NCBI GenBank assembly: GCA_944385895.1
Contig: CALWYZ010000012.1
Coordinates: 16,347 to 80,346 of the forward strand
Direction of reading: 5' to 3'
Source: an uncultured Clostridia bacterium
Lineage (GTDB): Bacteria; Bacillota; Clostridia; Oscillospirales; QAKW01
Length of the DNA stretch: 64,000 nt
The notes beneath the pieces are model-generated. The model saw only the letters and a list, made by a program, of their open reading frames with translations. It was not told where the DNA came from and made no database searches. The position numbers were made by a program, and so were the translations under genes. The first letter of the stretch is position 1. Every line of letters begins with the position of its first letter. Below, piece after piece: positions 1 through 64,000 of the stretch.

Positions 1-1893
1 ACCAGTCTTAAAAACAAGACTATATTTTCTCTTGATATGGGTTCACTTATCGCCGGCGCTAAATATCGCGGCGAATTTGAAGACAGACTTAAGGCTGTTT
101 TACAGGAAGTCAAAAAGAGCGAAGGAAACATCATACTTTTTATCGATGAACTTCACACGATAGTCGGTGCGGGAAAGACAGAAGGCGCTATGGATGCGGG
201 CAATATTTTAAAACCGATGCTCGCTAGAGGTGAGTTGCACTGCATAGGCGCTACAACTCTTGATGAATATCGTATGTACATCGAAAAAGATCCGGCGCTC
301 GAGCGCAGATTCCAGCCGGTAATGATTAATCAACCTACGGTAGAGGATACTATTGCTATTCTTCGCGGACTTAAAGAACGGTATGAAGTCTTTCACGGCG
401 TCAAAATACAGGACAACGCCCTTATTGCTGCAGCTACCCTTTCAGACAGATATATTACAGACAGGTTTTTGCCTGATAAGGCCATTGACCTTGTTGATGA
501 AGCGTGTGCTCTTATCCGCTGCGAAATCGACTCGATGCCGACTGAGCTGGATATAATCCAACGAAAAATAATGCAGCTGGAAATCGAAGAACAGGCTGTA
601 AAAAAAGACAGCGAGGCAACTGCAAGACTTGAAGAGATCCAAAAAGAGCTTGCAGAACTCAGGGACAAATTTTCCGAAATGAAAGCAAAATGGGACAACG
701 AAAAACGGGAAATCGGAGAATTATCAGGACTGAGAAAGCAGATAAACGATCTGAATGCACAGATAGAGACCGCAGAGCAACAGCATGATCTTGAAAAAGC
801 TGCTAAGCTCAAATACGGCAAGCTCCCTCAGCTTACAGCACGGCTTGAGAAACTTGAAGCCAGCGCGGCAGAGCATAAAAAGGAAACCAGCCTTTTAAGA
901 GACAAGGTCACCGATGAAGAAATTGCAAAAATAGTAGAAAGATGGACTGGTATTCCCGTATCGCGTCTGGTTCAGAGCGAACGTGAAAAACTTCTGTCAC
1001 TTTCTGACATATTGCACAAGCGTGTAATCGGGCAGGACGATGCCGTTTCGCGTGTTTGTGACGCCATAATACGTTCACGTGCCGGTATTCAGGACAAAAA
1101 CAGACCGATAGGCTCATTTATGTTTTTAGGACCTACAGGCGTCGGCAAGACAGAACTCGCAAAAGCACTTGCCGAATCGTTGTTTGATGATGAGAAAAAC
1201 ATAATAAGACTGGATATGTCCGAATATATGGAAAAGTTCTCTGTTTCACGGCTTATCGGAGCGCCTCCCGGTTATGTGGGATACGAAGAAGGCGGACAGC
1301 TGACAGAGGCAGTAAGACGCAAACCGTACTCAGTAGTACTGTTTGACGAGGTGGAAAAAGCACATCCGGATGTTTTCAATATTCTTTTGCAGGTACTGGA
1401 TGACGGAAGAATCACCGATTCTCAGGGACGCGTTGTGGATTTTAAAAATACCATCATAATCCTGACCTCCAATCTGGGTTCTCAAATTCTTCTTGACGGT
1501 ATAGACAAAAACGGACAAATAACCGAATCCGCACAGACTCAGCTCAACGAACTGCTGTCAAAATCTTTCAGACCGGAATTTTTGAACAGACTTGACGAGA
1601 TAGTCTTCTACAAACCGCTTACCAAATCAGATATTGCAAAAATAATTGATCTTATGATAAATTCACTTAACAAACGTCTTGCAGAACACGATATAAAATG
1701 TGTTCTTACCGACAGCGCAAAGCAATATATTATCGACAGCGGATATGATCCGATTTACGGTGCGCGTCCGCTCAGGCGTTTTATCCAAAAACATGTAGAG
1801 ACACTCATCAGCCGTCAGATAATCGCACAGACGATAAAGCCACACTCTTCAGTAACTGTGGACTTCAACGGCAGCGAGCTTGTGATACGCTGA
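1..1893 (+). CDS. clpB: ClpB protein disaggregase (AAA+), 5' end cut by the window edge
   Basis: Frame 1 is open from base 1 ([16 protein letters not shown]...). NBD1 Walker B/sensor is '[14 protein letters not shown]'. A long coiled-coil middle domain ([14 protein letters not shown]...[10 protein letters not shown]) distinguishes ClpB from ClpC. NBD2 has Walker A '[14 protein letters not shown]', '[11 protein letters not shown]' and sensor-2 'GARPLRR'. Confidence 0.93.
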
Positions 1894-1904
1894 TACAACA
1901 GATT

Positions 1905-1940
1905 AGACCGTACACCAAAAGTGTACGGTCTTATTTTTTA
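1905..1940 (+). terminator. Rho-independent terminator of clpB
   Basis: Hairpin AGACCGTACAC-caaaa-GTGTACGGTCT followed by TATTTTTT, 12 nt after the stop codon. Confidence 0.85.
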
Positions 1941-1998
1941 CCCGCGGTTATAATATTACTTTTGTCCGAATATCATTTTAAAAAAAGGAGGTATCATC

Positions 1999-2292
1999 AT
2001 GCAGCAGCAGGAGAAACAGCAGACGCGTATGCAAAAACCGCACAATGTACTTATGGAAAACAGAAAAAAAATAGCCCTGACAGGAGTTCTTGACATAGAC
2101 AGTTTCAATGAACAGGGCATTATTGTTTTAACTGAGTTGGGTGTGCTTATAGTAAAAGGCGAGGACCTTCATATCAACAAGCTTAACGTAGACAGCGGTG
2201 ATGTAAGTATAGAAGGCAACATAGCATCGCTGACATACACCGACATACACGATAAGAAAACAGGCTCGATAATAAAGAGTCTCTTTAAATAA
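1999..2292 (+). CDS. yabP: Sporulation protein YabP
   Basis: 97 aa. 'ENRKKIALTGVLDIDSFNEQGIIVLTELGVLIVKGEDLHINKLNVDSGDVSIEGNIASLTY' matches the YabP family pattern. RBS AAGGAGG lies upstream. The yabP-yabQ-divIC order is the same as in Bacillus. Confidence 0.85.
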   Translation: MQQQEKQQTRMQKPHNVLMENRKKIALTGVLDIDSFNEQGIIVLTELGVLIVKGEDLHINKLNVDSGDVSIEGNIASLTYTDIHDKKTGSIIKSLFK

Positions 2293-2295
2293 ACC

Positions 2296-2949
2296 GTGGA
2301 GATCAGCTTACAAAACCAGGCGGTTATATTCCTTGCCGCAGTATGCACTGGTGCGCTGCTTAGTCTTATCTTTGATATTTTCCGTATAATTCGTATAGCA
2401 ATACCTCATAAATCCTTCATAACCGCATTTGAGGATATATTATTTTCGCTGTGCGCTCTTTCGGTTATTCTGGCGTTCTTATTTATATTTAACAACGGGA
2501 CTTTCAGGCTGTATATCCTAACCGGCATACTGTCAGGATTTGTACTGTGCCATTTTACCGTAAGTGCCTTTGTCATTTTTCAGGCAAGACTCATAATAAA
2601 AATACTTACTGCAATAATAAAAATCGTTTTAACGCCATTCCGACTGCTTTTCAGGCTCATTTGTAAATTTTTTAATAAATTTCTTGTTTTTTTAAAAAAG
2701 CCCTTTATTTTTTTGAAAAACCGAGTTATTATAATATTGAGTGGTTTTATCAGGGCTGTCAAAAAAGCAGGAGGTTTACTGAATAGTGGCAAGAACAAAA
2801 AAGACAAATTTAATAATAAAATTAGTCTTGGCAGCAGCGGCTGCGTACCTGCTTTATGTATTTGTAGGTCTTCAGGTAAAAATAAACACAAAAAAGCAAC
2901 AAATAAGCGAAAGCGACACTCAAATCGCTCAGGCATCGGAAGAACATGA
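2296..2949 (+). CDS. yabQ: Spore cortex biosynthesis protein YabQ (multi-pass membrane); GTG start; 3' end uncertain
   Basis: It sits directly after yabP. The N-terminus 'QAVIFLAAVCTGALLSLIFDIFRIIR' and 4-5 hydrophobic helices are YabQ-like. The last ~55 codons are Lys/Arg/Ser-rich and overlap divIC in another frame. Confidence 0.65.
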   Translation: MEISLQNQAVIFLAAVCTGALLSLIFDIFRIIRIAIPHKSFITAFEDILFSLCALSVILAFLFIFNNGTFRLYILTGILSGFVLCHFTVSAFVIFQARLIIKILTAIIKIVLTPFRLLFRLICKFFNKFLVFLKKPFIFLKNRVIIILSGFIRAVKKAGGLLNSGKNKKDKFNNKISLGSSGCVPALCICRSSGKNKHKKATNKRKRHSNRSGIGRT

Positions 2950-3064
2950 ACGGCTGTCAGGAATTCTTGACGCAGAAATCGATGAAGAATATGTCGAAAA
3001 AGTCGCCCGAGATATGGGTTATGTCAATCAGGACGAAAAAGTATACGAGAGCATTGAAGATTAA
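2786..3064 (+). CDS. divIC: Septum formation initiator, FtsB/DivIC family
   Basis: 92 aa with an N-terminal TM helix (LIIKLVLAAAAAYLLYVFVGL) followed by a coiled coil. AGGAGG lies 11 nt upstream of the GTG start. The gene occupies the conserved position after yabQ. Confidence 0.75.
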   Translation: MARTKKTNLIIKLVLAAAAAYLLYVFVGLQVKINTKKQQISESDTQIAQASEEHERLSGILDAEIDEEYVEKVARDMGYVNQDEKVYESIED

Positions 3065-3067
3065 ATA

Positions 3068-3098
3068 ATGCCGCAGCATGGCTGCGGCATTTATTTAT
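3068..3098 (+). terminator. Rho-independent terminator after divIC
   Basis: ATGCCGCAGC-atg-GCTGCGGCAT followed by TTATTTAT. Confidence 0.85.
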
Positions 3099-3232
3099 GT
3101 GCGAACTGTTAACCGTTTATTTAATTTTTATAAAAAATGGTAATTATAACTTTATTTTTTTATATTAATGTGCTATAATAAATATAACGATAAAATATTA
3201 ATTATCGATTTTAAAAAACGGAGGCAAAAACG

Positions 3233-3754
3233 ATGAAAAGTGTATTTAATCTGAGAAAAGTTGAAATAACAGAGCGTGAAAAAAACATTATCGATAAAAA
3301 ACTTACACGCCTGGATAAATTTTTCAGCGACGACGCGATTGCCACAATAACAATATCAAAAACAAGAGAAAACATGAATGTTGAAGTAACCGTATCGGAA
3401 AAAGGTATGTACTTTCGCGCAGAGCGTACAGATAAAAGTATTACAGCATGTGTTGATGAAATCATAGATCTTCTTATCAGGCAGATACGCAAAAACAAAA
3501 CAAGGCTCGAAAAACGTCTGTATCAGGGCGTTTCAATGAACTTTGATAACGAATATATAGATGAGGACACTTATGAGATTATCAAGCACAAAAAGGTTTA
3601 TTTAAAACCAATGGACGCTGAGGAAGCTATACTTGAAATGAATATGCTCGGACATACATTTTTTATGTTTCTTAATGAAGAAACCGGTAATATCTGTGTC
3701 GCATACAGAAGATATGACGGAGATTATGGTATACTGGAATCAGAGGTACTTTAA
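3233..3754 (+). CDS. hpf: Ribosome hibernation promoting factor, long form
   Basis: 173 aa. The N-terminal sigma-54-modulation/RaiA fold reads 'MNVEVTVSEKGMYFRAERTDKSITACVDEIIDLLIRQIRKNKTRL'. The C-terminal dimerisation domain reads 'KKVYLKPMDAEEAILEMNMLGHTFFMFLNEETGNICVAYRRYDGDYGILE'. Confidence 0.9.
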   Translation: MKSVFNLRKVEITEREKNIIDKKLTRLDKFFSDDAIATITISKTRENMNVEVTVSEKGMYFRAERTDKSITACVDEIIDLLIRQIRKNKTRLEKRLYQGVSMNFDNEYIDEDTYEIIKHKKVYLKPMDAEEAILEMNMLGHTFFMFLNEETGNICVAYRRYDGDYGILESEVL

Positions 3755-3763
3755 AATTATTAT

Positions 3764-3802
3764 AAACAGCCCTGACATTTGTCAGGGCTGTTTTATTTTT
3801 TT
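3764..3802. terminator. Bidirectional terminator shared by hpf (+) and the gerA operon (-)
   Basis: AAACAGCCCTGAC-attt-GTCAGGGCTGTTT flanked by an A-run on one side and a T-run on the other. Confidence 0.85.
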
Positions 3803-4728
3803 GCAGACAATAAAGATGCTACCGGCAATAAAACACCTGAAATAACAGAGACAGCAGCGGCTGCTAAAATGAGGCCTGAAAACAACCACAGCATTCCTGC
3901 CGCTGCAAACATTGACAGCATTATAAACACAGTATATTTTTTACCCCATATATCGACTGCTGCTTTTATACCGATTGCCGCTTTTATTGCATTCAATATA
4001 AAAAACGCACATACTCCCATCACCTCAAAACTGTTGAGAAATGAGGATATAAATGTAGAACGCCACAGAGTCAGCCATGGCATATCAGACATTGAAAAAA
4101 CATTTTCAGTGAGTACCGATATTGCCAAAAATGTCATTGCAACGCCGTACAAATGAGTAATTCCACCGATTTTAAACAGCATTGACGGTTTTCCCTTATG
4201 CAGCGGCAGTACCAGTATCACATCGCACACAGAAAACGCAGTCAGAAGCAGCAGTGTCTCAGGCTGAGGTGATGTTATTTTCGGCAGTGAAAAGTCTGTG
4301 CGAAGCATACATAAAAACATAAGCACCAACAAAACTAATGCCGCCGTCAATCCAATTATAAACGACACATACACCGTACAATCCCTTTTTGTCATTCCGA
4401 AGCAGACCGCAAACAGACCGGTAAGCAATAGAATAAGCAGATAAAATTTTTTATTCATAACCGAACTTTCTATAATCAAAGACGTGCTCAGCGTTATTGA
4501 CACAGCGGACGAAACCACAGCATAAATCCCCGTCAGCGCGCCTATCGGCTTATTTATGCGGTAGTCAATATTTACCTTTGACAAAATATACCCGCAAAAT
4601 ATAAAAAACAAGACCGCCATACCAAGTGATATAAGGCTCGTAAGTAAATTTACACTGTGCAGAATATATATCGACATTCCTCCCGCACATACGCAAAACG
4701 CGGGACCGGATTCAGTTATTTTATGCAT
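3793..4728 (-). CDS. Spore germination receptor B subunit-like permease (GerAB/GerKB family)
   Basis: 311 aa, with about 9-10 hydrophobic helices. It is the last gene of an operon with GerAA-like and Ger(x)C-like genes. It is shorter than B. subtilis GerAB (~365 aa). Confidence 0.6.
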   Translation of the reverse strand: MHKITESGPAFCVCAGGMSIYILHSVNLLTSLISLGMAVLFFIFCGYILSKVNIDYRINKPIGALTGIYAVVSSAVSITLSTSLIIESSVMNKKFYLLILLLTGLFAVCFGMTKRDCTVYVSFIIGLTAALVLLVLMFLCMLRTDFSLPKITSPQPETLLLLTAFSVCDVILVLPLHKGKPSMLFKIGGITHLYGVAMTFLAISVLTENVFSMSDMPWLTLWRSTFISSFLNSFEVMGVCAFFILNAIKAAIGIKAAVDIWGKKYTVFIMLSMFAAAGMLWLFSGLILAAAAVSVISGVLLPVASLLSAKK

Positions 4729-4730
4729 TT

Positions 4731-5309
4731 TCAGCCCTCCATAAACGGTGTTTCATCGGGAGACACCGTTATAGCCGTGCTTCCTTTAAGGTACTCAGTT
4801 ACCCGGGGTGACGGCAGATGATTATCGGAACAATATCTGCTGAGTTTCTTTGCCATAGTAAGACTTCTAGCGCGTGAATTCTCATCGTCTCTGTTTTTAC
4901 TCAGCGTATCCTCAGCCATTCCTACTGCATATACGGTTACGGCTCTGAGATTTATATTATCCTGCATGAAATAATCGCGCAGCTGTTGTTTCCCTTTTGC
5001 ATTTTCTCCGATAATATAAAGTTGATTGCAGTCTGTATATAAAATATTTGAGCTTCTTTTCTGAGCGTCCTCAAATGCGTTATCGATTGTATCGCCTTTA
5101 CCGTTGACATAAATACTACCGCTGCCAAAGTCATTATCAGCAGATGGCACGCATATTTCACAGCATACAAGCCAGTTCTCATTATCAAAATCGATTGCTA
5201 TGCCGCTCACTATGTCATAGTCTGAAACCTCTTTATAGCTGCCCAGACTTGCAAATATTATAGCAAGAATGACCGCAGCAGCAGCCGCTATTCTGTTTAC
5301 TGCTTTCAT
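4731..5309 (-). CDS. Ger(x)C-like germination protein, N-terminal domain only, no lipobox Cys
   Basis: 192 aa with a signal-anchor-like N-terminus. 'YDIVSGIAIDFDNENW' resembles the Ger(x)C N-domain motif. Its start overlaps the stop of the GerAA-like gene by 4 nt. Confidence 0.55.
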   Translation of the reverse strand: MKAVNRIAAAAAVILAIIFASLGSYKEVSDYDIVSGIAIDFDNENWLVCCEICVPSADNDFGSGSIYVNGKGDTIDNAFEDAQKRSSNILYTDCNQLYIIGENAKGKQQLRDYFMQDNINLRAVTVYAVGMAEDTLSKNRDDENSRARSLTMAKKLSRYCSDNHLPSPRVTEYLKGSTAITVSPDETPFMEG

Positions 5310-6754
5310 ACCCTGCCCTGCCTCCTTAAATTCTCACTGAATTTAGACTGACGGTAATTCATTTTATAAATGGGAGCGCGCAAAAACGTATCGTTTTTAC
5401 CATCAACAGAAAGAGGTGAGCTTACATACATTATCGGGACTCCCAGAGATGTCATGCTGTAAAGAAGGGCCAGAAACAGCGTAAACCCCATTAAAACTCC
5501 CGGAAGCCCTGCGCATGCTCCAAGGACTATAAGCGCCGCTCTTACATAAAACACAGTTCCTTTAAGATCATAAACCATAAGCCCCATAACTCCCGAAAAA
5601 GCAACAACTATAACCATAGGCGCGGATACCAGCTTTGCTTCCACCGCGGACTGACCCAGTATTATCGCTCCAACAACATTAAGCGCCAAGCCAATACTGG
5701 ACGGCATCCTGGCTCCTGTCTCACGCAATACTTCAAACACCGCAAAAAGTAATACTATTTCCATTACAGATGTAAGCGGCACGCCGTTTTGGGAAACACT
5801 TATACTGTAAAGCCACTCTGGAGGCAACAGCGACTGATGATGCATTATAGCGGCTATATATACCGCAGGCAGCAAAAAAGAAATATAAAACCCCAGAAGG
5901 CGCAGTACTCTTCCGATATTGGCGTAATAGCAGTTGATATAATAATCGTCGGGCGTCTGAAAATTTTCAATAAAAAGATGCGGTAGAGTTATGGCTGTAG
6001 GCGAGCCGTTCAAAATGATGCCTATTCTACCCTCCATAAGTTTTGCTGCAAAAACATCCGGCCGGCTTGTCTTGCCGTACGTTTTTACAAATGAACTTTT
6101 GTTGTCGCGTATAATTTCGGCGATATAATTTGTGTCGCCTATATAGTCCGTGTCTATTTTGGCAAGTCTTTGCTTAAGCTCTTCCACAAGCTCCTTACGC
6201 ACTATACCGTCAATATAGCAAACACAGAATTTTGAATTGCTCTGAGTTCCCGCCTGCATAAATTCATTTTTAAGGTTATTGCTCATAATTTTGCGCTTTA
6301 CAAGCGACAGGTTTGTCATTATGTTTTCATTGAAGCCCTCAGAAGGTCCGGTTATTGTCATTTCACTTTCCGGTGCATCAACACCTCGTTGTGCCATACC
6401 TTTGGTATCTATTGTTATAACCTGTGCGTTATCCGCAACGATAACAGCACAGTCACCGGACGCCACACTGATTATCGCAGCGTCAGCATCGGTCTGAATC
6501 TGAGTGCTGTGGGCGAATATGCCCTCTTTTTCAATACTCTCTATATTGTCTTGGGTAAAGTGCATTTTAGACAGAGGAGAAATAATATCGCGATCAACTA
6601 CATCATTACTCACCATACAGTTTACAACAGCAATTGCTATCTTAAGATGCGGATTATACTCGTTTTTTATATGTTTTATTACAAATGTATCGTCTCTGTC
6701 AAACGCGTCCTTGAACAGTTTTATATTATTGTCAAAACTATCAAAAAAGTTCAA
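5306..6754 (-). CDS. Spore germination receptor A subunit (GerAA/GerKA family)
   Basis: 482 aa. It has a soluble N-terminal half followed by a C-terminal block of ~5 TM helices (FYISFLLPAVYIAAIMHH..., LALNVVGAIILGQSAV...). The size and layout are typical of the GerA family. Confidence 0.85.
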   Translation of the reverse strand: MNFFDSFDNNIKLFKDAFDRDDTFVIKHIKNEYNPHLKIAIAVVNCMVSNDVVDRDIISPLSKMHFTQDNIESIEKEGIFAHSTQIQTDADAAIISVASGDCAVIVADNAQVITIDTKGMAQRGVDAPESEMTITGPSEGFNENIMTNLSLVKRKIMSNNLKNEFMQAGTQSNSKFCVCYIDGIVRKELVEELKQRLAKIDTDYIGDTNYIAEIIRDNKSSFVKTYGKTSRPDVFAAKLMEGRIGIILNGSPTAITLPHLFIENFQTPDDYYINCYYANIGRVLRLLGFYISFLLPAVYIAAIMHHQSLLPPEWLYSISVSQNGVPLTSVMEIVLLFAVFEVLRETGARMPSSIGLALNVVGAIILGQSAVEAKLVSAPMVIVVAFSGVMGLMVYDLKGTVFYVRAALIVLGACAGLPGVLMGFTLFLALLYSMTSLGVPIMYVSSPLSVDGKNDTFLRAPIYKMNYRQSKFSENLRRQGRV

Positions 6755-6884
6755 TTAAATGCCTCCGTACATCTTTTTTATTAGTATTGCCTTTATATTT
6801 TAAAAAACACATATAGTATAGACTTTTTAATGCATATATGTTACAATACAAATCAAGTAAAATTAATTTACAAGAGGTGTTGAT

Positions 6885-7604
6885 ATGATTAAAGTAACTG
6901 TATGGAATGAATTTGAACATGAAAAAACAAATCCGCAAGTCGGCTCAATATATCCTAACGGCATACATACAGCCATTAAAGATTTTTTGGATATATATGA
7001 TGATATTGAGGTTAAAACATCTACACTGGATCTTGATGACTGTGGAATAAGTCAACAGCTTCTGGATGATACGGATGTTCTTATATGGTGGGGACACTGC
7101 GCCCATAACAAGGTTTCCGATCATGCCGCAGAACTTGTACAAAATGCTGTGCTTTCCGGCATGGGTTTTATAGCTCTTCACTCCGCTCACCATTCAAAAC
7201 CGTTTAAGCGTCTGATGGGTACCACCTGCAATCTGAGCTGGCGCGAAGATGGTGATAAGGAACGTATCTGGGTAATAAAACCCGGACACCCAATAGCATG
7301 CGGAATAGACAGATATTTTGAGCTTGAACATGAAGAGACATATTCTGAGCCGTTTGACATTCCTGAGCCGGATGAACTTGTATTTGGCGGTTGGTATGAA
7401 GGCGGAGAAATCTTCAGATCCGGTTGCTGTTTTTACAGAGGCAACGGCAAAATATTCTATTTTCAGCCCGGTCATGAAACCTTTCCGATATTTAAAGATA
7501 AAAATGTGCAGATGATAATTAAAAATGCTGTGTACTGGGCGGCGCCTACATGCAGAGTTAAGCTTGAATGTCCGCATGTAAAAAAAATCGATACCGATAA
7601 ATAA
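6885..7604 (+). CDS. ThuA-domain (trehalose utilisation-like) protein
   Basis: 239 aa. 'MIKVTVWNEFEHEK...NGIHTAIKDFL...DVLIWWGHCAHNKVSD...ALHSAHHSKPF' fits the ThuA family pattern. Confidence 0.8.
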   Translation: MIKVTVWNEFEHEKTNPQVGSIYPNGIHTAIKDFLDIYDDIEVKTSTLDLDDCGISQQLLDDTDVLIWWGHCAHNKVSDHAAELVQNAVLSGMGFIALHSAHHSKPFKRLMGTTCNLSWREDGDKERIWVIKPGHPIACGIDRYFELEHEETYSEPFDIPEPDELVFGGWYEGGEIFRSGCCFYRGNGKIFYFQPGHETFPIFKDKNVQMIIKNAVYWAAPTCRVKLECPHVKKIDTDK

Positions 7605-7641
7605 GATTCCTAAAATAAAAAAGAGTGATATTATTAATAAA

Positions 7642-7685
7642 AAATCAGTCTCCGATTTTAATAATCGGAGACTGATTTTGATTTA
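7642..7685 (+). terminator. Rho-independent terminator after the ThuA-like gene
   Basis: 16-bp stem AAATCAGTCTCCGATT-ttaat-AATCGGAGACTGATTT followed by a T-rich tail. Confidence 0.85.
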
Positions 7686-7787
7686 TGCAAGTTTTTTCTG
7701 AACTCTTTAAAAATATATCATGCCAAATTTACTCAGCGTCAATATAGATAAAGAACAATAATGACAGCATAATTTCCTAGGGGGATT

Positions 7788-10700
7788 TTATTTCATCAAA
7801 GTTATAACAGGACTTTTTAAAATACCGAACTTTTTCAGATTGTATTCGTAGCTCCAGTCGTCACTGCCTGTACGCCATACATTTGGTCCGAACCAGCGCT
7901 GTGACGTATTTACACTGTGAAGAGCGCCGAAGCTGTTATGGCGGTTTCCGAATATTGTAAGTTCAAGTTTATGCTTACCCTTTGTCACATTTTCAATAAT
8001 ACAGTCATACGGAGGAAGAACTATGCTTCCCACACGCTCACCGTCAATGCTTACTCCTATCAGAGACCCCCGGTAATCTGATGCGTGTACCTTTACCGCA
8101 CCGTCACAAGGCATTTCGATTTCGGTGATATATGTCACATTGGCGCCATAAAAAGGCAAGCCTTGTGAAGTTATATCCCCAAAGCCTATTTTTGGGGATA
8201 AAGCCGCAATAATACTCTCACATCCGCAAACATGAACTCCGAAATCGCCCAGGATATAACACCATTCGACATTTGTCCGCTTACCGAACGGCAAATCAAG
8301 GACCAATATATTTTTTCCGGGCTTTATTTCAGGAAGTTTTACAGTTTTAATAGACCGGTCGGTAAAATATCCTATCACATTGTTTGGCACGGTCTGACCG
8401 TTAAGATGTATAGTTACTTTTTCGGCATCTTCCAACGCAAGCAGTGCATTTTTTACTGAAATTTCGCTTTCAAACTGATAACGCAGATGCAAAATATGCG
8501 TCTCCGGCTCCTTTTTCATCGTATATGGCTGAGCCAGAGCACCGGTACGACCGGGGTAATCCAGAAGCTTTCTGAATTTGTTGTCAATTCTCAGCACATC
8601 CTCTTTAGGCTGATAATCACCATTGTCAAATGCGTATTCTGCAATATCAAGCAACAAAACATTTTTTTCGCTTAACTTATAATCCACAGCAGACTTTATA
8701 TCATACTTGTCAAGTTCAACAAATTCTTTTTTATGAGGTATGACAGTATCGCAATACGACACAAGTTTTATAAGCAGACTGTCAAGACAATTCAGTTCTC
8801 TTGAAATAACAGTATTACCGTTTTCATATGTACTTTTAATCGGACGTATATCGCCTGTCATTGTATCATACTCAATCGGTGTAAACTTGCCTTTAACAGA
8901 TATTATAACGCTATCTGCAGAAACGACATCATATTGCGTGCCCACGGCATGTCTGCCGCTTTCAGGTTTTTTGCAGTGCGCAACAAACAGCCATCTGCAA
9001 TCTGTATCCTGGCGGTAATTATAAATAAGATTACTTGCTTCATTTCCATTTTTAAAGCTTAAACCGACAGTTCTGAACTTAGCAAGCGCATCGCAAATAG
9101 ATGCCCTGTCAAAGCTTACATTAGTACTATTATCAAACAACGTTTTGCAGCCGCTGCTTTTTACACCGTCAATATATTCCGGACAGCTGCCTGCAAATAT
9201 AACCTTTCCGCCTGCCGCGGCAAAGGCTTCCAAATATTTCACAGTGGATTTTCTGAGTGTCAGACAGCCCGGTATAACTATAGCGTCATAACTCATTTTT
9301 CCTACTGATTTTGGATTTGCAGAATCTGACATTACCGGCAGCTGTGATTCGCATATATAATCAAAATCCAAGTGTGATTCAAGAAGCCATGATGTGATAT
9401 TTTCAAAACCGGATTCAAGAGCGTTAACCTGAACGGACATCTGTGAGTTAGGACCGGCACAAATCCAGTAGCTTTCAACCGGATGAATAACACCGATCTT
9501 AACGATAGGAACACCACGTGTAAGTGCTGTATTGATACGTGCAAAGTGGTTTTCTATAATGGGATATTCCTTATACCAAGGCGACTGATATCCGATGGCT
9601 GCCGGATAATCACGTTTTGCCTCTCCCGCCATTGAAAGCCATGCCAGATGCGGCACTCGCACAGTAACCCCCAGCGCCGCCTGCCAGTCACCCTGAAATT
9701 TATGACCCCTGAAGTCAAAATCCCAATTAGTAACTCCGTAAAGCTCAGATAGCATACCCTCTTTTCCGTATTGATGTACAGCTGACTGGGTCTGCTTTGC
9801 AGTCGTAAGCTCAATTTCATCACATAGCATATCAATTCCCGGTATGCCGAACTTTCCGTAACTGCGCATGGTTTCTCCGCATGTTATAGACTGGCTCTCA
9901 AGACCGGGCTCTCGCAGAAGATGGCCGGTAAACGATATTTTATGGCTGTCGCACCACTGCCCGATCTGGCCGCAGAAATTAACAGAAAACTGCTCTGCAG
10001 CAAAATCAAAGTAGTTATATTTTATAATAGAATCGCTTCTGTCACGCGTTATCCAGAAAAGCTTGGCAAGCTCATCCAATATATCATAACCGTAAGCCTT
10101 TTTGAAGTTTTCCTCAAAAAATCTTGTCCATCCGGTTATTATTCTGCCCTTATAATCGGGTGTCGGAATTGTGCAGCTGTCCTCATGATTCAAATTAGGC
10201 TCATCGGTAAATATCGCAGGTACACTTTTGTCAAATCGGTCACCTATCACATCGTTATAGCGGCTGTGCGTAACATTTATAAACTCCTGTATCGCCTCAG
10301 CATCCATTGCATCAACATATGTCTGTCCGTTGAACCATGTAGACTCTTTTTCGTTTACTGCATACGCATACCATTTTGTGCCTACGGCTTTATCATTTAT
10401 TCCTATTCTATTTCCGCTTAACAGATAACCGTCATTATCAAGAACTATATCATAACATGCAAGCAGATACGGCTCTCCTGTTTCAATCGCCTGAGCTTTA
10501 GGTGTATTCCAGCCCTTATCCTCAGTAAACAACGCAAGACGCTTGCGACGAAACTTTTTATTTACAGTGACTTTTCCGCCGGCAGGTCCTGATGACCAGC
10601 GGTCCTCATCATACAGCCATGCAAGCATTTCTTCCTGTTCTGCTTTGTCACAGCATGCTTTGATCATTTCCATAAACTCATCACCCAGATACTCGGTATC

Positions 10701-10889
10701 AAGACCTGTGCGTGTATGCATATGGAATCCGCCAAAGCCCATATCTTTGAAGTGCTCGATCTGTTCCATAAGCTGATTCTTTTCAAGCTTTGTATTCCAT
10801 GACCAGAACGGCGCCGCACGGTATTCGGATGTAGGATGTCTGAACAGCTGTTCAGACAAGACTTTTTCAATGTTTTTCTTATACAGCAT
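7788..10889 (-). CDS. Large glycoside-hydrolase-like protein (jelly-roll / GH2 sugar-binding-like family), substrate unknown
   Basis: I moved the start to ATG 10889, which is preceded by GGAGGA. The N-terminus 'YRAAPFWSWNTKLEKNQLMEQIEHFKDMGFGGFHMHTRTGL' is characteristic of this glycosylhydrolase-like family. A divergent AraC regulator is adjacent. Confidence 0.6.
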   Translation of the reverse strand: MLYKKNIEKVLSEQLFRHPTSEYRAAPFWSWNTKLEKNQLMEQIEHFKDMGFGGFHMHTRTGLDTEYLGDEFMEMIKACCDKAEQEEMLAWLYDEDRWSSGPAGGKVTVNKKFRRKRLALFTEDKGWNTPKAQAIETGEPYLLACYDIVLDNDGYLLSGNRIGINDKAVGTKWYAYAVNEKESTWFNGQTYVDAMDAEAIQEFINVTHSRYNDVIGDRFDKSVPAIFTDEPNLNHEDSCTIPTPDYKGRIITGWTRFFEENFKKAYGYDILDELAKLFWITRDRSDSIIKYNYFDFAAEQFSVNFCGQIGQWCDSHKISFTGHLLREPGLESQSITCGETMRSYGKFGIPGIDMLCDEIELTTAKQTQSAVHQYGKEGMLSELYGVTNWDFDFRGHKFQGDWQAALGVTVRVPHLAWLSMAGEAKRDYPAAIGYQSPWYKEYPIIENHFARINTALTRGVPIVKIGVIHPVESYWICAGPNSQMSVQVNALESGFENITSWLLESHLDFDYICESQLPVMSDSANPKSVGKMSYDAIVIPGCLTLRKSTVKYLEAFAAAGGKVIFAGSCPEYIDGVKSSGCKTLFDNSTNVSFDRASICDALAKFRTVGLSFKNGNEASNLIYNYRQDTDCRWLFVAHCKKPESGRHAVGTQYDVVSADSVIISVKGKFTPIEYDTMTGDIRPIKSTYENGNTVISRELNCLDSLLIKLVSYCDTVIPHKKEFVELDKYDIKSAVDYKLSEKNVLLLDIAEYAFDNGDYQPKEDVLRIDNKFRKLLDYPGRTGALAQPYTMKKEPETHILHLRYQFESEISVKNALLALEDAEKVTIHLNGQTVPNNVIGYFTDRSIKTVKLPEIKPGKNILVLDLPFGKRTNVEWCYILGDFGVHVCGCESIIAALSPKIGFGDITSQGLPFYGANVTYITEIEMPCDGAVKVHASDYRGSLIGVSIDGERVGSIVLPPYDCIIENVTKGKHKLELTIFGNRHNSFGALHSVNTSQRWFGPNVWRTGSDDWSYEYNLKKFGILKSPVITLMK

Positions 10890-10984
10890 GACTTGTTCCT
10901 CCGATCTATATATTGACTTTATTATATTCAGTAGTTTATAATAAAACAAGAGTCTTTTTTTCTTCTTTATGGGGTGATTTTGAT

Positions 10985-11830
10985 ATGACTTACAGATTTG
11001 AAGAGCTTGCCGCAAATAAATTTCACATATCCATAGCAGCAAGTCAGGAATGTGCAATGCACGGGCATGATTTTTTGGAATTCTCTTATGTAAAAAGCGG
11101 AAAAATAGAACATAATATTGACGGTAACACTTCCATTGTAAATGCGGGAGAGTACTTTATCGTCGACTACGGCACGATGCATGAGTATAAATCGATATCG
11201 GACAAACCGCTTGTTATAATAAACATTCTATTCTATCCTGAATTTATTGACAGGGTACTCACAGGCTACCGCAGTTTCAAAGATGTGGTCAACTCCTATC
11301 TGATACGCTTCAGTTATAAAACACTTAAGTTTTCACCCACCGGCAAGACATTTACAGACAAGGACGGCAAAATACTGAAAATAGTTTCTGAGCTTACGGA
11401 AGAGTACAACGAAAAGAAGTACGGATATATTGAGTATATACGATGTCTGGTTGTCGAAATGCTTATTTTAACAATGCGTAAAATCGGCAAAAACAATAAA
11501 CAAAGCGGTAAAAGCGATGTGGTAATTGAAATAACAGAATATATAAAAAACCATTACATGAATAAGATACGTCTATCTGACATTGCAAAAAGATACAACT
11601 ACTCTCTATCACACATATCACGTAAATTTTCACAAGAAATGGGTATGAGTTTTGCGGAATATCTACAGCGTACCCGCATTGAACAAAGTTGTCACATGCT
11701 GGAAAACAGTGATAAAAAAATTAATGAGATCGCTTCACTATGCGGTTATGATAATATCAAATTTTTTAACAAAGTATTTAAGAGCACTCTTAAAATTACC
11801 CCTCGCGAGTTTAAAAACCTATACAAGTAA
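10985..11830 (+). CDS. AraC-family transcriptional regulator (cupin sensor + HTH)
   Basis: I moved the start to ATG 10985. The C-terminal AraC HTH reads 'IRLSDIAKRYNYSLSHISRKF...INEIASLCGYDNIKFFNKVFKSTLKITPREFK'. The N-terminal cupin-like region reads 'HGHDFLEFSYVKSG'. Confidence 0.85.
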   Translation: MTYRFEELAANKFHISIAASQECAMHGHDFLEFSYVKSGKIEHNIDGNTSIVNAGEYFIVDYGTMHEYKSISDKPLVIINILFYPEFIDRVLTGYRSFKDVVNSYLIRFSYKTLKFSPTGKTFTDKDGKILKIVSELTEEYNEKKYGYIEYIRCLVVEMLILTMRKIGKNNKQSGKSDVVIEITEYIKNHYMNKIRLSDIAKRYNYSLSHISRKFSQEMGMSFAEYLQRTRIEQSCHMLENSDKKINEIASLCGYDNIKFFNKVFKSTLKITPREFKNLYK

Positions 11831-11876
11831 AAAGGCACTGTGTAAAGAATCATAGCTTTACACAATGCTTTTTTTA
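11831..11876. terminator. Bidirectional terminator between the AraC gene (+) and dapF (-)
   Basis: GCACTGTGTAAAG-aatcata-CTTTACACAATGC (one mismatch) flanked by an A-run and a T-run. Confidence 0.8.
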
Positions 11877-12671
11877 TATCTCTATCTCGCCGTCAAATAC
11901 AAATTCAGCCGGTCCGGTCATAAAAATTTCGGATTTTAGAGTTATCTCCAGGCTGCCGCCCTTCAAAAAAACAGTAACAGGCGTGCCAGCCTGACATTTT
12001 CCCTGTTCAATCGCTGCCGCCACACAGGCACATGCTCCCGTTCCGCAAGCCATGGTCTCTCCGCTGCCGCGTTCCCATACCCGCATCCGCAATGTACGGC
12101 TATCAATTATCTCTGCAAATTCAACATTTGTTCGGTCTGGAAAAAGATGCGTCATATTTTCAATCCGCCTGCCTACTCCCGCTACATCAAAGTTTAAAAC
12201 ATCTTTTATAAATATAACACAGTGCGGATTTCCCATTGAAATGTCAGTATAGCAGTACCTTACACCTGAAATCGGTTCTGTCTCTCCTTTGCCGCGTATA
12301 ACAGGCTTTCCCATGTTAACAGTCACCGATTCAACCCTTCCATCGGATACCGACAAGTCAAGCTGCTTTACACCTGATAAAGTTTCGATATTCAATCGGG
12401 TTTTAGCGGTAAGCTTACGGTCATATACATATTTACCTACACACCGGATTGCATTACCACACATAGCACCTTCAGAACCATCAGCATTAAACATACGCAT
12501 TTTGAAATCAGCTATATCCGATTTACATATCAAGACAATACCGTCACCGCCAATACCGGTGTGTCTGTCAGAAAGAGAAACAGCAAGCTGCGGTATATTT
12601 CCCGGTTGTTTGGCCGTACAATCAATATAAATATAATCGTTTGCACAGCCGTGCATTTTGGTAAACTTCAT
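11874..12671 (-). CDS. dapF: Diaminopimelate epimerase
   Basis: 'MKFTKMHGCANDYIYID', with catalytic Cys motifs 'MCGNAIRC' and 'MACGTGACA'. Confidence 0.92.
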   Translation of the reverse strand: MKFTKMHGCANDYIYIDCTAKQPGNIPQLAVSLSDRHTGIGGDGIVLICKSDIADFKMRMFNADGSEGAMCGNAIRCVGKYVYDRKLTAKTRLNIETLSGVKQLDLSVSDGRVESVTVNMGKPVIRGKGETEPISGVRYCYTDISMGNPHCVIFIKDVLNFDVAGVGRRIENMTHLFPDRTNVEFAEIIDSRTLRMRVWERGSGETMACGTGACACVAAAIEQGKCQAGTPVTVFLKGGSLEITLKSEIFMTGPAEFVFDGEIEI

Positions 12672-12707
12672 ACTTTCTCCTGTAAAGAGGTTATTGCCTC
12701 TGTTTAA

Positions 12708-13979
12708 TCACATTTCAATATACTGTTCACGCTCAGGGCCTACGGAAATGTACTTTATAGGGCACTCCATTTTATCCTGAATATATTTTATGTATTTTTT
12801 GGCATTTTCAGGCAGTTCTTCAAAGTTACGGCAGCCAGAAATATCAGTCATCCAGCCATCAAAATATTGATAAACAGGTTTTGCTATATCAAGATCTTGT
12901 CCTGTTGGAAATTTTTCAGTCTTTACCCCGTTTATATCATATGACACACAGACAGGAATTTTTTCAAGATATGAGAGTATATCAAGTTTAGTAAGAGCAA
13001 GGCATGTTGCACCTTGAATCAATGTCCCGTAGCGTGATGCAACAACATCAAATCCGCCAACACGTCTGGGGCGTCCTGTAGCAGCGCCGTATTCTCCTCC
13101 TGCTTTACGGAGTTTGTCACCGTCCTGACCGAATAATTCACATGTAAAAGGACCTTCTCCTACACAGCTTGAGTATGCTTTTATAATACCTATGCTCTCA
13201 TCAAGTCTCATATACGGTATACCGGCTCCGATAGGCGCGTATGCCGCTATAACCGATGAAGATGAGGTGTACGGATATATTCCGAAATCTATATCTCTAA
13301 GTGCACCGAGCTGAGCTTCAAACATTATCTTTTTACCGTCATGAGCCGCACTGCCTAGAAACTCAGTAGTGTTGCATATATAATCCCTGAACGGCATCGC
13401 ATATGTCTCTATCCAGGAAATCATTTCATCGGCTGAAATAGGCTCATGATGATATCCACCCTCTACGGTAAGATTTTTCCATTCAACAATATCGACTAAT
13501 TTTTGTTTCATATAATCAGGATGTAAAAGATCGCCCATTCTAATTGTTTTTTTCATATATTTATCAGAATATACAGGTGCTATACCGCGTCTGGTAGAGC
13601 CGAATTTTTTGTCGGCAAGTCTGTCTTCCTCAAGGCAGTCAAGCAGCTTATGATATGGCATACAAATCGTTGCCATATGGCTGATTTTCAAATGTTGGGG
13701 TGTTATGGTAATACCACCCTTGCGAAGATTCTCAACCTCATGGAAAAGATGCTCAACATCTATTACCATACCTGGGCCCATTACATTTATAGTACTATCA
13801 CGAAGGATTCCTGACGGCAAAAGATTCAGGATAAACTTTCCGCGTTCATTTACCACAGTATGACCTGCATTATTTCCGCCCTGATAACGGCAAACAATAT
13901 CATATTTTTCGGACAGAAGATCGACCATACGGCCTTTTCCTTCATCTCCCCAGTTAATTCCTACTATTGCTGTCAACAT
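12708..13979 (-). CDS. purA: Adenylosuccinate synthetase
   Basis: 'GINWGDEGKGRMVD' and 'GGNNAGHT'; 423 aa. Confidence 0.95.
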   Translation of the reverse strand: MLTAIVGINWGDEGKGRMVDLLSEKYDIVCRYQGGNNAGHTVVNERGKFILNLLPSGILRDSTINVMGPGMVIDVEHLFHEVENLRKGGITITPQHLKISHMATICMPYHKLLDCLEEDRLADKKFGSTRRGIAPVYSDKYMKKTIRMGDLLHPDYMKQKLVDIVEWKNLTVEGGYHHEPISADEMISWIETYAMPFRDYICNTTEFLGSAAHDGKKIMFEAQLGALRDIDFGIYPYTSSSSVIAAYAPIGAGIPYMRLDESIGIIKAYSSCVGEGPFTCELFGQDGDKLRKAGGEYGAATGRPRRVGGFDVVASRYGTLIQGATCLALTKLDILSYLEKIPVCVSYDINGVKTEKFPTGQDLDIAKPVYQYFDGWMTDISGCRNFEELPENAKKYIKYIQDKMECPIKYISVGPEREQYIEM

Positions 13980-14000
13980 ATTTTATTACTCTCCTTAAAC

Positions 14001-15605
14001 TTATTTACTGGTTTTTTCAAGCGCGGTTTTTACAAGTTCTCTGAAAAGCGGATGCGCCTTATTTGGTCTGCTTTTAAACTCAGGATGGAATTGAACCCCG
14101 ACAAAAAAATCATTTTGCGGTATTTCAACTGTTTCCACTATATAATCATCAGGCGACGTACCGCTGATAACAAGACCTGCGTTTTCAAGCTCGTCACGAA
14201 AGTCATTATTGAATTCATACCTGTGTCTATGCCGTTCAGATATGAGTTCTTTATTATAACATCGATACATCTGGGTATCAGGTTTTATTTTACAAGGATA
14301 TGCACCCAAACGCAATGTACCGCCTTTATCAATATTTGCGTGCTGATCCGGCAGAAAATCTATTACCTTATGTTTTGACAATTCATCAAACTCACCTGAA
14401 TTTGCATCAGTCATTCCACATACATTTCTTGCAAATTCTATAACTGAAATTTGCATGCCCAAGCATATACCCAAAAACGGAATGTTGTTTTCACGACAAT
14501 ATTTTGCAGTTTCAATCTTGCCTTCAATACCTCGGTTGCCGAAACCGCCAGGCACTATAATACCATTGCATTTTCCTATGATCTGAGCAACATTATCTTT
14601 TGTAACCGTCTCAGAATCTATCCATTCTATATGTGTACGAGCACCGTTTTCATATCCTGCATGCCGAATTGCCTCAGCGACCGACAAATAAGCATCGTGG
14701 AGTTGAACATATTTGCCCACAAGCCCTATAGTAACCTCTTTATCTCTGTTTTTTATCCGTTTAAGCATCTCGTTCCAATCAGAAAGATCCGGAGCGGGCG
14801 CATCAATTTTCAATTCACGGCAAACGATATCGGAAAAGTTACTGCTTTCAAGCATAATAGGAGCTTCATACAGCACGGGAAGCGTTCTGTTTTCTATTAC
14901 ACAGTCAGGTTTCACATTGCAAAACAATGAAATTTTTTTAAAAATAGACTCTTCAAGCGGTTCATCACATCTGAGCACAATAATATTAGGAGTTATCCCC
15001 ATCCCCTGAAGTTCCTTTACTGAGTGCTGTGTCGGCTTTGATTTATGCTCTTCGGATCCACGTATATAGGGCACAAGCGTAACATGAATAAACAGACTGT
15101 TTTCTCTACCCACCTCAAGGCCTACCTGACGGATGGCTTCCAAAAATGGCTGACTTTCAATATCTCCGGTAGTGCCTCCTATCTCGGTTATTACAACATC
15201 TGCTTGTGTCTTCTTACCAACTCTGTATATAAAGTCTTTTATTTCTCGCGTTATATGAGGAATCACCTGTACAGTCTCTCCCAGATATTCACCGCGTCGT
15301 TCTTTATTCAGCACATTCCAGTAAACTTTTCCTGTAGTAAGATTTGAATATTTATTTAAGTCCTCATCTATAAAACGTTCATAGTGACCAAGATCAAGAT
15401 CAGTTTCAGCTCCATCTTCTGTCACATATACCTCGCCATGCTGATATGGACTCATTGTGCCGGGATCGACATTAATGTACGGATCTAGCTTTTGAGCTGC
15501 GACTTTCAGTCCGCGTGCTTTAAGCAGTCTACCTAAAGATGCAGCAGTAATTCCTTTTCCCAGACCGGATACAACACCACCGGTCACAAATATAAACTTT
15601 GTCAT
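14001..15605 (-). CDS. pyrG: CTP synthase
   Basis: '[17 protein letters not shown]' and glutamine amidotransferase 'GICLGMQ'. The start is probably ATG 15605, with GAGGATTAGGGAA upstream; the ORF-track start at 15620 is an alternative. Confidence 0.95.
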
Positions 15606-15794
15606 TTCCCTAATCCTCATGTATCCTTATTTTTTAACACTTTTCATATACAGAGTATTATTTCAAATTTCAGATATTTCACAATACCGATTTTAATACC
15701 AACCGACAACTTTAATGTGCCATAAAATTTGACATATTTAAATCAGCAAATATTAATATCAGTTTATATTTTAAATAATACATCTAACTTATAT

Positions 15795-15823
15795 ATTATA
15801 AGGTTAAAGCTTTAGACATTCAA
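15795..15823 (-). promoter_or_regulatory. Candidate sigma-A promoter of pyrG
   Basis: On the minus strand I read TTGAAT, a 17-nt spacer, then TATAAT. This leaves a leader of roughly 180 nt before pyrG. Confidence 0.55.
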
Positions 15824-15865
15824 GACTTTTTTTAATTTTAAATACTAATTATTGAAAAGTAATGA

Positions 15866-15903
15866 ATAAAAAACAGGGCTGCCTTAACGGCAGCCCTGTT
15901 TTA
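15866..15903 (-). terminator. Rho-independent terminator of fumC
   Basis: CAGGGCTGCC-gttaa-GGCAGCCCTG followed by a T-run on the minus strand, immediately after the stop codon. Confidence 0.85.
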
Positions 15904-17283
15904 TCAATAACCATGTACCATATTTTCCGGACGAACAATTTTATCAAATTGTATATCATCAAGTATATTAAGTTTTATGCATGCCTCTTTTAAAGTTACA
16001 TTGTTGTCATATGCATATTTTGCGACTTTTGCTGCATTTTCATATCCTATCTGCGGAGAAAGAGAAGTAACAAGCATAAGAGAGTTTTCTAAGTTCTCTT
16101 GCATTTTAAATGAATTTGCCTTTATCCCTGAAACACAATTTTTATCAAATGAACGAATAACATCTGAAAGCAATTTTATAGAATTCAAGCAATCATATGC
16201 AATGACCGGCATAAAAACATTAAGTTCAAAGTTTCCCTGAGATGCAGCCATTGAAATCGCAGCATTATTTGCTTGAACCTGCAAAGCAACCATGGTAACA
16301 GACTCGCATTGTGTGGGATTTACTTTCCCAGGCATAATTGAACTTCCAGGTTCATTGGCAGGAATCGTTATTTCTCCCAATCCACATCGCGGACCGCTTG
16401 CCAGCAACCGTATGTCATTAGCGATTTTCCACAGATCAGATGCAAGCGCATTAAGAGCACCATGTGCAAAAACTATCGCATCCTTGGAAGTAAGAGAATA
16501 AAATTTGTTGTCTGATTCTTCAAAATGAGTTCCGGCAATTTTTGAAAGCTCAACGCAGACATGCTTCCCGAAACCGATAGGTGAACAGACTCCGGTACCT
16601 GTAGCAGTTCCACCGATAGCTAACTGACGCAAAAAACCAAGCGCACATACCAGCATATCCTTCGATTTTTCAACCATTGATCGCCAGCCACTTATTTCTT
16701 GCGAAAATAAAACAGGAGTTGCATCCATAAGATGTGTCCTTCCGATTTTTATAATATTGCGGTTTTCCTGTTCAAGACGATTAAAAGTTTTTGCCAATTC
16801 TGTAATTTTCTCTAACAGATTATTTTCAACTGCAAGAACAAAGCTCATGTGTATTGCAGAAGGGAATACATCATTTGACGACTGTGACATATTAACGTCA
16901 TCGTTGGGATGCAAAATTTTTTCACCTGCTATTTCATTTCCCCGATTTGCAATCACTTCATTGACATTCATATTTGTCTGTGTTCCGCTGCCTGTCTGCC
17001 ATACTGATAGAGGAAAATGAGCATCCAGTCTGCCGTCTAATATTTCATCACAGGCAGACACTATTGCAGCTGTTTTTTCCTTTGTCATCTTACCCGGATT
17101 CAATTTGTTATTAACCACAGCACATGCCTTTTTTACCATTGTTATGGCATAAATCATTTCCATAGGAATCTTTTCGCTGCCGATTTTAAAATTCTCAAAG
17201 CTTCGCTGTGTCTGCGCTCCCCAGTATTTATCGCACTCGACACGCACCTCTCCCATACTGTCATGCTCTGTTCTATATTCCAT
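15904..17283 (-). CDS. fumC: Class II fumarate hydratase
   Basis: 'DSMGEVRVECDKYWGAQTQRSFENFKIG' and the signature 'GSSIMPGKVNPTQCE'. The WGAQTQRS form favours fumarase over aspartase. Confidence 0.85.
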   Translation of the reverse strand: MEYRTEHDSMGEVRVECDKYWGAQTQRSFENFKIGSEKIPMEMIYAITMVKKACAVVNNKLNPGKMTKEKTAAIVSACDEILDGRLDAHFPLSVWQTGSGTQTNMNVNEVIANRGNEIAGEKILHPNDDVNMSQSSNDVFPSAIHMSFVLAVENNLLEKITELAKTFNRLEQENRNIIKIGRTHLMDATPVLFSQEISGWRSMVEKSKDMLVCALGFLRQLAIGGTATGTGVCSPIGFGKHVCVELSKIAGTHFEESDNKFYSLTSKDAIVFAHGALNALASDLWKIANDIRLLASGPRCGLGEITIPANEPGSSIMPGKVNPTQCESVTMVALQVQANNAAISMAASQGNFELNVFMPVIAYDCLNSIKLLSDVIRSFDKNCVSGIKANSFKMQENLENSLMLVTSLSPQIGYENAAKVAKYAYDNNVTLKEACIKLNILDDIQFDKIVRPENMVHGY

Positions 17284-17296
17284 TTTTTATTCTCCT

Positions 17297-17965
17297 TTAA
17301 CCGTAATTTTCATTTGTAAATTCCGTAAAATCAGGTTTTTCACCGCTTGAACTATGCTGAAAAAGCTTGCCTATCAATGAATTATCCTCATAGACTCTAT
17401 CCCAACAGTTATGTGAAAGATGCGGAAAAAAAGTTATTTCGGCACTTCCCCCTGCAAGGTTTACCTCGCGTACCATTTTAAGACTCTCCTCCGGCAGCAC
17501 TTCTTTATCAAGTATACCATGATATGCATATACCGGAACAGTTTTAAGGCGGTAAGCATGCCAAGCAATTCCACCGCCGCAAATCGGCATAATTGCCGCA
17601 AAAAGCCACGGACGCAAAGACGCAAGCTCCCATGTGCCATAGCCGCCCATACTGTTTCCGGTAAGATATATACGATGGCTGTCAACAAAATCAAGTGATC
17701 GCAGCATATATATAAAATCGATCAAAGTACTCATTATCTCGTTCCAATTAACAGCACAGCATTGAGGCGCAGCTATAATACATTCATGATTTTGATATGC
17801 ACAAAGTTTTGTAAATGCACTGCTGTTTTCAACAATAGATATATCGTTGCCACGAGATCCGGAACCATGTAAAAAAACTATTACAGGATATTTTTTTGTC
17901 TCATCAAATTTTTCAGGTGAGTGCATCAAGTACTCTATATTCTTAAATTTTAGATGTTGTGTCAT
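17297..17965 (-). CDS. Alpha/beta-hydrolase (carboxylesterase / peptidase S9-like)
   Basis: 222 aa with nucleophile elbow 'GNSMGGYGTW'. 'VIVFLHGSGSRGND' and a C-terminal His region are present. Confidence 0.7.
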   Translation of the reverse strand: MTQHLKFKNIEYLMHSPEKFDETKKYPVIVFLHGSGSRGNDISIVENSSAFTKLCAYQNHECIIAAPQCCAVNWNEIMSTLIDFIYMLRSLDFVDSHRIYLTGNSMGGYGTWELASLRPWLFAAIMPICGGGIAWHAYRLKTVPVYAYHGILDKEVLPEESLKMVREVNLAGGSAEITFFPHLSHNCWDRVYEDNSLIGKLFQHSSSGEKPDFTEFTNENYG

Positions 17966-18535
17966 TTATGATCGTACCTTTTTAAAGTCATATCTTATCA
18001 TTGCAACAATGATGGATGTCATTACAATAATTTCAGTTGCTACTCCAGCCCACGAATGATTATAAAAATTATATATAAGCCAACAGGGCGAATTGGGAAA
18101 AGAAAGCTTACGAACAGTAGGAGCATATGTAATCCAAAAAGCGACGGTCGTAAAAGACATACCGATAATAGGCAGCATGGCTATATACGTTGAAATGCTT
18201 GAAAAGCTCGCATTCCATTCAAAAATATTAATATCTCCGTCAAGTGTCAATATGCCTACTGTGACAAATGCTGTAAGGAACAGATAAAGCCAAAATTTTT
18301 TCTGAGCCCAGCTTTTATTCTTATTAGCAAAAACAAAAGCACGAAAAATACCGATAAAATTAAGTAAACTGCCAACATACGCGCCCAGCATAAAATAGTG
18401 AACGGTAAACAACATCGAACTTGCAAGCTGATACAAAACAATTTTTCTCTGTGTCTTCTGCTGAAAAGAAAGCACCATTATTATTAATCCTATAATTCCT
18501 ACAGCCTGGCCTACATAATAAATCACATTTTCCAT
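17966..18535 (-). CDS. YgjV-family inner membrane protein
   Basis: The likely start is the internal Met (MENVIYYVGQAVGIIGLIIMVLSFQQK...). It has ~5-6 TM helices, and the pattern resembles YgjV. Confidence 0.55.
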   Translation of the reverse strand: MENVIYYVGQAVGIIGLIIMVLSFQQKTQRKIVLYQLASSMLFTVHYFMLGAYVGSLLNFIGIFRAFVFANKNKSWAQKKFWLYLFLTAFVTVGILTLDGDINIFEWNASFSSISTYIAMLPIIGMSFTTVAFWITYAPTVRKLSFPNSPCWLIYNFYNHSWAGVATEIIVMTSIIVAMIRYDFKKVRS

Positions 18536-18606
18536 AAAAATACCCATCACCATATTATTACAAAAAGTGATTATACCGCATTTTTCATAAAAATTCAATC
18601 CCAGTA

Positions 18607-18641
18607 TAAAAAAAGCAAAGGTGTAACCTTTGCTTTTTTAT
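18607..18641 (-). terminator. Terminator closing the ilv-leu operon (bidirectional shape)
   Basis: AAAAGCAAAGG-tgtaa-CCTTTGCTTTT with A/T runs on both sides, 5 nt after the ilvE stop. Confidence 0.85.
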
Positions 18642-18645
18642 TTAA

Positions 18646-19710
18646 TTAAACCGGCATAATCCAGCCGTAATCATCCTTGATTTTTCCATTTTGTATTCCT
18701 ACAATGGTATCATAAAGCAAATGAGATATTTCTCCTATTTTGCCATTATTTATATCAATCTCTTTATCATCGACAATAAGCTGACCTATGGGAGAAATAA
18801 CAGCCGCAGTACCAGTTCCAAACGCCTCTTCGAGCGTCCCATTCTCAGCTGCCTTTACAACCTCATCAAGAGCCAATCTTCTCTCGGTAACTTTATAGCC
18901 CTTATCTCTAAGCACCTCAATACAGGACATTCTGGTAATACCGCTTAATATTGAGCCTTCAAGCGACGGGGTTATAATCTCGCCGTTTATTTTGAAAAAC
19001 ACGTTCATTGTACCGACTTCTTCAATGTACTTACGCTCAACACCATCAAGCCACAGCACCTGAGTATATCCCTTTTTCTCTGCCTCATCCTGGGCTTTGA
19101 GTGAAGCAGAATAGTTGCCTGCAGTCTTGGTAAATCCCATACCGCCTTTTACAGCACGAACATATTTTCTTTCAACGTAAATTTTTACGGGATTGATACC
19201 TTCTTTATAATATGACCCTACAGGTGACATGATTACTATAAACATTAGATGCTTTGCAGGATGTACTCCAAGAGCCGGATCCACCGCGATAATGAACGGA
19301 CGTATATACAGAGCTGTATTCTCACCTTCAGGTATCCAATCTTTATCAATTTCCACAAGCCGTCTTATGGCCTCAACACAAAACTTTTCATCGATGAGCG
19401 GAATACAAAGCCGCTCATTTGAAACATTCAATCTTTCCATGTTTTTGTCAGGACGAAAAAGTACAGCACCGCCGTTTTCCCTACGGTATGCTTTCATTCC
19501 TTCAAAAACCTCCTGTCCGTAGTGCAGACACATTGCTGAAGGTTCAAGAGGCAAAGGTCCGTAAGGTACGATACGCGGATCGATCCAGCCTTTTCCGTCA
19601 TAATAATCCATTAAAAACATATGATCTGTAAAATATTTGCCAAATCCCAGAGAAGACGGATCAGGTTTTTGCTTTTTATTCTGTGTAAGTGTCACTTTGA
19701 TTTCCTGCAT
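18646..19710 (-). CDS. ilvE: Branched-chain amino acid aminotransferase
   Basis: 354 aa class IV aminotransferase; 'HYGQEVFEGMKAYR' and 'FGTGTAAVISPI'. Confidence 0.9.
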   Translation of the reverse strand: MQEIKVTLTQNKKQKPDPSSLGFGKYFTDHMFLMDYYDGKGWIDPRIVPYGPLPLEPSAMCLHYGQEVFEGMKAYRRENGGAVLFRPDKNMERLNVSNERLCIPLIDEKFCVEAIRRLVEIDKDWIPEGENTALYIRPFIIAVDPALGVHPAKHLMFIVIMSPVGSYYKEGINPVKIYVERKYVRAVKGGMGFTKTAGNYSASLKAQDEAEKKGYTQVLWLDGVERKYIEEVGTMNVFFKINGEIITPSLEGSILSGITRMSCIEVLRDKGYKVTERRLALDEVVKAAENGTLEEAFGTGTAAVISPIGQLIVDDKEIDINNGKIGEISHLLYDTIVGIQNGKIKDDYGWIMPV

Positions 19711-19726
19711 TTTATTTCACCTTCAT

Positions 19727-20803
19727 TTATATTTTTTCAAGGATTTTCTCAGTCATCTGTACAGTTGTAAGCGGAGTGGCTTTTGATGTACCTACTATAT
19801 CAGACGTACGGTAACCGTCATTTAAAACTGTATCGACAGCATTTTCTATATCATCTGCTTCTTTTTCAAGATTGAATGAAAAACGAAGCATCATAGCTGC
19901 TGATAATACGGTAGCTATCGGATTGGCAATTCCCTTTCCGGCTATATCCGGTGCGGAGCCGTGAATTGGTTCATAAAGTCCGCGTTTTCCGTCACCGAGA
20001 GATGCAGAAGCAAGCATTCCTATAGATCCTGTTAATTGCGAAGACTCGTCGGACAAAATATCTCCGAACATATTTGATGTTACCACGACATCAAACTGCT
20101 GCGGATTTTTTATCAGCTGCATTGCAGCATTATCAACAAGCATATCCGTACAGGAAACATCAGGATATTCTTTTGCCACTCTATGCACGACTTCTCTCCA
20201 CAGTCTAGAACTTTCAAGAACGTTTGCCTTATCAATAGAAATTACATTTTTATTTCTAAGTCTGGCTGAGTTGAACGCAACGCGTGCAATACGTTCAACT
20301 TCCATCTCACTGTAACATTCGGTGTCAAATGCTTCAGGTCCGTTTTTACCGTCACGTCTTCCCCTTTCGCCAAAATAAATACCGCCTGTAAGCTCTCTTA
20401 TCATCAAAAGATCAAAGCCTTTAGCAGCGACCTGCTCACGAAGAGGACACGCCTCCTTAAGTGCAGGATACAGCTTTGCTGGCCTTAAATTTGTATAAAG
20501 ACCGAGAGCCGAACGTATTCCCAAAAGCGCATGTTCAGGACGAAGATGTCCCGGTAAAGTATCCCACTTAGGACCGCCGACAGCTCCCAAAATAACACTG
20601 TCACTTGCAAGACAGCCTTTTACAGTCTCTTCAGGCAGCGGATTTCCTGTAGCGTCATACGCACATCCGCCCATAAGATACTCTGTAAAGTTAAAAGTAT
20701 GAGAATACTTTTTGCCGATTTTATTTAATACTGCGACGGCGCTGTCAACTATTTCAGGACCGATTCCGTCGCCCTTCAGAAGAGCTATATTATAATCCAT
20801 CAC
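19727..20803 (-). CDS. leuB: 3-isopropylmalate dehydrogenase
   Basis: '[16 protein letters not shown]' and '[10 protein letters not shown]'. Confidence 0.95.
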
Positions 20804-20814
20804 ACTTTCTCCTT

Positions 20815-21309
20815 TTATTTAATTAAACCTTTTTTTACCGATTCAACAAGTCCGCCGCTGAGTATTATATTCTGGATAAACTGCGGAAAAGGCTGTGTCT
20901 TATATTCTTTACCACTGGTTTTATTATAAATAACACCATTGTCAAGGTCTACCTCCAGTTTATCTCCCTCACTGATTGCATCAACTGCTTGGGGACACTC
21001 CAAGATAGGAAGACCTATATTTATTGAATTACGGTAAAATATACGAGCAAAGCTTTTGGCAATAACAAGAGAAATACCGCTTTCCTTTATTGCGATAGGA
21101 GCATGCTCACGAGATGAGCCGCAGCCAAAATTAAATCCTGCGACCATAATATCTCCCTTTTGTACACGTGAGATAAAAGTCTTATCAAGATCCTCCATGC
21201 AGTGGGAGGCAAGTTCTTTTTTGTCAATGGTATTCAGATATCTTGCTGGAATGATTACATCTGTATCAACATTATCTCCGTATTTTATGACCTTTCCTTC
21301 AAACTTCAT
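20815..21309 (-). CDS. leuD: 3-isopropylmalate dehydratase small subunit
   Basis: 164 aa; '[15 protein letters not shown]' and '[10 protein letters not shown]'. Confidence 0.95.
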
Positions 21310-21310
21310 A

Positions 21311-22573
21311 TTACTCTACCTCCTTGGGATGAGAAATTTTACCTGTTATTGCACTTGCCGCAGCCACTACGGGACTTGCAAGGTAGACCTCTGATTCGGG
21401 ATGTCCCATTCTGCCTACAAAGTTACGGTTTGTTGTAGCAACCGCACGCTCACCCTTTGCAAGTATTCCCATATGCCCGCCAAGACAAGGTCCACAAGTC
21501 GGAGTGGAAACAGCCGCACCACACTCAATAAATGATTTTAAAAGACCCATCTCCATTGCCTCAAGATATATTTTCTGAGTTGCGGGAATTACAATGCAGC
21601 GAACATTTTTAGCGACCTTTTTGCCTCGCATGATCTTCTCTGCCGCAATAAGATCCTCAAGCCTACCGTTAGTACAGGACCCGATTACTACCTGATCTAT
21701 TTTAATTTCTTCAATCTCCTCAACAAGATGTGTGTTTTCCGGCAAATGAGGAAATGCAACTGTCGGTTTTATTTCAGACAGATCTATGACATAAGTCTCA
21801 TCATAAACAGCATCAGCGTCAGCTTTGAATATTTTAGGCTCACGTTTGCTATGAGCTTTGACATATTCAATGGTTTTATCATCCACTTCAAATATACCGT
21901 TTTTTCCTCCGGCCTCTATTGCCATATTTGCCATACAGAGTCTATCTGAGACTGACAGTGTATGTACACCCTCACCTACAAATTCCATTGATTTATAAAG
22001 TGCACCGTCAACACCTATCATACCGATTATATGTAAAATTACATCCTTTCCGGTTGCATATCCGGTAAGCTGGCCTTTCAGTTCAAATTTAATAGCAGAA
22101 GGCACCTTAAACCACGCCTTGCCTGTCGCCATACCGCATGCCATATCAGTTGACCCTACGCCTGTTGAAAACGCGCCGAGTGCTCCGTAAGTACATGTAT
22201 GAGAGTCAGCGCCTATCACAACATCTCCGCAAACCACAAGTCCCTTTTCGGGAAGTATAGCATGTTCTACTCCCATTTGTCCTACATCAAAAAAGTTTTC
22301 AATATCCATTTTACCGCAAAAATCACGGCACATTTTACACTGCTCAGCCGCCTTTATGTCTTTGTTAGGCGCAAAGTGGTCCATTACCATAGTGACCTTT
22401 TTGCCGTCAAAAACGCTGTCTTTACCAAGCTTTGCATATTCCGCAATGGCAACCGGTGAAGTTACGTCATTACCCAAAACAAGGTCAAGATCTGCAATTA
22501 TAAGCTGTCCTGCCTCAACCTTGTCAAGTCCTGCATGAGCGGCAAGAATCTTCTGTGTCATTGTCATACCCAT
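21311..22573 (-). CDS. leuC: 3-isopropylmalate dehydratase large subunit
   Basis: Aconitase-family protein; '[11 protein letters not shown]' and the Fe-S Cys motifs '[13 protein letters not shown]' and 'GSCTNGR'. I placed the start at Met-14 of the ORF so that it does not overlap cimA. Confidence 0.93.
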
Positions 22574-22577
22574 AATA

Positions 22578-24146
22578 TCAATATTCTCCTTTTCGTGATA
22601 ATATATATTCAAATGAGTCAGTCAAAGCTGTGAAACTGGCCTCTATTATATCATTTGAAACGCCGATCGTAGTCCAGCTTTCATCGCCGTTTGTAGACTC
22701 TATAAGTACACGTATTTTTGCAGCAGTAGTACTGCTCATATCTATAACACGTACTTTAAAATCAGTCAAGTGCATCGAGCTTATCTGAGGATAAAAAACA
22801 CAAAGAGCACGCCGTAAAGCCACATCCAACGCATTTACCGGGCCGTTTCCCACAGCTCCTGTTATTTCCGTTTTGCCGTTCACATTAAGAGATACGATTG
22901 CACTTGCTTGCATTGAACCATCAGATGCGGGAAAATCATCGTTTGTTTTGAAAAATTCAATATTAAAGCTCGGTTTCCACAGCCCCAGCTGTTTTTTTAT
23001 AAGAAGTTCAAAACTCGCTTCCGCAGCCTCATATGTATAACCGTAAAACTCACGTTCTTTAAGTACCGCAAGCAGCTTAGCAGCCTCAGGGGAATTTTTG
23101 TCAATACCCGGAATAAACTTCTGTATCTTTGGAAGTATAGTACCCCTGCCCGACACCTCGCTTGTCAGAAATTTACGGTGATTACCTACAAGCTCAGGAT
23201 CAATATGTTCAAAAGAACGCGGCAGCTTCATTACACCGTCAATATGCATACCGCCTTTATGAGCAAATGCGCTTTTTCCGACATATGGCTTGTTATTTCG
23301 CAGCCGTACATTAGATACCTCTGAAATAAATGTTGCTGTTTGCCGTAATTCTTTTATATTGCCCGCAACACTATATCCGCATTTAAGCGCCAAATTGGCA
23401 ATTATTGTGGAAAGGTCCGCATTACCGCAGCGTTCACCGAAACCTACAAATGTTCCCTGCACAGAGCTTGCGCCGTTTTGTACTGCTGTAACAGAATTTG
23501 CAACTGCACAGCCGCAATCATCATGACAATGTATTGCTATTTTTGTTTTATGAAAAGTCTTACTTACTACATTAGTTATTTCACCAAGTGCATTCGGCAT
23601 CATGCCTCCGTTTGTATCACACAAACACACACAATCTGCACCTGCTTTTATGGCTGTATCAATAACTTTCATTGCATATTCACTGTTATTTTTATAGCCA
23701 TCAAAAAAATGTTCTGCATCAAAAACAACTTCTTTACCCAGCTCTTTAAGATAATTTACTGTATCATACACTATTTTAAGATTATCTTCAAGTGATATTT
23801 TCAATATTTCGGTAACATGCAAATCCCATGACTTTCCGAAAATTGCACAGACAGGCGTATTTGCCGAAAGCAAGCTTTTTATATTTGCATCCTGTGAAGT
23901 CTCAACATTATTTCGTCGAGTACTGCCGAAAGCACATAATTTAGAATATTTAAGCTTTATTTTTTTCATCTCTTCAAAAAAGAGAAGATCTTTGGGATTA
24001 GAGCCCGGATTTCCTGCTTCTATATAATCTATTCCGAATTCGTCTAAAGCCTTTACTATTTTAATCTTATCGGCAACGGAAAATGAAATTCCTTCGCCTT
24101 GTGAACCGTCACGCAATGTTGAATCGTATATTTCAATGTGTTTCAT
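22578..24146 (-). CDS. cimA: (R)-citramalate synthase (LeuA-related, TIGR00977-type)
   Basis: 522 aa. '[25 protein letters not shown]' and '[13 protein letters not shown]', with a C-terminal LeuA-dimer-like regulatory domain. It is a second, divergent paralogue next to a bona fide leuA. Confidence 0.75.
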
Positions 24147-24155
24147 GTCAAATCC

Positions 24156-25661
24156 TTACTGCATAAGTTGATTTACCGCGGAGAGGTATGCCTCAATACT
24201 AGCTTCTATTATATCTGTTGACAATCCGCGTCCGTTAAAGCTGTGAGCATCGCTTTTAAGTTTAAGTATGACTTCGCCAAGCGTATCCTTGCCCTCTGAA
24301 ACAGCATTTATTATAAATTTATCAAGCGTGTGTTCCGGAGGTAAAACAATTTTATCTATTGCGGCGTAAAGCGAATCTATCGATCCGTCGCCCAGCGCTG
24401 TCTGCTCAATAAACTCATTATCCTTTTTAAGACAGATCGTACCTGATACTCCGCTTTTACCCATAGTCTGAACATCAAATTTAACAAACTTATAGATTCC
24501 TTCCGTCGTAACGGTATTGTTGTTTACAAGTGCTTCTATATCGCCATCTGTAACAGACTTTTTGAGATCACAAAGATCTTTGAACTTAGAGAATGCAGTT
24601 GCTATCTCTTCATCAGTAAGTTTATATCCGAGCTCTTCAAGACGTGTGGTAAATGCATGCTTTCCTGAATGCTTTCCCAATACCATCTTATTAGTCTGCA
24701 CGCCTACAGATTCAGGAGTCATAATTTCATATGTTTCCTTTTTAGCAAGAACACCGTGCTGATGTATTCCCGACTCGTGCGCAAAAGCGTTTGCTCCGAC
24801 GATAGGTTTATTCAGCGGCGCTGTTTGTCCTATTATGTTATATACAAGCTTGCTTGTACGGTAAATCTGCTTAGTATCAATACGAGTATCGGCATCATAA
24901 AGCGCTTTGCGTGTACGCAATGCCATTACCGCTTCCTCCAAAGAAGTATTTCCCGCTCTTTCTCCAAGACCATTTATAGTACATTCAATTTGAAGAGCTC
25001 CACCCAAAACACCTGCAAGAGAGTTTGCTACCGCCATTCCCAAATCATTATGACAGTGTACGGAAAACTCTACTTTATCGCTGTCAGGCACATTTTTTAT
25101 AAGATATTCTATTCGTTGACGCATTTCATCAGGTGTCGTATAACCGACAGTATCGGGAATATTTAGAACTTTCGCTCCATTTTTAATTGCCGCATCGCAG
25201 ACGCGAACAAGAAAGTCAAGATCACTTCTTGTAGCATCTTCAGCAGAAAATTCTATATTGGAACATTTTGAAGCGGCATATTTAACCATTTGTGCCGTCT
25301 TTTCCAATACCTCATCAGGCGTCATTTTCAGCTTATACTGCATATGTAAAGGCGATGTAGCCAAAAAAACATGTATTCTCGGGTCTGCCGCATCTTTTAT
25401 TGCGTCATATGCCGCGTCAATATCTCCTTTGACGCATCGTGCAAGAGATGCAACAGAGCAGTCTTTTACAGTCTGAGCTATCGTCTGTACAGATTTAAAA
25501 TCACCCGGCGAGGATACGGCAAAACCCGCCTCGATTATATCCACCTTTAAACGTTCGAGATGCTTTGCAACTTCTATTTTTTCTTTTAAATTCATACTGC
25601 ATCCAGGTGACTGCTCACCATCACGCAGAGTGGTATCAAATATCTTAACATGCTTACTCAT
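24156..25661 (-). CDS. leuA: 2-isopropylmalate synthase
   Basis: 'IFDTTLRDGEQSPGCSM' and 'HCHNDLGMAVANS'; 501 aa. Confidence 0.9.
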   Translation of the reverse strand: MSKHVKIFDTTLRDGEQSPGCSMNLKEKIEVAKHLERLKVDIIEAGFAVSSPGDFKSVQTIAQTVKDCSVASLARCVKGDIDAAYDAIKDAADPRIHVFLATSPLHMQYKLKMTPDEVLEKTAQMVKYAASKCSNIEFSAEDATRSDLDFLVRVCDAAIKNGAKVLNIPDTVGYTTPDEMRQRIEYLIKNVPDSDKVEFSVHCHNDLGMAVANSLAGVLGGALQIECTINGLGERAGNTSLEEAVMALRTRKALYDADTRIDTKQIYRTSKLVYNIIGQTAPLNKPIVGANAFAHESGIHQHGVLAKKETYEIMTPESVGVQTNKMVLGKHSGKHAFTTRLEELGYKLTDEEIATAFSKFKDLCDLKKSVTDGDIEALVNNNTVTTEGIYKFVKFDVQTMGKSGVSGTICLKKDNEFIEQTALGDGSIDSLYAAIDKIVLPPEHTLDKFIINAVSEGKDTLGEVILKLKSDAHSFNGRGLSTDIIEASIEAYLSAVNQLMQ

Positions 25662-25675
25662 AGATTTTAACCTTT

Positions 25676-27337
25676 CTATTTTATTATGGCGCCTTTATCT
25701 GCACTTGAGACCATTAAGCTATATCGTTTAAGGTAACCAGTAAGGTTTGTTTTTACAAGCGTTTTTTCTGTTTTGCGTCTGTTTTCAATTTCGGCTTCTG
25801 AAACATCAAGGCTTATACTGTAATTTGGAATATCAATCGAAATAATATCTCCGTTTTTCACATAAGCTATGGTTCCGCCGTTAACTGCTTCCGGCGAGAC
25901 ATGACCGATGGCGGCGCCGCGTGTGGCACCTGAGAAGCGTCCGTCGGTTATAAGTGCAACTTCCTTATCAAGACCCATGCCTGCAATCGCAGAGGTTGGA
26001 GACAGCATTTCTCTCATTCCGGGACCTCCTGCCGGGCCTTCATAACGAATAACAACAACGTCTCCTGGATTTATACCCCCGTCATAAATGACCTTTATTG
26101 CCTCCTCTTCACTGTTAAATACACGTGCCGGTCCGCTGTGCTTTAACATTTCCGGAGCGACAGCACTGCGCTTTACAATAGCACCGTTTGGTGCCAATGA
26201 ACCGAAAAGTACAGCTAAGCCACCCGTTTTGCTGTATGGGTTATCGGACTTCCTGATGACCTGTGGATTTTTAGAACGAGCATTTCCAATATTTTCTCCT
26301 ACAGTTTTACCTGTAACGGTCAAAAGAGTCGTATCAATAAGTCCTAAATCGCAAAGCTCCCCCATTACGGCACGTACTCCACCCGCTGCCTCAAGATCCT
26401 GCATATGATGATGTCCTGCAGGTGCAAGATGGCACAGATTCGGAGTATGCTCACTTACATCATTTATCATACGTAAATCAAAATCAACATGCGCTTCATT
26501 TGCAATTGCTGCAAGATGCAGAGCAGAATTTGTAGAACATCCCAGTGCCATATCTACAGTCAAAGCATTTTTAAAAGATGCAGCTGTAATTATGTCCAGA
26601 GGACAGATATTTTTTTCAACAAGCTCCATGACCTGTTCACCGGCTTGTTTTGCCAAACGAATTCGTGCAGCATTTACTGCAGGTATTGATCCATTACCGG
26701 GAAGAGCAATACCCAATACCTCACTTAAACAGTTCATTGAATTGGCAGTAAACATACCGGAACACGAGCCACATCCGGGGCATGCATTTTCCTCTATATA
26801 ATTAAGTCCGCTGTCGTCAAGCGTACCGTTTTTATATGCGCCTACCGCCTCAAAAACGGAGTTTAAATCCATAGCTGTGCCATCTTCAGAACAATTTGAC
26901 AGCATAGGACCGCCGGATACAAATATAGAAGGGATATTCACTCTGCATGCAGCCATTAACATTCCGGGAACTATTTTATCGCAGTTAGGAATGAACACAA
27001 GACCGTCAAATGCATGTGCTTTTGCCATACACTCTATACTATCCGCAATAATTTCACGAGTTACAAGTGAATATTTCATTCCCTCATGTCCCATTGCAAG
27101 TCCGTCACAAACACCGATCGTATTGAATTCCATAGGCGTTCCGCCTGCGGCAAGAACTCCGTCCTTTACCGCACGGGCGATATTTTTAAGATGAATATGT
27201 CCCGGGATAACCTCATTAAAAGAATTGACTATCCCTATCAGAGGTTTTTTTATCTGACTGTCAGTATAGCCCATTGCTTTAAGCAGTGAGCGCTGCGGAG
27301 CACGTTCCGCTCCCGACTTCATTTTATCACTGTTCAT
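25676..27337 (-). CDS. ilvD: Dihydroxy-acid dehydratase
   Basis: '[13 protein letters not shown]' and '[17 protein letters not shown]'. The start is likely ATG 27337 (GGAG 8 nt upstream); the ORF-track start at 27355 is an alternative. Confidence 0.95.
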
Positions 27338-27358
27338 ATCTGTTTCTCCGTTCATGAC

Positions 27359-27387
27359 ACCGTGTCGGAAAACTTTTCCGACACGGT
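27359..27387 (-). other. Perfect 14-bp intercistronic stem-loop between ilvC and ilvD
   Basis: ACCGTGTCGGAAAA-c-TTTTCCGACACGGT. No U-run follows on the minus strand, so it is not a canonical terminator. Confidence 0.6.
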
Positions 27388-27409
27388 ATGTAATATAAAA
27401 ATTTATATT

Positions 27410-28995
<1,586 letters not shown>

Positions 28996-29011
28996 TCGTA
29001 CTCACCCTCGC

Positions 29012-30694
29012 TTAATTCATATTTATTTCATTTTTACGGACAATTATGTCATCGATAGAACCGCCCGGAGGCGTCATGGGAAGCACAAATTCATCCTTAT
29101 CAATAATACAGTCAATAACAGTAGGTTTACCACTCTCAAATGCGGATTTAAATGACTTTTCAAAATCCGCGACTGTCTCTGCTCTGTAACCGTCTGCACC
29201 AAAAGCCTTGGCTAATTTGACAAAATCAGTTTTTCTGTCAAGAACCGTATTTGAATAATGTTTATTATAAAATAGAGTCTGCCACTGTCGTACCATACCC
29301 AAAACACCATTATTCATAATCACAATTATAACAGGAGTCCCTGTTGATACAGCAGTTGCAAGTTCATTAAGGTTCATACCGAAACTTCCGTCTCCTGTGA
29401 TAAGAACAACCTTCTGACCTGTACCGAAAGATGCACCGATCGCAGCTCCCAAACCGAATCCCATTGTTCCGAGTCCGCCGCTGGATATAAATGTTCGAGG
29501 CTTTGAAAAATTGCATCTTTGAGCTGCCCACATTTGATGCTGTCCCACATCAGTTGCTATGAGAGTTTGAGGTGTGATATATTTATTAATAACGTCTATT
29601 ACTGAATATGGCCGCATATTTTCCGGTGTAACATCAATGGATGCTGTCTTTTGCTTATACTCTTCTATTTGGTTTCGCCATTGAGGATGCTGCTTACTTT
29701 GAACTAATGAAAGTATACGTGACAGAGCATCTTTAATATCGCCGACCATACCGAGTTGTACTTCGATATTTTTATCAATTTCACCCGGTTCTATGTCTAT
29801 ATGTATTATTTTTGCGCCTTTTGCAAATTTGGATTTATTACCCGTTGCCCTATCGCTGAACCGAACACCGCATGCTATAACAAGATCAGCGCCGGCAAGC
29901 GATTTTGAAGATGCAAAAAGGCCGTGCATACCCTGCATACCAAGAGCATTTTTATGATTTGTAGGAATTGCAGACAGCCCCATCATACTGCAGCCTACAG
30001 GAGCGTCTATTTTTTCCGATAGAGCTACAAGCTCATCAGATGCTTCTGCTATCACTACTCCGCCGCCGCAATAGATATACGGACGCTGAGAATCATTTAT
30101 CATTTTAACAGCCTTCTCAACATCGCTTTCCTTTACTGTGATAAGAGGTCTCTTTGCTGACGGGCCTTCAGGAATCCATTCGCATGAGGCTATCTGAACA
30201 TCTTTTGGTACATCTATAAGTACAGGTCCGGGTCTTCCTGATTTTGCGATTTCAAAAGCCTCTCGTATTGTAGGACCAAGATTTTTTATATCCTTTACGA
30301 TATAATTATGTTTGGTGATAGGAATCGTAATACCCATTATATCGACTTCCTGAAAGCTGTCACGGCCTATCAGATCAACAGGCACATTACCGGTAATAGC
30401 TACCATAGGCGTCGAATCAAGATATGCAGTTGCAATACCTGTAACAAGATTAGTGGCGCCGGGACCGGACGTGGCAATAACAACGCCAACTTTTCCGGTA
30501 GCTCTTGCATATCCGTCCGCCGCATGAGCGGCACCCTGTTCATGCGCTGTGAGAACATGAGTTATTCTGTCAGAATTTTTATAAAGCTCGTCATAAATAT
30601 TTAATACCTGCCCGCCGGGATAGCCGAATACAATATCGCATCCCTGATCGATCAAACCTTCAACAATTATTTGTGCTCCGGTAAGTTTCATCAT
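29012..30694 (-). CDS. ilvB: Acetolactate synthase large (catalytic) subunit
   Basis: ThDP enzyme: 'FGYPGGQVLNIYD', and 'GDGSFGMNLNELAT...IVIMNNGVLGMV' (the GDG...NN motif). Confidence 0.95.
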   Translation of the reverse strand: MMKLTGAQIIVEGLIDQGCDIVFGYPGGQVLNIYDELYKNSDRITHVLTAHEQGAAHAADGYARATGKVGVVIATSGPGATNLVTGIATAYLDSTPMVAITGNVPVDLIGRDSFQEVDIMGITIPITKHNYIVKDIKNLGPTIREAFEIAKSGRPGPVLIDVPKDVQIASCEWIPEGPSAKRPLITVKESDVEKAVKMINDSQRPYIYCGGGVVIAEASDELVALSEKIDAPVGCSMMGLSAIPTNHKNALGMQGMHGLFASSKSLAGADLVIACGVRFSDRATGNKSKFAKGAKIIHIDIEPGEIDKNIEVQLGMVGDIKDALSRILSLVQSKQHPQWRNQIEEYKQKTASIDVTPENMRPYSVIDVINKYITPQTLIATDVGQHQMWAAQRCNFSKPRTFISSGGLGTMGFGLGAAIGASFGTGQKVVLITGDGSFGMNLNELATAVSTGTPVIIVIMNNGVLGMVRQWQTLFYNKHYSNTVLDRKTDFVKLAKAFGADGYRAETVADFEKSFKSAFESGKPTVIDCIIDKDEFVLPMTPPGGSIDDIIVRKNEINMN

Positions 30695-30711
30695 TTTTCC
30701 CCTTCTTACTA

Positions 30712-30756
30712 GTTTTAAAAATAACGCCTGTGGTTATTTCAACCACAGGCGTTTTT
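30712..30756 (-). terminator. Attenuator terminator in the ilvB leader
   Basis: On the minus strand, a 13-bp perfect stem AACGCCTGTGGTT-gaaat-AACCACAGGCGTT is followed by ATTTTTAAAA. It ends ~18 nt before the ilvB RBS (AAGGGG), with no gene upstream for it to terminate. Confidence 0.75.
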
Positions 30757-30805
30757 ACACTAAATGTCAGAATTGATTTTTTACCTGATATATTACAGTG
30801 TTTTG

Positions 30806-30901
30806 TTACCTATTATTGAAACAACCCGAAAAAGCATTATCATTTAGTAGTATGATAATGCCAATCACTATAATAATCACGTTGCTCAATAATACGTTCA
30901 T
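30806..30901 (-). CDS. Candidate ilv-leu leader peptide (31 aa, 14 Ile/Leu/Val)
   Basis: My hand translation is MNVLLSNVIIIVIGIIILLNDNAFSGCFNNR*. GGAG lies 8 nt upstream of the ATG. The ORF sits between promoter and terminator and is too short for the supplied ORF track. Confidence 0.6.
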   Translation of the reverse strand: MNVLLSNVIIIVIGIIILLNDNAFSGCFNNR

Positions 30902-30929
30902 TTTCCGACTCCGAATTGTAATTGTTAGA

Positions 30930-30958
30930 ATAATAGCACATCACTATCAATTTTTCAA
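30930..30958 (-). promoter_or_regulatory. Sigma-A promoter of the ilv-leu operon
   Basis: On the minus strand I read TTGAAA, a 17-nt spacer (aattgatagtgatgtgc), then TATTAT. It lies ~25 nt upstream of the leader-peptide ATG. Confidence 0.7.
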
Positions 30959-31029
30959 TAGCTAATTCTTTTTTTCTACAAAAAGCATAAAACTATGATA
31001 TTATGCATGTTAATTTGTACAATTATTTA

Positions 31030-31076
31030 CAAATAATAAACAGATGTACAGCCTTTAGCATGCTAAAGGCTGTACA
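31030..31076 (-). terminator. Terminator of the GH73 hydrolase gene
   Basis: 32-nt perfect palindrome TGTACAGCCTTTAGCA/TGCTAAAGGCTGTACA, followed by a T-rich tract on the minus strand, 3 nt after the stop. Confidence 0.85.
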
Positions 31077-31079
31077 GTT

Positions 31080-33467
31080 TTACGGCATATTTTCAAATAC
31101 GGGAATAACAAATTCTATTTCATTGTCAAGAGTCCCTCCCGCTTTATGCGCCTTGTAATAGTTCTGTGCATCCTTATACGGCGCGGCTATATCGGTCATA
31201 TACTGATGCCATGTACGATTGGGAACAAACGAGAATTTCATGAAATAAATGCTGTACTGCTGGCAGCTGATATACTGGGATTTCACCCATGCGGCTCCCT
31301 CGATTATAGCCTTGCGCTTACTGTTCCAGTTATAATTTTTAGCATACACTGCGCCGTTGGACGGGTTGGTGTCTATCGCGCCTATTCCGTAAAAGTTATA
31401 ATACCCTTCATAGCCCGGGATAGTACCGGTGGCAAGAGCGCTTGTACCTCTGCCCGATTCAAGCGCAGCTCTGGCTGTTATAAAATACGGAGACAGTCCG
31501 GTTGATGCGGCACCGTCAAGGATATAATCCGCAAATGTCTGGTCGTTCCAGATACTGAGCACTCCCTGACGAGAGTATACCGATTCATCATATGTCTGCT
31601 TTTCAAACATGAATATACTCTGCTCGTTAAGGAAATTACGCGGGTCTACATAGTATTTGATTTCGTCAAGCGTCGCCTGACGGTTGCCCAGCACTGAGCT
31701 GGCTCCCAGCTGAGATGCTACATATGAATTAAAATCATAACCGGTCTTTACAAACGTAAATTTCCAGTTCGGATGCTGCTGTTTGAGCGCATTTATATAG
31801 CTTGCATATGATTCTGGCATTACAGTCTGCTCATATCCGGCGAAAATGTCATTTTTACGGACATATCCGTATGAGCCGATTTTATCACCGCTGCAAAGCT
31901 GTATATGAACAAAACCGGAATCGATATTTTCATTTAATATAAGAACTTTAGTGCTGCGGCTGAGAGTCGCGATCACGGAAGATCCTGTTGTGGCATTTTC
32001 ATATACCTTGACAGCGGAATTAATTATATATCCGTAAGACAGATCATATGTCTTATCTGAAATAACAATAACAATCTCATGCATTATTCCGTTGGACTGG
32101 ATTTTAAGAACAACAGTATTTCTGCCGGGAGCCAAATTGAGGTTTTCTCCCAGAGCCGCTGTCGAAACAAGCCCGGACTGCTGTGTTACTGTTATGCTGA
32201 TATCAGCATCTTTTGCGGAATACATAACGTCGGTAATCTTCTTTTCGCTCAATGAGGATACAACTGCAGTATAGTAGTCATTATCCTCTGAAAACTCAGG
32301 ACTGAGAGAAAATCCATATGTCTCGATATCCAGTACAGATATCTCAGTATGCTCTAAAACAAATGAATACTGAGAACCACTTGAGTCTCCGTTATACGAG
32401 TAAAGAGAAACGGCGTATGCATTTTCAAGTCCGTACATTGATATAACGTCTGTCTGACCGGGTATATATACATACTGACCAATGACATTTCTGTTTTTAT
32501 CGTAAATGACAACATTTATATCAAAATCTGCCTTTGTAAAGCGCAAAACCGATTTATTCATATTTTCTGTGACTGACGGAGGAAGAAGAAAATAATCCTC
32601 ATCGCCGTAATAGTCGAAAGTCCCGCTGTTGATAGCGTTGAGATCGGAATATACCATTTGCCACTGCCATTCGTTATTATCAAAAGGCAGTTTAACATAA
32701 AACGGCTTTAATTCATCCTGATAATATCCTGTAAGCTTAAGATAATACTTAGCGGCACCCCTGCCCTTATATTGAACTTCCAATGTCTCATTAGAATTAT
32801 TCCAGCCGTTCTTTATGGGATTCATAGCACTATCAAGCAAAGTATATTCCACTCTGCCTGAAAGACCGCCGAGCCGAATACTTACAAACTCGTTATCTGA
32901 ATTTATTTCAAAATAAATAGATTCAGGCTGGCAGGTAAATGCAGCATAATAGGTTTTACCACGTTCAATTTTGTGGGGAATATTTACTGAGCTTCCGAAA
33001 ATACCATCGTTGAGAAATATTTCAAACGCATTTTCAAATGAAACCTCCTGCCCGCTTTTAAGGATATACCCCGTGTTTGTAACAGCAGTATATTCAACAG
33101 GCTGACCGCCATAGTAAACCATAGAATGAGAACCACTGTACACCTGACTTAAATCAGGAAGCATAGATATCTCATTTTTAGTAAAATCCGTTGTAACTAT
33201 ATTTTCCGACATTTTAAAATATGTAGCTTTTTCAGCGCGGCGCTGTTCACGGTAAGTGGATAGCTGATCCTTTTTATAGAAAAAACTCATATCCGAATTT
33301 GTCACAAACGTAGGCTCGTCAAAAGCGTCAAGATCGCCCTCGATATCTATAACTACCTTCTCTTTTTTCGGAAGTGCCACTATTACCAGCACTGCTAATA
33401 TAAGACAAGGTATTAATATAAGTAATGTTTTAAAAAGTTTTATTTTTATCGCCTCTTTTTTATACAC
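31080..33467 (-). CDS. Membrane-anchored cell-wall hydrolase: SH3b + C-terminal GH73 N-acetylglucosaminidase domain
   Basis: 795 aa with an N-terminal TM helix (LFKTLLILIPCLILAVLVIVAL). The SH3b-like segment reads 'VYENATTGSSVIATLSRSTKVLIL...GYVRKNDI'. The GH73-like segment reads 'YFITARAALESGRGTSALA...YNFYGIGA'. Confidence 0.7.
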   Translation of the reverse strand: MYKKEAIKIKLFKTLLILIPCLILAVLVIVALPKKEKVVIDIEGDLDAFDEPTFVTNSDMSFFYKKDQLSTYREQRRAEKATYFKMSENIVTTDFTKNEISMLPDLSQVYSGSHSMVYYGGQPVEYTAVTNTGYILKSGQEVSFENAFEIFLNDGIFGSSVNIPHKIERGKTYYAAFTCQPESIYFEINSDNEFVSIRLGGLSGRVEYTLLDSAMNPIKNGWNNSNETLEVQYKGRGAAKYYLKLTGYYQDELKPFYVKLPFDNNEWQWQMVYSDLNAINSGTFDYYGDEDYFLLPPSVTENMNKSVLRFTKADFDINVVIYDKNRNVIGQYVYIPGQTDVISMYGLENAYAVSLYSYNGDSSGSQYSFVLEHTEISVLDIETYGFSLSPEFSEDNDYYTAVVSSLSEKKITDVMYSAKDADISITVTQQSGLVSTAALGENLNLAPGRNTVVLKIQSNGIMHEIVIVISDKTYDLSYGYIINSAVKVYENATTGSSVIATLSRSTKVLILNENIDSGFVHIQLCSGDKIGSYGYVRKNDIFAGYEQTVMPESYASYINALKQQHPNWKFTFVKTGYDFNSYVASQLGASSVLGNRQATLDEIKYYVDPRNFLNEQSIFMFEKQTYDESVYSRQGVLSIWNDQTFADYILDGAASTGLSPYFITARAALESGRGTSALATGTIPGYEGYYNFYGIGAIDTNPSNGAVYAKNYNWNSKRKAIIEGAAWVKSQYISCQQYSIYFMKFSFVPNRTWHQYMTDIAAPYKDAQNYYKAHKAGGTLDNEIEFVIPVFENMP

Positions 33468-33635
33468 AGTTTTGTCTATATTTTAATATATTTGAAAGCA
33501 AAAATCAAGTCATAACAGTATGCCTGCAAAAATTTACAGATTTTATAATTAATTTTAAAATTTAAAAAAATTACGTTGTAAAAATTAGTTCCTTATTGTA
33601 TAATATTTTATTATACAGTGAAAGGAAACACAAAC

Positions 33636-34700
33636 ATGAAAAAAAAGATTGCTGTCATTGCCTTTATTGTAATGGTTTTGACCTTAATTTCAGGGTGTAA
33701 AAGTAAATCTGAACGTCCTTTTGATTATGATCTGTCAAAATATATCACCCTTGGTGATTATATAGGAATTGAATATACATATTCTGTGGAAGATGTCACA
33801 GACGAGGCTGTAAACTCATATATAAATTCAGCAATGGCTGAAAAGGGCTACGGCGAAGAGACCGAAGTGACAGATCGTGCCGTACAAAACGGTGACGAAG
33901 TTAATATTGCCTTTGTCGGCAGAATGAACGGTGAGGAGTTTGAAGGAGGATCTTCTGAAAGTTACGATCTTATTATAGGAAGCAATTCTTTTATTGAAGG
34001 TTTCGAAGACGGTCTTATCGGAGTCAACAAAGGTGAAACAAAAGTTTTGAATTTAAAGTTTCCTGAAAACTACGGAAATGAAGAACTGAACGGAAAAGAT
34101 GTCGAATTTACTGTCACCGTCAATTCTATATCAACTCTTGTATACCCTGAGCTGACCGATGATATAGTCAAAGAGATTTCCGACTGTGAAACTGTCGACG
34201 AATATATCACATATGCAAACGATCAGGTTAAATTAAATAACGAGCAACAAGCAAATGATAAAAAAGAAACGGAAATCTGGAAAAAGATAGTTGATAACGT
34301 CACAGTATCTAGCTATCCGGAAGATGAGCTTGAACACTTTAAGGAGCTTGTACTTGAAAGCTATGATAATTCAGCTCAGTCGCAGTATGGAATGACATAT
34401 GAAGAATTTGCAAAAACATATTACGGCAAAACTCTGGAAGAGATGGACGATGAAATTATGCAGCAGGTTAAATCAACTGTTAAAGAATACATGACAATCG
34501 TTGCGATTGCACGCGATCAGGATATAGAAATATCCGATCAAGAATATCAGTCTCAGGCGGCTACTTATGCTACTTCCTACGGATATTCAAACGCGCAAGA
34601 ATTTCTGGACGCAGTTGATGAAAGTCAGTTTTATTTATCATTGCTTGTTAATAAGGTAATGGATTTTGTAGTTGAAAATGCTGTTCAAGTCAATGCTTAA
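33636..34700 (+). CDS. Trigger-factor-like FKBP-type PPIase lipoprotein (secreted foldase)
   Basis: I placed the start at ATG 33636. Signal peptide plus lipobox: 'MKKKIAVIAFIVMVLTLISGC'. The TF-type PPIase domain reads 'GDEVNIAFVGRMNGEEFEGGSSESYDLIIGSNSFIEGFEDGLIGVNKGETKVL', followed by a TF C-terminal-like arm domain. There is no ribosome-binding N-domain. Confidence 0.75.
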   Translation: MKKKIAVIAFIVMVLTLISGCKSKSERPFDYDLSKYITLGDYIGIEYTYSVEDVTDEAVNSYINSAMAEKGYGEETEVTDRAVQNGDEVNIAFVGRMNGEEFEGGSSESYDLIIGSNSFIEGFEDGLIGVNKGETKVLNLKFPENYGNEELNGKDVEFTVTVNSISTLVYPELTDDIVKEISDCETVDEYITYANDQVKLNNEQQANDKKETEIWKKIVDNVTVSSYPEDELEHFKELVLESYDNSAQSQYGMTYEEFAKTYYGKTLEEMDDEIMQQVKSTVKEYMTIVAIARDQDIEISDQEYQSQAATYATSYGYSNAQEFLDAVDESQFYLSLLVNKVMDFVVENAVQVNA

Positions 34701-34727
34701 ACGGCAAAACGCTAAAGGAGTAAACTT

Positions 34728-35945
34728 ATGAAATATATTGTTATGCTGGGAGACGGTATGGCAGATTATCCCAACAAAAAGCTTGGAGGCAAAACTGTTC
34801 TGGAAGCCGCTCATATTCCGAATATGGATTATCTTGCGCAAAACGGAGCGGTTGGCCTTGCAAAGACTGTTCCGGACGGTATGTCTCCCGGATCCGATAC
34901 CGCAAATCTGTCAGTGATGGGATATGATCCTAAAAAGTACTATACCGGCAGATCTCCTCTGGAGGCTGTCAGCATAGGAATTGATCTTGGCGAAAATGAC
35001 GTTACATTTCGCTGTAATTTAGTCACTTTGTCTGAGACGGAAAAATATGAAGACGCAGAAATGCTGGATTATTCCGCAGGAGAAATATCAACAGAAGAAG
35101 CAGCAATACTAATCAATTATCTTAATGAACATTTTAAAACCGAAAATATCAATCTTTATCCCGGTGTCAGCTACAGACATTGTCTTGTAATGAAAGGTGT
35201 AAAAACGGGGGGAATTATGACACCGCCTCACGACATCTCTCTAAAACCCATTAAAGAGTATCTGCCAAAAGGAGAAAACAGTGATATACTGTTATCGATG
35301 ATGAAAAAATCCAGAGAGCTTCTTAAAAATCACCCCGTCAATATACGCCGTGTTGCCGAGGGTAAAAATCCGGCAAACTCTTGCTGGTTTTGGGGTGAAG
35401 GAACAAAGCCTGCTGTAACGTCATTCGAAGAAAAGTTCGGTATTAAAGGCGGAGTCATTTCAGCGGTAGATCTTATAAAAGGTATCGGGATATGCGCCGG
35501 CCATAAATGCATTGAAGTACCTGGCGCTACAGGAAATTATGATACCAATTTTGCCGGGAAGGCAAAAGCCGCAGTTGATTTTCTTAACAGCGGATATGAC
35601 TATGTGTATATACATGTAGAAGCTGCTGATGAATGCGGACACCACAACGATCCTGAGCACAAAGTACAGTCGGTTGAGTCCATAGACCGTGATATTTTGG
35701 GATACATAATACCGCAGATGCGCAAAAATAATGAGCCATTTACTTTATTACTAATGCCGGATCACCCGACACCGCTTGAACTTATGACCCACGTCTCCGA
35801 TCCTGTCCCGTTTGTACTGTACAGAAGCGACAAAGAGCTTTTGCCGCATGCCAAATGTTATACTGAAAAAGCCGCAGCAGATACAGGTCTGTATATCGAC
35901 AGGGCGTGTGAGCTTGTAAACCATATGATTGATGGTAAAATATAG
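34728..35945 (+). CDS. apgM: Cofactor-independent phosphoglycerate mutase, archaeal-type (ApgM / metalloenzyme superfamily)
   Basis: 'MKYIVMLGDGMADYP', 'GSDTANLSVMGYDP' and 'VEAADECGHHNDPEHKV'; 405 aa. Confidence 0.85.
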   Translation: MKYIVMLGDGMADYPNKKLGGKTVLEAAHIPNMDYLAQNGAVGLAKTVPDGMSPGSDTANLSVMGYDPKKYYTGRSPLEAVSIGIDLGENDVTFRCNLVTLSETEKYEDAEMLDYSAGEISTEEAAILINYLNEHFKTENINLYPGVSYRHCLVMKGVKTGGIMTPPHDISLKPIKEYLPKGENSDILLSMMKKSRELLKNHPVNIRRVAEGKNPANSCWFWGEGTKPAVTSFEEKFGIKGGVISAVDLIKGIGICAGHKCIEVPGATGNYDTNFAGKAKAAVDFLNSGYDYVYIHVEAADECGHHNDPEHKVQSVESIDRDILGYIIPQMRKNNEPFTLLLMPDHPTPLELMTHVSDPVPFVLYRSDKELLPHAKCYTEKAAADTGLYIDRACELVNHMIDGKI

Positions 35946-35970
35946 ATAAAACTACTTAGTTAAATAATAT

Positions 35971-35998
35971 AAAAGCATCGCAGAGCGATGCTTTTATA
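35971..35998 (+). terminator. Terminator after apgM
   Basis: AAAAGCATCGC-aga-GCGATGCTTTT followed by ATATT. Confidence 0.8.
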
Positions 35999-36276
35999 TT
36001 ATTATTGAATAGTTTATTTTTTAACATATAAAATACTACAACACTCAGTATTATACCGCTATGTAATTTAATGCGCCATAAAAACACGGCTAATCTGTAT
36101 GTTGAAAATACAAGATATACAGATATATGGATTTTTAAGTGCAGAGATATGCCATATTTTAAAATATGCCCTTACAATTTGAATATCGTGACTCAATATC
36201 CACTATTTAAAAAATCTAATTTTAAACTGTTTGCAATATACATTAAAACGCAAAAAAAGTATTAATAAAAATCGCT

Positions 36277-36309
36277 ATAAAAAAGACACGGCTTATAAGC
36301 CGTGTCTTT
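36277..36309 (-). terminator. Terminator of the metallophosphoesterase gene
   Basis: Palindrome AAAGACACGGCTTA/TAAGCCGTGTCTTT followed by TTTTTT on the minus strand. Confidence 0.85.
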
Positions 36310-36325
36310 AACTTATATTTAATGT

Positions 36326-39259
36326 TTATGCAGCAAACAATCCAGAAATAACAGTGTTTATAACGCTGTCTGTAAGGACATTGTCTCCACCCAGATATCC
36401 GCTGTAAATTCCATTGCTTTCAGCCCACGCCGAAGCTTTGTCTGCTTTTGTACTTGCATCAAACATAGAGTAATTTATACCAACAAGATTTGAAACTATC
36501 TCGATGAATATACCCTCTGTCATTGTACCGTTGGCAGATACGGAAGTAACTACAGAATATGAGAAGCCAAGTCCAAGATAATCATTATACCATCCATCCG
36601 GAACAGTTCTTATATACATATCTCCGTCGATACCGTCAAAATCACCCGGCTCGTAAATTGTCTGACCGCTGTCATTATTATTGTTATCATCTGGTGTACC
36701 GCCGTAATTATTATCTGTTGTACCGTCGTTATTATCATTGACATTATCGCCATTCTCATCATCGCCGGAAGGCTCATTATCATCCACGTTGTCATTGTCA
36801 TCATCGCCGGAAGGCTTATTATCATCCACTTTGTCATTGTCATCATTATCTGCTATCGATACATTAACGTCTACAACGCCGATTTCAGTTTTACTTTCAC
36901 CCAATGCTTCTACTGTTATTTCGTCATTTTGACATGTAAGAAGCAATCCGTATGTATCACCGCAAGTAGCAGATGCATATGAAGTACCGCCATCCTTGAA
37001 TGTGGCGTCGCCTGATCCTGCTGTTACAACAAGATTGGTACCAAGTCCGCCAAAATTCTTGGTAAAGTCTACACCAAGATAATTATCTAAATTATCACCG
37101 TGAGCAAATACAATATTGTAAGTACCTTTTGATGAGCTGTATATTTTATCCTGCATCCAAGTCAGCTGCTCTGAACGAATTTTATCAAATGCGGCATATC
37201 CCTTATATTTCGCATCGTTATCTGCGGATTCAGTGGCAGTATCAAGACCTACTATTGATAAATCTCCCCATGTCATATTCATGTACATTTTGTTCATTAC
37301 CAAAGCTTCAGTTACATTTCTTATATAACCTCCGATATGGGATGCAAACTCTCCCGTAGCTTCGCCTTCACCGCGCAGGAAAATAACAGGGACCATTCCT
37401 GAGCTTATCGTGTTCATATACTCAAGATATTTTCCAAAGTTACTTTCTGACTGGAATGACGATGTCATATTTCCAAGTGATACTATCAAACTGGGATTTG
37501 CACCGATAGCTGTTTTAACCTTAACCGCATCAATATTGGAAACCGCATTATTTGCCACAACTGCAATTGTATACTTCTTTAGACTAGAAGATGTGTCATT
37601 ACTGAACTTAGTGATAACACCATTGGTGTAAGGACCATAAGATGTGGGAGGATTACTTTTCAGGCCATATTCAGCATAATTAGTAACGACCCTGCTTCTT
37701 ACATTATAATTGCAGTTATCAAAAATTTCTTTTGGTATTTTTACTGAATGAGTTATACCGGTACGCAGCTTTCCGGCAACTGAATCCATATAGCTGTACT
37801 GCTGGCCGCCTTTGGTTATTTCAACATAACCGGCGCTTTCATTTGATGTCTGCCAAACTACTGAATAATAAATACCACTGTCAAATACAACGGGTTTTAC
37901 TGTAATTGATGTAGTCTCGCTGGCACCCTTAAGCTCCATGGTAGATACACCTGCCGCGGTAGGTACAGCGACGGTCTCTTCTTTTTCAATATCAGTTGTT
38001 TCTTCTTCAACAGCTTCTTCAGTCAATTCTTCTTGAGGTACTGAGACAGTGTTTTCGGGTATTTCAGCTGTAACAGGAGATGATCCCACACGTCCTGTCT
38101 CAAGAGTCTTTTCAAATGCTGTTGATCCTGTCTCGGTGAATCCCTTAAAACTATAGTTGCCGTTGGACATTGTTAAAAGCGTCGTACGCATCGTTTCGTT
38201 ATCAGTACGTCCGCCGTCGTGAACGACCGGGAAGCCTAATTTATTGTTTTCTTCACCTTCACCTACATATTTATGTGCGTGTGAATGTCCTGCAACAAGT
38301 ACATCTGTTCCGTAATTTACCATTTGCTGAGCATATTGTGGATCAAGGTACCGGTCAATTAATTTAGGAGAATGACCTATGGATATATGGTATTGACTGC
38401 CTTTTGTATATCCGCCCATATTTTGAAGCCAGAGATACTGCTCTTCAAAATAATGATCCATATCGTCTACACCATAATACTCTTCATGGCTGTCTTCCTT
38501 ATCCTCACCGACATCTATTGTTATTCCGGATACGGGGCCGTAATCCCACTGACAATAGAATTCACCTGTATTATATGAAAGATACTTAATCAGATACTGA
38601 GCGTAATAACCACGGCATTCATGGTTGCCCTTTGCATACAGAACCGGAATGGAACCTTCGGACAATGTATACCCAATATCAAGTATCAGATCAAAATCTG
38701 CTTCCGTAGGCAAGTTGTTAGGTATGTCACCGTTCAACACGATGACATCAACGCCGCCCATATAGTTTGTCAAATGTATTTTTGACGCCTCCATGGTTTT
38801 TTTGTTGTGAGGCATAAGATGGGTATCTGAGAAAAATCCGAATTTAATTTCACTCTGATTATGATAGCCTGTAAAGTTGCTTGAAACAGAGATAGATGTT
38901 CCCAGGCTAAAATTATAATCTGTTCTCGAGTTGACAGCTACCGAGTACACCTCATATAATCCGGCAGAATCGAGATGTGACTGAGGAACTCTGACAGTAT
39001 GTATATAGTCATCAGAACGAACTACTCCGTTTTCTTCATCATAAACAGTATAGGTCCTGCCTCCGTATTTATATGTAACGTATCCTATACTTTTTTCCGT
39101 TGTTTTCCAGACAATGTTATACTCGCCGCCTCCGCCGAAATAAACCGACGGTTTATATGAAAAATCAAATGTCGCAGCAACTGCATTTATTGAAAATACA
39201 GAGAAAAGCGATAACATCATCAATACAGTCAGGATTAATGATAAAACTCTTTTTTTCAT
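36326..39259 (-). CDS. Secreted protein with two purple-acid-phosphatase-like modules (Fn3-like N-domain + calcineurin-like metallophosphoesterase), an Asp/Asn-rich linker and a C-terminal anchoring-type domain
   Basis: 977 aa with a signal peptide (MKKRVLSLILTVLMMLSLFSVFSINAVAA). The first module has 'FGFFSDTH', 'LNGDIPNN', 'KGNHE' and 'VAGHSHAH'. The second module is related but degenerate ('IVFAHGD'). The acidic tract reads DNDDNDKVDDNKPSGDDDNDNVDDNEPSGDDENGDN. Confidence 0.7.
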   Translation of the reverse strand: MKKRVLSLILTVLMMLSLFSVFSINAVAATFDFSYKPSVYFGGGGEYNIVWKTTEKSIGYVTYKYGGRTYTVYDEENGVVRSDDYIHTVRVPQSHLDSAGLYEVYSVAVNSRTDYNFSLGTSISVSSNFTGYHNQSEIKFGFFSDTHLMPHNKKTMEASKIHLTNYMGGVDVIVLNGDIPNNLPTEADFDLILDIGYTLSEGSIPVLYAKGNHECRGYYAQYLIKYLSYNTGEFYCQWDYGPVSGITIDVGEDKEDSHEEYYGVDDMDHYFEEQYLWLQNMGGYTKGSQYHISIGHSPKLIDRYLDPQYAQQMVNYGTDVLVAGHSHAHKYVGEGEENNKLGFPVVHDGGRTDNETMRTTLLTMSNGNYSFKGFTETGSTAFEKTLETGRVGSSPVTAEIPENTVSVPQEELTEEAVEEETTDIEKEETVAVPTAAGVSTMELKGASETTSITVKPVVFDSGIYYSVVWQTSNESAGYVEITKGGQQYSYMDSVAGKLRTGITHSVKIPKEIFDNCNYNVRSRVVTNYAEYGLKSNPPTSYGPYTNGVITKFSNDTSSSLKKYTIAVVANNAVSNIDAVKVKTAIGANPSLIVSLGNMTSSFQSESNFGKYLEYMNTISSGMVPVIFLRGEGEATGEFASHIGGYIRNVTEALVMNKMYMNMTWGDLSIVGLDTATESADNDAKYKGYAAFDKIRSEQLTWMQDKIYSSSKGTYNIVFAHGDNLDNYLGVDFTKNFGGLGTNLVVTAGSGDATFKDGGTSYASATCGDTYGLLLTCQNDEITVEALGESKTEIGVVDVNVSIADNDDNDKVDDNKPSGDDDNDNVDDNEPSGDDENGDNVNDNNDGTTDNNYGGTPDDNNNNDSGQTIYEPGDFDGIDGDMYIRTVPDGWYNDYLGLGFSYSVVTSVSANGTMTEGIFIEIVSNLVGINYSMFDASTKADKASAWAESNGIYSGYLGGDNVLTDSVINTVISGLFAA
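36756..36839. repeat. Two tandem 42-nt units encoding DNDxVDDNxPSGDD inside the metallophosphoesterase gene
   Basis: Unit 1 (36756-36797) and unit 2 (36798-36839) differ at only a few positions by eye. Confidence 0.8.
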
Positions 39260-39554
39260 GTTACACCTCTAAGCATAAAAGTAATTGTATTATATAATAT
39301 AAAAATCCAATAGTCAATATATTTCAAAAATGTATTGGGTTGGTTTTAATCAATTTTGTCATTTTAGACAAATTTTTGTTGTTATAATAGTGCATATTTA
39401 ATAACGCATTAGGAAAAATATACCTTAATATTTTAACAAAATAGAAAATACCTTGAATTGTCTGCAAAGTAAAGTATAACACATATCCAGCCGCTAAATA
39501 TTCACAATAAACAATATTTTACAATTAAAGCGCCCCATATGGGACGCTTTAGTA

Positions 39555-41369
39555 TTATTTATTGTGTTGATGTACCGGTTCTGTATCCATGAGCTGGGAA
39601 GTATACAAATCATGATAATATCCGCCTTTTTTCAGCAGTTCCTCATGAGTACCTGTTTCCATTATGCCTTTTTGGTCTATATACATGATCGTATCGCAAT
39701 TTATAATTGTTGAAAGACGGTGGGCTATTATAAACGAGGTTCTTCCGTGCATCATCTTTTCTATTCCCTGCTGAACATACTGTTCTGTCTCTGTATCTAT
39801 AGATGATGTAGCCTCATCGAGGATAAGAATAGCCGGATTTGATATAACAGTTCTGGCAAAACATATAAGCTGACGCTGTCCTTGGGAAAGCATAGAGCCT
39901 TTTTCGTTTACAACTGTATCATAACCGTTTTCAAGCTCCATTATAAAATCATGTGCACATACCGTTTTTGCCGCTTCTATTATTTCTTCGTCAGTTGCAT
40001 CAAGCTTACCATACCGGATGTTGTCCTTAATAGTACCAGAAAAGATAAAGCTGTCCTGAAGCATAATCCCCATTTTTGAGCGAAGAGACTTTAAAGTGAC
40101 ATCATGAATATTATGACCGTCAATCAGTATTTCTCCCTGCTGAATATCGTAAAAACGGCATAAAATATTTACAATAGTGCTTTTTCCGGCACCGGTCGGA
40201 CCGACAAGAGCTATACTTTGCCCCGGAGATACCTTAAAGCTTACATTCTCAAGAACATTATGTCCCGGCTCATAAGCAAAAGTGACATTTTTGTATTCTA
40301 CCTCTCCGCTTATAGCGGGAAGCTCATACGCTCCGGGCACATCTTCTATCTCTATTTTTTCGTCGATAGTGTCAAAAATGCGTTCAAGATAAGAACCTGT
40401 ATTTATAAGCTGATTGTATATATCACCAATACTTTGTATCGGTGTCCAGAATCGTGATGCATATGAAGCCATTGCTACAATTGTTCCTGCAGTATAGTTA
40501 TTATCAACAAAAAACACAATTGCGGCAACATATAAAAATGCCTTTACAAAGTTTGAAAGATTTTCGATTATAAAAGGTATACTGTTATTAATCGTGGCAG
40601 CTTTTAAATATGCCTTTCGCATCTGTTGCAGCAGCTTATCGTAGATACCCTGATTAATTTCCTCGCGGTTGAACGCCTGAGTTATCTGCATACCGTTTAT
40701 CGACTCGCTTACATATGCTGTTACATTTGAATTTTTAGCCGAGTAATCTGTCCATGCTCTGCGCTGACGGCCCCTTATAAGCACCATATATATAACAAAC
40801 ACAGGCAGTCCTGAAAGCACCACGAGTGATAATTTAATATCAAGCGAAAACATAAAAAATATAATAATGAAAATTGTCAAAAACTGTACTACTATATTTA
40901 TAAGTCCGTTTGATAAAAAATCCGCTACATTATTTACATAATGCACTACCCTTACCAGTATTTTACCGCGCGGACGACTGTCAAAATAGTTAAAAGACAG
41001 CATCTGAACATGAGAAAATATATCGACACGTATTTCGTGTATTATTTGCTGTCCGGCCTTTGATGTAACTATTGTTCTAAAATAAGAACAGGCTTCACTC
41101 AGAAGCACACACAAAAGATACAGTGCGCCTATTACAAATATGCCGCTTATTTGGGCTGTACCTGCCGCCTGCTGCATTTCTATGTTATCTATGACTATTT
41201 TGACAAAATACGGGCCGCATAGAGCAAACACAGTGGACATAAGACTCAGAACTGCACCTACTATAAGCAGCTTTACGCTGTGTTTCAGATAGATTTTACA
41301 GCGTTTGAAGTTTGCTATATTAAACGGAGTTTCAAGAGCTTCGTCAATATCATACTTATTTCTTGCCAT
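39555..41369 (-). CDS. ABC exporter, fused permease/ATPase (type I exporter half-transporter)
   Basis: Six-TM domain plus Walker A 'GPTGAGKST', signature 'LSQGQRQ' and Walker B 'ILILDEATS'. Confidence 0.9.
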   Translation of the reverse strand: MARNKYDIDEALETPFNIANFKRCKIYLKHSVKLLIVGAVLSLMSTVFALCGPYFVKIVIDNIEMQQAAGTAQISGIFVIGALYLLCVLLSEACSYFRTIVTSKAGQQIIHEIRVDIFSHVQMLSFNYFDSRPRGKILVRVVHYVNNVADFLSNGLINIVVQFLTIFIIIFFMFSLDIKLSLVVLSGLPVFVIYMVLIRGRQRRAWTDYSAKNSNVTAYVSESINGMQITQAFNREEINQGIYDKLLQQMRKAYLKAATINNSIPFIIENLSNFVKAFLYVAAIVFFVDNNYTAGTIVAMASYASRFWTPIQSIGDIYNQLINTGSYLERIFDTIDEKIEIEDVPGAYELPAISGEVEYKNVTFAYEPGHNVLENVSFKVSPGQSIALVGPTGAGKSTIVNILCRFYDIQQGEILIDGHNIHDVTLKSLRSKMGIMLQDSFIFSGTIKDNIRYGKLDATDEEIIEAAKTVCAHDFIMELENGYDTVVNEKGSMLSQGQRQLICFARTVISNPAILILDEATSSIDTETEQYVQQGIEKMMHGRTSFIIAHRLSTIINCDTIMYIDQKGIMETGTHEELLKKGGYYHDLYTSQLMDTEPVHQHNK

Positions 41370-43131
41370 CTGAAACCACCTCCAAATTGCCCTGCTGGCT
41401 TATATTATAAATAGATGTATAATATCCGCCATGCTCAACAAGCTGCTCGTGAGTGCCTTCTTCGGTAATACGCCCGTTTTCTATAACAATGATTCTGTCT
41501 GCATCTACTACGGACGTTATTCTCTGTGCGACAATTATTTTTATTTTATTTTTGATTTTTGCAAGTTCCTTAAGGATAAGCGACTCTGTCTCCATATCAA
41601 CAGCAGATGTAGTATCATCGAGTATTATAACCGATGATTTTTTTGCGACCGCTCGCGCAAGTGCAATACGCTGGCGCTGACCGCCGGAAAGTCCGACGCC
41701 GCGCTCTCCAATTATTGTATCATAACCCTCTGAGAGCTTTTCGATAAAATCCGCCGCCTGTGCACATTCAGCAAACTGTTTTACCTCTTCAAACGGAAGA
41801 TCAGGATTTGAATACGCTATATTACCGTCAATAGTATCAGAAAACAGAAATACGTCCTGCGTACTCAGAGCTATCATTTTTCTGAGTTCATTAAGATCCA
41901 TGTCCCTAATGTCTACATTATTAACAAGTATTTGTCCGCATGACGGGTCATACAGTCTTAGCAGCATGGAAATAAGAATAGTTTTCCCCGCTCCGGTAGG
42001 CCCCATAATAGCCACAGTCTCTCCTGCACGTATTATGAAACTGATATGATCCAGTATCATATGTCCGTCAAGTATCAGGGTCACATCTCTGAATTCAATT
42101 TTCCTGACCTTGCCCATTGTACTCTCTATATTGTCTTTGCTGTCTATTTCGGGCATTGATTCATAAAGAGAGGTAACCTTATTTACCGAAACACCAAATT
42201 GCTGGAACTGAGAAATCACCACTGAAAGCTCTCTTACACGTGCCGCAATTGTAAAGACAAGCGATGTGAATATCGTTAAGCTTCCCACCGTAAATCCCGA
42301 CTGCGGATAAGCTATTATCATCACCCCACAGGCGCAAAGAGCAAATATACGCATCATTTCAGATACAATATGTATAGGCGTTGCATAGTTGAGTCTTTTT
42401 TGGGCATTTTCTACCGCCATATCACGGTATTCTTCACTTTTCTTTGTAAGCCGCTCTATTTCATAGTCCTCACGGGCAAACGCTTTTACAACTCGGTACG
42501 CGCCCAAATTCTCATTTACATAACTATTGATTTCAGAAAATTTATCTCTCAGTCTGCGGTGCAACATTTTAGTCGTTTTGTGCAAAATGAGAGCAAAAAT
42601 AACTATCGCCGGTAAAAATATAAGCAGCATCAGCGATACTATCGGACTCTGCATCGTCAAGACTACAAATGTAAATACCAGCATTGAACAGTCCCTGATA
42701 AAGACATACAGTATATTTCCAAAGAAGTCATGTATTACATTCACATCGGTAGACATCTGCGATATAAGCTCACCGCTTGCATTGTGGGTATAAAACGCAA
42801 AATCAAGTGTCTGCAGCTTGGAATACAGCTTTGAACGTATGCCGATCGCTACATGCTGAGCAGTATAATAACATACTTCTCTGTTAATAAATCTGATAGT
42901 AGTTGTTGCCACTGTTACAGCTATCAATATTACAATATATTTCCACATAAGTGCCACACTGTCGCCGCGAGAAAGCCCGAGCTTGTTATACAGCACGTCA
43001 TCTACTATCCAGCCGATTATTACAGTCGGCAAAAGCGCTAAAAATCCATTAAGCACTGTGGCGATCATTGCCGTAATAAATTTAAACCTATATCCTGTTA
43101 AATTTGAAAAAACAAACGCATACTTTTTCAT
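41356..43131 (-). CDS. ABC exporter, fused permease/ATPase, heterodimer partner
   Basis: 'GPTGAGKTIL', 'LSGGQRQR' and 'VIILDDTTSAVD'. A 14-nt overlap with the downstream partner suggests a heterodimeric pair. Confidence 0.9.
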   Translation of the reverse strand: MKKYAFVFSNLTGYRFKFITAMIATVLNGFLALLPTVIIGWIVDDVLYNKLGLSRGDSVALMWKYIVILIAVTVATTTIRFINREVCYYTAQHVAIGIRSKLYSKLQTLDFAFYTHNASGELISQMSTDVNVIHDFFGNILYVFIRDCSMLVFTFVVLTMQSPIVSLMLLIFLPAIVIFALILHKTTKMLHRRLRDKFSEINSYVNENLGAYRVVKAFAREDYEIERLTKKSEEYRDMAVENAQKRLNYATPIHIVSEMMRIFALCACGVMIIAYPQSGFTVGSLTIFTSLVFTIAARVRELSVVISQFQQFGVSVNKVTSLYESMPEIDSKDNIESTMGKVRKIEFRDVTLILDGHMILDHISFIIRAGETVAIMGPTGAGKTILISMLLRLYDPSCGQILVNNVDIRDMDLNELRKMIALSTQDVFLFSDTIDGNIAYSNPDLPFEEVKQFAECAQAADFIEKLSEGYDTIIGERGVGLSGGQRQRIALARAVAKKSSVIILDDTTSAVDMETESLILKELAKIKNKIKIIVAQRITSVVDADRIIVIENGRITEEGTHEQLVEHGGYYTSIYNISQQGNLEVVSDGKK

Positions 43132-43308
43132 TCTGAATTGCCCCCGAATGTTTAATAGATTGTGCGTTCAAGCCTTAAAAACAAATGTCCTTTCAAGCAG
43201 TATTATAAACTAATCATCTGCTTTTTCAAGCTGTTTTGCAATAAATTTTTAAATTTGAACGTATGTCTTTTTGTTTTAAAAATCAACTTATCCTTTTTGT
43301 TAAAACAG

Positions 43309-43345
43309 ACAAAAATGTCACCCTGAATTATTAATGGGGTGACAT
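43309..43345 (-). terminator. Terminator of prs
   Basis: On the minus strand, ATGTCACCC-cattaataattca-GGGTGACAT followed by TTTTGTCTGTTTT. Confidence 0.75.
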
Positions 43346-43360
43346 TTATCAAAGCAATTA

Positions 43361-44317
43361 TCATACAAAAAGTGATGACATAGGCTCATCTGCGTAAATA
43401 CGCTTTATAGCATCAGCAAAAATAGGTGCTACTGGAAGATATGTAATTTTGTCGAGCTGCTTTTCCTCAGGGCACTCGATAGTATCCAAAAGAATCACTT
43501 TTTTTATAACACTGTCCTTGATACGTTCAAGAGCGGGGCCGGACAGAACTCCATGGGTCGCGCAGGCATATACCTCAGTCGCGCCGCCGACCTCGACAAG
43601 AGCCTTGGCAGCATTGCACAAAGTACCTGCCGTATCTATCATATCGTCCACAAGAACAACGCGTTTGCCGTTCACATCGCCTATTATATTCATGACCTCA
43701 CAGACGTTTGCCTGCTGGCGGCGCTTGTCCACAATGGCAAGAGGCGCATTTATCTTTGCCGCAAAATTGCGGGCGCGTGTAACAGAGCCAAGATCAGGAG
43801 AAACAACAGTTACTTCTTTACCGTTATTTATCATATTCTGAAAATACGGAGCAAGAATAGGCACACCCAAAAGATGATCAACAGGAATATTAAAGAAGCC
43901 CTGTATCTGAGCGGCATGCAGATCCATTGTAAGCACACGGTCAGCTCCGGCGGCATCGATAAGGTCGGCGACAAGCTTTGCCGATATCGGATCATGAGAT
44001 TTAGCCTTTCTGTCCTGACGCGCATATCCGAAATATGGAATAACAGCAGTAATACGTCCGGCAGAAGCACGTTTGAACGCATCTATCATTATCAGCATTT
44101 CCATCAGATTATCATTAACCGGCTGGTTTGTAGATTGCACCAAAAACACGTCAGATCCGCGTACCGTCTCATTTATAGACACAGATATTTCACCGTCCGA
44201 GAAGGTCTTAACAATACTGTCACCGATGGGCAGCCCCAACCGCTGAGCAATACCATGTGCCACCTTCTGCGATGCATTGGCCGCGAATATTTTAATGTTT
44301 TTACCGTGTGTTATCAT
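43361..44317 (-). CDS. prs: Ribose-phosphate pyrophosphokinase
   Basis: 'PYFGYARQDRK', 'DLHAAQIQGFF' and the PRPP-binding loop 'VLVDDMIDTAGT'. Confidence 0.95.
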   Translation of the reverse strand: MITHGKNIKIFAANASQKVAHGIAQRLGLPIGDSIVKTFSDGEISVSINETVRGSDVFLVQSTNQPVNDNLMEMLIMIDAFKRASAGRITAVIPYFGYARQDRKAKSHDPISAKLVADLIDAAGADRVLTMDLHAAQIQGFFNIPVDHLLGVPILAPYFQNMINNGKEVTVVSPDLGSVTRARNFAAKINAPLAIVDKRRQQANVCEVMNIIGDVNGKRVVLVDDMIDTAGTLCNAAKALVEVGGATEVYACATHGVLSGPALERIKDSVIKKVILLDTIECPEEKQLDKITYLPVAPIFADAIKRIYADEPMSSLFV

Positions 44318-44333
44318 TTTTCCTGTCTCCTTC

Positions 44334-44373
44334 CAAAAATAAAAACCGTCTGGATACAGCTATACCAAACGGT
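44334..44373 (-). promoter_or_regulatory. Terminator-like hairpin inside the prs 5' leader (candidate attenuator)
   Basis: On the minus strand, ACCGTTTGG-tatagctgtat-CCAGACGGT (one G.U pair) is followed by TTTTTATTTTT, then AAGGAGA and the prs ATG. No minus-strand gene lies upstream for it to terminate. Confidence 0.45.
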
Positions 44374-44595
44374 CAAAAATAATCGAAAAGGGACACTTGC
44401 AGTAAAATACACAAAAAAGCTTCATTCTCCGCATTCTCCCTTCCGCACATTCCATATATATTTTAACAACTGCATACGATTTTTTCAAGACTATTTTAAT
44501 ATTAGTTCAACTTTGTCAATAATAACCGAGACGCAGTGATGGCATAGGGTAATTTTGTAAGTTCTGATAAATAATCTACAAAACAAAAAAAGGGG

Positions 44596-44623
44596 GTTGT
44601 TTAATCGAAAAAATATGCTATAA
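44596..44623 (+). promoter_or_regulatory. Candidate extended -10 promoter of ppdK
   Basis: TTGTTT, a 16-nt spacer, then TGcTATAAT. It leaves a leader of roughly 165 nt. Confidence 0.5.
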
Positions 44624-44701
44624 TATAAAATAAACTAAATTCAGAGTATCCGCTTTTTGCAGTATTAAGGCAAAAGGCAGATATTGTTGTGCTCTTTTAT
44701 A

Positions 44702-44725
44702 CAGTTTGTCCGACAGTTTGTCCGA
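44702..44725 (+). repeat. Perfect tandem 12-mer CAGTTTGTCCGA x2 in the ppdK leader
   Basis: Read directly from the sequence. It is followed by the partial copy AAGTTGT and a small hairpin GGCAGT-aaac-ACTGCC. Confidence 0.8.
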
Positions 44726-44794
44726 AAAGTTGTATAACGTGGCAGTAAACACTGCCGTTAAAATTATGTATATTCTTTTTTGGAGGTAAAAAAT

Positions 44795-47431
44795 ATGTCA
44801 AAAAAATTCGTTTATCTTTTCAGCGAAGGAAATGCCACAATGAGAAATCTTCTCGGCGGTAAAGGCGCAAACCTTGCTGAAATGACGAATCTCGGTCTTC
44901 CGGTACCGCAGGGCTTTACCATTACAACAGAGGCCTGCACTCAGTATTATGAAGACGGCAAAAAGATCAACGATGAAATCCAGGCTCAGATCATGGAATA
45001 TATCGTCAAAATGGAAGAAATCACTGGCAAAAAATTTGGCGATATGGAAAATCCGCTTCTCGTTTCTGTTCGTTCCGGCGCACGTGCTTCAATGCCGGGT
45101 ATGATGGACACCATACTCAACCTTGGTCTTAACGAACAGGTCGTTGAAGTAATGGCTAAAAAGTCCGGAAATCCGCGTTGGGCTTGGGACTGTTACAGAA
45201 GATTTATCCAGATGTATTCCGACGTAGTTATGGAAGTCGGCAAAAAATATTTTGAAGAGCTTATTGATAAAATGAAAGCCGAAAAAGGCGTTACTCAGGA
45301 CGTTGAACTGACAGCTGATGACCTTAAAGAGCTTGCCAATCAATTCAAAGCTGAATATAAAGAAAAAATCGGTGCAGAATTTCCGACTGATCCTAAAGAG
45401 CAGCTCATGGGCGCTATCAAAGCTGTATTCCGTTCATGGGACAACCCCAGAGCAAATGTTTACAGACGTGATAATGATATTCCTTATTCATGGGGAACTG
45501 CGGTAAACGTACAGATGATGGCATTCGGCAACATGGGCGAGACTTCCGGTACCGGCGTTGCCTTTACACGTAACCCTGCAACCGGCGAGAAAAAGCTGTT
45601 TGGTGAATTTCTTATGAACGCTCAGGGCGAGGACGTTGTCGCCGGTGTACGTACACCCCAGACTATCGATCAGCTCAAGGACGTTATGCCGGAAGTTTAC
45701 AATCAGTTTGTTGAGATCTGCAAAAAACTTGAAAATCACTACCGTGACATGCAGGACATGGAGTTTACAATCGAAGATAAAAAGCTCTACATGCTGCAGA
45801 CAAGAAACGGAAAAAGAACAGCTGCTGCCGCTCTCAAAATCGCATGTGACCTTGTTGACGAGGGCATGATCTCAGACAAAGAGGCAGTTGCCATGATAGA
45901 TCCCCGTAACCTCGATGCACTTTTGCATCCTCAGTTTGATGCCGCTGCTCTCAAAGCTACCACACCGGTAGCTCGTGCACTTGCAGCCTCTCCCGGCGCT
46001 GCCTACGGTAAGATAGTATTTACTGCCGACGATGCAAAAGCATGGGCAGAAAGGGGCGAAAAAGTTGTCCTTGTTCGTCTTGAGACATCTCCGGAGGATA
46101 TCGAGGGCATGAAAGCTTCTCAGGGTATACTTACTGTCCGCGGAGGTATGACATCTCATGCTGCCGTTGTTGCACGTGGTATGGGTACATGCTGCGTATC
46201 AGGATGTTCTGAGATTGCAATGGATGAAGAAAACAAAAAGTTTGTACTTGCCGGTAAGACTTATTCCGAGGGCGATTATATCTCAATAGACGGTTCAACA
46301 GGCGCAATATATGATGGTATAATCCCCACCGTTGACGCTTCTATAGGCGGTGAATTCGGCAGAATCATGGCCTGGGCGGACAAATACAGAAAGCTTAAAG
46401 TAAGAACCAATGCTGACACACCTGCTGATGCAAAGCGCGCATTTTCACTCGGTGCTGAGGGTATCGGACTTTGCCGTACAGAACACATGTTCTTTGAGGG
46501 CGACAGAATTGCCGCGTTCAGAGAGATGATCTGCTCTGACACAGTAGAGGAAAGAGAAGCGGCACTGGCTAAAATACTTCCCACTCAGCAGGGCGACTTT
46601 GAAAAACTCTATGAAGCAATGGAGGGCAAATCTGTTACGATCCGCTTCCTTGATCCGCCTCTGCACGAATTTGTTCCTACAGAGGAAAAGGATATCGAGC
46701 TGCTTGCAAAAACACAGGGCAAGACCGTAGAACAGATCAAAAATATCATTACCTCACTTCACGAGTTTAACCCAATGATGGGTCACCGCGGATGCCGTCT
46801 TGCAGTTACCTATCCGGAAATCGCAGCAATGCAGACAAGAGCCGTTATCCGCGCCGCTATCAATGTCAAGAAAGCTCATCCCGACTGGAATATCGTACCT
46901 GAGATAATGATTCCTCTTGTAGGCGAAGTTAAAGAGCTTAAATATGTAAAAGATGTTGTCGTAAAAACAGCCGATCAGGAAATCAAAGACGCAGGCTCAG
47001 ATCTCAAATATGAAGTCGGTACAATGATCGAGATTCCAAGAGCATGTCTTACGGCCGATGAAATTGCAAAGGAAGCTGACTTCTTCTGCTTTGGTACAAA
47101 CGACCTCACACAGATGACATTCGGTTTCAGCCGTGATGACGCCGGAAAATTCCTCGGCGCGTACTATGACGCTAAAATTTACGAATATGATCCGTTTGCA
47201 AAACTTGATCAGACCGGTGTAGGCAAACTCATGGAAATGGCTGTTAAAATGGGTCACGAGGTTAAACCTACGCTTCACTGCGGCATATGCGGTGAGCATG
47301 GCGGTGATCCCTCTTCAGTTGAATTCTGCCATAAGATAGGTCTTGATTATGTATCTTGCTCACCTTTCCGTGTTCCGATTGCACGTCTTGCCGCTGCGCA
47401 GGCTGCTATTAAAGAGCAGGGAAACAAGTAA
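44795..47431 (+). CDS. ppdK: Pyruvate, phosphate dikinase
   Basis: The start is at ATG 44795, after GGAGGT. The phospho-His loop reads 'GGMTSHAAVVARGMG', and the catalytic Cys region reads 'CGICGEHGGDP'. About 878 aa. Confidence 0.95.
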   Translation: MSKKFVYLFSEGNATMRNLLGGKGANLAEMTNLGLPVPQGFTITTEACTQYYEDGKKINDEIQAQIMEYIVKMEEITGKKFGDMENPLLVSVRSGARASMPGMMDTILNLGLNEQVVEVMAKKSGNPRWAWDCYRRFIQMYSDVVMEVGKKYFEELIDKMKAEKGVTQDVELTADDLKELANQFKAEYKEKIGAEFPTDPKEQLMGAIKAVFRSWDNPRANVYRRDNDIPYSWGTAVNVQMMAFGNMGETSGTGVAFTRNPATGEKKLFGEFLMNAQGEDVVAGVRTPQTIDQLKDVMPEVYNQFVEICKKLENHYRDMQDMEFTIEDKKLYMLQTRNGKRTAAAALKIACDLVDEGMISDKEAVAMIDPRNLDALLHPQFDAAALKATTPVARALAASPGAAYGKIVFTADDAKAWAERGEKVVLVRLETSPEDIEGMKASQGILTVRGGMTSHAAVVARGMGTCCVSGCSEIAMDEENKKFVLAGKTYSEGDYISIDGSTGAIYDGIIPTVDASIGGEFGRIMAWADKYRKLKVRTNADTPADAKRAFSLGAEGIGLCRTEHMFFEGDRIAAFREMICSDTVEEREAALAKILPTQQGDFEKLYEAMEGKSVTIRFLDPPLHEFVPTEEKDIELLAKTQGKTVEQIKNIITSLHEFNPMMGHRGCRLAVTYPEIAAMQTRAVIRAAINVKKAHPDWNIVPEIMIPLVGEVKELKYVKDVVVKTADQEIKDAGSDLKYEVGTMIEIPRACLTADEIAKEADFFCFGTNDLTQMTFGFSRDDAGKFLGAYYDAKIYEYDPFAKLDQTGVGKLMEMAVKMGHEVKPTLHCGICGEHGGDPSSVEFCHKIGLDYVSCSPFRVPIARLAAAQAAIKEQGNK

Positions 47432-47568
47432 TTGTTCCTTCCTCAAAATCGCCGATTTGACGATTGACGAAGCGTATGCTCATAAGTATCTGGAAACAGT
47501 TTCGGATGTGCACCACTTCAAGACGTCAAGTTGGAAAGATGTAAAGGTTTCAATTTGTATCTAAAACG

Positions 47569-47606
47569 AATCCCCGTACTTCCGAAAGAGGTACGGGGAT
47601 TTTTCA
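47569..47606 (+). terminator. Rho-independent terminator downstream of ppdK (138 nt after the stop)
   Basis: AATCCCCGTAC-ttccgaaagag-GTACGGGGATT followed by TTTT. Confidence 0.8.
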
Positions 47607-47615
47607 AAATATGTA

Positions 47616-47643
47616 TTGACATTTTCAAAAACCGTGATATACT
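47616..47643 (+). promoter_or_regulatory. Near-consensus sigma-A promoter driving the NTase-tnpV block
   Basis: TTGACA, a 16-nt spacer, then TATACT, beginning 10 nt after the ppdK terminator. Confidence 0.65.
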
Positions 47644-47699
47644 GTAACGATTTAACGCAAAGTTAAATGGGTGGCATGGGAAAAAGAAAGGAATATACA

Positions 47700-48347
47700 A
47701 TGTACGAATATGTAACAAAGAAAGAATATGCCCCCGTCAAGGTAAAACTTGAAAGCATATTAAGGCGTATCCAACAGATAATGGCATCCGATTATGAATT
47801 GGAGTTCAAATATGAATTGATCGGAAGTGGTAAGCGTCATTTAATAACTCGAATCAAAGATGGAAATAAAGGATTTGATTTCGACTATAATTTGATTATT
47901 CCTCATCCCGGTCAAGGTTATCACTACAAGGCGGATGTTATAAAAAGCGATTTTATTGAAGCTTTCAAAATTGCGTTGAAAGGCACACAGTATTCATTCC
48001 CAAAAGATTCGACATCTGCAATCACAATTAAGATGGTCGATAAAGTAAACAATAAAATCAAATACAGTTGTGATTTTGCCATCATGTATTATGATGAAAA
48101 TGATGGTTGTGACGGCTATATGTATTTAAGGAATGACAAATCTACCGGCAATTATCACTTTGCTTTTCGTTCCTATAGCAGAACCGATACGAACGAAAAA
48201 CTTGCAGAGATTTTGGAATACGAGGATGGCTGGAATTGGATTAGAGATGAATATTTGAAACTAAAAAATAGAAACAAAAGCAATAAGCATTCTTTTTCAT
48301 TGTACATTGAAGCAATCAATAACATTTACAATCAGATGAATCAATAA
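47700..48347 (+). CDS. Minimal Pol-beta-superfamily nucleotidyltransferase, specificity unknown (OAS/CD-NTase-like motif spacing)
   Basis: 215 aa from ATG 47700. The catalytic signature is 'LIGSGKRHLITRIKDGNKGFDFDYNLII' (GS...DxD), with a third acidic site at 'YSCDFAIMYYDEND'. Confidence 0.6.
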   Translation: MYEYVTKKEYAPVKVKLESILRRIQQIMASDYELEFKYELIGSGKRHLITRIKDGNKGFDFDYNLIIPHPGQGYHYKADVIKSDFIEAFKIALKGTQYSFPKDSTSAITIKMVDKVNNKIKYSCDFAIMYYDENDGCDGYMYLRNDKSTGNYHFAFRSYSRTDTNEKLAEILEYEDGWNWIRDEYLKLKNRNKSNKHSFSLYIEAINNIYNQMNQ

Positions 48348-48415
48348 ATCGCACATTTTTCAAGCCTCTTTTTATTTGGTAAAATGATGTCACCAAATAT
48401 AAGGAGGTTTTCTCT

Positions 48416-48781
48416 ATGAAATCATTATTCGAGCAAATAGGCAGTACATACACACAGGTGGGCGATTATCTGCTTCCCGATGTTGAACTGCCGGAAGAAA
48501 AGCCAATCGGCGTATGGGGTACACGACATCACAACTATCTGAGAAAAGCGAATCGTGTGTTTTTCAGTCAGTTAGTCATCAGCGGTAAGATGAATGACTA
48601 CCTTGCAGACATCGACAAGCAGGCAGAAGAAATGTTTTCTCAGTTGGTAAAACAACTTGCCGAGCGTGATGGCATTACAGAAATGCTCAAAGCCGCCGAC
48701 CAAATGGAGTGGGTACGGCGTATGAATATTGTCCGAGCAAAAGCGACCGAAATCGTCAACAAGGAGCTGATCTTTGTATGA
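48416..48781 (+). CDS. tnpV: Transposon-associated protein TnpV
   Basis: 121 aa. 'MKSLFEQIGSTYTQVGDYLLPDVELPEE...GVWGTRHHNYLRK...DQMEWVRRMNIVRAKATEIVNKELIF' closely follows the TnpV family of Tn4451-type clostridial elements as I remember it. RBS AAGGAGG is present. Confidence 0.8.
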   Translation: MKSLFEQIGSTYTQVGDYLLPDVELPEEKPIGVWGTRHHNYLRKANRVFFSQLVISGKMNDYLADIDKQAEEMFSQLVKQLAERDGITEMLKAADQMEWVRRMNIVRAKATEIVNKELIFV

Positions 48782-49038
48782 TAACGCTTGAAGACTTCTG
48801 GTACGGCAACATCAACCCGCACGAGCAGTTCCTTGAGGGCAACGAAAAGTTGAAGGAGTTGCTCCCCATCATGGCAAAGGACAGAGAAGAACTTTCAGCC
48901 GATCTTTCGCCGGAACAAACTGAATGGCTTGAAAAGTACGACGACATCATCAACGAAATGCATTCCAACGCCGAAATCGAGGCATTCAAGTACGGCTTCC
49001 GGTTTGCAACGGCACTTTTCATCGAATCAATTGCATAA
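48778..49038 (+). CDS. Small conserved protein usually paired with tnpV (function unknown)
   Basis: 86 aa from ATG 48778. There is an ATGA start/stop overlap with tnpV, and AAGGAG lies 11 nt upstream. 'LEDFWYGNINPHEQ' is the family-typical N-terminus. Confidence 0.6.
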   Translation: MITLEDFWYGNINPHEQFLEGNEKLKELLPIMAKDREELSADLSPEQTEWLEKYDDIINEMHSNAEIEAFKYGFRFATALFIESIA

Positions 49039-49046
49039 TACCATCA

Positions 49047-49075
49047 AAGCGGGGCTTCGGCTCCGCTTTTTCTTT
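49047..49075 (+). terminator. Terminator after the tnpV block
   Basis: AGCGGGGC-ttcg-GCTCCGCT (one G.U pair) followed by TTTTTCTTT. Confidence 0.7.
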
Positions 49076-49090
49076 ATCGAAAACGCAAAA

Positions 49091-49149
49091 GCGAATATTC
49101 GCTGAATATTCGAAAATTCTATTGACAAAGCGAATTTTCTGAGTATAAT
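49091..49149 (+). promoter_or_regulatory. Promoter with a palindromic operator array
   Basis: The promoter is TTGACA (49122), a 16-nt spacer, then TATAAT (49144). Upstream are the perfect 12-bp palindrome GCGAATATTCGC (49091-49102) and the adjacent TGAATATTCGA. A related GCGAATTTTC lies inside the spacer. Confidence 0.65.
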
Positions 49150-49192
49150 ATAAAATGCAGTATAGTAAGAACAACTGTAAGGAGGCGTTCCA

Positions 49193-50488
49193 ATGAATTT
49201 TGAGACCGAGAATATTGAATTCAAATCTCAATTTACCGAAGAAATCTATAAAGAGGTCATTGCCTTTGCCAATACGGACGGGGGCATTGTGTATGTCGGA
49301 ATAGATAATGACGGGAATGCTGTCGGACTGACCGATGTAGATACCGAATATACCCGCATTACCAATGGCATCCGTGATGCTATCATGCCGGATGTCACAA
49401 TGTTCGTGCGCTTTACCGTGCAGGAAAACAAGGTAGTCCGTATTACCGTGAGCGAAGGCAGTAACAAGCCGTACTATCTCAAAGGAAAAGGATTGAAGCC
49501 GAGCGGCGTATATGTTCGTCAAGGCACTTCCAGCGTTCCCGCATCTCCCGAACAAATTCGCCAAATGATAAAAGACAGCGACGGCGATACCTTTGAAGAA
49601 ATACGCTCTCTTGAACAAGATTTGACTTTTGATGCCGCCGCAATCGCCTTTAAGCGTTACGGCGTGGAATTCAGCACCGAGAAATACCGTGCGCTCTGCA
49701 TGACGCAGAAGAACGATGATATTTACACAAACCTTGCCCTGCTCCTTTCCGATCAGTGTGCCCACACGACCAAAATCGCCGTATTCAGCGACGATGCCCG
49801 CACCATGTTCCGTGACAGTAAAGAATTCAGCGGCTCTATCTTAAAGCAGTTTGAAGATGCCGTCAATTATCTTGCACTTTGCAACAAAACCAGTTCGGTC
49901 ATTAAAGGCGTAGTGAGAACGGATAAGCAGGATTACCCGGAGGAAGCGATCCGTGAGGCACTGCTGAACGCTATCGTTCACCGTGATTACAGCTTCAGCG
50001 GCAGTATCATTATCAATGTTACCGACCGTATGATGGAATTCATCTCACTCGGTGGTCTTCTGCCCGGTCTTTCCCCCGATGATATTCGCTCCGGTATTTC
50101 TCAGCCGAGAAACAAAAATCTTGCCGAAGTATTCCACCGCCTGCGCCTGATCGAAAGCTACGGCACCGGCATCCGCAGAATATTCAATTTGTATACCGCT
50201 TGCTCGGATCAACCGCAAATTGAAGTGACATCCAATACTTTCAAAATCGTTTTGCCGAATATGAACGCCGCGCCTGCGGCAGAGCCGGATAATACTGCGG
50301 AAATAACTCCGCAGATGCAAAAGGTGCTTGACTTTATCAAGGCAAACGGACAGATCACCGAAAAAGAAATCAGCGACCTGCTCGGACTGAAAAAGACACG
50401 CACATTTACCGTCGCGAAGCAGATGCGTGATCTCGGACTGATCAAAGTCGTCGGCAGAGGCGATAGCAAGAAATATATGATGAAATAA
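49193..50488 (+). CDS. AlbA_2 (Schlafen-like) + HATPase_c_4 + C-terminal wHTH protein (often mis-annotated as RecG-like)
   Basis: 'ENIEFKSQFTEEIYKEVIAFANTDGGIVYVGIDNDGNAVGL' is the AlbA_2 region. 'IREALLNAIVHRDY' belongs to HATPase_c_4. The wHTH reads 'MQKVLDFIKANGQITEKEISDLLGLKKTRTFTVAKQMRDLGLIKVVGRG'. Confidence 0.8.
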   Translation: MNFETENIEFKSQFTEEIYKEVIAFANTDGGIVYVGIDNDGNAVGLTDVDTEYTRITNGIRDAIMPDVTMFVRFTVQENKVVRITVSEGSNKPYYLKGKGLKPSGVYVRQGTSSVPASPEQIRQMIKDSDGDTFEEIRSLEQDLTFDAAAIAFKRYGVEFSTEKYRALCMTQKNDDIYTNLALLLSDQCAHTTKIAVFSDDARTMFRDSKEFSGSILKQFEDAVNYLALCNKTSSVIKGVVRTDKQDYPEEAIREALLNAIVHRDYSFSGSIIINVTDRMMEFISLGGLLPGLSPDDIRSGISQPRNKNLAEVFHRLRLIESYGTGIRRIFNLYTACSDQPQIEVTSNTFKIVLPNMNAAPAAEPDNTAEITPQMQKVLDFIKANGQITEKEISDLLGLKKTRTFTVAKQMRDLGLIKVVGRGDSKKYMMK

Positions 50489-50580
50489 ACGGGAAAAACA
50501 GAAGTAAGTCCGTTTTATGGGACATCGACTATGTAATAATAATACAAGGATAGTTTTCTTGTATGGAAAGAGCATTATTT

Positions 50581-51765
50581 ATGAAAAAGAAAAAACGAAA
50601 ATTACGCGTGTTTGAAGCTTTTGCCGGCATTGGTGCACAGGCATCCGCTTTAGAACGCATGAATATTGATTATGAAATTGTTGGGATTAGTGATTGGTTT
50701 ATTGATGCCATCGAATGCTATGCAGCCATACATTGCGATGATGTTCAAGTCGATATGCCAAAAGACATCTCAGAAATCGATAAGTATCTCTCTAAATTTA
50801 CTTTTAGTGCAACATCGGTAAAACCGACAAATATCAAACGCTTAACTGAAGACCAAAGGCGTGATCTGTATCGGGCAAATAAAAAAGCGAAAAACTACGG
50901 TTCTATTACCGATATAAAAGGAATTGATTTGCCTGATATTGATTTACTTGTCTATAGTTTCCCATGTCAGGATTTATCTACGGGGGGACTCGGAAAAGGA
51001 ATGAAAAAAGGTTCAGGGACAAGATCCGGCCTTCTTTGGGAAATCGAACGGATTTTGAACGAACTAAATGAGTTGAATAAATTACCGGAATACCTTTTGT
51101 TAGAAAATGTAAAAACAATTAAGGCGGCAACAAACATTGACGATCTTAAACAATGGCTATCGTTTTTGGAATCATTGGGGTATTCAAACAATGATTGTAT
51201 GATCTTAAACTCTCTTGACTTTGGAGTACCCCAGGATCGCGAACGGGCATTTATTGTAAGTCATTTAGGCGAAAAATTGGATATAGACTCTAAAATTGAG
51301 GCATCAAAGCAAGAACGGAAGTTCAAAATACGAAAGTTTATAAAAACCAACTATAAAAACAAAACATATAAAGTTGAAGCTGATATTGCGCAATTAAATA
51401 AAACCCCTTCAAGAGATGTTATGTGGGATATTAACGGAAAAAAAATAACCAATTATACGATTATTAGAACGATAACATGTAATATGGACAGAACACATAC
51501 TGCTGCTCTTTTTAAATATAATGGTGCAAAAGGAGATACATATCGGCGTCTAACGATGCGTGAAGCGTTTCTTTTGATGGGATTTACTGAGGATGAATAT
51601 GTCAAAGCCAAATCATTAAACTACAGTTATCGCAAATTAAATAAACTCATAGGAAATTCCATTGTTGTTAATGTTCTCCAAGCGATCTTTGACGCAATGT
51701 TTGGAGATGAATTCAGAAAGCAAAATCCGAACAATCCTGGAAATGATACAAATATAGGGGTGTAA
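50581..51765 (+). CDS. dcm: DNA (cytosine-5)-methyltransferase
   Basis: Motif I is 'LRVFEAFAGIGAQ', IV 'YSFPCQDLS', VI 'LLLENV', VIII 'VPQDRERAFIV' and X 'IGNSIVVNV'. I placed the start at ATG 50581. Confidence 0.92.
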   Translation: MKKKKRKLRVFEAFAGIGAQASALERMNIDYEIVGISDWFIDAIECYAAIHCDDVQVDMPKDISEIDKYLSKFTFSATSVKPTNIKRLTEDQRRDLYRANKKAKNYGSITDIKGIDLPDIDLLVYSFPCQDLSTGGLGKGMKKGSGTRSGLLWEIERILNELNELNKLPEYLLLENVKTIKAATNIDDLKQWLSFLESLGYSNNDCMILNSLDFGVPQDRERAFIVSHLGEKLDIDSKIEASKQERKFKIRKFIKTNYKNKTYKVEADIAQLNKTPSRDVMWDINGKKITNYTIIRTITCNMDRTHTAALFKYNGAKGDTYRRLTMREAFLLMGFTEDEYVKAKSLNYSYRKLNKLIGNSIVVNVLQAIFDAMFGDEFRKQNPNNPGNDTNIGV

Positions 51766-51769
51766 ATTT

Positions 51770-53230
51770 ATGAGTGAATTAGTTGAACGGCAGTTTCCTG
51801 CCAAAGCACTAATGACAGGATTGCGAGCCATTGGTTACAGTTTTTCGTCAGCTGTTGCTGATATTATTGATAACAGTATTTCCGCCGGTGCAACCGAAAT
51901 AAAAATACACTCTGATCCTCTCGCTTATATACCGTATTTTTGCATTATTGATAACGGATGCGGTATGTCTGCAAAAGAATTGGATAATGCTATGCTTCCC
52001 GGGTCAGACCGTTCGGGAAAAATAGAATGTGAACAAGAACTGGGACGATTCGGTCTTGGCTTGAAATCAGCTTCACTATCCCAATGTAAAGAATTCACTG
52101 TTGCAAGCAAAAGATTCGGAAAAATTCATGCTATGTCATTTGACTTGGATATTATTGAACGTGAAGATAAGTTATTGCTAAAGAATCTAAGCGATGAGGA
52201 AATATTGTCACTTCCTCAAATAGACAGTTTAAAAAAATACCAAACGGGAACAATTGTTATATGGACCAAATTTGATAAAATTGAAGAATTAGCAAAAAAC
52301 TTTGAAGACAGTTTTCGTTCAACTGTTGCAGATTCAAAAAAACATGTGGAATTCGTTTTTCATAGATTTTACAATCAAATAGAGATATATTATAACGAAA
52401 AACGGATTGAACGAAGAGACCCTTTCCTTCTTGATTCTGTGGGGAGACAGCAAACCGGCAGAATGTCTGTAATCAATGTTGATGGCTCTGACATCACTGT
52501 TATTCCGTACACATTGCCATTTGCAAATTCGTTAACACCGGACGAAAAAACTCTTTTAGGTAATCCCAAAAGCATATATGACGAACAGGGATTCTATCTT
52601 TACAGGAATAAAAGACTTATTTCTTGGGGCACTTGGATGAGAATGGGAATCCGAAGCGAACTCAATAAACTTGCCAGAATTCAAGTAGATATTCCGTCAA
52701 CATTGGATTCCGTTTGGATGCTTGATGTTAAAAAATCCTCCGCAAAAATCCCAGACAAAATTAAAGACCGAATAAAGATGGCCGTTGAGGATTCAATAAT
52801 CCGTAGCAAGCGAACAACAAAATTTCCCGGTGTTAAAGAACAGTCTGCTGAACACAAAATTTGGGATAGAATTAACGAGCATGACGGAAAAATTCGTTAT
52901 CAAATCAATCGTGAAATACCAGCAATTGTCACTCTTAAGGAACTGCTCGGAGAGAACGAAAATCATTTGTTTGATATTGTCTTATCGCAAATAGAAAGTT
53001 ACTTACCAAAGTACTCAATAACAAACGATAACATGGATGCTCTTACAATCATTAACGGAAATGACGATAGTGAAGAAGAACACCTAATTGATGAAATACG
53101 GCAAATATTAGAACTGTGTTCACCTGACAAAAGAGAGTACATATATGATACAATTTTTATCGCAGAAAACTATCAGAAACTTTCAAAACGCAAAGACGAA
53201 ATAAAAAAGAGGTTGCTCGAAAATGATTAA
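51770..53230 (+). CDS. MORC/MutL-like GHKL ATPase (HATPase_c_3 type)
   Basis: Bergerat-fold motifs are 'AVADIIDNSISAGATEIKI', 'IIDNGCGMSAKEL' and 'LGRFGLGLKSASLS'. 486 aa. It starts 4 nt after the dcm stop. Confidence 0.85.
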   Translation: MSELVERQFPAKALMTGLRAIGYSFSSAVADIIDNSISAGATEIKIHSDPLAYIPYFCIIDNGCGMSAKELDNAMLPGSDRSGKIECEQELGRFGLGLKSASLSQCKEFTVASKRFGKIHAMSFDLDIIEREDKLLLKNLSDEEILSLPQIDSLKKYQTGTIVIWTKFDKIEELAKNFEDSFRSTVADSKKHVEFVFHRFYNQIEIYYNEKRIERRDPFLLDSVGRQQTGRMSVINVDGSDITVIPYTLPFANSLTPDEKTLLGNPKSIYDEQGFYLYRNKRLISWGTWMRMGIRSELNKLARIQVDIPSTLDSVWMLDVKKSSAKIPDKIKDRIKMAVEDSIIRSKRTTKFPGVKEQSAEHKIWDRINEHDGKIRYQINREIPAIVTLKELLGENENHLFDIVLSQIESYLPKYSITNDNMDALTIINGNDDSEEEHLIDEIRQILELCSPDKREYIYDTIFIAENYQKLSKRKDEIKKRLLEND

Positions 53231-56084
53231 TGTTAAAACCGAATATGCTACATATATTCAAAAAGCATCTGACACTTTGTATATAATGCTTGACGGACAA
53301 AAGAAAACCCATTCTGAAGTAATAACCACTGCAGAAATGCTTTTGCCTATTGCTACAGGTGTAGCCAACATAAAATCAAATCCGTATTATGCCGATATTC
53401 TCTCAGCCGTAGTTGACCGATACGAAATTGAAGTGGGCATTAAGACTTATTCCCCAGATACTATCGCGAAAGACAAGCAATCAAAATACTGGCTATACAA
53501 GATTAAACCTGCAATTCCTCACCCGTTTTTCGATAGGTATAAACAGTATTTGCGCTCTGACGGATTTGCAATGAAAGCCATTGATAACATTGAAATTACA
53601 TGTGAAGAAATACTTTCATACTGCGCAAATCCGCAAAGTATCGGCGGTCGGGATAAAAAGCGCGGTCTTGTTGTCGGTGATGTTCAGTCTGGCAAAACAG
53701 CAAATTATCTCGGGTTAATTAATATGGCGTACGATTACGGATATAAAATTGTTGTATTATTGGCCGGTACTACTAATTCACTTCGTTTGCAGACTCAAAA
53801 GCGTACGGACAGCGGTGTTATCGGTGCAAAAAGCGATTCAATAGGTAGCTGCATTGAATACATTGGAGTGGGAGAAAATGTTGAAGATCACTTCGCTATT
53901 CCATTCACTAATCAGGCGAATGATTTCAAAAAGTTTATTCAGGCAAACAACAATATTGGGATCGGAGACTTAAATAAGCCGGTTGTTCTGGTTGTCAAAA
54001 AAGTAAAAAGCATTCTCGAAAGTGTCAGCGAGCGACTCCAGTCTGCACTTACCGAAAAAGGATTAAAAGATTCGTCAAGTATTCTAATAATTGATGACGA
54101 GGCTGACAATGCGTCTGTAAATACCCGTTCAGGAGAAGATCCAACAACAATAAACAAGGCAATTAGGGCTATCTTCAATAAATTTCCAATTGCCACTTAT
54201 GTTGGATATACCGCTACGCCTTTTGCCAATATTTTTATAAATCCTCATGATGAAGATGACAATCTTGACTTATTTCCTTCTGATTTCATTGTTCAACTTC
54301 ATGCACCGGATACATATTTTGGCGGTAGAAAAGTGTTCCCTAAAGATGACGAACAGTTACCCCGTTGCCTGAATCTCCTCAACGAAGAGGAGTATGGCTT
54401 TGTCCCAGTTATTCATGATAAGTATTATAACTTTCAAATACTTGCCGAAAGCTTAAAACAGGCTATCAGGGAGTTTTTAATCAACAATGTTATTAGAACT
54501 TTGAGAAATCAACCTAAAAAGCACCGTTCTATGATGATAAATATCACAAGATATAACGATGTTCAGGAAGGAATCAGATATCAGGTTGAAGAATATCTTC
54601 GTAATACCACAAACGCAATTGAGCAGTTAAGCAGTTTATCCCTTGAAAAATTTATCGAAAATGATGAATGCCATGCAATTTTTGATCTTTACCATACTAA
54701 ATTTTATAAAGACATCAGAAACGGAACTTCAGAAGAAGAAAACGGAGTGCCGATAACATGGGATAAAATCCAGACCGGTCTGTACAGCGAAATCAAGCAA
54801 TTCACTGTTGCTGTAATTAACTCACGGAACGGTAAGATGACGCGCAAAAATGAAATCGGTCAAAATGCACGTTTTGATTATGAGGACTATAGAGATACAG
54901 GTGCGAGAGTAATAGCTATTGGCGGCATGGTTCTTTCAAGAGGTTTAACTTTGGAAGGTCTTATGACAAGTTATTATAGCAGAAATGCCGGAACATACGA
55001 TACTCTTTTACAGATGTGCAGATGGTTCGGTTACCGTCCGAAATACGAAGATTTGTGCCGCGTTTATCTTACTCAAGAAAGTATTGACCGTTTCAATGCT
55101 GTTCTTGATGCTGTGGAAGATATGAAAGAACAGTTTGCTGAAATGAAAAGGCAAGATAAAACACCGAAAGATTTTGGCTTGATGATCCGTGAATCCCCGG
55201 ACACATTGGAAACCACCATGCTTATAACCGCCAGAAATAAGATGCGAGGAACAGACACAATAACCTGTTATCTCAATTACGGCGGCGTATACGCGGATAC
55301 ATCTAAACTCTCGCGTAATGTATCGGATAACAGACATAATGTTAAGGCGGTTCAAGATTTAATCAATAAAATAAAATTTGACGGTTTCCTTGCTCGAGAT
55401 ATATCAAAATATGATGTGGCAGAACTGGTTCGCAATCTTGTAATACCTTATGTTAATAAAAAATTCGATACAGAAGGCTTGTCCGAATACATTGAAAATA
55501 GCGATGTATTCTCATATTGGGATGTAGTAATTGCAACCGGCGATTCCAAAAGAGATAGCATGCAAAACTGCTTTGGGATTAGAAATGCTTCAGCAACTTT
55601 GCGTAGCTTTCACTCCAAAGGGAAAAACGATCCATATATCCGAATCGGCGGTTCAAACAACCGTGTTCTTGATCCCGGTATTTTTGACACCGGATTTGAT
55701 GCTACGCAGAATAAACAAAAGGAATTACGAAAGGCGACAAAAGAAAGTGGAGACTTGTCGGCTTTGGATTACCTTGAAATAAGGACAAAACCCTTGATGG
55801 TTATTTATCCTATTGATTTAAAAACTGATTTAACTCCGTCAGAAAAAGATAGGCAACCGGAGTTCACCCAGTGTGAAAAGGATGAAATATGTGCTCTGCG
55901 TACTCAAATAAAAGAAGAGGTTGATAATATTGATACCCCTCTTGTTGCGTTTGCTTTCGGATTTCCAAAGAAAGAATCGTCTGTAAAGCTTCAATACAGA
56001 GCTAATATAATAAAGCTTGATCAGATTAATTCTGGTTTGGAAACTGATGATGAGAACGAAGGCGATGGTGATATAGATGATTGA
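53223..56084 (+). CDS. Z1-domain P-loop / SF2-helicase-like ATPase
   Basis: 953 aa. Walker A is 'VVGDVQSGKTANYLGL' and the DEAD-like Walker B is 'ILIIDDEADNASVN'. The Z1-typical segment reads 'IAIGGMVLSRGLTLEGLMTSYYSR...MCRWFGYR'. An ATGATTAA overlap joins it to the upstream gene. Confidence 0.85.
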   Translation: MINVKTEYATYIQKASDTLYIMLDGQKKTHSEVITTAEMLLPIATGVANIKSNPYYADILSAVVDRYEIEVGIKTYSPDTIAKDKQSKYWLYKIKPAIPHPFFDRYKQYLRSDGFAMKAIDNIEITCEEILSYCANPQSIGGRDKKRGLVVGDVQSGKTANYLGLINMAYDYGYKIVVLLAGTTNSLRLQTQKRTDSGVIGAKSDSIGSCIEYIGVGENVEDHFAIPFTNQANDFKKFIQANNNIGIGDLNKPVVLVVKKVKSILESVSERLQSALTEKGLKDSSSILIIDDEADNASVNTRSGEDPTTINKAIRAIFNKFPIATYVGYTATPFANIFINPHDEDDNLDLFPSDFIVQLHAPDTYFGGRKVFPKDDEQLPRCLNLLNEEEYGFVPVIHDKYYNFQILAESLKQAIREFLINNVIRTLRNQPKKHRSMMINITRYNDVQEGIRYQVEEYLRNTTNAIEQLSSLSLEKFIENDECHAIFDLYHTKFYKDIRNGTSEEENGVPITWDKIQTGLYSEIKQFTVAVINSRNGKMTRKNEIGQNARFDYEDYRDTGARVIAIGGMVLSRGLTLEGLMTSYYSRNAGTYDTLLQMCRWFGYRPKYEDLCRVYLTQESIDRFNAVLDAVEDMKEQFAEMKRQDKTPKDFGLMIRESPDTLETTMLITARNKMRGTDTITCYLNYGGVYADTSKLSRNVSDNRHNVKAVQDLINKIKFDGFLARDISKYDVAELVRNLVIPYVNKKFDTEGLSEYIENSDVFSYWDVVIATGDSKRDSMQNCFGIRNASATLRSFHSKGKNDPYIRIGGSNNRVLDPGIFDTGFDATQNKQKELRKATKESGDLSALDYLEIRTKPLMVIYPIDLKTDLTPSEKDRQPEFTQCEKDEICALRTQIKEEVDNIDTPLVAFAFGFPKKESSVKLQYRANIIKLDQINSGLETDDENEGDGDIDD

Positions 56085-57006
56085 TTTTAAACATTTATTT
56101 GACGGTGGCGAATCAAGTCTGAATCAGCAGAAAAAAATAGCGGTTGATTGTGCTTTGGGTGTTTATTTTGGATACAGTAATGACGGATATTTAAGACTGT
56201 CATTTCTTTCTAAAATTAATGCTCCCCATCTCGAATCAACAAAAGACTTACGCATAGCGCAAGGAGAAGAAGCCATTGGTGTTTTTTGGACGTGTTTTGA
56301 TTTGTTAAATAAAAACACAAGAGAAGTATTCTATGCTTTTTGTGAAAACATGGTTGATTCTGTTTCTGGAATACTTGATGAGTCATTAGCGTTATCAACA
56401 CTTAAAAAGCGATATATTTCATGGAAGTCTATGTTCAAAGGCACGTCCGGAAATTCAATTTCCAGAGAGATATTACAAGGCCTGTACGGAGAACTGTTTT
56501 TTCTGAAAAATTTCATGCTTGAAAAATTCGGAGCGGTAGCTGCTGTCAATTCGTGGAGCGGTCCGGATTCAAAAAGCAAAGACTACTCTATTAACCGTGA
56601 ATGGTATGAGATTAAAACTGTTGGAGCAAATTCTACAACCGTACATATTTCGTCTCTTTCACAACTGTCGTCTCCGTATACCGGACACTTGGTCATTATT
56701 AAAACCGAATCAATGAGTCAGGGATTTGATAACGGAGAGTCGTGCATAAAAGAATTGTTCACATATATTCTTAGCCAAATCAACGATGAAACGGCAGAAG
56801 GTGTTTTTCTGAGCAAAATGTATTCGTATGGCATTGATTTGTCAGACAGTTGTTTGACAGAGAAGTTTTGTGTTAAATCGTTCAACAGATATTTGGTAGA
56901 TGAGCATTTCCCCAAATTAACAGAAAGTGATATTTCAAACAGTGAAATATGTGATGTTAATTATTCGCTAATCATAAATTCTTTGAACGGATACTTGGAG
57001 GAATAA
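56077..57006 (+). CDS. PD-(D/E)XK-motif protein (restriction-endonuclease-fold candidate)
   Basis: 309 aa. 'LYGELFFL ... SGPDSKSKDYSINREWYEIKTV' gives an E...D...ExK arrangement. An ATGATTGA overlap joins it to the Z1 gene. Confidence 0.65.
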   Translation: MIDFKHLFDGGESSLNQQKKIAVDCALGVYFGYSNDGYLRLSFLSKINAPHLESTKDLRIAQGEEAIGVFWTCFDLLNKNTREVFYAFCENMVDSVSGILDESLALSTLKKRYISWKSMFKGTSGNSISREILQGLYGELFFLKNFMLEKFGAVAAVNSWSGPDSKSKDYSINREWYEIKTVGANSTTVHISSLSQLSSPYTGHLVIIKTESMSQGFDNGESCIKELFTYILSQINDETAEGVFLSKMYSYGIDLSDSCLTEKFCVKSFNRYLVDEHFPKLTESDISNSEICDVNYSLIINSLNGYLEE

Positions 57007-57010
57007 AGAA

Positions 57011-59101
57011 ATGGATATACTCGAGTTCCGAGAAAGTTACATAAACGAAGATATTAATGCAGAGGCGGTAAATACTTCTCGGTATCCGGTTGAAGTTTTT
57101 ATCGATAATGCGGCTGATATTCTCAAAAATGACTATTCTCTTATTACAGATATGAGCCAGTGCTTTTACTCGTTTTCAAAGGGCACCAGAGCTTATAAAA
57201 ATATGCATATTGATGCGGCTTATTTAGATCTTGCTTCAAATAAGCTTGACTTACTGTGTGCAGATTATAATGAAGGCGAAATCACAAATATTACAAATGA
57301 GATTGTCAACAGGGAAGCTCAGCTTTTGCTTAACTTTTTTGAGAACTCACTGAAAGGATTCTTCGCATCTGCTGAGCAGTCAGACCCTGCCGTACAGCTT
57401 GCAAGGGATATTCGGTTGAACTACAGAGATATTCACACTATTCATTTATTTGTTGTAAGTACCAACCGACTTAGTAAAAGCGTTAAAAAGCTCGACCTTC
57501 CGGATTATTCATATCAGGAACACACATTTAAGGTTACACTTGATGTTTTGGATATTGAAGGTATTTACCGTTCAAAACTTGCCGGCTTTGAAAAAGAACA
57601 GATTACTATCAAATGTTTGGATTTCGGTATTGCGGGTATCCCCTGTATTAAGGCAGATATTGAAACGGATCAGTATGAGTCATACCTTGCAATAGTCCCG
57701 GGGACTTTCTTGGCAGACATTTATAAAAAGTACAGTTCTGCTCTTCTCGAATCCAATGTTCGTTCTTTTTTAAAATTCAATGGTGCCGTAAATAAGGGTA
57801 TTCGCGGTACTATTTTGAATGAGAAATCCAGATTCTTTACATACAATAACGGAATATCCACAACGGCAAGAGCAGTAACAGTTGTTTCAGATCCTACTCT
57901 TGGCAATATTATTACAGAGTTCGATGACTTACAGATTATTAACGGAGGACAAACCACTGCAACGCTTGCCGCTACAAATATAAAGAATAATGCCGATTTA
58001 AGCGGAATATTTGTTCAAATGAAACTGACTGTTCTGAAGGATGCCGATCCGGATTTGATTCGGAATATAGCAAAATATGCAAACAGTCAGAATAAAGTTA
58101 AAACTGCCGACCTTAATTCAAGCCATCCGTTTTATGTTAGAATGGAAGATTTTTCAAGGAAAGTTTATGCTCCACTTGCCAGCGGAAGTTTGGTTCAGCA
58201 ACTTTGGTTCTTTGAGCGTGCACGCGGTCAGTACGAGCAGCCTTTGATGCAAATGACAAAAGCTCAAGCTAATAATTATAAGCTTACCCGTCCAAAGAAT
58301 ATGAAGTTTACGCTTACTGACCTTGCAAAATATATGAATGCGGCGAATATGTTACCTCATTATGTTTCTTGGGGTGGTGAAGTGAATGCTGCTCATTTCC
58401 ACAACGATATGGAAAAGCAGTGGAACAAAAACGATGCTGTATATAATGAGCTTTTCTATAAAGAGCTTATCGGCAAGAAGATACTGTTTGCAAAAATAGA
58501 GAATGTTATATCTGACCAGCAATGGTACCAGGAAAACAGAGCATATCGCCCGCAAATTGTTGCTTATACATTTTCTAAACTTGTGCTTTCTGCAAAAGAA
58601 GTACATAAAGAGATTAACTATCGTCAGATTTGGGATTTGCAAAGTGTTCCGAATGAGTTTGAACCTGATATAGCAAGAATAGGCAAAATAGTCTTTGAGA
58701 GAATAAATGATCCTAACCGTTCGACAGCAAACGTAGAAACATATTGTAAGAAGCCGGAATGTTGGGATATTATTTCCAAAGTGCCATATCAGATTTTGGA
58801 AGATCTCCGGGAAATACTTATATCACCACGCGAAAAAGAGATTGAAGAAACTGCTGCAAAGAAAGAGCAGAAATTTGATAACGGACTCTTTGATGAGATA
58901 TCTATTTTTAATAAAGGCGCCGACTATTGGACTTCGATGATAGAGCGAGGGAAAACGCAGTTTGTGTTAAATAATGCTGACATTTTTGCCCTAAACGACG
59001 CTATAAAATACTGCCAAATGCAATATACCCAGTTGTCAAAAAAGCAAATAAAAGCAGTTACCGATGTTATCGCAAAGCTTAAGGAAAACGGTATTGAATA
59101 A
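57011..59101 (+). CDS. AIPR-family (abortive infection phage resistance) protein
   Basis: 696 aa. 'VRSFLKFNGAVNKGIRGTILNEKSRFFTYNNGISTTARAV...LQIINGGQTTATL' is the AIPR core as I recall it. Confidence 0.8.
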   Translation: MDILEFRESYINEDINAEAVNTSRYPVEVFIDNAADILKNDYSLITDMSQCFYSFSKGTRAYKNMHIDAAYLDLASNKLDLLCADYNEGEITNITNEIVNREAQLLLNFFENSLKGFFASAEQSDPAVQLARDIRLNYRDIHTIHLFVVSTNRLSKSVKKLDLPDYSYQEHTFKVTLDVLDIEGIYRSKLAGFEKEQITIKCLDFGIAGIPCIKADIETDQYESYLAIVPGTFLADIYKKYSSALLESNVRSFLKFNGAVNKGIRGTILNEKSRFFTYNNGISTTARAVTVVSDPTLGNIITEFDDLQIINGGQTTATLAATNIKNNADLSGIFVQMKLTVLKDADPDLIRNIAKYANSQNKVKTADLNSSHPFYVRMEDFSRKVYAPLASGSLVQQLWFFERARGQYEQPLMQMTKAQANNYKLTRPKNMKFTLTDLAKYMNAANMLPHYVSWGGEVNAAHFHNDMEKQWNKNDAVYNELFYKELIGKKILFAKIENVISDQQWYQENRAYRPQIVAYTFSKLVLSAKEVHKEINYRQIWDLQSVPNEFEPDIARIGKIVFERINDPNRSTANVETYCKKPECWDIISKVPYQILEDLREILISPREKEIEETAAKKEQKFDNGLFDEISIFNKGADYWTSMIERGKTQFVLNNADIFALNDAIKYCQMQYTQLSKKQIKAVTDVIAKLKENGIE

Positions 59102-59112
59102 GAGGCGGAATC

Positions 59113-59553
59113 ATGGACAACCGATCTAAAGAAGCCAGAAGTAAAAATATGTCACACATTCCGAGTAAGAATACAAAGCCTGAGGAAACCGTACGCAAGT
59201 TTCTTTTCAGCCAAGGTTTCAGATATCGGAAAAATGTGTCTTCTCTTCCGGGAAAACCGGATATTGTTCTTCCAAAATATAAGACTGTTGTATTCGTAAA
59301 CGGATGCTTTTGGCATGGGCACGAGGAATGTAAATGGTTTGTTCCGCCTAAAACCAATACGGGATTTTGGAATGCCAAATTCAAGTATAATATTGAGCGC
59401 GACAAAAGAAACTATTCTAAGCTTGAAGAGATGGGTTGGAAAGTAATAATAGTATGGGAATGCGAAATTAGGCATAACAAACCTGTAGACAGACTTCAAA
59501 TGCTTATTGGGGAGATAAATCGTGGAAGCGGAAAAAATGCTACATATCGCTAA
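59113..59553 (+). CDS. vsr: Very short patch repair endonuclease
   Basis: 'SKNMSHIPSKNTKPEETVRKFLFSQGFRYRKNVSSLPGKPDIVLPKYKTVVFVNGCFWHGHE'; 146 aa. Confidence 0.92.
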   Translation: MDNRSKEARSKNMSHIPSKNTKPEETVRKFLFSQGFRYRKNVSSLPGKPDIVLPKYKTVVFVNGCFWHGHEECKWFVPPKTNTGFWNAKFKYNIERDKRNYSKLEEMGWKVIIVWECEIRHNKPVDRLQMLIGEINRGSGKNATYR

Positions 59554-60004
59554 AACATCACTTAATATGCTTCAAACTGTTGAAGATCAAGACCAAGTAG
59601 AAGTGCTGTGGATTGCGGCTATAACGGCATTGCGTGGGGTTGGTCATGTGTTGGCAAAGGTAGACAAATATTCCAATACTATTTTATCTCAAAAAATAGA
59701 TGATTGGTGGATCGACCTCAACAAAAATAAAACGATAGATAAAAACCGTATATTTTTTGATTTCATTGACAAAGAGCGTAACGATACTATCAAGGTGTTA
59801 TCTATACACTACGACAAGGGCATGCAAGATATATTAATTATTGAAGATATCAATGAAAAAGAAGCATATTTTGTGAACGATGTCATCCCGCAATTAATAT
59901 ATATTCCAATGACAGACGGTTATTACGAAGGTGAAGATATTCGAGATTTAATTGAAATGGCTATTGAGTGGTGGGAAAAACAAATCGAAGAATTAAAACG
60001 CTAA
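59537..60004 (+). CDS. Hypothetical protein, translationally coupled to vsr
   Basis: 155 aa from ATG 59537, or 160 aa from GTG 59522. It overlaps the vsr 3' end by 17 nt. I recognise no motif. Confidence 0.5.
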   Translation: MLHIAKTSLNMLQTVEDQDQVEVLWIAAITALRGVGHVLAKVDKYSNTILSQKIDDWWIDLNKNKTIDKNRIFFDFIDKERNDTIKVLSIHYDKGMQDILIIEDINEKEAYFVNDVIPQLIYIPMTDGYYEGEDIRDLIEMAIEWWEKQIEELKR

Positions 60005-60105
60005 AAATAATTAGCATATTTTATAAGAAGATAATGTACTTACTCGTATTTCAGTACTAAAGTAGTTTTATATTCTAAAGATTACAAAGCAAAGAAGGTG
60101 AACCA

Positions 60106-61005
60106 ATGTCCGACAAAATAAATCTTACCCACGAGCAATTATCCGAAGTCAAAGAGTTCTTTCAGCAAAACGATTTCACGGCAAATATGGCACTGGAACG
60201 AGAGCACAATTCCGAAGGCGAACAGGCAAAAGTGTTTGCTCGCTCGAAAAAGATTTTCGGTGAATATTGGCTTGGCAATCTCCGAAAACTCGGCGTCAAA
60301 CGGAAGATGAAAAACTTCTCCAAAGATCATCCGGTCAACTTTTTGGAGAATGCCGACGCGGACTATTTCTCCGAGCAAATTTCTGAAATCTACACGGATC
60401 CGGACAAGCTGAACGAATATATTGACAGATTTTTTGAAATGTACGGCGAGCCGGTTATGCTCGGGATTGACTGCTATGCGAAGTCCGTAGGCAAAGAGGC
60501 TGACGATCTTACCGACGAAGAAATACATATGGTAGTTGAAAAGGTTGCCGGAGTAATTGACGAAACGCTGATTGAAACGGTTATGCAAGGTCAACAGATT
60601 TCGGAAATTTTCGGCATTTCAAAAAAGATACCGCAGCACGAAGATTTTACGGAGCAGTTAAACCAAGACAAAATTAACTTCTACAACAAGTGGACCCATT
60701 GCAAAACCAAGCTCGGCGCACCGCTCTTTTTCAGCGAGTTGTCGGAGGATGAATCTACAAACATTGAGGGGGTAAAAAACTTTTTCGCAAATAATCCCGC
60801 TGAAGAACAGCGGTATATTTTCCTGCGTGATGAGTTTGCAAAAACCTTAAGCAGCACCGATAAAGAGATATATTATCTTTCGGAAAAAGGACTTACTCAA
60901 AAAGAAATTGCCGATCGGCTCGGTTATAAAACCCACAGCGCGGTCAGCAAGCGGAAGAAAATAATGAATAAGGATTTTAAAAAATTCATAGGCTTTGAAA
61001 ACTGA
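60106..61005 (+). CDS. Element-encoded protein with a C-terminal sigma-70 region-4 / LuxR-type HTH
   Basis: 299 aa. The C-terminus reads 'KEIYYLSEKGLTQKEIADRLGYKTHSAVSKRKKIMNKDFKKF'. RBS GAAGGTG is present. Confidence 0.6.
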   Translation: MSDKINLTHEQLSEVKEFFQQNDFTANMALEREHNSEGEQAKVFARSKKIFGEYWLGNLRKLGVKRKMKNFSKDHPVNFLENADADYFSEQISEIYTDPDKLNEYIDRFFEMYGEPVMLGIDCYAKSVGKEADDLTDEEIHMVVEKVAGVIDETLIETVMQGQQISEIFGISKKIPQHEDFTEQLNQDKINFYNKWTHCKTKLGAPLFFSELSEDESTNIEGVKNFFANNPAEEQRYIFLRDEFAKTLSSTDKEIYYLSEKGLTQKEIADRLGYKTHSAVSKRKKIMNKDFKKFIGFEN

Positions 61006-61020
61006 ATAAGTAAAAATCTA

Positions 61021-61057
61021 CGGCGGTGTTCCAAAAAAGGGAGCACCGCCGTTTTTT
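61021..61057 (+). terminator. Terminator after the sigma-like gene
   Basis: CGGCGGTG-(15 nt)-CACCGCCG followed by TTTTTT. Confidence 0.65.
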
Positions 61058-61237
61058 ATATCCGAAAATATTTTTAAAAAGCCTAAAAAATTTTTTCAAA
61101 ACTCAGGAACATTTTTAAATTTTGGCCCTGTACTGTATATGGATGGGGATAAAGCTACAATCGTTTTTTCAAATGTCATTGAAAGATAGAAACGACAATA
61201 TTTACATAAAAATAAACAAAAAGGAGTACGATACAAA

Positions 61238-61603
61238 ATGACGAATAGCAGTCTTTGGGAACAGGAAAATCAAGAAAAGCTTAGGGATGACTACTTTTAC
61301 AGATGCGCTCATGGAATTCAAAACGATTATGTTTATCCTATTCGACGGATTATTTGTGAAGGTTGCGGCAACATCTTTTATACTATGGTGCCTGTCAAAA
61401 AATACTGCAACGAAAGATGCTGCTATCTGGGCTTTTGGAAACACAAGCGTGAGAAAAGGTTGACGATGAGAAAAGATACGGTTTGCAAAACCTGCGGAAA
61501 CACTTTTACGCCAAAACGTTCCGATGCCGTATATTGCAGTAATGCCTGTCGGCAGAAGGCATACCGACAAAGTGTTACGACTAACGGTAAGTGCTCAAAA
61601 TGA
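61238..61603 (+). CDS. Double zinc-ribbon protein
   Basis: 121 aa with two CxxC...C...C units: 'CEGCGNIFYTMVPVKKYCNERCC' and 'CKTCGNTFTPKRSDAVYCSNACRQKAYRQ'. RBS AAAGGAG is present. Confidence 0.6.
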   Translation: MTNSSLWEQENQEKLRDDYFYRCAHGIQNDYVYPIRRIICEGCGNIFYTMVPVKKYCNERCCYLGFWKHKREKRLTMRKDTVCKTCGNTFTPKRSDAVYCSNACRQKAYRQSVTTNGKCSK

Positions 61604-61644
61604 CCACCTACCGTTATCTGTAACGTTTGAGGAACCGATAAACT

Positions 61645-61675
61645 ATTCCAAGGTGTCAAATTGACACCTTGGAAT
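61645..61675. repeat. Perfect 31-nt palindrome (15-bp arms)
   Basis: ATTCCAAGGTGTCAA-a-TTGACACCTTGGAAT. No U-run follows it. Confidence 0.85.
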
Positions 61676-61704
61676 CAGAAAAATTCAGATGCTTAAGTTA
61701 ATTC

Positions 61705-61732
61705 AGATCGGCTGAAAAGTCGGTCTTTTATT
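61705..61732 (+). terminator. Candidate terminator (GAAA tetraloop hairpin)
   Basis: AGATCGGCT-gaaa-AGTCGGTCT (9 bp including two G.U pairs) followed by TTTATT. Confidence 0.45.
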
Positions 61733-61753
61733 ATGCGAAATTTCAAGAAGGAG

Positions 61754-61906
61754 ATGGTGAAAATTGATTGTATTAAAACGGCATTAGCTGACGGCATAGG
61801 CTTAGCAAGCACTGAATTTGGGTGTACCAAATTCTATTCGCTTGCAAATGGCATCGCATTAGCAAGCAACGCGTTTGGGTGCACACACCGCAAACACACT
61901 TGTTAG
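61754..61906 (+). CDS. Candidate small ORF (50 aa) with an in-frame internal duplication; start codon uncertain
   Basis: My hand translation is MVKIDCIKTALADGIGLASTEFGCTKFYSLANGIALASNAFGCTHRKHTC*. AAGGAG directly abuts the ATG, which is poor spacing; GTG at +3 and ATT at +9 are in frame. The ORF is below the ORF-track size cut-off. Confidence 0.35.
   Translation: MVKIDCIKTALADGIGLASTEFGCTKFYSLANGIALASNAFGCTHRKHTC
61790..61885 (+). repeat. Two imperfect 39-nt direct repeats, 57 nt apart
   Basis: R1 is at 61790-61828 and R2 at 61847-61885. The shared core is GGCAT.G..TTAGCAAGCA.....TTTGGGTG.AC. By my hand count 28 of 39 positions are identical. Confidence 0.8.
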
Positions 61907-61928
61907 GGGTAGCTTTCCGCGCCCCTAA
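61903..61928. repeat. Inverted repeat TTAGGGG-(12 nt)-CCCCTAA just upstream of the MobC-like gene
   Basis: Read directly from the sequence, 45 nt upstream of the ATG at 61973. Confidence 0.75.
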
Positions 61929-61972
61929 AACCCCCGAAGTAAAAATCTAATTATGAAAGGAAGTTGTTCAAT

Positions 61973-62362
61973 ATGGAAAAAAGAACAGAAAGAATTAAGT
62001 TTTGGCTGACAGATAAGGAACTGAAACAAATTGACCGTAAAGCCGGAAAAATTGGCATGAATCGCTCCGAGTATATTCGCTATCTTATCGCCAACTGCAA
62101 GCTTGTTCACACACCGAACATTGACTATGAGGGCTATTACAACAGACTTAAATGTATCAGTGATGAAATAAACCACCACTTAATTGTTCTGTATCAAATC
62201 GGTACATTGGATGAGCCGCAGTTTCATAGGATCTGCGAGGAGGCAATCGAAACGGCGAAAAAATTGTCCGCCGAACTAACCGAAAAGTTGGATGTTGAAA
62301 TTGAAAAGTCGAAGGAGGTAAACACTTGCGAAACGGAAAGCATTATGTCCCCGTTCGGATGA
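61973..62362 (+). CDS. Ribbon-helix-helix MobC-like relaxosome accessory protein
   Basis: 'RTERIKFWLTDKELKQIDRKAGKIGMNRSEYIRYLI' is an RHH motif. I placed the start at ATG 61973, ~10 nt after GAAAGGAAG. Confidence 0.65.
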   Translation: MEKRTERIKFWLTDKELKQIDRKAGKIGMNRSEYIRYLIANCKLVHTPNIDYEGYYNRLKCISDEINHHLIVLYQIGTLDEPQFHRICEEAIETAKKLSAELTEKLDVEIEKSKEVNTCETESIMSPFG

Positions 62363-62670
62363 CAAAAAGCGAAAAAGAGAATTTCTTAAAGCTCAGTGAG
62401 TTATGCCATGCCCCTGAGAAAACAGTTTTGTATTGGCTTCTAAACGATATGATTGTCTACGAAAAGCCGCCCGAAATCTTTTTCAAAATCACAAGATTAA
62501 TGTTGAGATTGGAAACCAATGTAGCCCATATTTGGCTTGGTGGCAGTAATTTATCTGAAGCGATAAAAACGAAATATTACAACCTATCAAAAGAAATAAA
62601 CAATTACGATTGCGAAATCACTTTCAAAGGATTATTCGCAGACGCACATTATGGTGAAAACCGTAAGTAA
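62326..62670 (+). CDS. Second RHH/MobC-like protein
   Basis: The TTG start is preceded by AAGGAGGT. 'HYVPVRMTKSEKENFLKLSELCHAPEKTVLYWLL' is RHH-like. It overlaps the previous gene by 37 nt. Confidence 0.5.
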   Translation: MRNGKHYVPVRMTKSEKENFLKLSELCHAPEKTVLYWLLNDMIVYEKPPEIFFKITRLMLRLETNVAHIWLGGSNLSEAIKTKYYNLSKEINNYDCEITFKGLFADAHYGENRK

Positions 62671-62798
62671 CAACATTGAAAGGCAGTAATTATGAAACAA
62701 ACAAATTACGCTGCCGTTTCAATCATATTTTTATATACACATTTTTCTACAACAGAAACGGCAGACAAAAAGAAATTAAAATTAGGAGAAAGGAACTT

Positions 62799-63683
62799 AT
62801 GAAAGATATGAAAACGTCTGCCGAAAAGGTAGTAAAAGAACCTAAACCGAAGCTTATGAACATTAAGCTTGAAAAGCTTCACCCGTTTAAGAGCCACCCC
62901 TACAAGGTGCTTGATGATGAGTCAATGACGGAGCTTGTTGAAAGTATAAAAGAATACGGATTTCTAAACCGCATTATCGTCCGCCCACTTGAGGAGAAAC
63001 AGGACGAATACGAAATCATATCCGGACACCGCAGAGTGCACGCCGCCGAGCTTCTTGAAATAAAAGAGGCCCCGGCGGTTGTTCATTTTATCGACCGTGA
63101 CCAAGCCACGATTTTAATGGTAGATTCAAACTGTCAGCGTGAAAATCTATCCCTTATGGAAAAGGCGCGATCTTACAGAATGAAGCTTGACGCGATTAAA
63201 CATCAAGGCACTTCCCGACAGAGTGTCGGGAAGTTAGATGAAAGCGCGGAGTTGATTTCAGAAAACGACAGCGGAAGAACTGTGCAGCGCCTAATTCGAT
63301 TGACCTATCTAATGCCCGAACTTCAAGAGTTTGTGGATAACGGCAAAATGAAAATGCTTCCGGCTTATGAGCTTTCGTTCCTTAATGAAGAAGCTCAGCG
63401 AGATATTGTTGACCGTATTGACGAAACCGAAAGCTTTCCGTCGCACGCACAAGCCCGCCGTATGCGAAAGGCGTTTGAGGAAGGCAAATTAAATTACGAT
63501 ACCGTTACCGAGATCATGGCAGAGGTCAAGCCGAATCAGGTGGAAAAACTGAAAATTCCAATGAACGATATCAAGAAATATGCACCTGATTGCTCCACAC
63601 CTAAGGAACTTTCCGACTTTATCATTAAATTGATGAAGCAGGATTATGAGCGCAAATACCGTGACCGCGATGACTGTCGCTAA
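62799..63683 (+). CDS. ParB/Srx N-terminal-domain protein
   Basis: I placed the start at ATG 62799, after AGGAGAAAGG. 'LHPFKSHPYKV...ESIKEYGFLNRIIVRPL...YEIISGHRRVHAA' contains the GxRR box. Confidence 0.85.
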   Translation: MKDMKTSAEKVVKEPKPKLMNIKLEKLHPFKSHPYKVLDDESMTELVESIKEYGFLNRIIVRPLEEKQDEYEIISGHRRVHAAELLEIKEAPAVVHFIDRDQATILMVDSNCQRENLSLMEKARSYRMKLDAIKHQGTSRQSVGKLDESAELISENDSGRTVQRLIRLTYLMPELQEFVDNGKMKMLPAYELSFLNEEAQRDIVDRIDETESFPSHAQARRMRKAFEEGKLNYDTVTEIMAEVKPNQVEKLKIPMNDIKKYAPDCSTPKELSDFIIKLMKQDYERKYRDRDDCR

Positions 63684-63709
63684 TCGCACATTTGCAAGGA
63701 GAAAAACGG

Positions 63710-63892
63710 ATGGGTAAAATAATGTCGAACGATCCTAAAATGTGCTATGCGGCACTCAAATTGATTGAGCAATTATACAAGGACGGTCACATTCCGGTGT
63801 ATATGTACCGCAACATTCTAAATGATTATGCCGAAATCGTTGACCTTTCAAAATTTACCGTAGCGAAGGAGGAGAATGAATGTACGAAATAA
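63710..63892 (+). CDS. Small hypothetical protein preceding the recombinase
   Basis: 60 aa from ATG 63710, with AAGGAG 8 nt upstream. It overlaps the recombinase start by 13 nt. Confidence 0.45.
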   Translation: MGKIMSNDPKMCYAALKLIEQLYKDGHIPVYMYRNILNDYAEIVDLSKFTVAKEENECTK

Positions 63893-64000
63893 ATCGGGTA
63901 CCCAAGAGAGTCGTAATTTATGCCCGTGTCTCTACCGAACACGAAGCGCAGATAAATGCTCTTGAAAATCAGCTTGACTGGTACAAGCCTATTTTGGAGA
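63880..64000 (+). CDS. Large serine recombinase, N-terminal 40 codons only (continues beyond the window)
   Basis: ATG 63880 follows AGGAGGAG. 'MYEINRVPKRVVIYARVSTEHEAQINALENQLDWYKPILE' contains the resolvase catalytic-Ser motif YARVST. Confidence 0.8.
   Translation, partial: MYEINRVPKRVVIYARVSTEHEAQINALENQLDWYKPILE

Follow-up and report, generated by a model that had tools for sequence, protein, structure and literature searches.

An ilv-leu operon on the minus strand of the window (the whole 64-kb stretch of DNA that was analysed) is probably controlled by a ribosome-mediated leader-peptide transcription attenuator, through which ilvBNCD-leuA-cimA-leuCDB-ilvE would respond to charged Ile, Leu and Val tRNAs. 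We give this reading a probability of about 85%. It is carried by the anatomy of the leader at 30712-30958, by the conservation of that anatomy among relatives, by covariation in the leader hairpin and the terminator, and by an antiterminator complementarity that recurs from leader to leader. Attenuation of ilv and leu operons by leader peptides is classical in enterobacteria, and such peptides have been demonstrated or predicted in Corynebacterium, S. aureus, Lactococcus and Streptococcus (PMC5794164, PMC10272879, PMC1262725). Leader peptides found in place of T-boxes in Firmicutes have been described as well (PMC2965389, PMC5794164). A literature search, incomplete in its coverage, returned no description of a clostridial ilvB preceded by such a leader. 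The mechanism is thus a classical one, already known in Firmicutes, and knowledge of attenuation itself is unchanged; what the locus offers is a testable regulatory annotation for a 12-kb amino-acid operon of an uncultured lineage of gut Clostridia. The leader and its surroundings comprise the following features.

31080-33467, minus strand: upstream gene, glucosaminidase-like (795-aa ORF with a Pfam Glucosaminidase domain)
31045..31076, minus strand: intrinsic terminator of that upstream gene (14 pairs, then a T-run)
30958-30953, minus strand: -35 element TTGAAA, part of a sigma-70-type promoter
30938-30930, minus strand: extended -10 element TGcTATTAT (TG at 30938-30937, TATTAT at 30935-30930)
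30912-30909, minus strand: Shine-Dalgarno sequence GGAG, 7 nt before the leader ATG
30901-30806, minus strand: leader ORF MNVLLSNVIIIVIGIIILLNDNAFSGCFNNR, 31 codons and a stop codon
30877..30894, minus strand: region 1, the 5' strand of the leader hairpin in minimum-free-energy folds (codons 3-8)
30845..30880, minus strand: regulatory run VIIIVIGIIILL, codons 8-19, proposed ribosome stall sites
30833..30862, minus strand: inner hairpin GGCAUUAUCAU / AUGAUAAUGCU, -12.1 kcal/mol, followed by UUUUU
30808..30829, minus strand: region 2 (codons 25-31), including the 3' strand of the leader hairpin at 30829-30811
30826-30808, minus strand: antiterminator 5' strand GGUUGUUUCAAUAAUAGG-U, ending at the first base of the stop codon
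30808-30806, minus strand: stop codon of the leader ORF
30757..30801, minus strand: spacer hairpin, variable in sequence among relatives but recurrent as a hairpin
30732..30750, minus strand: region 3, the antiterminator 3' strand GCCUGUGGUUGAAAUAACC (terminator 5' arm, loop and first bases of the 3' arm)
30717..30753, minus strand: intrinsic terminator (stem 30753-30723, AUUUUU at 30722-30717)
30694, minus strand: ATG of ilvB, preceded by a ribosome-binding site
18646..30694, minus strand: operon ilvB, ilvN, ilvC, ilvD, leuA, cimA, leuC, leuD, leuB, ilvE, identified by NCBIfam equivalog models
18609..18639, both directions: bidirectional terminator A6-GCAAAGG-loop-CCTTTGC-T6, directly after ilvE

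The hexamers of the promoter (30930..30958) match at 10 of 12 positions and are separated by 17 nt; from their position, transcription is predicted to start near 30923. Ile, Leu and Val account for 14 of the 31 codons of the leader ORF (seven Ile, four Leu and three Val), and the densest stretch of 12 residues contains 11 of them, compared with 9 in the next-best ORF of the window. Among the 367 ORFs of 20-60 aa that begin with ATG in any of the window's six frames, the leader ORF has the highest Ile/Leu/Val density. A spacer of 52 nt leads from the ORF to the terminator, whose 14-bp stem (13 Watson-Crick pairs and one G-U pair, with the loop AAA) has a folding energy of -21.7 kcal/mol. The sequence-level marks of the leader-peptide attenuator class, namely an ORF with a ribosome-binding site, codons for the amino acids of the pathway, a terminator, an antiterminator and a 1:2 pairing, are all found here. 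Much of this anatomy had been proposed in a preliminary description of the same DNA and has held up: the promoter lies where it had been placed, with the TG of an extended -10 element in addition, the ORF of 31 codons with its 14 Ile, Leu or Val codons was recovered at 30901-30806, the spacer given as about 50 nt measures 52, and the hairpin of 13 bp with its U-tract has the 13 Watson-Crick pairs besides the G-U pair. The GGAG is likewise present, at 7 nt from the ATG and not at the 8 nt given before. The encoded peptide looks like one transmembrane helix, and on some contigs gene callers annotate the ORF as a 31-aa gene, while elsewhere it is unannotated or listed as a hypothetical protein.

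The upstream glucosaminidase-like gene ends at its own intrinsic terminator, so that the leader constitutes a separate transcription unit. The promoter sits between the two terminators, and the terminator at 30753-30723 therefore serves no upstream gene. Its assignment to the glucosaminidase-like gene, which the preliminary description had already discounted, is ruled out by that gene's own terminator at 31076-31045 and by the intervening promoter. The intergenic stretch between the upstream gene's terminator and the leader promoter is A/T-rich. Between 30930 and 31040, no match to a CodY box was found at up to three mismatches. On the downstream side, the ten ilv and leu genes that had been read by eye as an operon of about 12 kb are confirmed one for one by the equivalog models; cimA, for instance, is identified as citramalate synthase with 687 bits against a cut-off of 450. 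The genes are separated by short intergenic gaps, no strong internal terminator was found on the operon strand between ilvB and ilvE, and the unit, of about 12.3 kb, runs as one until the bidirectional terminator at 18609-18639.

In B. subtilis and in some related Clostridia the corresponding position is occupied by a T-box, but none was found here. Rfam 15 gave zero matches across the 64-kb window at the gathering score, and at E<=10 neither a T-box nor a riboswitch nor a leader family of ilv or leu came up in 30600-31150. The best Rfam match, Thr_leader, reached 19.4 bits, where the gathering score is 55, and spans the terminator hairpin only. None of the Rfam leaders (Thr, Leu, His, Trp, Lactococcus Leu/Phe) and no riboswitch, the ppGpp / ykkC subtype included, came at or near the gathering score, and in 17 homologous or analogous loci of the leader type no Rfam family was found at E<=0.1. 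Provided that its model is among those searched, ilvB-OMG also has no match here or in the relatives. The T-box model RF00230 does detect T-boxes in relatives, with 94-129 bits; in the leader, by the same covariance model, stem I, the specifier loop and the T-box sequence are absent. This agrees with the preliminary description, in which the T-box hallmarks had been sought by eye and not found, and neither a gathering-score nor an E<=10 search with RF00230, nor any riboswitch model, has brought evidence against it. A T-box, a riboswitch or a known leader family is thus ruled out by searches at gathering and permissive thresholds in the window and in the 17 loci. At the peptide level, five representative leader peptides had no relevant family in Pfam or NCBIfam at E<=10, the ilv/leu leader peptides included. 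Judged by its sequence, the leader fits the known class of leader-peptide attenuators yet belongs to none of its curated families.

Closer relatives were collected by protein search and contig look-ups, and twelve were obtained whose IlvB is 70-89% identical to that of the window. The nearest species representatives in GTDB, MAGs that bear the labels Oscillospiraceae, Eubacteriales or Clostridia, have an IlvB only about 64% identical, and a metagenome scan with IlvB returned only relatives at 63% identity or less. All twelve have a homologous leader with promoter, ribosome-binding site, Ile/Leu/Val-rich ORF and terminator (the homologous ORFs are those of loci L082-L098), so that the short ORF and its run, whose conservation the preliminary description had left to be checked, are kept in every closer relative that has the hairpin. 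The group with 79-89% identical IlvB is syntenic with the window, in the order glucosaminidase-like gene, about 400 nt of intergenic DNA and ilvBNC. In an alignment of this intergenic DNA, the promoter, the ribosome-binding site, the ORF and the terminator are far better conserved than the flanks; the promoter is kept in 10 of 10 sequences, and the GGAG-type site keeps its spacing. A further conserved block lies upstream of the -35 element.

The leader peptides of these relatives, such as MNVLLSSVIIIVISIIGLLIDNAFSGCFNNR, MTKIFNNVIILVVNIIGLLLDNVFSGCFDNGFVNAK, MSKLLNNLLILVVNIITLLGDNAFSGCFSNRLNATA, MTRTSNFIIIIISVISLLLGNSVFQVDSNMGYNNIS and MINLVMTSIILLAVTVVLLDSNGQFGYALERK, vary in length (31-37 codons) and at the C-terminus, and in their hydrophobic run I, L and V swap freely as the amino-acid class stays. 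Codon positions were compared in seven distinct genomes between the leader and the ilvB gene of the same genomes. In ilvB, 9.8% of third codon positions are invariant and their mean identity is 0.64; the corresponding values are 5 of 18 and 0.82 for leader codons 2-19, and 10 of 12 and 0.98 for codons 20-31. Such near-invariance of third positions in codons 20-31 indicates a constraint on RNA structure. Peptide-level selection, with synonymous sites freer than non-synonymous ones, was not seen in codons 20-31 relative to the hydrophobic run. To judge from these comparisons, the first half of the ORF is kept as an amino-acid class and the second half as nucleotides, that is, as RNA. This pattern is exactly what an attenuator predicts, and for a functional small hydrophobic protein one would expect the reverse.

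The leader RNA is strongly structured. Its 236 nt fold at z = -6.95, and none of 200 dinucleotide shuffles folds equally well. The minimum-free-energy fold of the free leader consists of an extended hairpin lying wholly within the ORF (-26.6 kcal/mol) and of the terminator (-21.7 kcal/mol). In the 11-sequence alignment, 85.7% of the cells of these two structures are paired, compared with 29-52% when the partners are slid by 1-3 columns, and 20 pairs are changed on both sides. Nine of the 17 pairs of the region 1:2 helix have changed in this way. The terminator helix taken alone is paired in 96% of cells, with compensatory changes in 7 of its 14 pairs. For four of five measures, none of 500 shuffled alignments did as well as the real one; for the fifth, the number of further standard pair types, 12 of 500 did. 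RNAalifold independently predicts the same helices, and the covariation supports both the predicted intra-ORF hairpin and the terminator. Within the leader hairpin, the inner hairpin pairs Ile codons with Asp-Asn codons; together with the UUUUU that follows, it may act as a transcription pause hairpin that would keep the ribosome and RNA polymerase in step. The close group shows no variation in the terminator 5' arm, and the 3' arm varies between A and G, as is expected if the 5' arm must pair with two partners.

The second partner of the 5' arm, which the preliminary description had not been able to see, is identified as GGUUGUUUCAAUAAUAGG at the end of the ORF, and its pairing with the terminator 5' arm and loop recurs in relatives. 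In its extended form the antiterminator helix has 18 pairs with one mismatch and encloses the spacer hairpin. The latter is only 47-69% paired on the MAFFT alignment, yet every sequence folds one there. For the free RNA, the terminator state has a calculated energy of -62.2 kcal/mol and the antiterminator state -48.0 kcal/mol, a difference of 14 kcal/mol in favour of the terminator. When the first 21 codons are made unavailable, the values become -32.3 and -34.8 kcal/mol, respectively, and the preference is flipped. The calculated energies of the two states would thus fit a switch. The position of the antiterminator 5' strand matters here, since it ends at the stop codon; a terminating ribosome would therefore cover it, and a ribosome stalled 30-70 nt upstream would not. 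In folds of a transcript that ends before the 3' arm, with the A-site of the ribosome footprint on codons 1-12 and the P-site one codon upstream of the A-site, GUUUCAAUAAUAGG pairs with CCUGUGGUUGAAAU.

This complementarity was followed through 27 distinct leaders; the window and the closer relatives supplied 11 of them, and the ilvB surveys 16 more distant ones. In all 27, the terminator begins 8-56 nt past the stop codon, the antiterminator partner strand is no more than about 35 nt away from that codon, and the antiterminator pairing is seen when the RNA from the end of the ORF through the terminator loop is folded. Compared with shuffles, the pairing of the 5' arm and loop with the ORF end has a mean z of -1.68; the value is below 0 in 25 leaders and reaches p<0.05 in 8 of the 27. 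The close group keeps the helix through one-sided, compatible changes, and three relatives at about 70% form it in a shifted register. Strict compensatory support for the 2:3 pairing is weak as a consequence of the invariant 5' arm and of this shifted register. In equilibrium folding of the full transcript with 28-nt footprints, the probability of the terminator stays at about 0.96-0.98 and the terminator always wins; when the whole sequence 5' of the stalled ribosome is masked, the antiterminator becomes the better state in 6 of 27 leaders only. As equilibrium folds mostly retain the terminator, the model depends on kinetic, co-transcriptional folding, in which regions 2 and 3 would meet before region 4, and the argument relies on short-transcript folds and complementarity statistics, since equilibrium folds cannot show the switch. 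The 5' UTR is also able to pair with the terminator arm in the short-transcript folds, which makes per-codon folds over all loci noisy. Classical attenuators depend on the order of folding in the same way, and in that of trp the antiterminator is likewise less stable than the terminator.

For the response to amino-acid supply, we infer the following course, in which translation of the ORF, stalling and the kinetic order of folding would act together. Transcription would start near 30923 and a ribosome would translate the 31-codon ORF. When Ile, Leu and Val are plentiful, this ribosome would reach the stop codon at 30808-30806 and cover region 2 (GGUUGUUUCAAUAAUAGG); after its release, region 1 would sequester region 2 within the leader hairpin. 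With region 2 covered or sequestered, region 3 would be free for region 4, so that the 14-bp terminator would form and RNA polymerase would halt at the U-tract (30722-30717). When charged tRNA-Ile, tRNA-Leu or tRNA-Val is scarce, the ribosome would stall in codons 8-19 and melt or occlude region 1 and the inner hairpin, thereby exposing region 2. The exposed strand could then pair with the emerging terminator 5' arm and loop before the 3' arm exists, and with regions 2 and 3 paired no terminator would form and the polymerase would read into ilvB.

The sequence data also bear on other explanations of the same locus. The terminator might be controlled by an unrecognized riboswitch for ppGpp or a branched-chain metabolite, by a tRNA-sensing element or by an RNA-binding protein, with the ORF as a by-product. 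ppGpp riboswitches control ilvB in other Firmicutes (PMC10272879), as do T-boxes, which are seen in relatives of this organism; the strong structure of the leader would suit such an element, and the conserved block upstream of the -35 element suggests additional control at the DNA level. This explanation is nevertheless improbable, given that no Rfam family matched in the window or in 17 related loci at permissive thresholds, and that the structure is a simple extended hairpin inside an ORF with conserved start codon, ribosome-binding site and reading frame, without a multi-helix junction or a conserved unpaired pocket. The retention of the Ile/Leu/Val class in spite of sequence change is moreover hard to explain without translation.

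Alternatively, the ORF might encode a functional small hydrophobic peptide, a membrane or type-I-toxin-like one with its own terminator, whose place before ilvB would be incidental. Its likeness to a single transmembrane helix and its annotation as a 31-aa gene on some contigs speak for such a peptide, but the hydrophobic part swaps I, L and V, the strongest conservation is found at the nucleotide level, third codon positions included, and ORF length (31-37 codons) and C-terminus differ between relatives. All 27 catalogued ORFs also lie directly upstream of ilvB and are followed by a terminator able to pair with the ORF end, and the peptide has no Pfam or NCBIfam match; we regard this explanation as very improbable. 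The hairpin might, lastly, be a constitutive leaky terminator or an mRNA-stabilizing structure that sets a basal level of operon expression with no conditional switch. That thermodynamic folding prefers the terminator in most simulated conditions is in keeping with this idea, to which we accord hardly any probability, as a permanent terminator placed after a strong promoter and ahead of 12 kb of biosynthetic genes would be wasteful and would leave the conserved Ile/Leu/Val ORF, the invariant 5' arm opposite a variable 3' arm and the recurring complementarity of ORF end and 5' arm all unexplained.

The enterobacterial attenuators of ilvGMEDA (ilvL), ilvBN (ivbL) and leu represent the classical four-region model. 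Like them, the leader described here has an Ile/Leu/Val-rich ORF of about 30 codons close to the promoter, a region 1:2 hairpin, an antiterminator 5' strand at the ORF end and an intrinsic terminator before the first biosynthetic gene, and it would sense three amino acids in a multivalent fashion. Unlike them, it shows no detectable sequence or profile homology to the leader models of Pfam, NCBIfam or Rfam, its host belongs to uncultured Clostridia, and its operon joins ilv, leu and cimA genes. Closer in setting is the S. aureus ilvD leader, where an Ile/Leu-rich peptide and a terminator about 50 nt past the stop codon likewise precede a Firmicutes ilv-leu operon at the place where B. subtilis has a T-box (PMC5794164). 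The S. aureus peptide differs in having 26 residues and in preceding ilvD, and its proposed antiterminator pairs with the poly-U tail (PMC5794164), whereas the antiterminator here pairs with the terminator 5' arm and loop; the sequences are unrelated. The leu-ilv leader peptides of Lactococcus and Streptococcus are predicted ones (cited in PMC5794164).

Upstream of ilvB itself, the ilvB-OMG and Leptospira ilvB motifs have been reinterpreted as attenuators based on uORFs with many codons for branched-chain amino acids, and together with the Corynebacterium ilvB-II uORF they resemble the present leader in combining such uORFs with terminator stems (PMC10272879). These motifs come from other lineages (PMC10272879), and the two rows of the ilvB-OMG alignment that were examined look GC-rich. 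With the T-box (RF00230) that precedes ilv-leu in B. subtilis and ilvB in some related Clostridia, the leader would share its position 5' of ilvB, conditional intrinsic termination and a tRNA-charging signal; unlike the proposed attenuator, the T-box RNA senses uncharged tRNA directly. RNA and peptide family libraries currently miss a widespread leader-peptide attenuator class, and a covariance model could be started from the 27 leaders.

The expectation, expressed in the preliminary description, that a T-box should stand at this position is half right. A survey covered 160 ilvB loci of related Clostridia, drawn from GTDB representatives and metagenomes. The leader-peptide layout is present at about 17 of them, and at about 17 a T-box occurs in the 500 nt before the gene; T-boxes such as those of loci L006, L008 and L012 take the same position 5' of ilvB. 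In a rough neighbour-joining IlvB tree, built with no bootstrap, one large clade holds every leader-peptide locus, together with five T-box loci that form a subclade within it; the remaining T-box loci branch elsewhere. An nhmmer profile made from the alignment of close relatives reaches only two of the distant leaders, those of L104 (E = 8.6e-7) and L013 (E = 0.005). As profiles barely reach the distant leaders, their homology is suggested by architecture and by the IlvB tree, not by sequence, and a common ancestry of all 27 leaders is plausible. The odds are about even that they represent a large family of Ile/Leu/Val leader-peptide attenuators, probably monophyletic and so far uncatalogued, which would occur in Clostridia of gut and rumen, alternate with T-boxes and share one design. 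On this evenly balanced reading, its members would include Oscillospiraceae-like MAGs, Christensenella-like MAGs and Oribacterium sinus, and in its design the Ile codons would pair with a GAUAAU-type segment and the ORF end would mimic the terminator 3' arm. If this were true, the locus would be a natural system in which to study how one tRNA-charging sensor replaces another. The use of a T-box or of a leader peptide at the same spot by related lineages, in roughly equal numbers, is in itself useful for the study of regulatory turnover. In many of the remaining surveyed loci, ilvB is internal to an operon.

Immediately upstream of the promoter that drives the Ile/Leu/Val-rich leader, an alignment of the intergenic DNA preceding ilvB in 10 sequences revealed a conserved block:

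30966-30992, minus strand: block TTTTATGCTTTTTGTAGAAAAAA, immediately 5' of the -35 element

TTTTATGCTTTTTGTAGAAAAAA is almost unchanged in nine of the 10 sequences, while the neighbouring intergenic DNA is variable, and it harbors the inverted repeat CTTTTT-N5-AAAAAG. It could represent a putative transcription-factor operator or an UP element, either of which would provide the leader with a second layer of control. The leader can also be read on the opposite strand:

30798-30965, plus strand: 55-aa ORF antisense to the leader

This ORF is accompanied by a promoter-like site (30816-30843); rather than a gene, the pair is most likely an artefact that arises because the Ile/Leu/Val codons are A/T-rich and are mirrored on this strand.

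Among distant leaders of the same layout, eight (L019, L020, L022, L104, L106, L107, L127, and L131) share the motif UUUGCGUU(R)UGCUGA at the 3' end of the leader ORF, where its product reads ...LRC/LRY.... The motif is complementary to the 5' arm and loop of the AAGCCUUACAGC-type terminators, and the leaders that carry it look like a second sequence subfamily with an unchanged architecture.

In some relatives, a T-box is found approximately 2 kb 5' of ilvB (in locus L014 and, near positions 940-1230, also in L009, L010, and L011), where it presumably precedes a different gene of the cluster. In L014, an Ile/Leu/Val leader peptide followed by a terminator immediately precedes ilvB in addition to the distal T-box, so the two types of sensors can coexist in a single locus:

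L014:656-906: T-box
L014:2767-2935: Ile/Leu/Val leader peptide and terminator

Within the operon, two start codons deserve comment. The tandem ATGATG that opens ilvB (30689-30694) corresponds in the relatives to a single ATG, aligned with the second of the pair, and thus ilvB may start at 30691. As mechanically listed, the leuC ORF begins with a TTG and has its first 35 nt in common with the end of cimA (22578-22612); since its alignments with NCBIfam models start at residue 14-16, the true start is probably some 40 nt downstream of that TTG. The operon is followed by a symmetric structure:

18609-18639: A6-stem-T6 hairpin, separating ilvE from the minus-strand ORF that comes next

This hairpin looks like a bidirectional terminator, and it is followed by a promoter-like site (18598-18570) that precedes the gene for a YgjV-like membrane protein.

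Elsewhere in the window, the minus strand harbors two very large ORFs, of 977 aa (36326-39259) and 1089 aa (7788-11057), neither of which matched Pfam at E<=1e-5. A run of co-oriented genes on the plus strand (50563-59101), which includes a 953-aa protein with Z1 and ResIII helicase domains (53223-56084), resembles a gene cluster for restriction or a defence-type function.

Follow-up and report, generated by a model that had tools for sequence, protein, structure and literature searches.

Enzymes of the cGAS-like type hold a central place in the immunity of bacteria and animals, and to our knowledge the known bacterial representatives come with effectors. In CD-NTases the C-terminal domain shapes the acceptor pocket, and the related OAS is activated by dsRNA. 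The protein described here, a nucleotidyltransferase (NTase) of 215 amino acid residues, has its best structural matches among the CD-NTases of CBASS (B. fragilis CdnB 7ljo, DncV, CdnE and CdnG). It shares with CD-NTases the GS...DxD...D triad on equivalent strands, an N-terminal helix before the GS strand and a helical C-terminal region. The distance between its second and third aspartate (D62 to D125, 63 residues) is close to the approximately 60 residues of DncV (D133 to D193, 60 residues; catalytic residues as named in the PDB titles). In contrast to the CD-NTases, which comprise about 270–450 residues, the protein falls into no sequence model, reaches TM-scores of only 0.39–0.58 and has a leader RNA of its own ahead of the coding sequence. 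Unlike the CD-NTases of CBASS, it has neither an effector gene nor Cap2/Cap3 or HORMA genes beside it.

In MNT–HEPN modules the MNT gene is located 5' of the HEPN gene and the MNT protein acts as antitoxin; Abi2, AbiD and AbiF are likewise HEPN proteins (PMC3710099). A sister clade of our NTase resembles the type VII system HepT–MntA in that the NTase gene lies 5' of a HEPN RNase gene and overlaps it (PMC3710099), whereas the gene studied here has no HEPN neighbour, this placement being confined to the sister clade. Compared with MntA and other MNT proteins (approximately 100–150 aa), our NTase is longer, matches neither NTP_transf_2 nor MNT models and has a fold nearer to cGAS/DncV, and the HEPN partner of the sister clade affiliates with the Abi2/AbiF family rather than with DUF86/HepT. 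HEPN toxins of the AbiF type are neutralised by an upstream element, an ncRNA (PMC12373285, PMC13064643). The AbiF/AbiD type III toxin–antitoxin systems (abiF motif, RF03085) share several traits with our family: the toxin belongs to the same HEPN family as the sister-clade partner, neutralisation is presumed to come from the element just upstream of the HEPN gene, and a sigma-A promoter drives a structured RNA at the transcript 5' end (PMC12373285). However, the upstream element of the sister clade is a protein, the NTase, and the leader RNA of our NTase matches neither RF03085 nor any other Rfam family.

Hailong and Panoptes are precedents for constitutive NTase signalling (PMC13434031, PMC12657218). 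In Hailong, HalB constitutively makes a tyrosine-primed oligo-dA that holds the HalA channel closed, a precedent for a constitutive NTase as negative regulator of a toxic effector (PMC13434031). The invariant tyrosines Y185 and Y152 of our family recall HalB, but the family has no membrane-protein partner, and no HalB structure occurs among the 50 best fold matches. With resistance enzymes of the Lnu/ANT type the NTase shares the Pol-beta superfamily and the occurrence as a single gene on mobile elements; it differs in its nearest fold and in having no family-model match and no plasmid homologue.

The gene, its protein family and the predicted fold

The ORF, read directly from the sequence, extends on the forward strand from an ATG at position 47700 to a TAA ending at 48347 of the window, the whole 64-kb stretch of DNA that was analysed. 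It is a real gene, far beyond chance. A mechanical prediction gives a longer ORF (ATG 47667, 226 aa); the start was set at 47700 because the proteins of the homologues begin with MYEYV and the upstream ATG falls within a conserved non-coding motif and is out of frame at other loci. A Shine-Dalgarno core AAGGA was read from the sequence at 47688–47692 (forward strand), 7 nt 5' of the ATG, and an AAAGGAG-like element aligns in most family loci.

A total of 446 homologues were retrieved at E ≤ 1e-3 (90% clusters), and the family comprises 842 clusters at 50% identity. The protein carries the signature of the Pol-beta superfamily, with G42-S43, D60-F-D62 and D125 on a later strand; the AlphaFold model places these motifs on strands E37-40, E59-66 and E119-131. 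None of the five residues G42, S43, D60, D62 and D125 varies among 31 close or among 13 diverse homologues, and all are at least 90% conserved across 95 diverse sequences. Y185 is invariant in all 95 sequences of alignment A7, as is Y152 in alignments A1 and A4. Both peptide strings quoted as NTase motifs in the first-pass annotation were found (residues 41–67 and 122–135), and its assignment to the Pol-beta superfamily with an intact catalytic triad held in the family alignments, where the acidic residues D60, D62 and D125 were near-invariant rather than lost. By these alignments, the ORF encodes a catalytically intact, minimal NTase of an undescribed family. Among tandem-domain relatives the N-terminal copy is degenerate and the C-terminal copy intact, a layout that recalls OAS2 and OAS3. 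No extra Pfam domains were detected in the fused relatives, the long forms being tandem duplications or C-terminal extensions of unknown type. Comparison of pI and net charge did not discriminate between the clades. No homologue was present among 72,556 plasmids, and the phage collections yielded one weak match to a phage contig.

The AF2 model of the protein (pLDDT 83, pTM 0.79) shows a long N-terminal helix before the GS strand and a helical C-terminal region. All of the top 50 Foldseek matches in the PDB were cGAS, DncV or CD-NTase structures (E 1.6e-6 to 1.4e-3; query TM-scores as given above), led by BfCdnB 7ljo with E = 1.6e-6 and a TM-score of 0.58; the match is only partial because our protein is shorter than the targets. 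According to the model, the predicted fold is nearest to cGAS, DncV and CD-NTases and not to the compact MNT or KNTase enzymes. The kinship with cGAS and CD-NTases proposed earlier is supported by this fold, but the motif spacing from which it had been derived is not diagnostic, and it is the fold search that carries the class assignment. In cGAS and OAS1 about 12 residues separate the serine of the GS motif from the first acidic position, as in MNTs; only DncV-like enzymes are known to have about 17, which is also the approximate distance in our NTase.

Single-protein searches of Pfam, NCBIfam, PADLOC, PHROGs and PDB sequences (phmmer) gave no meaningful match; those to Herpes_glycoH_C, Teb2 and CasC were discarded as sub-threshold noise. 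Of the HMMs proposed earlier as a check (SMODS, NTP_transf_2 and DUF1814), none matched the protein in Pfam, and the SMODS, Mab-21 and PADLOC cyclase models found nothing at E ≤ 10. AbiEii/MenT (DUF1814) models in Pfam and PADLOC gave no match, and the 50 best fold matches include no structure of this kind. One member of the HEPN-paired sister clade had a weak match to the PADLOC 'oligonucleotide-cyclase' model (E = 0.003) across the GS/DxD region. PDB profile searches with alignment A1 and the broad alignment A7 returned antibody noise and 8ysc/8ysn ('Nucleotidyltransferase'), a non-significant match (E = 0.4) that aligns the DxD strand. An initial search of the literature for minimal or standalone CD-NTases already on record found nothing relevant.

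A conserved promoter and leader RNA cassette

The gene is preceded by a sigma-A-type promoter at 47616–47643 on the forward strand, composed of TTGACA (47616–47621), a 16-nt spacer and TATACT (47638–47643) with an extended -10 TG at 47635–47636; the consensus scan scored it 11/12. Hexamers, spacer and ORF agree with the first-pass annotation, whereas the distance from the -10 hexamer to the ATG is 56 nt and not 57. A promoter scoring at least 10/12 is located at the same distance in 60 of 85 non-redundant family loci, where, with few exceptions, the end of the -10 hexamer lies 52–69 nt from the ATG.

Between promoter and gene, a leader RNA motif was detected at 47644–47684 on the forward strand with the covariance model R1 (47.7 bits, E = 3.6e-9). 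Its stem is formed by 47650–47656 pairing with 47662–47668 around a loop at 47657–47661, and a G-rich tail, UGGGUGGCAUGGG, occupies 47668–47680. Transcription is predicted to begin at about 47649–47650, which would place the hairpin at the 5' end of the mRNA. The helix is backed by covariation, which is the only evidence for it, the folding energy alone being uninformative (z = -0.21). In the R1 search space of 1.73 Mb, both strands included, all matches (78 + 56) were directly upstream of an NTase gene and on the same strand, and none fell into loci of the HEPN-paired clade. Searches of Rfam 15 with 2 kb of sequence (E ≤ 1) and with 81 nt (E ≤ 10) both remained without a match. The leader is thus a candidate for a new structured RNA, and the G-U pairs together with matches exclusively on the plus strand argue for an RNA over a DNA operator. 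A palindromic DNA operator was rejected since the stem covaries rather than being conserved, tolerates G-U pairs and matches strand-specifically; a leader peptide or N-terminal extension (AUGG...AUGGG) was rejected since indels shift the frame between loci. Scanning IMG/VR for the leader with a loose DNA pattern gave 23 chance matches and one true motif, the pattern being too permissive to judge exclusivity outside the loci analysed.

Around 94% of the relatives that lack a protein partner share the entire cassette of promoter, hairpin, UGG-N-CGG-NNU-GGG tail, ribosome-binding site and gene, and the earlier description of the NTase as solitary is consequently misleading. The leader has no obvious expression platform: neither a terminator nor sequestering of the ribosome-binding site was found, and its distance from that site is variable. 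It combines strong covariation with complete gene specificity in the searched sequence and no Rfam match, and it offers a ready experimental handle, accessible to ligand- or protein-binding assays and compensatory mutants.

The mobile element and the HEPN-paired sister clade

A serine-recombinase element is integrated in the 3' end of ppdK, and the gene that comes first inside its left end is that of the NTase. The left end (47397–47431, forward strand) carries a copy of the last ~11 ppdK codons and the stop, with the crossover around CACAGGCTGCTATTAAAG, and the element thereby supplies a replacement ppdK tail. At least three distinct chromosomal backgrounds show this block behind ppdK; at three further loci (L096, L100 and L102) it follows a serine recombinase, keeps the last ~30 nt of ppdK and diverges just upstream. 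The proposed location at an element edge is confirmed by these loci. The element has the traits of the Tn4451 type, namely tnpV, a Resolvase+Recombinase gene abutting the left end in identical blocks, and site-specific insertion; the recombinase of this copy falls outside the window. An exact-protein look-up of ppdK for an empty insertion site retrieved nothing on record.

Upstream of the promoter, a hairpin followed by T5 (CCCCGTAC...GTACGGGG, 47572–47604, forward strand) was read from the sequence as a likely terminator. It is element-borne and identical in 8/8 aligned loci, including those joined to a recombinase, and was not listed by the terminator scan because its loop exceeds 8 nt. As such it would insulate the cassette from read-through out of ppdK or the recombinase gene. 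The next gene downstream of the NTase gene encodes TnpV (48416–48781, forward strand; Pfam TnpV, E = 4.9e-43), in agreement with the earlier placement at the edge of a TnpV-bearing element. The NTase gene does not occupy the catP slot downstream of tnpV; it is upstream of tnpV, between tnpV and the element end, where joint-bearing contigs have the recombinase gene. The stop of tnpV is overlapped by a DUF6809 gene (48778–49038, forward strand; Pfam DUF6809, E = 4e-18), which is called as a gene in identical loci. No terminator-like site was found in the scan of 48347–48416, between the NTase gene and tnpV, nor any conserved motif or terminator downstream of the NTase gene, and the probable operon extends to a predicted terminator at 49046–49069.

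TnpV, DUF6809 and an AlbA_2/HATPase_c_4 protein are the neighbours in the window, and the Pfam scan detected no CBASS-type effector beside the NTase (patatin, 2TM, endonuclease, TIR, SAVED and others), in accordance with the first-pass annotation. The further possibility raised there, that the enzyme works with something not adjacent, is only half right, because one partner, a leader RNA, adjoins the gene. Both the family-wide conservation of the cassette and the HEPN pairing of the sister clade had been missed. When the neighbouring ORFs of the first 94 loci analysed were clustered all against all, no conserved protein partner emerged; the second-largest cluster was dismissed as an artefact of antisense ORFs within the NTase gene. 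Mobile-element genes also adjoin other family members, while some have none obviously nearby, such as L001 beside tpiA. One genome (locus L098) carries a frameshifted NTase copy, and the gene is therefore dispensable for maintenance of the element.

In the sister clade, approximately 20 of 20 loci with enough downstream sequence contain an overlapping gene of ~250 aa (overlap 13–43 nt). All six partners tested match Pfam Abi_2 (best E = 4e-11), and the R-N-A-V-S-H sequence (Rx4H motif) is invariant among them. The partner is a bare Abi_2 HEPN domain without a CARF- or SAVED-type sensor. These dyads, whose gene order (NTase 5', Abi2/AbiF-family HEPN RNase 3') is that of toxin–antitoxin systems, form one clade in the tree, sister to the clade of our protein, with which their NTases share 34–40% identity. 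They lack the leader RNA, and the abiF motif was absent from the seven dyad loci searched at Rfam gathering scores. Rooting the tree at its midpoint puts clades without a partner on either side of the dyads, and the HEPN pairing may therefore be derived and not ancestral.

Candidate roles of the NTase

The NTase probably belongs to a microbial conflict system. Tentatively, and with less than even confidence, we favour a role as the half that neutralises or regulates within a conflict module, exerted in trans on behalf of the mobile element. In such a mechanism D60, D62 and D125 would hold Mg2+, and G42-S43 together with the C-terminal helices would hold the NTP. The enzyme would transfer nucleotides onto a macromolecular target or, alternatively, synthesise a short target-binding oligonucleotide. 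For the dyad clade this target would be the HEPN RNase, which would be kept inactive. Partner-less, strongly transcribed copies on mobile elements would exert the same action in trans as orphan antitoxins or anti-Abi factors, guarding the element, or the host it has newly entered, against Abi2/HEPN-type toxins, and the leader RNA may set the NTase dosage or serve as its RNA ligand. Several observations weigh against the conflict module: the function is drawn from a sister clade at the above moderate identity of 34–40%, no HEPN or Abi2 gene occurs in the 64-kb window, the HEPN pairing is possibly derived, a frameshifted copy and tpiA-type contexts exist, the leader shows no obvious expression platform, and the fold is nearest to oligonucleotide synthases and not to protein adenylyltransferases of the MntA type.

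It is also conceivable, if rather doubtful, that NTase and dedicated 5' RNA constitute a new two-part RNA–protein module of mobile elements, in which RNA and Abi2-HEPN are alternative partners, or that the gene provides anti-AbiF counter-defence in trans. The leader might then represent a new class of riboswitch or protein-ligand RNA, and the NTase might sense or act on RNA as OAS and cGAS sense nucleic acids; alternatively, an element-borne counter-defence would silence AbiF-type HEPN immunity in trans.

Other roles have to be weighed against the same evidence. The protein could be a nucleotide-signal synthase, a stripped-down CD-NTase/OAS whose cyclic or linear oligonucleotide addresses a receptor elsewhere, in the host or a competitor. 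Its product could equally be a decoy or inhibitory signal, and the leader a product-feedback riboswitch or activating RNA ligand. The uniform cGAS, DncV and CD-NTase affiliation of the top 50 structural matches points in this direction, as do the long N-terminal helix before the GS strand, found also in cGAS and OAS, the resemblance of the tandem-domain relatives to OAS2/OAS3, the weak cyclase match in the dyad-clade relative and the alignment of the DxD strand with 8ysc/8ysn, the only (weak and non-significant) PDB profile matches. Hailong and Panoptes add precedents of constitutive signalling (PMC13434031, PMC12657218). Nevertheless we consider a synthase unlikely: the protein matches no SMODS, Mab-21 or cyclase HMM even at E ≤ 10, much of the C-terminal domain is missing at 215 aa, neither an effector nor a receptor is conserved beside the gene in the first 94 loci analysed, the dyad partner has no CARF/SAVED-type sensor, and the leader lacks a recognisable riboswitch expression platform. 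Distinctly less probable is an RNA 3'-end NTase that adds nucleotides to tRNA or other RNA and so reverses or masks the damage caused by RNase toxins, as an antidote in the dyads and as counter-defence on mobile elements; by analogy, RNA repair by phage T4 counters the PrrC anticodon nuclease. The link of the sister clade to an RNase toxin, the Pol-beta-superfamily architecture with a helical C-terminal region and the tie of the family to a structured RNA would fit such an enzyme. Speculatively, so would the repeated UGGN elements in the leader tail, as UGGN in T-box leaders pairs with the NCCA end of tRNA. However, the leader finds no match among the T-box models of Rfam, CCA-adding enzymes, poly(A) polymerases and MenT/AbiEii are absent from the 50 best fold matches, and Pfam PolyA_pol and NTP_transf_2 gave no match.

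An NTase of the Lnu/ANT type that modifies drugs or other small molecules, one of the two readings offered by the first-pass annotation, would be resistance cargo with its own strong promoter and with the leader as an inducible attenuator. Many Firmicute resistance genes do have regulatory leaders, our NTase shares its superfamily with the resistance NTases, and a single gene with its own promoter on a mobile element of gut Firmicutes would suit this role. The searches lent it no support, and we regard it as very improbable. The resistance-NTase families of NCBIfam and Pfam were not matched (NCBIfam 0 families, Pfam one sub-threshold chance match), nor were any of the 72,556 plasmids; the fold matches CD-NTases instead of KNTase or Lnu; no leader peptide is conserved, the conserved AUG changing frame between loci; and the pairing of the sister clade with a HEPN toxin is hard to reconcile with drug modification.

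The NTase–Abi2(HEPN) dyads suggest a new control of AbiF-type toxins, so far known to be neutralised by ncRNA, and give a hint of orphan neutralisers that mobile elements may bring along for anti-defence. A widespread family (~840 clusters at 50% identity) of half-size enzymes that lack protein effectors and reside on mobile elements of gut Firmicutes would broaden the uses of the cGAS-like fold. Lastly, many database entries of the family (226–243 aa) probably have over-extended N-termini that start within the RNA motif.

Gene, family and predicted fold of the NTase

The nucleotidyltransferase (NTase) gene extends on the forward strand from an ATG at window 47700 to a TAA ending at 48347 (215 codons). 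A mechanical ORF list set the start at 47667 (226 aa); this start was rejected in favor of 47700 because the homologues begin with MYEYV and the upstream ATG lies within a conserved non-coding motif whose frame varies among loci. The called starts of many family representatives of 226–243 aa (P0001, P0008, P0017, P0027, P0064, P0068 and others) are likewise AUG codons inside this RNA motif, and such over-extended N-termini in public gene calls (e.g. MGGMG..., MEAWAK...) are probably annotation artefacts.

The ORF is not there by chance. Its homologues numbered 446 in 90% clusters, almost all of 210–240 aa and none with a Pfam domain or an informative name, and a profile run against 1.84 billion representatives yielded 842 family clusters at E ≤ 1e-3. 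Both NTase-triad peptides quoted in the first-pass annotation were found in the ORF. Residues G42, S43, D60, D62 and D125 never vary among 31 close sequences or among 13 diverse ones; in a set of 95 diverse sequences their conservation is at least 90%, and Y185 is the same in all 95.

For the window NTase, Pfam, NCBIfam, PADLOC and PHROGs offered no matching model and the PDB no matching sequence; no sequence model thus assigns it to the CD-NTases, to MNT, to Lnu/ANT or to AbiEii. An AlphaFold2 model built from 31 sequences was confident (mean pLDDT 83, pTM 0.79) and consists of a long N-terminal helix, a sheet carrying the GS, the DxD and the third Asp, and three C-terminal helices. Its best 50 Foldseek matches in the PDB were exclusively CD-NTase, cGAS and DncV entries, headed by CdnB of Bacteroides fragilis (7ljo, E = 1.6e-6, query TM 0.58), and the viral structure library returned one match, an uncharacterised giant-virus protein. 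The distance between the second and third catalytic Asp is nearly equal to that in DncV (63 versus 60 residues, D133–D193, the DncV positions being those of mutants named in PDB titles). With intact catalytic residues and a predicted cGAS/DncV-like fold, the protein is modeled as an enzyme working like a Pol-beta or cGAS-type NTase. Foldseek hence bears out the earlier suggestion of an OAS/cGAS/CD-NTase-like enzyme as far as the fold is concerned, but the likeness does not extend to family membership: no model matches, the length is roughly half that usual for CD-NTases and no effector is encoded alongside, and by operon criteria the locus is neither CBASS nor MNT-HEPN. A weak PADLOC 'oligonucleotide-cyclase' match (E = 0.003) was obtained with one relative from the HEPN-paired clade, over the GS/DxD half. 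The motif spacing, which the first-pass annotation had read as a sign of OAS/CD-NTase enzymes, is not itself diagnostic, because the GS-to-Asp spacing in cGAS and OAS1 is MNT-like and only DncV is known to share the 17 residues of the window NTase.

Some family members depart from this plan. P0143, P0205, P0214 and P0217 (376–444 aa) are tandem-duplicated, with a C-terminal copy that keeps GS/DxD/D and an N-terminal copy with N, N, C or H in place of the third Asp; this apparent pseudo-enzyme plus enzyme arrangement hints at dimeric function. P0230 and P0241 carry a C-terminal extension of ~150 aa without a Pfam match, and in P0129 the triad is degenerate and the tail repetitive.

Promoter and leader RNA

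The promoter reported ahead of the ORF is present on the forward strand, with TTGACA at 47616–47621, a 16-nt spacer, TATACT at 47638–47643 and a TG before the -10 hexamer (11/12 in the consensus scan), and predicts strong transcription. For each of 85 non-redundant family genes, 160 upstream nt were scanned; 60 of the genes had a promoter of at least 10/12 (mean of shuffled controls 8.3), with TTGACA almost always perfect. With few exceptions, the -10 end lies 52–69 nt from the ATG. In the leader alignment, 6 nt with the consensus ATAAYG separate the -10 hexamer from a 7-bp hairpin; next come a UGG-N-CGG-NNU-GGG tail, whose G residues are conserved to at least 90%, a spacer rich in A and variable in length, and the ribosome-binding site. 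The hairpin sequence varies by locus with pairing kept (AUUUAAC/GUUAAAU, AUACAAU/AUUGUAU, AUUCGGU/GCCGGAU). Helix cells were paired in 95% of cases, compared with 80.5% in shuffles (none of 500 as high), and two-sided changes occurred in 83 cells versus 19.9. Compensatory changes affected five of the seven pairs, sliding the partner by 1–3 columns lowered pairing to 20–45%, and RNAalifold recovered the same helix.

A covariance model of this leader (R1) was run against both strands of two sequence sets. Significant matches numbered 78 in the first (1.11 Mb) and 56 in the second (0.62 Mb), all immediately upstream of an NTase gene and on its strand, many at loci left out of model building; it matched nowhere else in these sequences. 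Pairing in the second set was 95.6%. The window copy lies at 47644–47684 (+). A DNA operator was considered and rejected: G-U pairs are tolerated and the matches are strand-specific, which argues for an RNA. The fixed 6 nt from the -10 hexamer places the predicted transcript start at the hairpin base (~47649–47650), so that the hairpin would form the 5' end of the mRNA. The hairpin is thermodynamically weak (-5 kcal/mol, z = -0.21), the leader lacks a terminator, and the ribosome-binding site has no pairing partner. Rfam 15 yielded nothing for an 81-nt region even with E relaxed to 10, and the motif is a candidate new class of structured, gene-specific RNA. By our own tally from the R1 tables, it accompanies ~134 of ~143 NTase genes lacking a HEPN partner, whereas it occurs at none of ~33 loci of the one clade that instead has a HEPN toxin in toxin-antitoxin order. 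The window gene, previously called solitary, accordingly belongs to a promoter and leader-RNA cassette.

NTase-Abi2 dyads and the possible role of the NTase

In relatives 34–40% identical to the window protein, a downstream gene of ~250 aa overlaps the NTase stop by 13–43 nt (e.g. L117, NTase at 7977–8636 and partner at 8593–9357). These dyads comprise L088, L093, L116–L121 and ~20 metagenome loci; the list by handle is L088, L093, L116–L121, L124–L148 and L174. All members of the clade whose downstream sequence is long enough have the partner, always translationally coupled. All six partners tested match Pfam Abi_2 (best E = 4e-11) and PADLOC AbiD, with an invariant R-N-A-V-S-H (HEPN Rx4-6H motif). 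In a neighbour-joining tree the NTases of the dyads group together as a single clade; its sister is the large partner-less clade that holds the window protein, and further partner-less clades lie outside, a topology suggesting that HEPN pairing may be derived.

Abi2, AbiD and AbiF are HEPN RNases, and in MNT-HEPN dyads the 5' gene encodes the NTase, which is the antitoxin (PMC3710099). The sister clade has the same order, but its NTase is not of the MNT family. AbiF toxin is neutralised by an upstream ncRNA (PMC12373285, PMC13064643); here an NTase occupies that antitoxin position, and no abiF RNA motif was found at Rfam gathering scores in the seven dyad loci searched.

Tentatively, we regard the family as neutralising or regulatory NTases. 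In the dyads, the NTase would hold the Abi2-HEPN RNase in an inactive state, either by attaching nucleotides to it in the manner of MntA or through a product that binds the RNase, for which Hailong is a precedent (PMC13434031). Partner-less NTases on mobile elements might, working in trans, be orphan antitoxins or anti-Abi factors, with the leader RNA controlling NTase dosage or serving as RNA ligand. Several points speak against a neutralising role: it is drawn from a clade just 34–40% identical to the window protein in which pairing may be derived, the 64-kb window contains no HEPN gene, and the nearest folds are oligonucleotide synthases. A synthase of a nucleotide signal with an unlinked receptor is somewhat less probable, and an enzyme that repairs or tails RNA 3' ends to counter RNase toxins is unlikely. 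The drug-modifying Lnu/ANT-type enzyme proposed earlier is more doubtful still: nothing in the Pfam, NCBIfam or plasmid searches supports a known resistance NTase, and the family was absent from 72,556 plasmids. The remaining probability falls to some other reading.

The first-pass annotation was sound in its observation and partly so in its interpretation. What raises the interest of the NTase beyond it is a structured leader specific to this gene, together with HEPN as an alternative partner; family, cassette and dyads appear undescribed in the sequence libraries and literature searched.

Mobile element and genomic neighbourhood

The NTase block follows ppdK in at least three chromosomal backgrounds (L094, L095, L097) and directly follows a large serine recombinase gene in L096, L100 and L102. 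In the recombinase-joined contigs, the end of the ppdK coding sequence (~30 nt) is still present upstream of the NTase, and divergence sets in just before CACAGGCTGC; therefore the element inserts in the 3' end of ppdK and brings a replacement tail (the last ~11 codons). Its left end lies at ~47397 by comparison with these contigs (ppdK-end copy at 47397–47431, +), and the hairpin-T5 at 47572–47604 (+) is element-borne, like the promoter and the NTase. The joints (L096:~6982, L100:~2735, L102:~2250) fit excised circles or tandem copies. The recombinase ORF crosses the joint by ~160 nt into ppdK-tail sequence in L100 and L102 and ends ~15 nt past it in L096. Counted from the left end, the NTase is the element's first gene, with the recombination site on one side and tnpV on the other; it does not occupy the catP cargo slot of Tn4451. 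In L098 (7235–7932, GCA_021623875.1) the same element carries an NTase gene frameshifted into ORFs of 159 and 87 aa, and the gene is therefore dispensable for element upkeep.

Directly after the NTase-TnpV-DUF6809 terminator, a 12/12 promoter (TTGACA-16-TATAAT, 49122–49149) drives a gene at 49193–50488 for an AlbA_2 (Schlafen-like), HATPase_c_4 and wHTH protein. A 160-aa ORF without a Pfam match (59522–60004) overlaps the end of vsr.

Gut Clostridia (Lachnospiraceae, Oscillospiraceae, Christensenellales) and Bacilli or Mollicutes-like MAGs account for most of the 80 genome loci. The family is nearly absent from the phage genomes searched; 19 IMG/VR contigs carry a member. Clustering of all neighbouring ORFs at the first 94 loci gave no conserved protein partner. 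Neighbours vary, with recurrent mobile-element genes: tandem serine recombinases directly upstream; RelB/ParE along with a ParB-N6 methyltransferase; VirB4/TraG, PrgI and relaxases; DUF6076, tyrosine integrases, Fic and AAA_21. The outer side is often housekeeping (tuf/fusA, tpiA, ppdK). At L190 (5868–7388), 247 nt downstream of a leader-bearing NTase, a 506-aa protein with CRNAHFH (Rx4H-like) and no Pfam match may be another HEPN-type neighbour. In L196–L202, a distant partner-less subgroup from human gut metagenomes, the gene of a 151-aa protein begins 22 nt after the NTase gene, and a NUDIX-box-like GGHIEKGES...REVYEETGL was recognised in it by eye.
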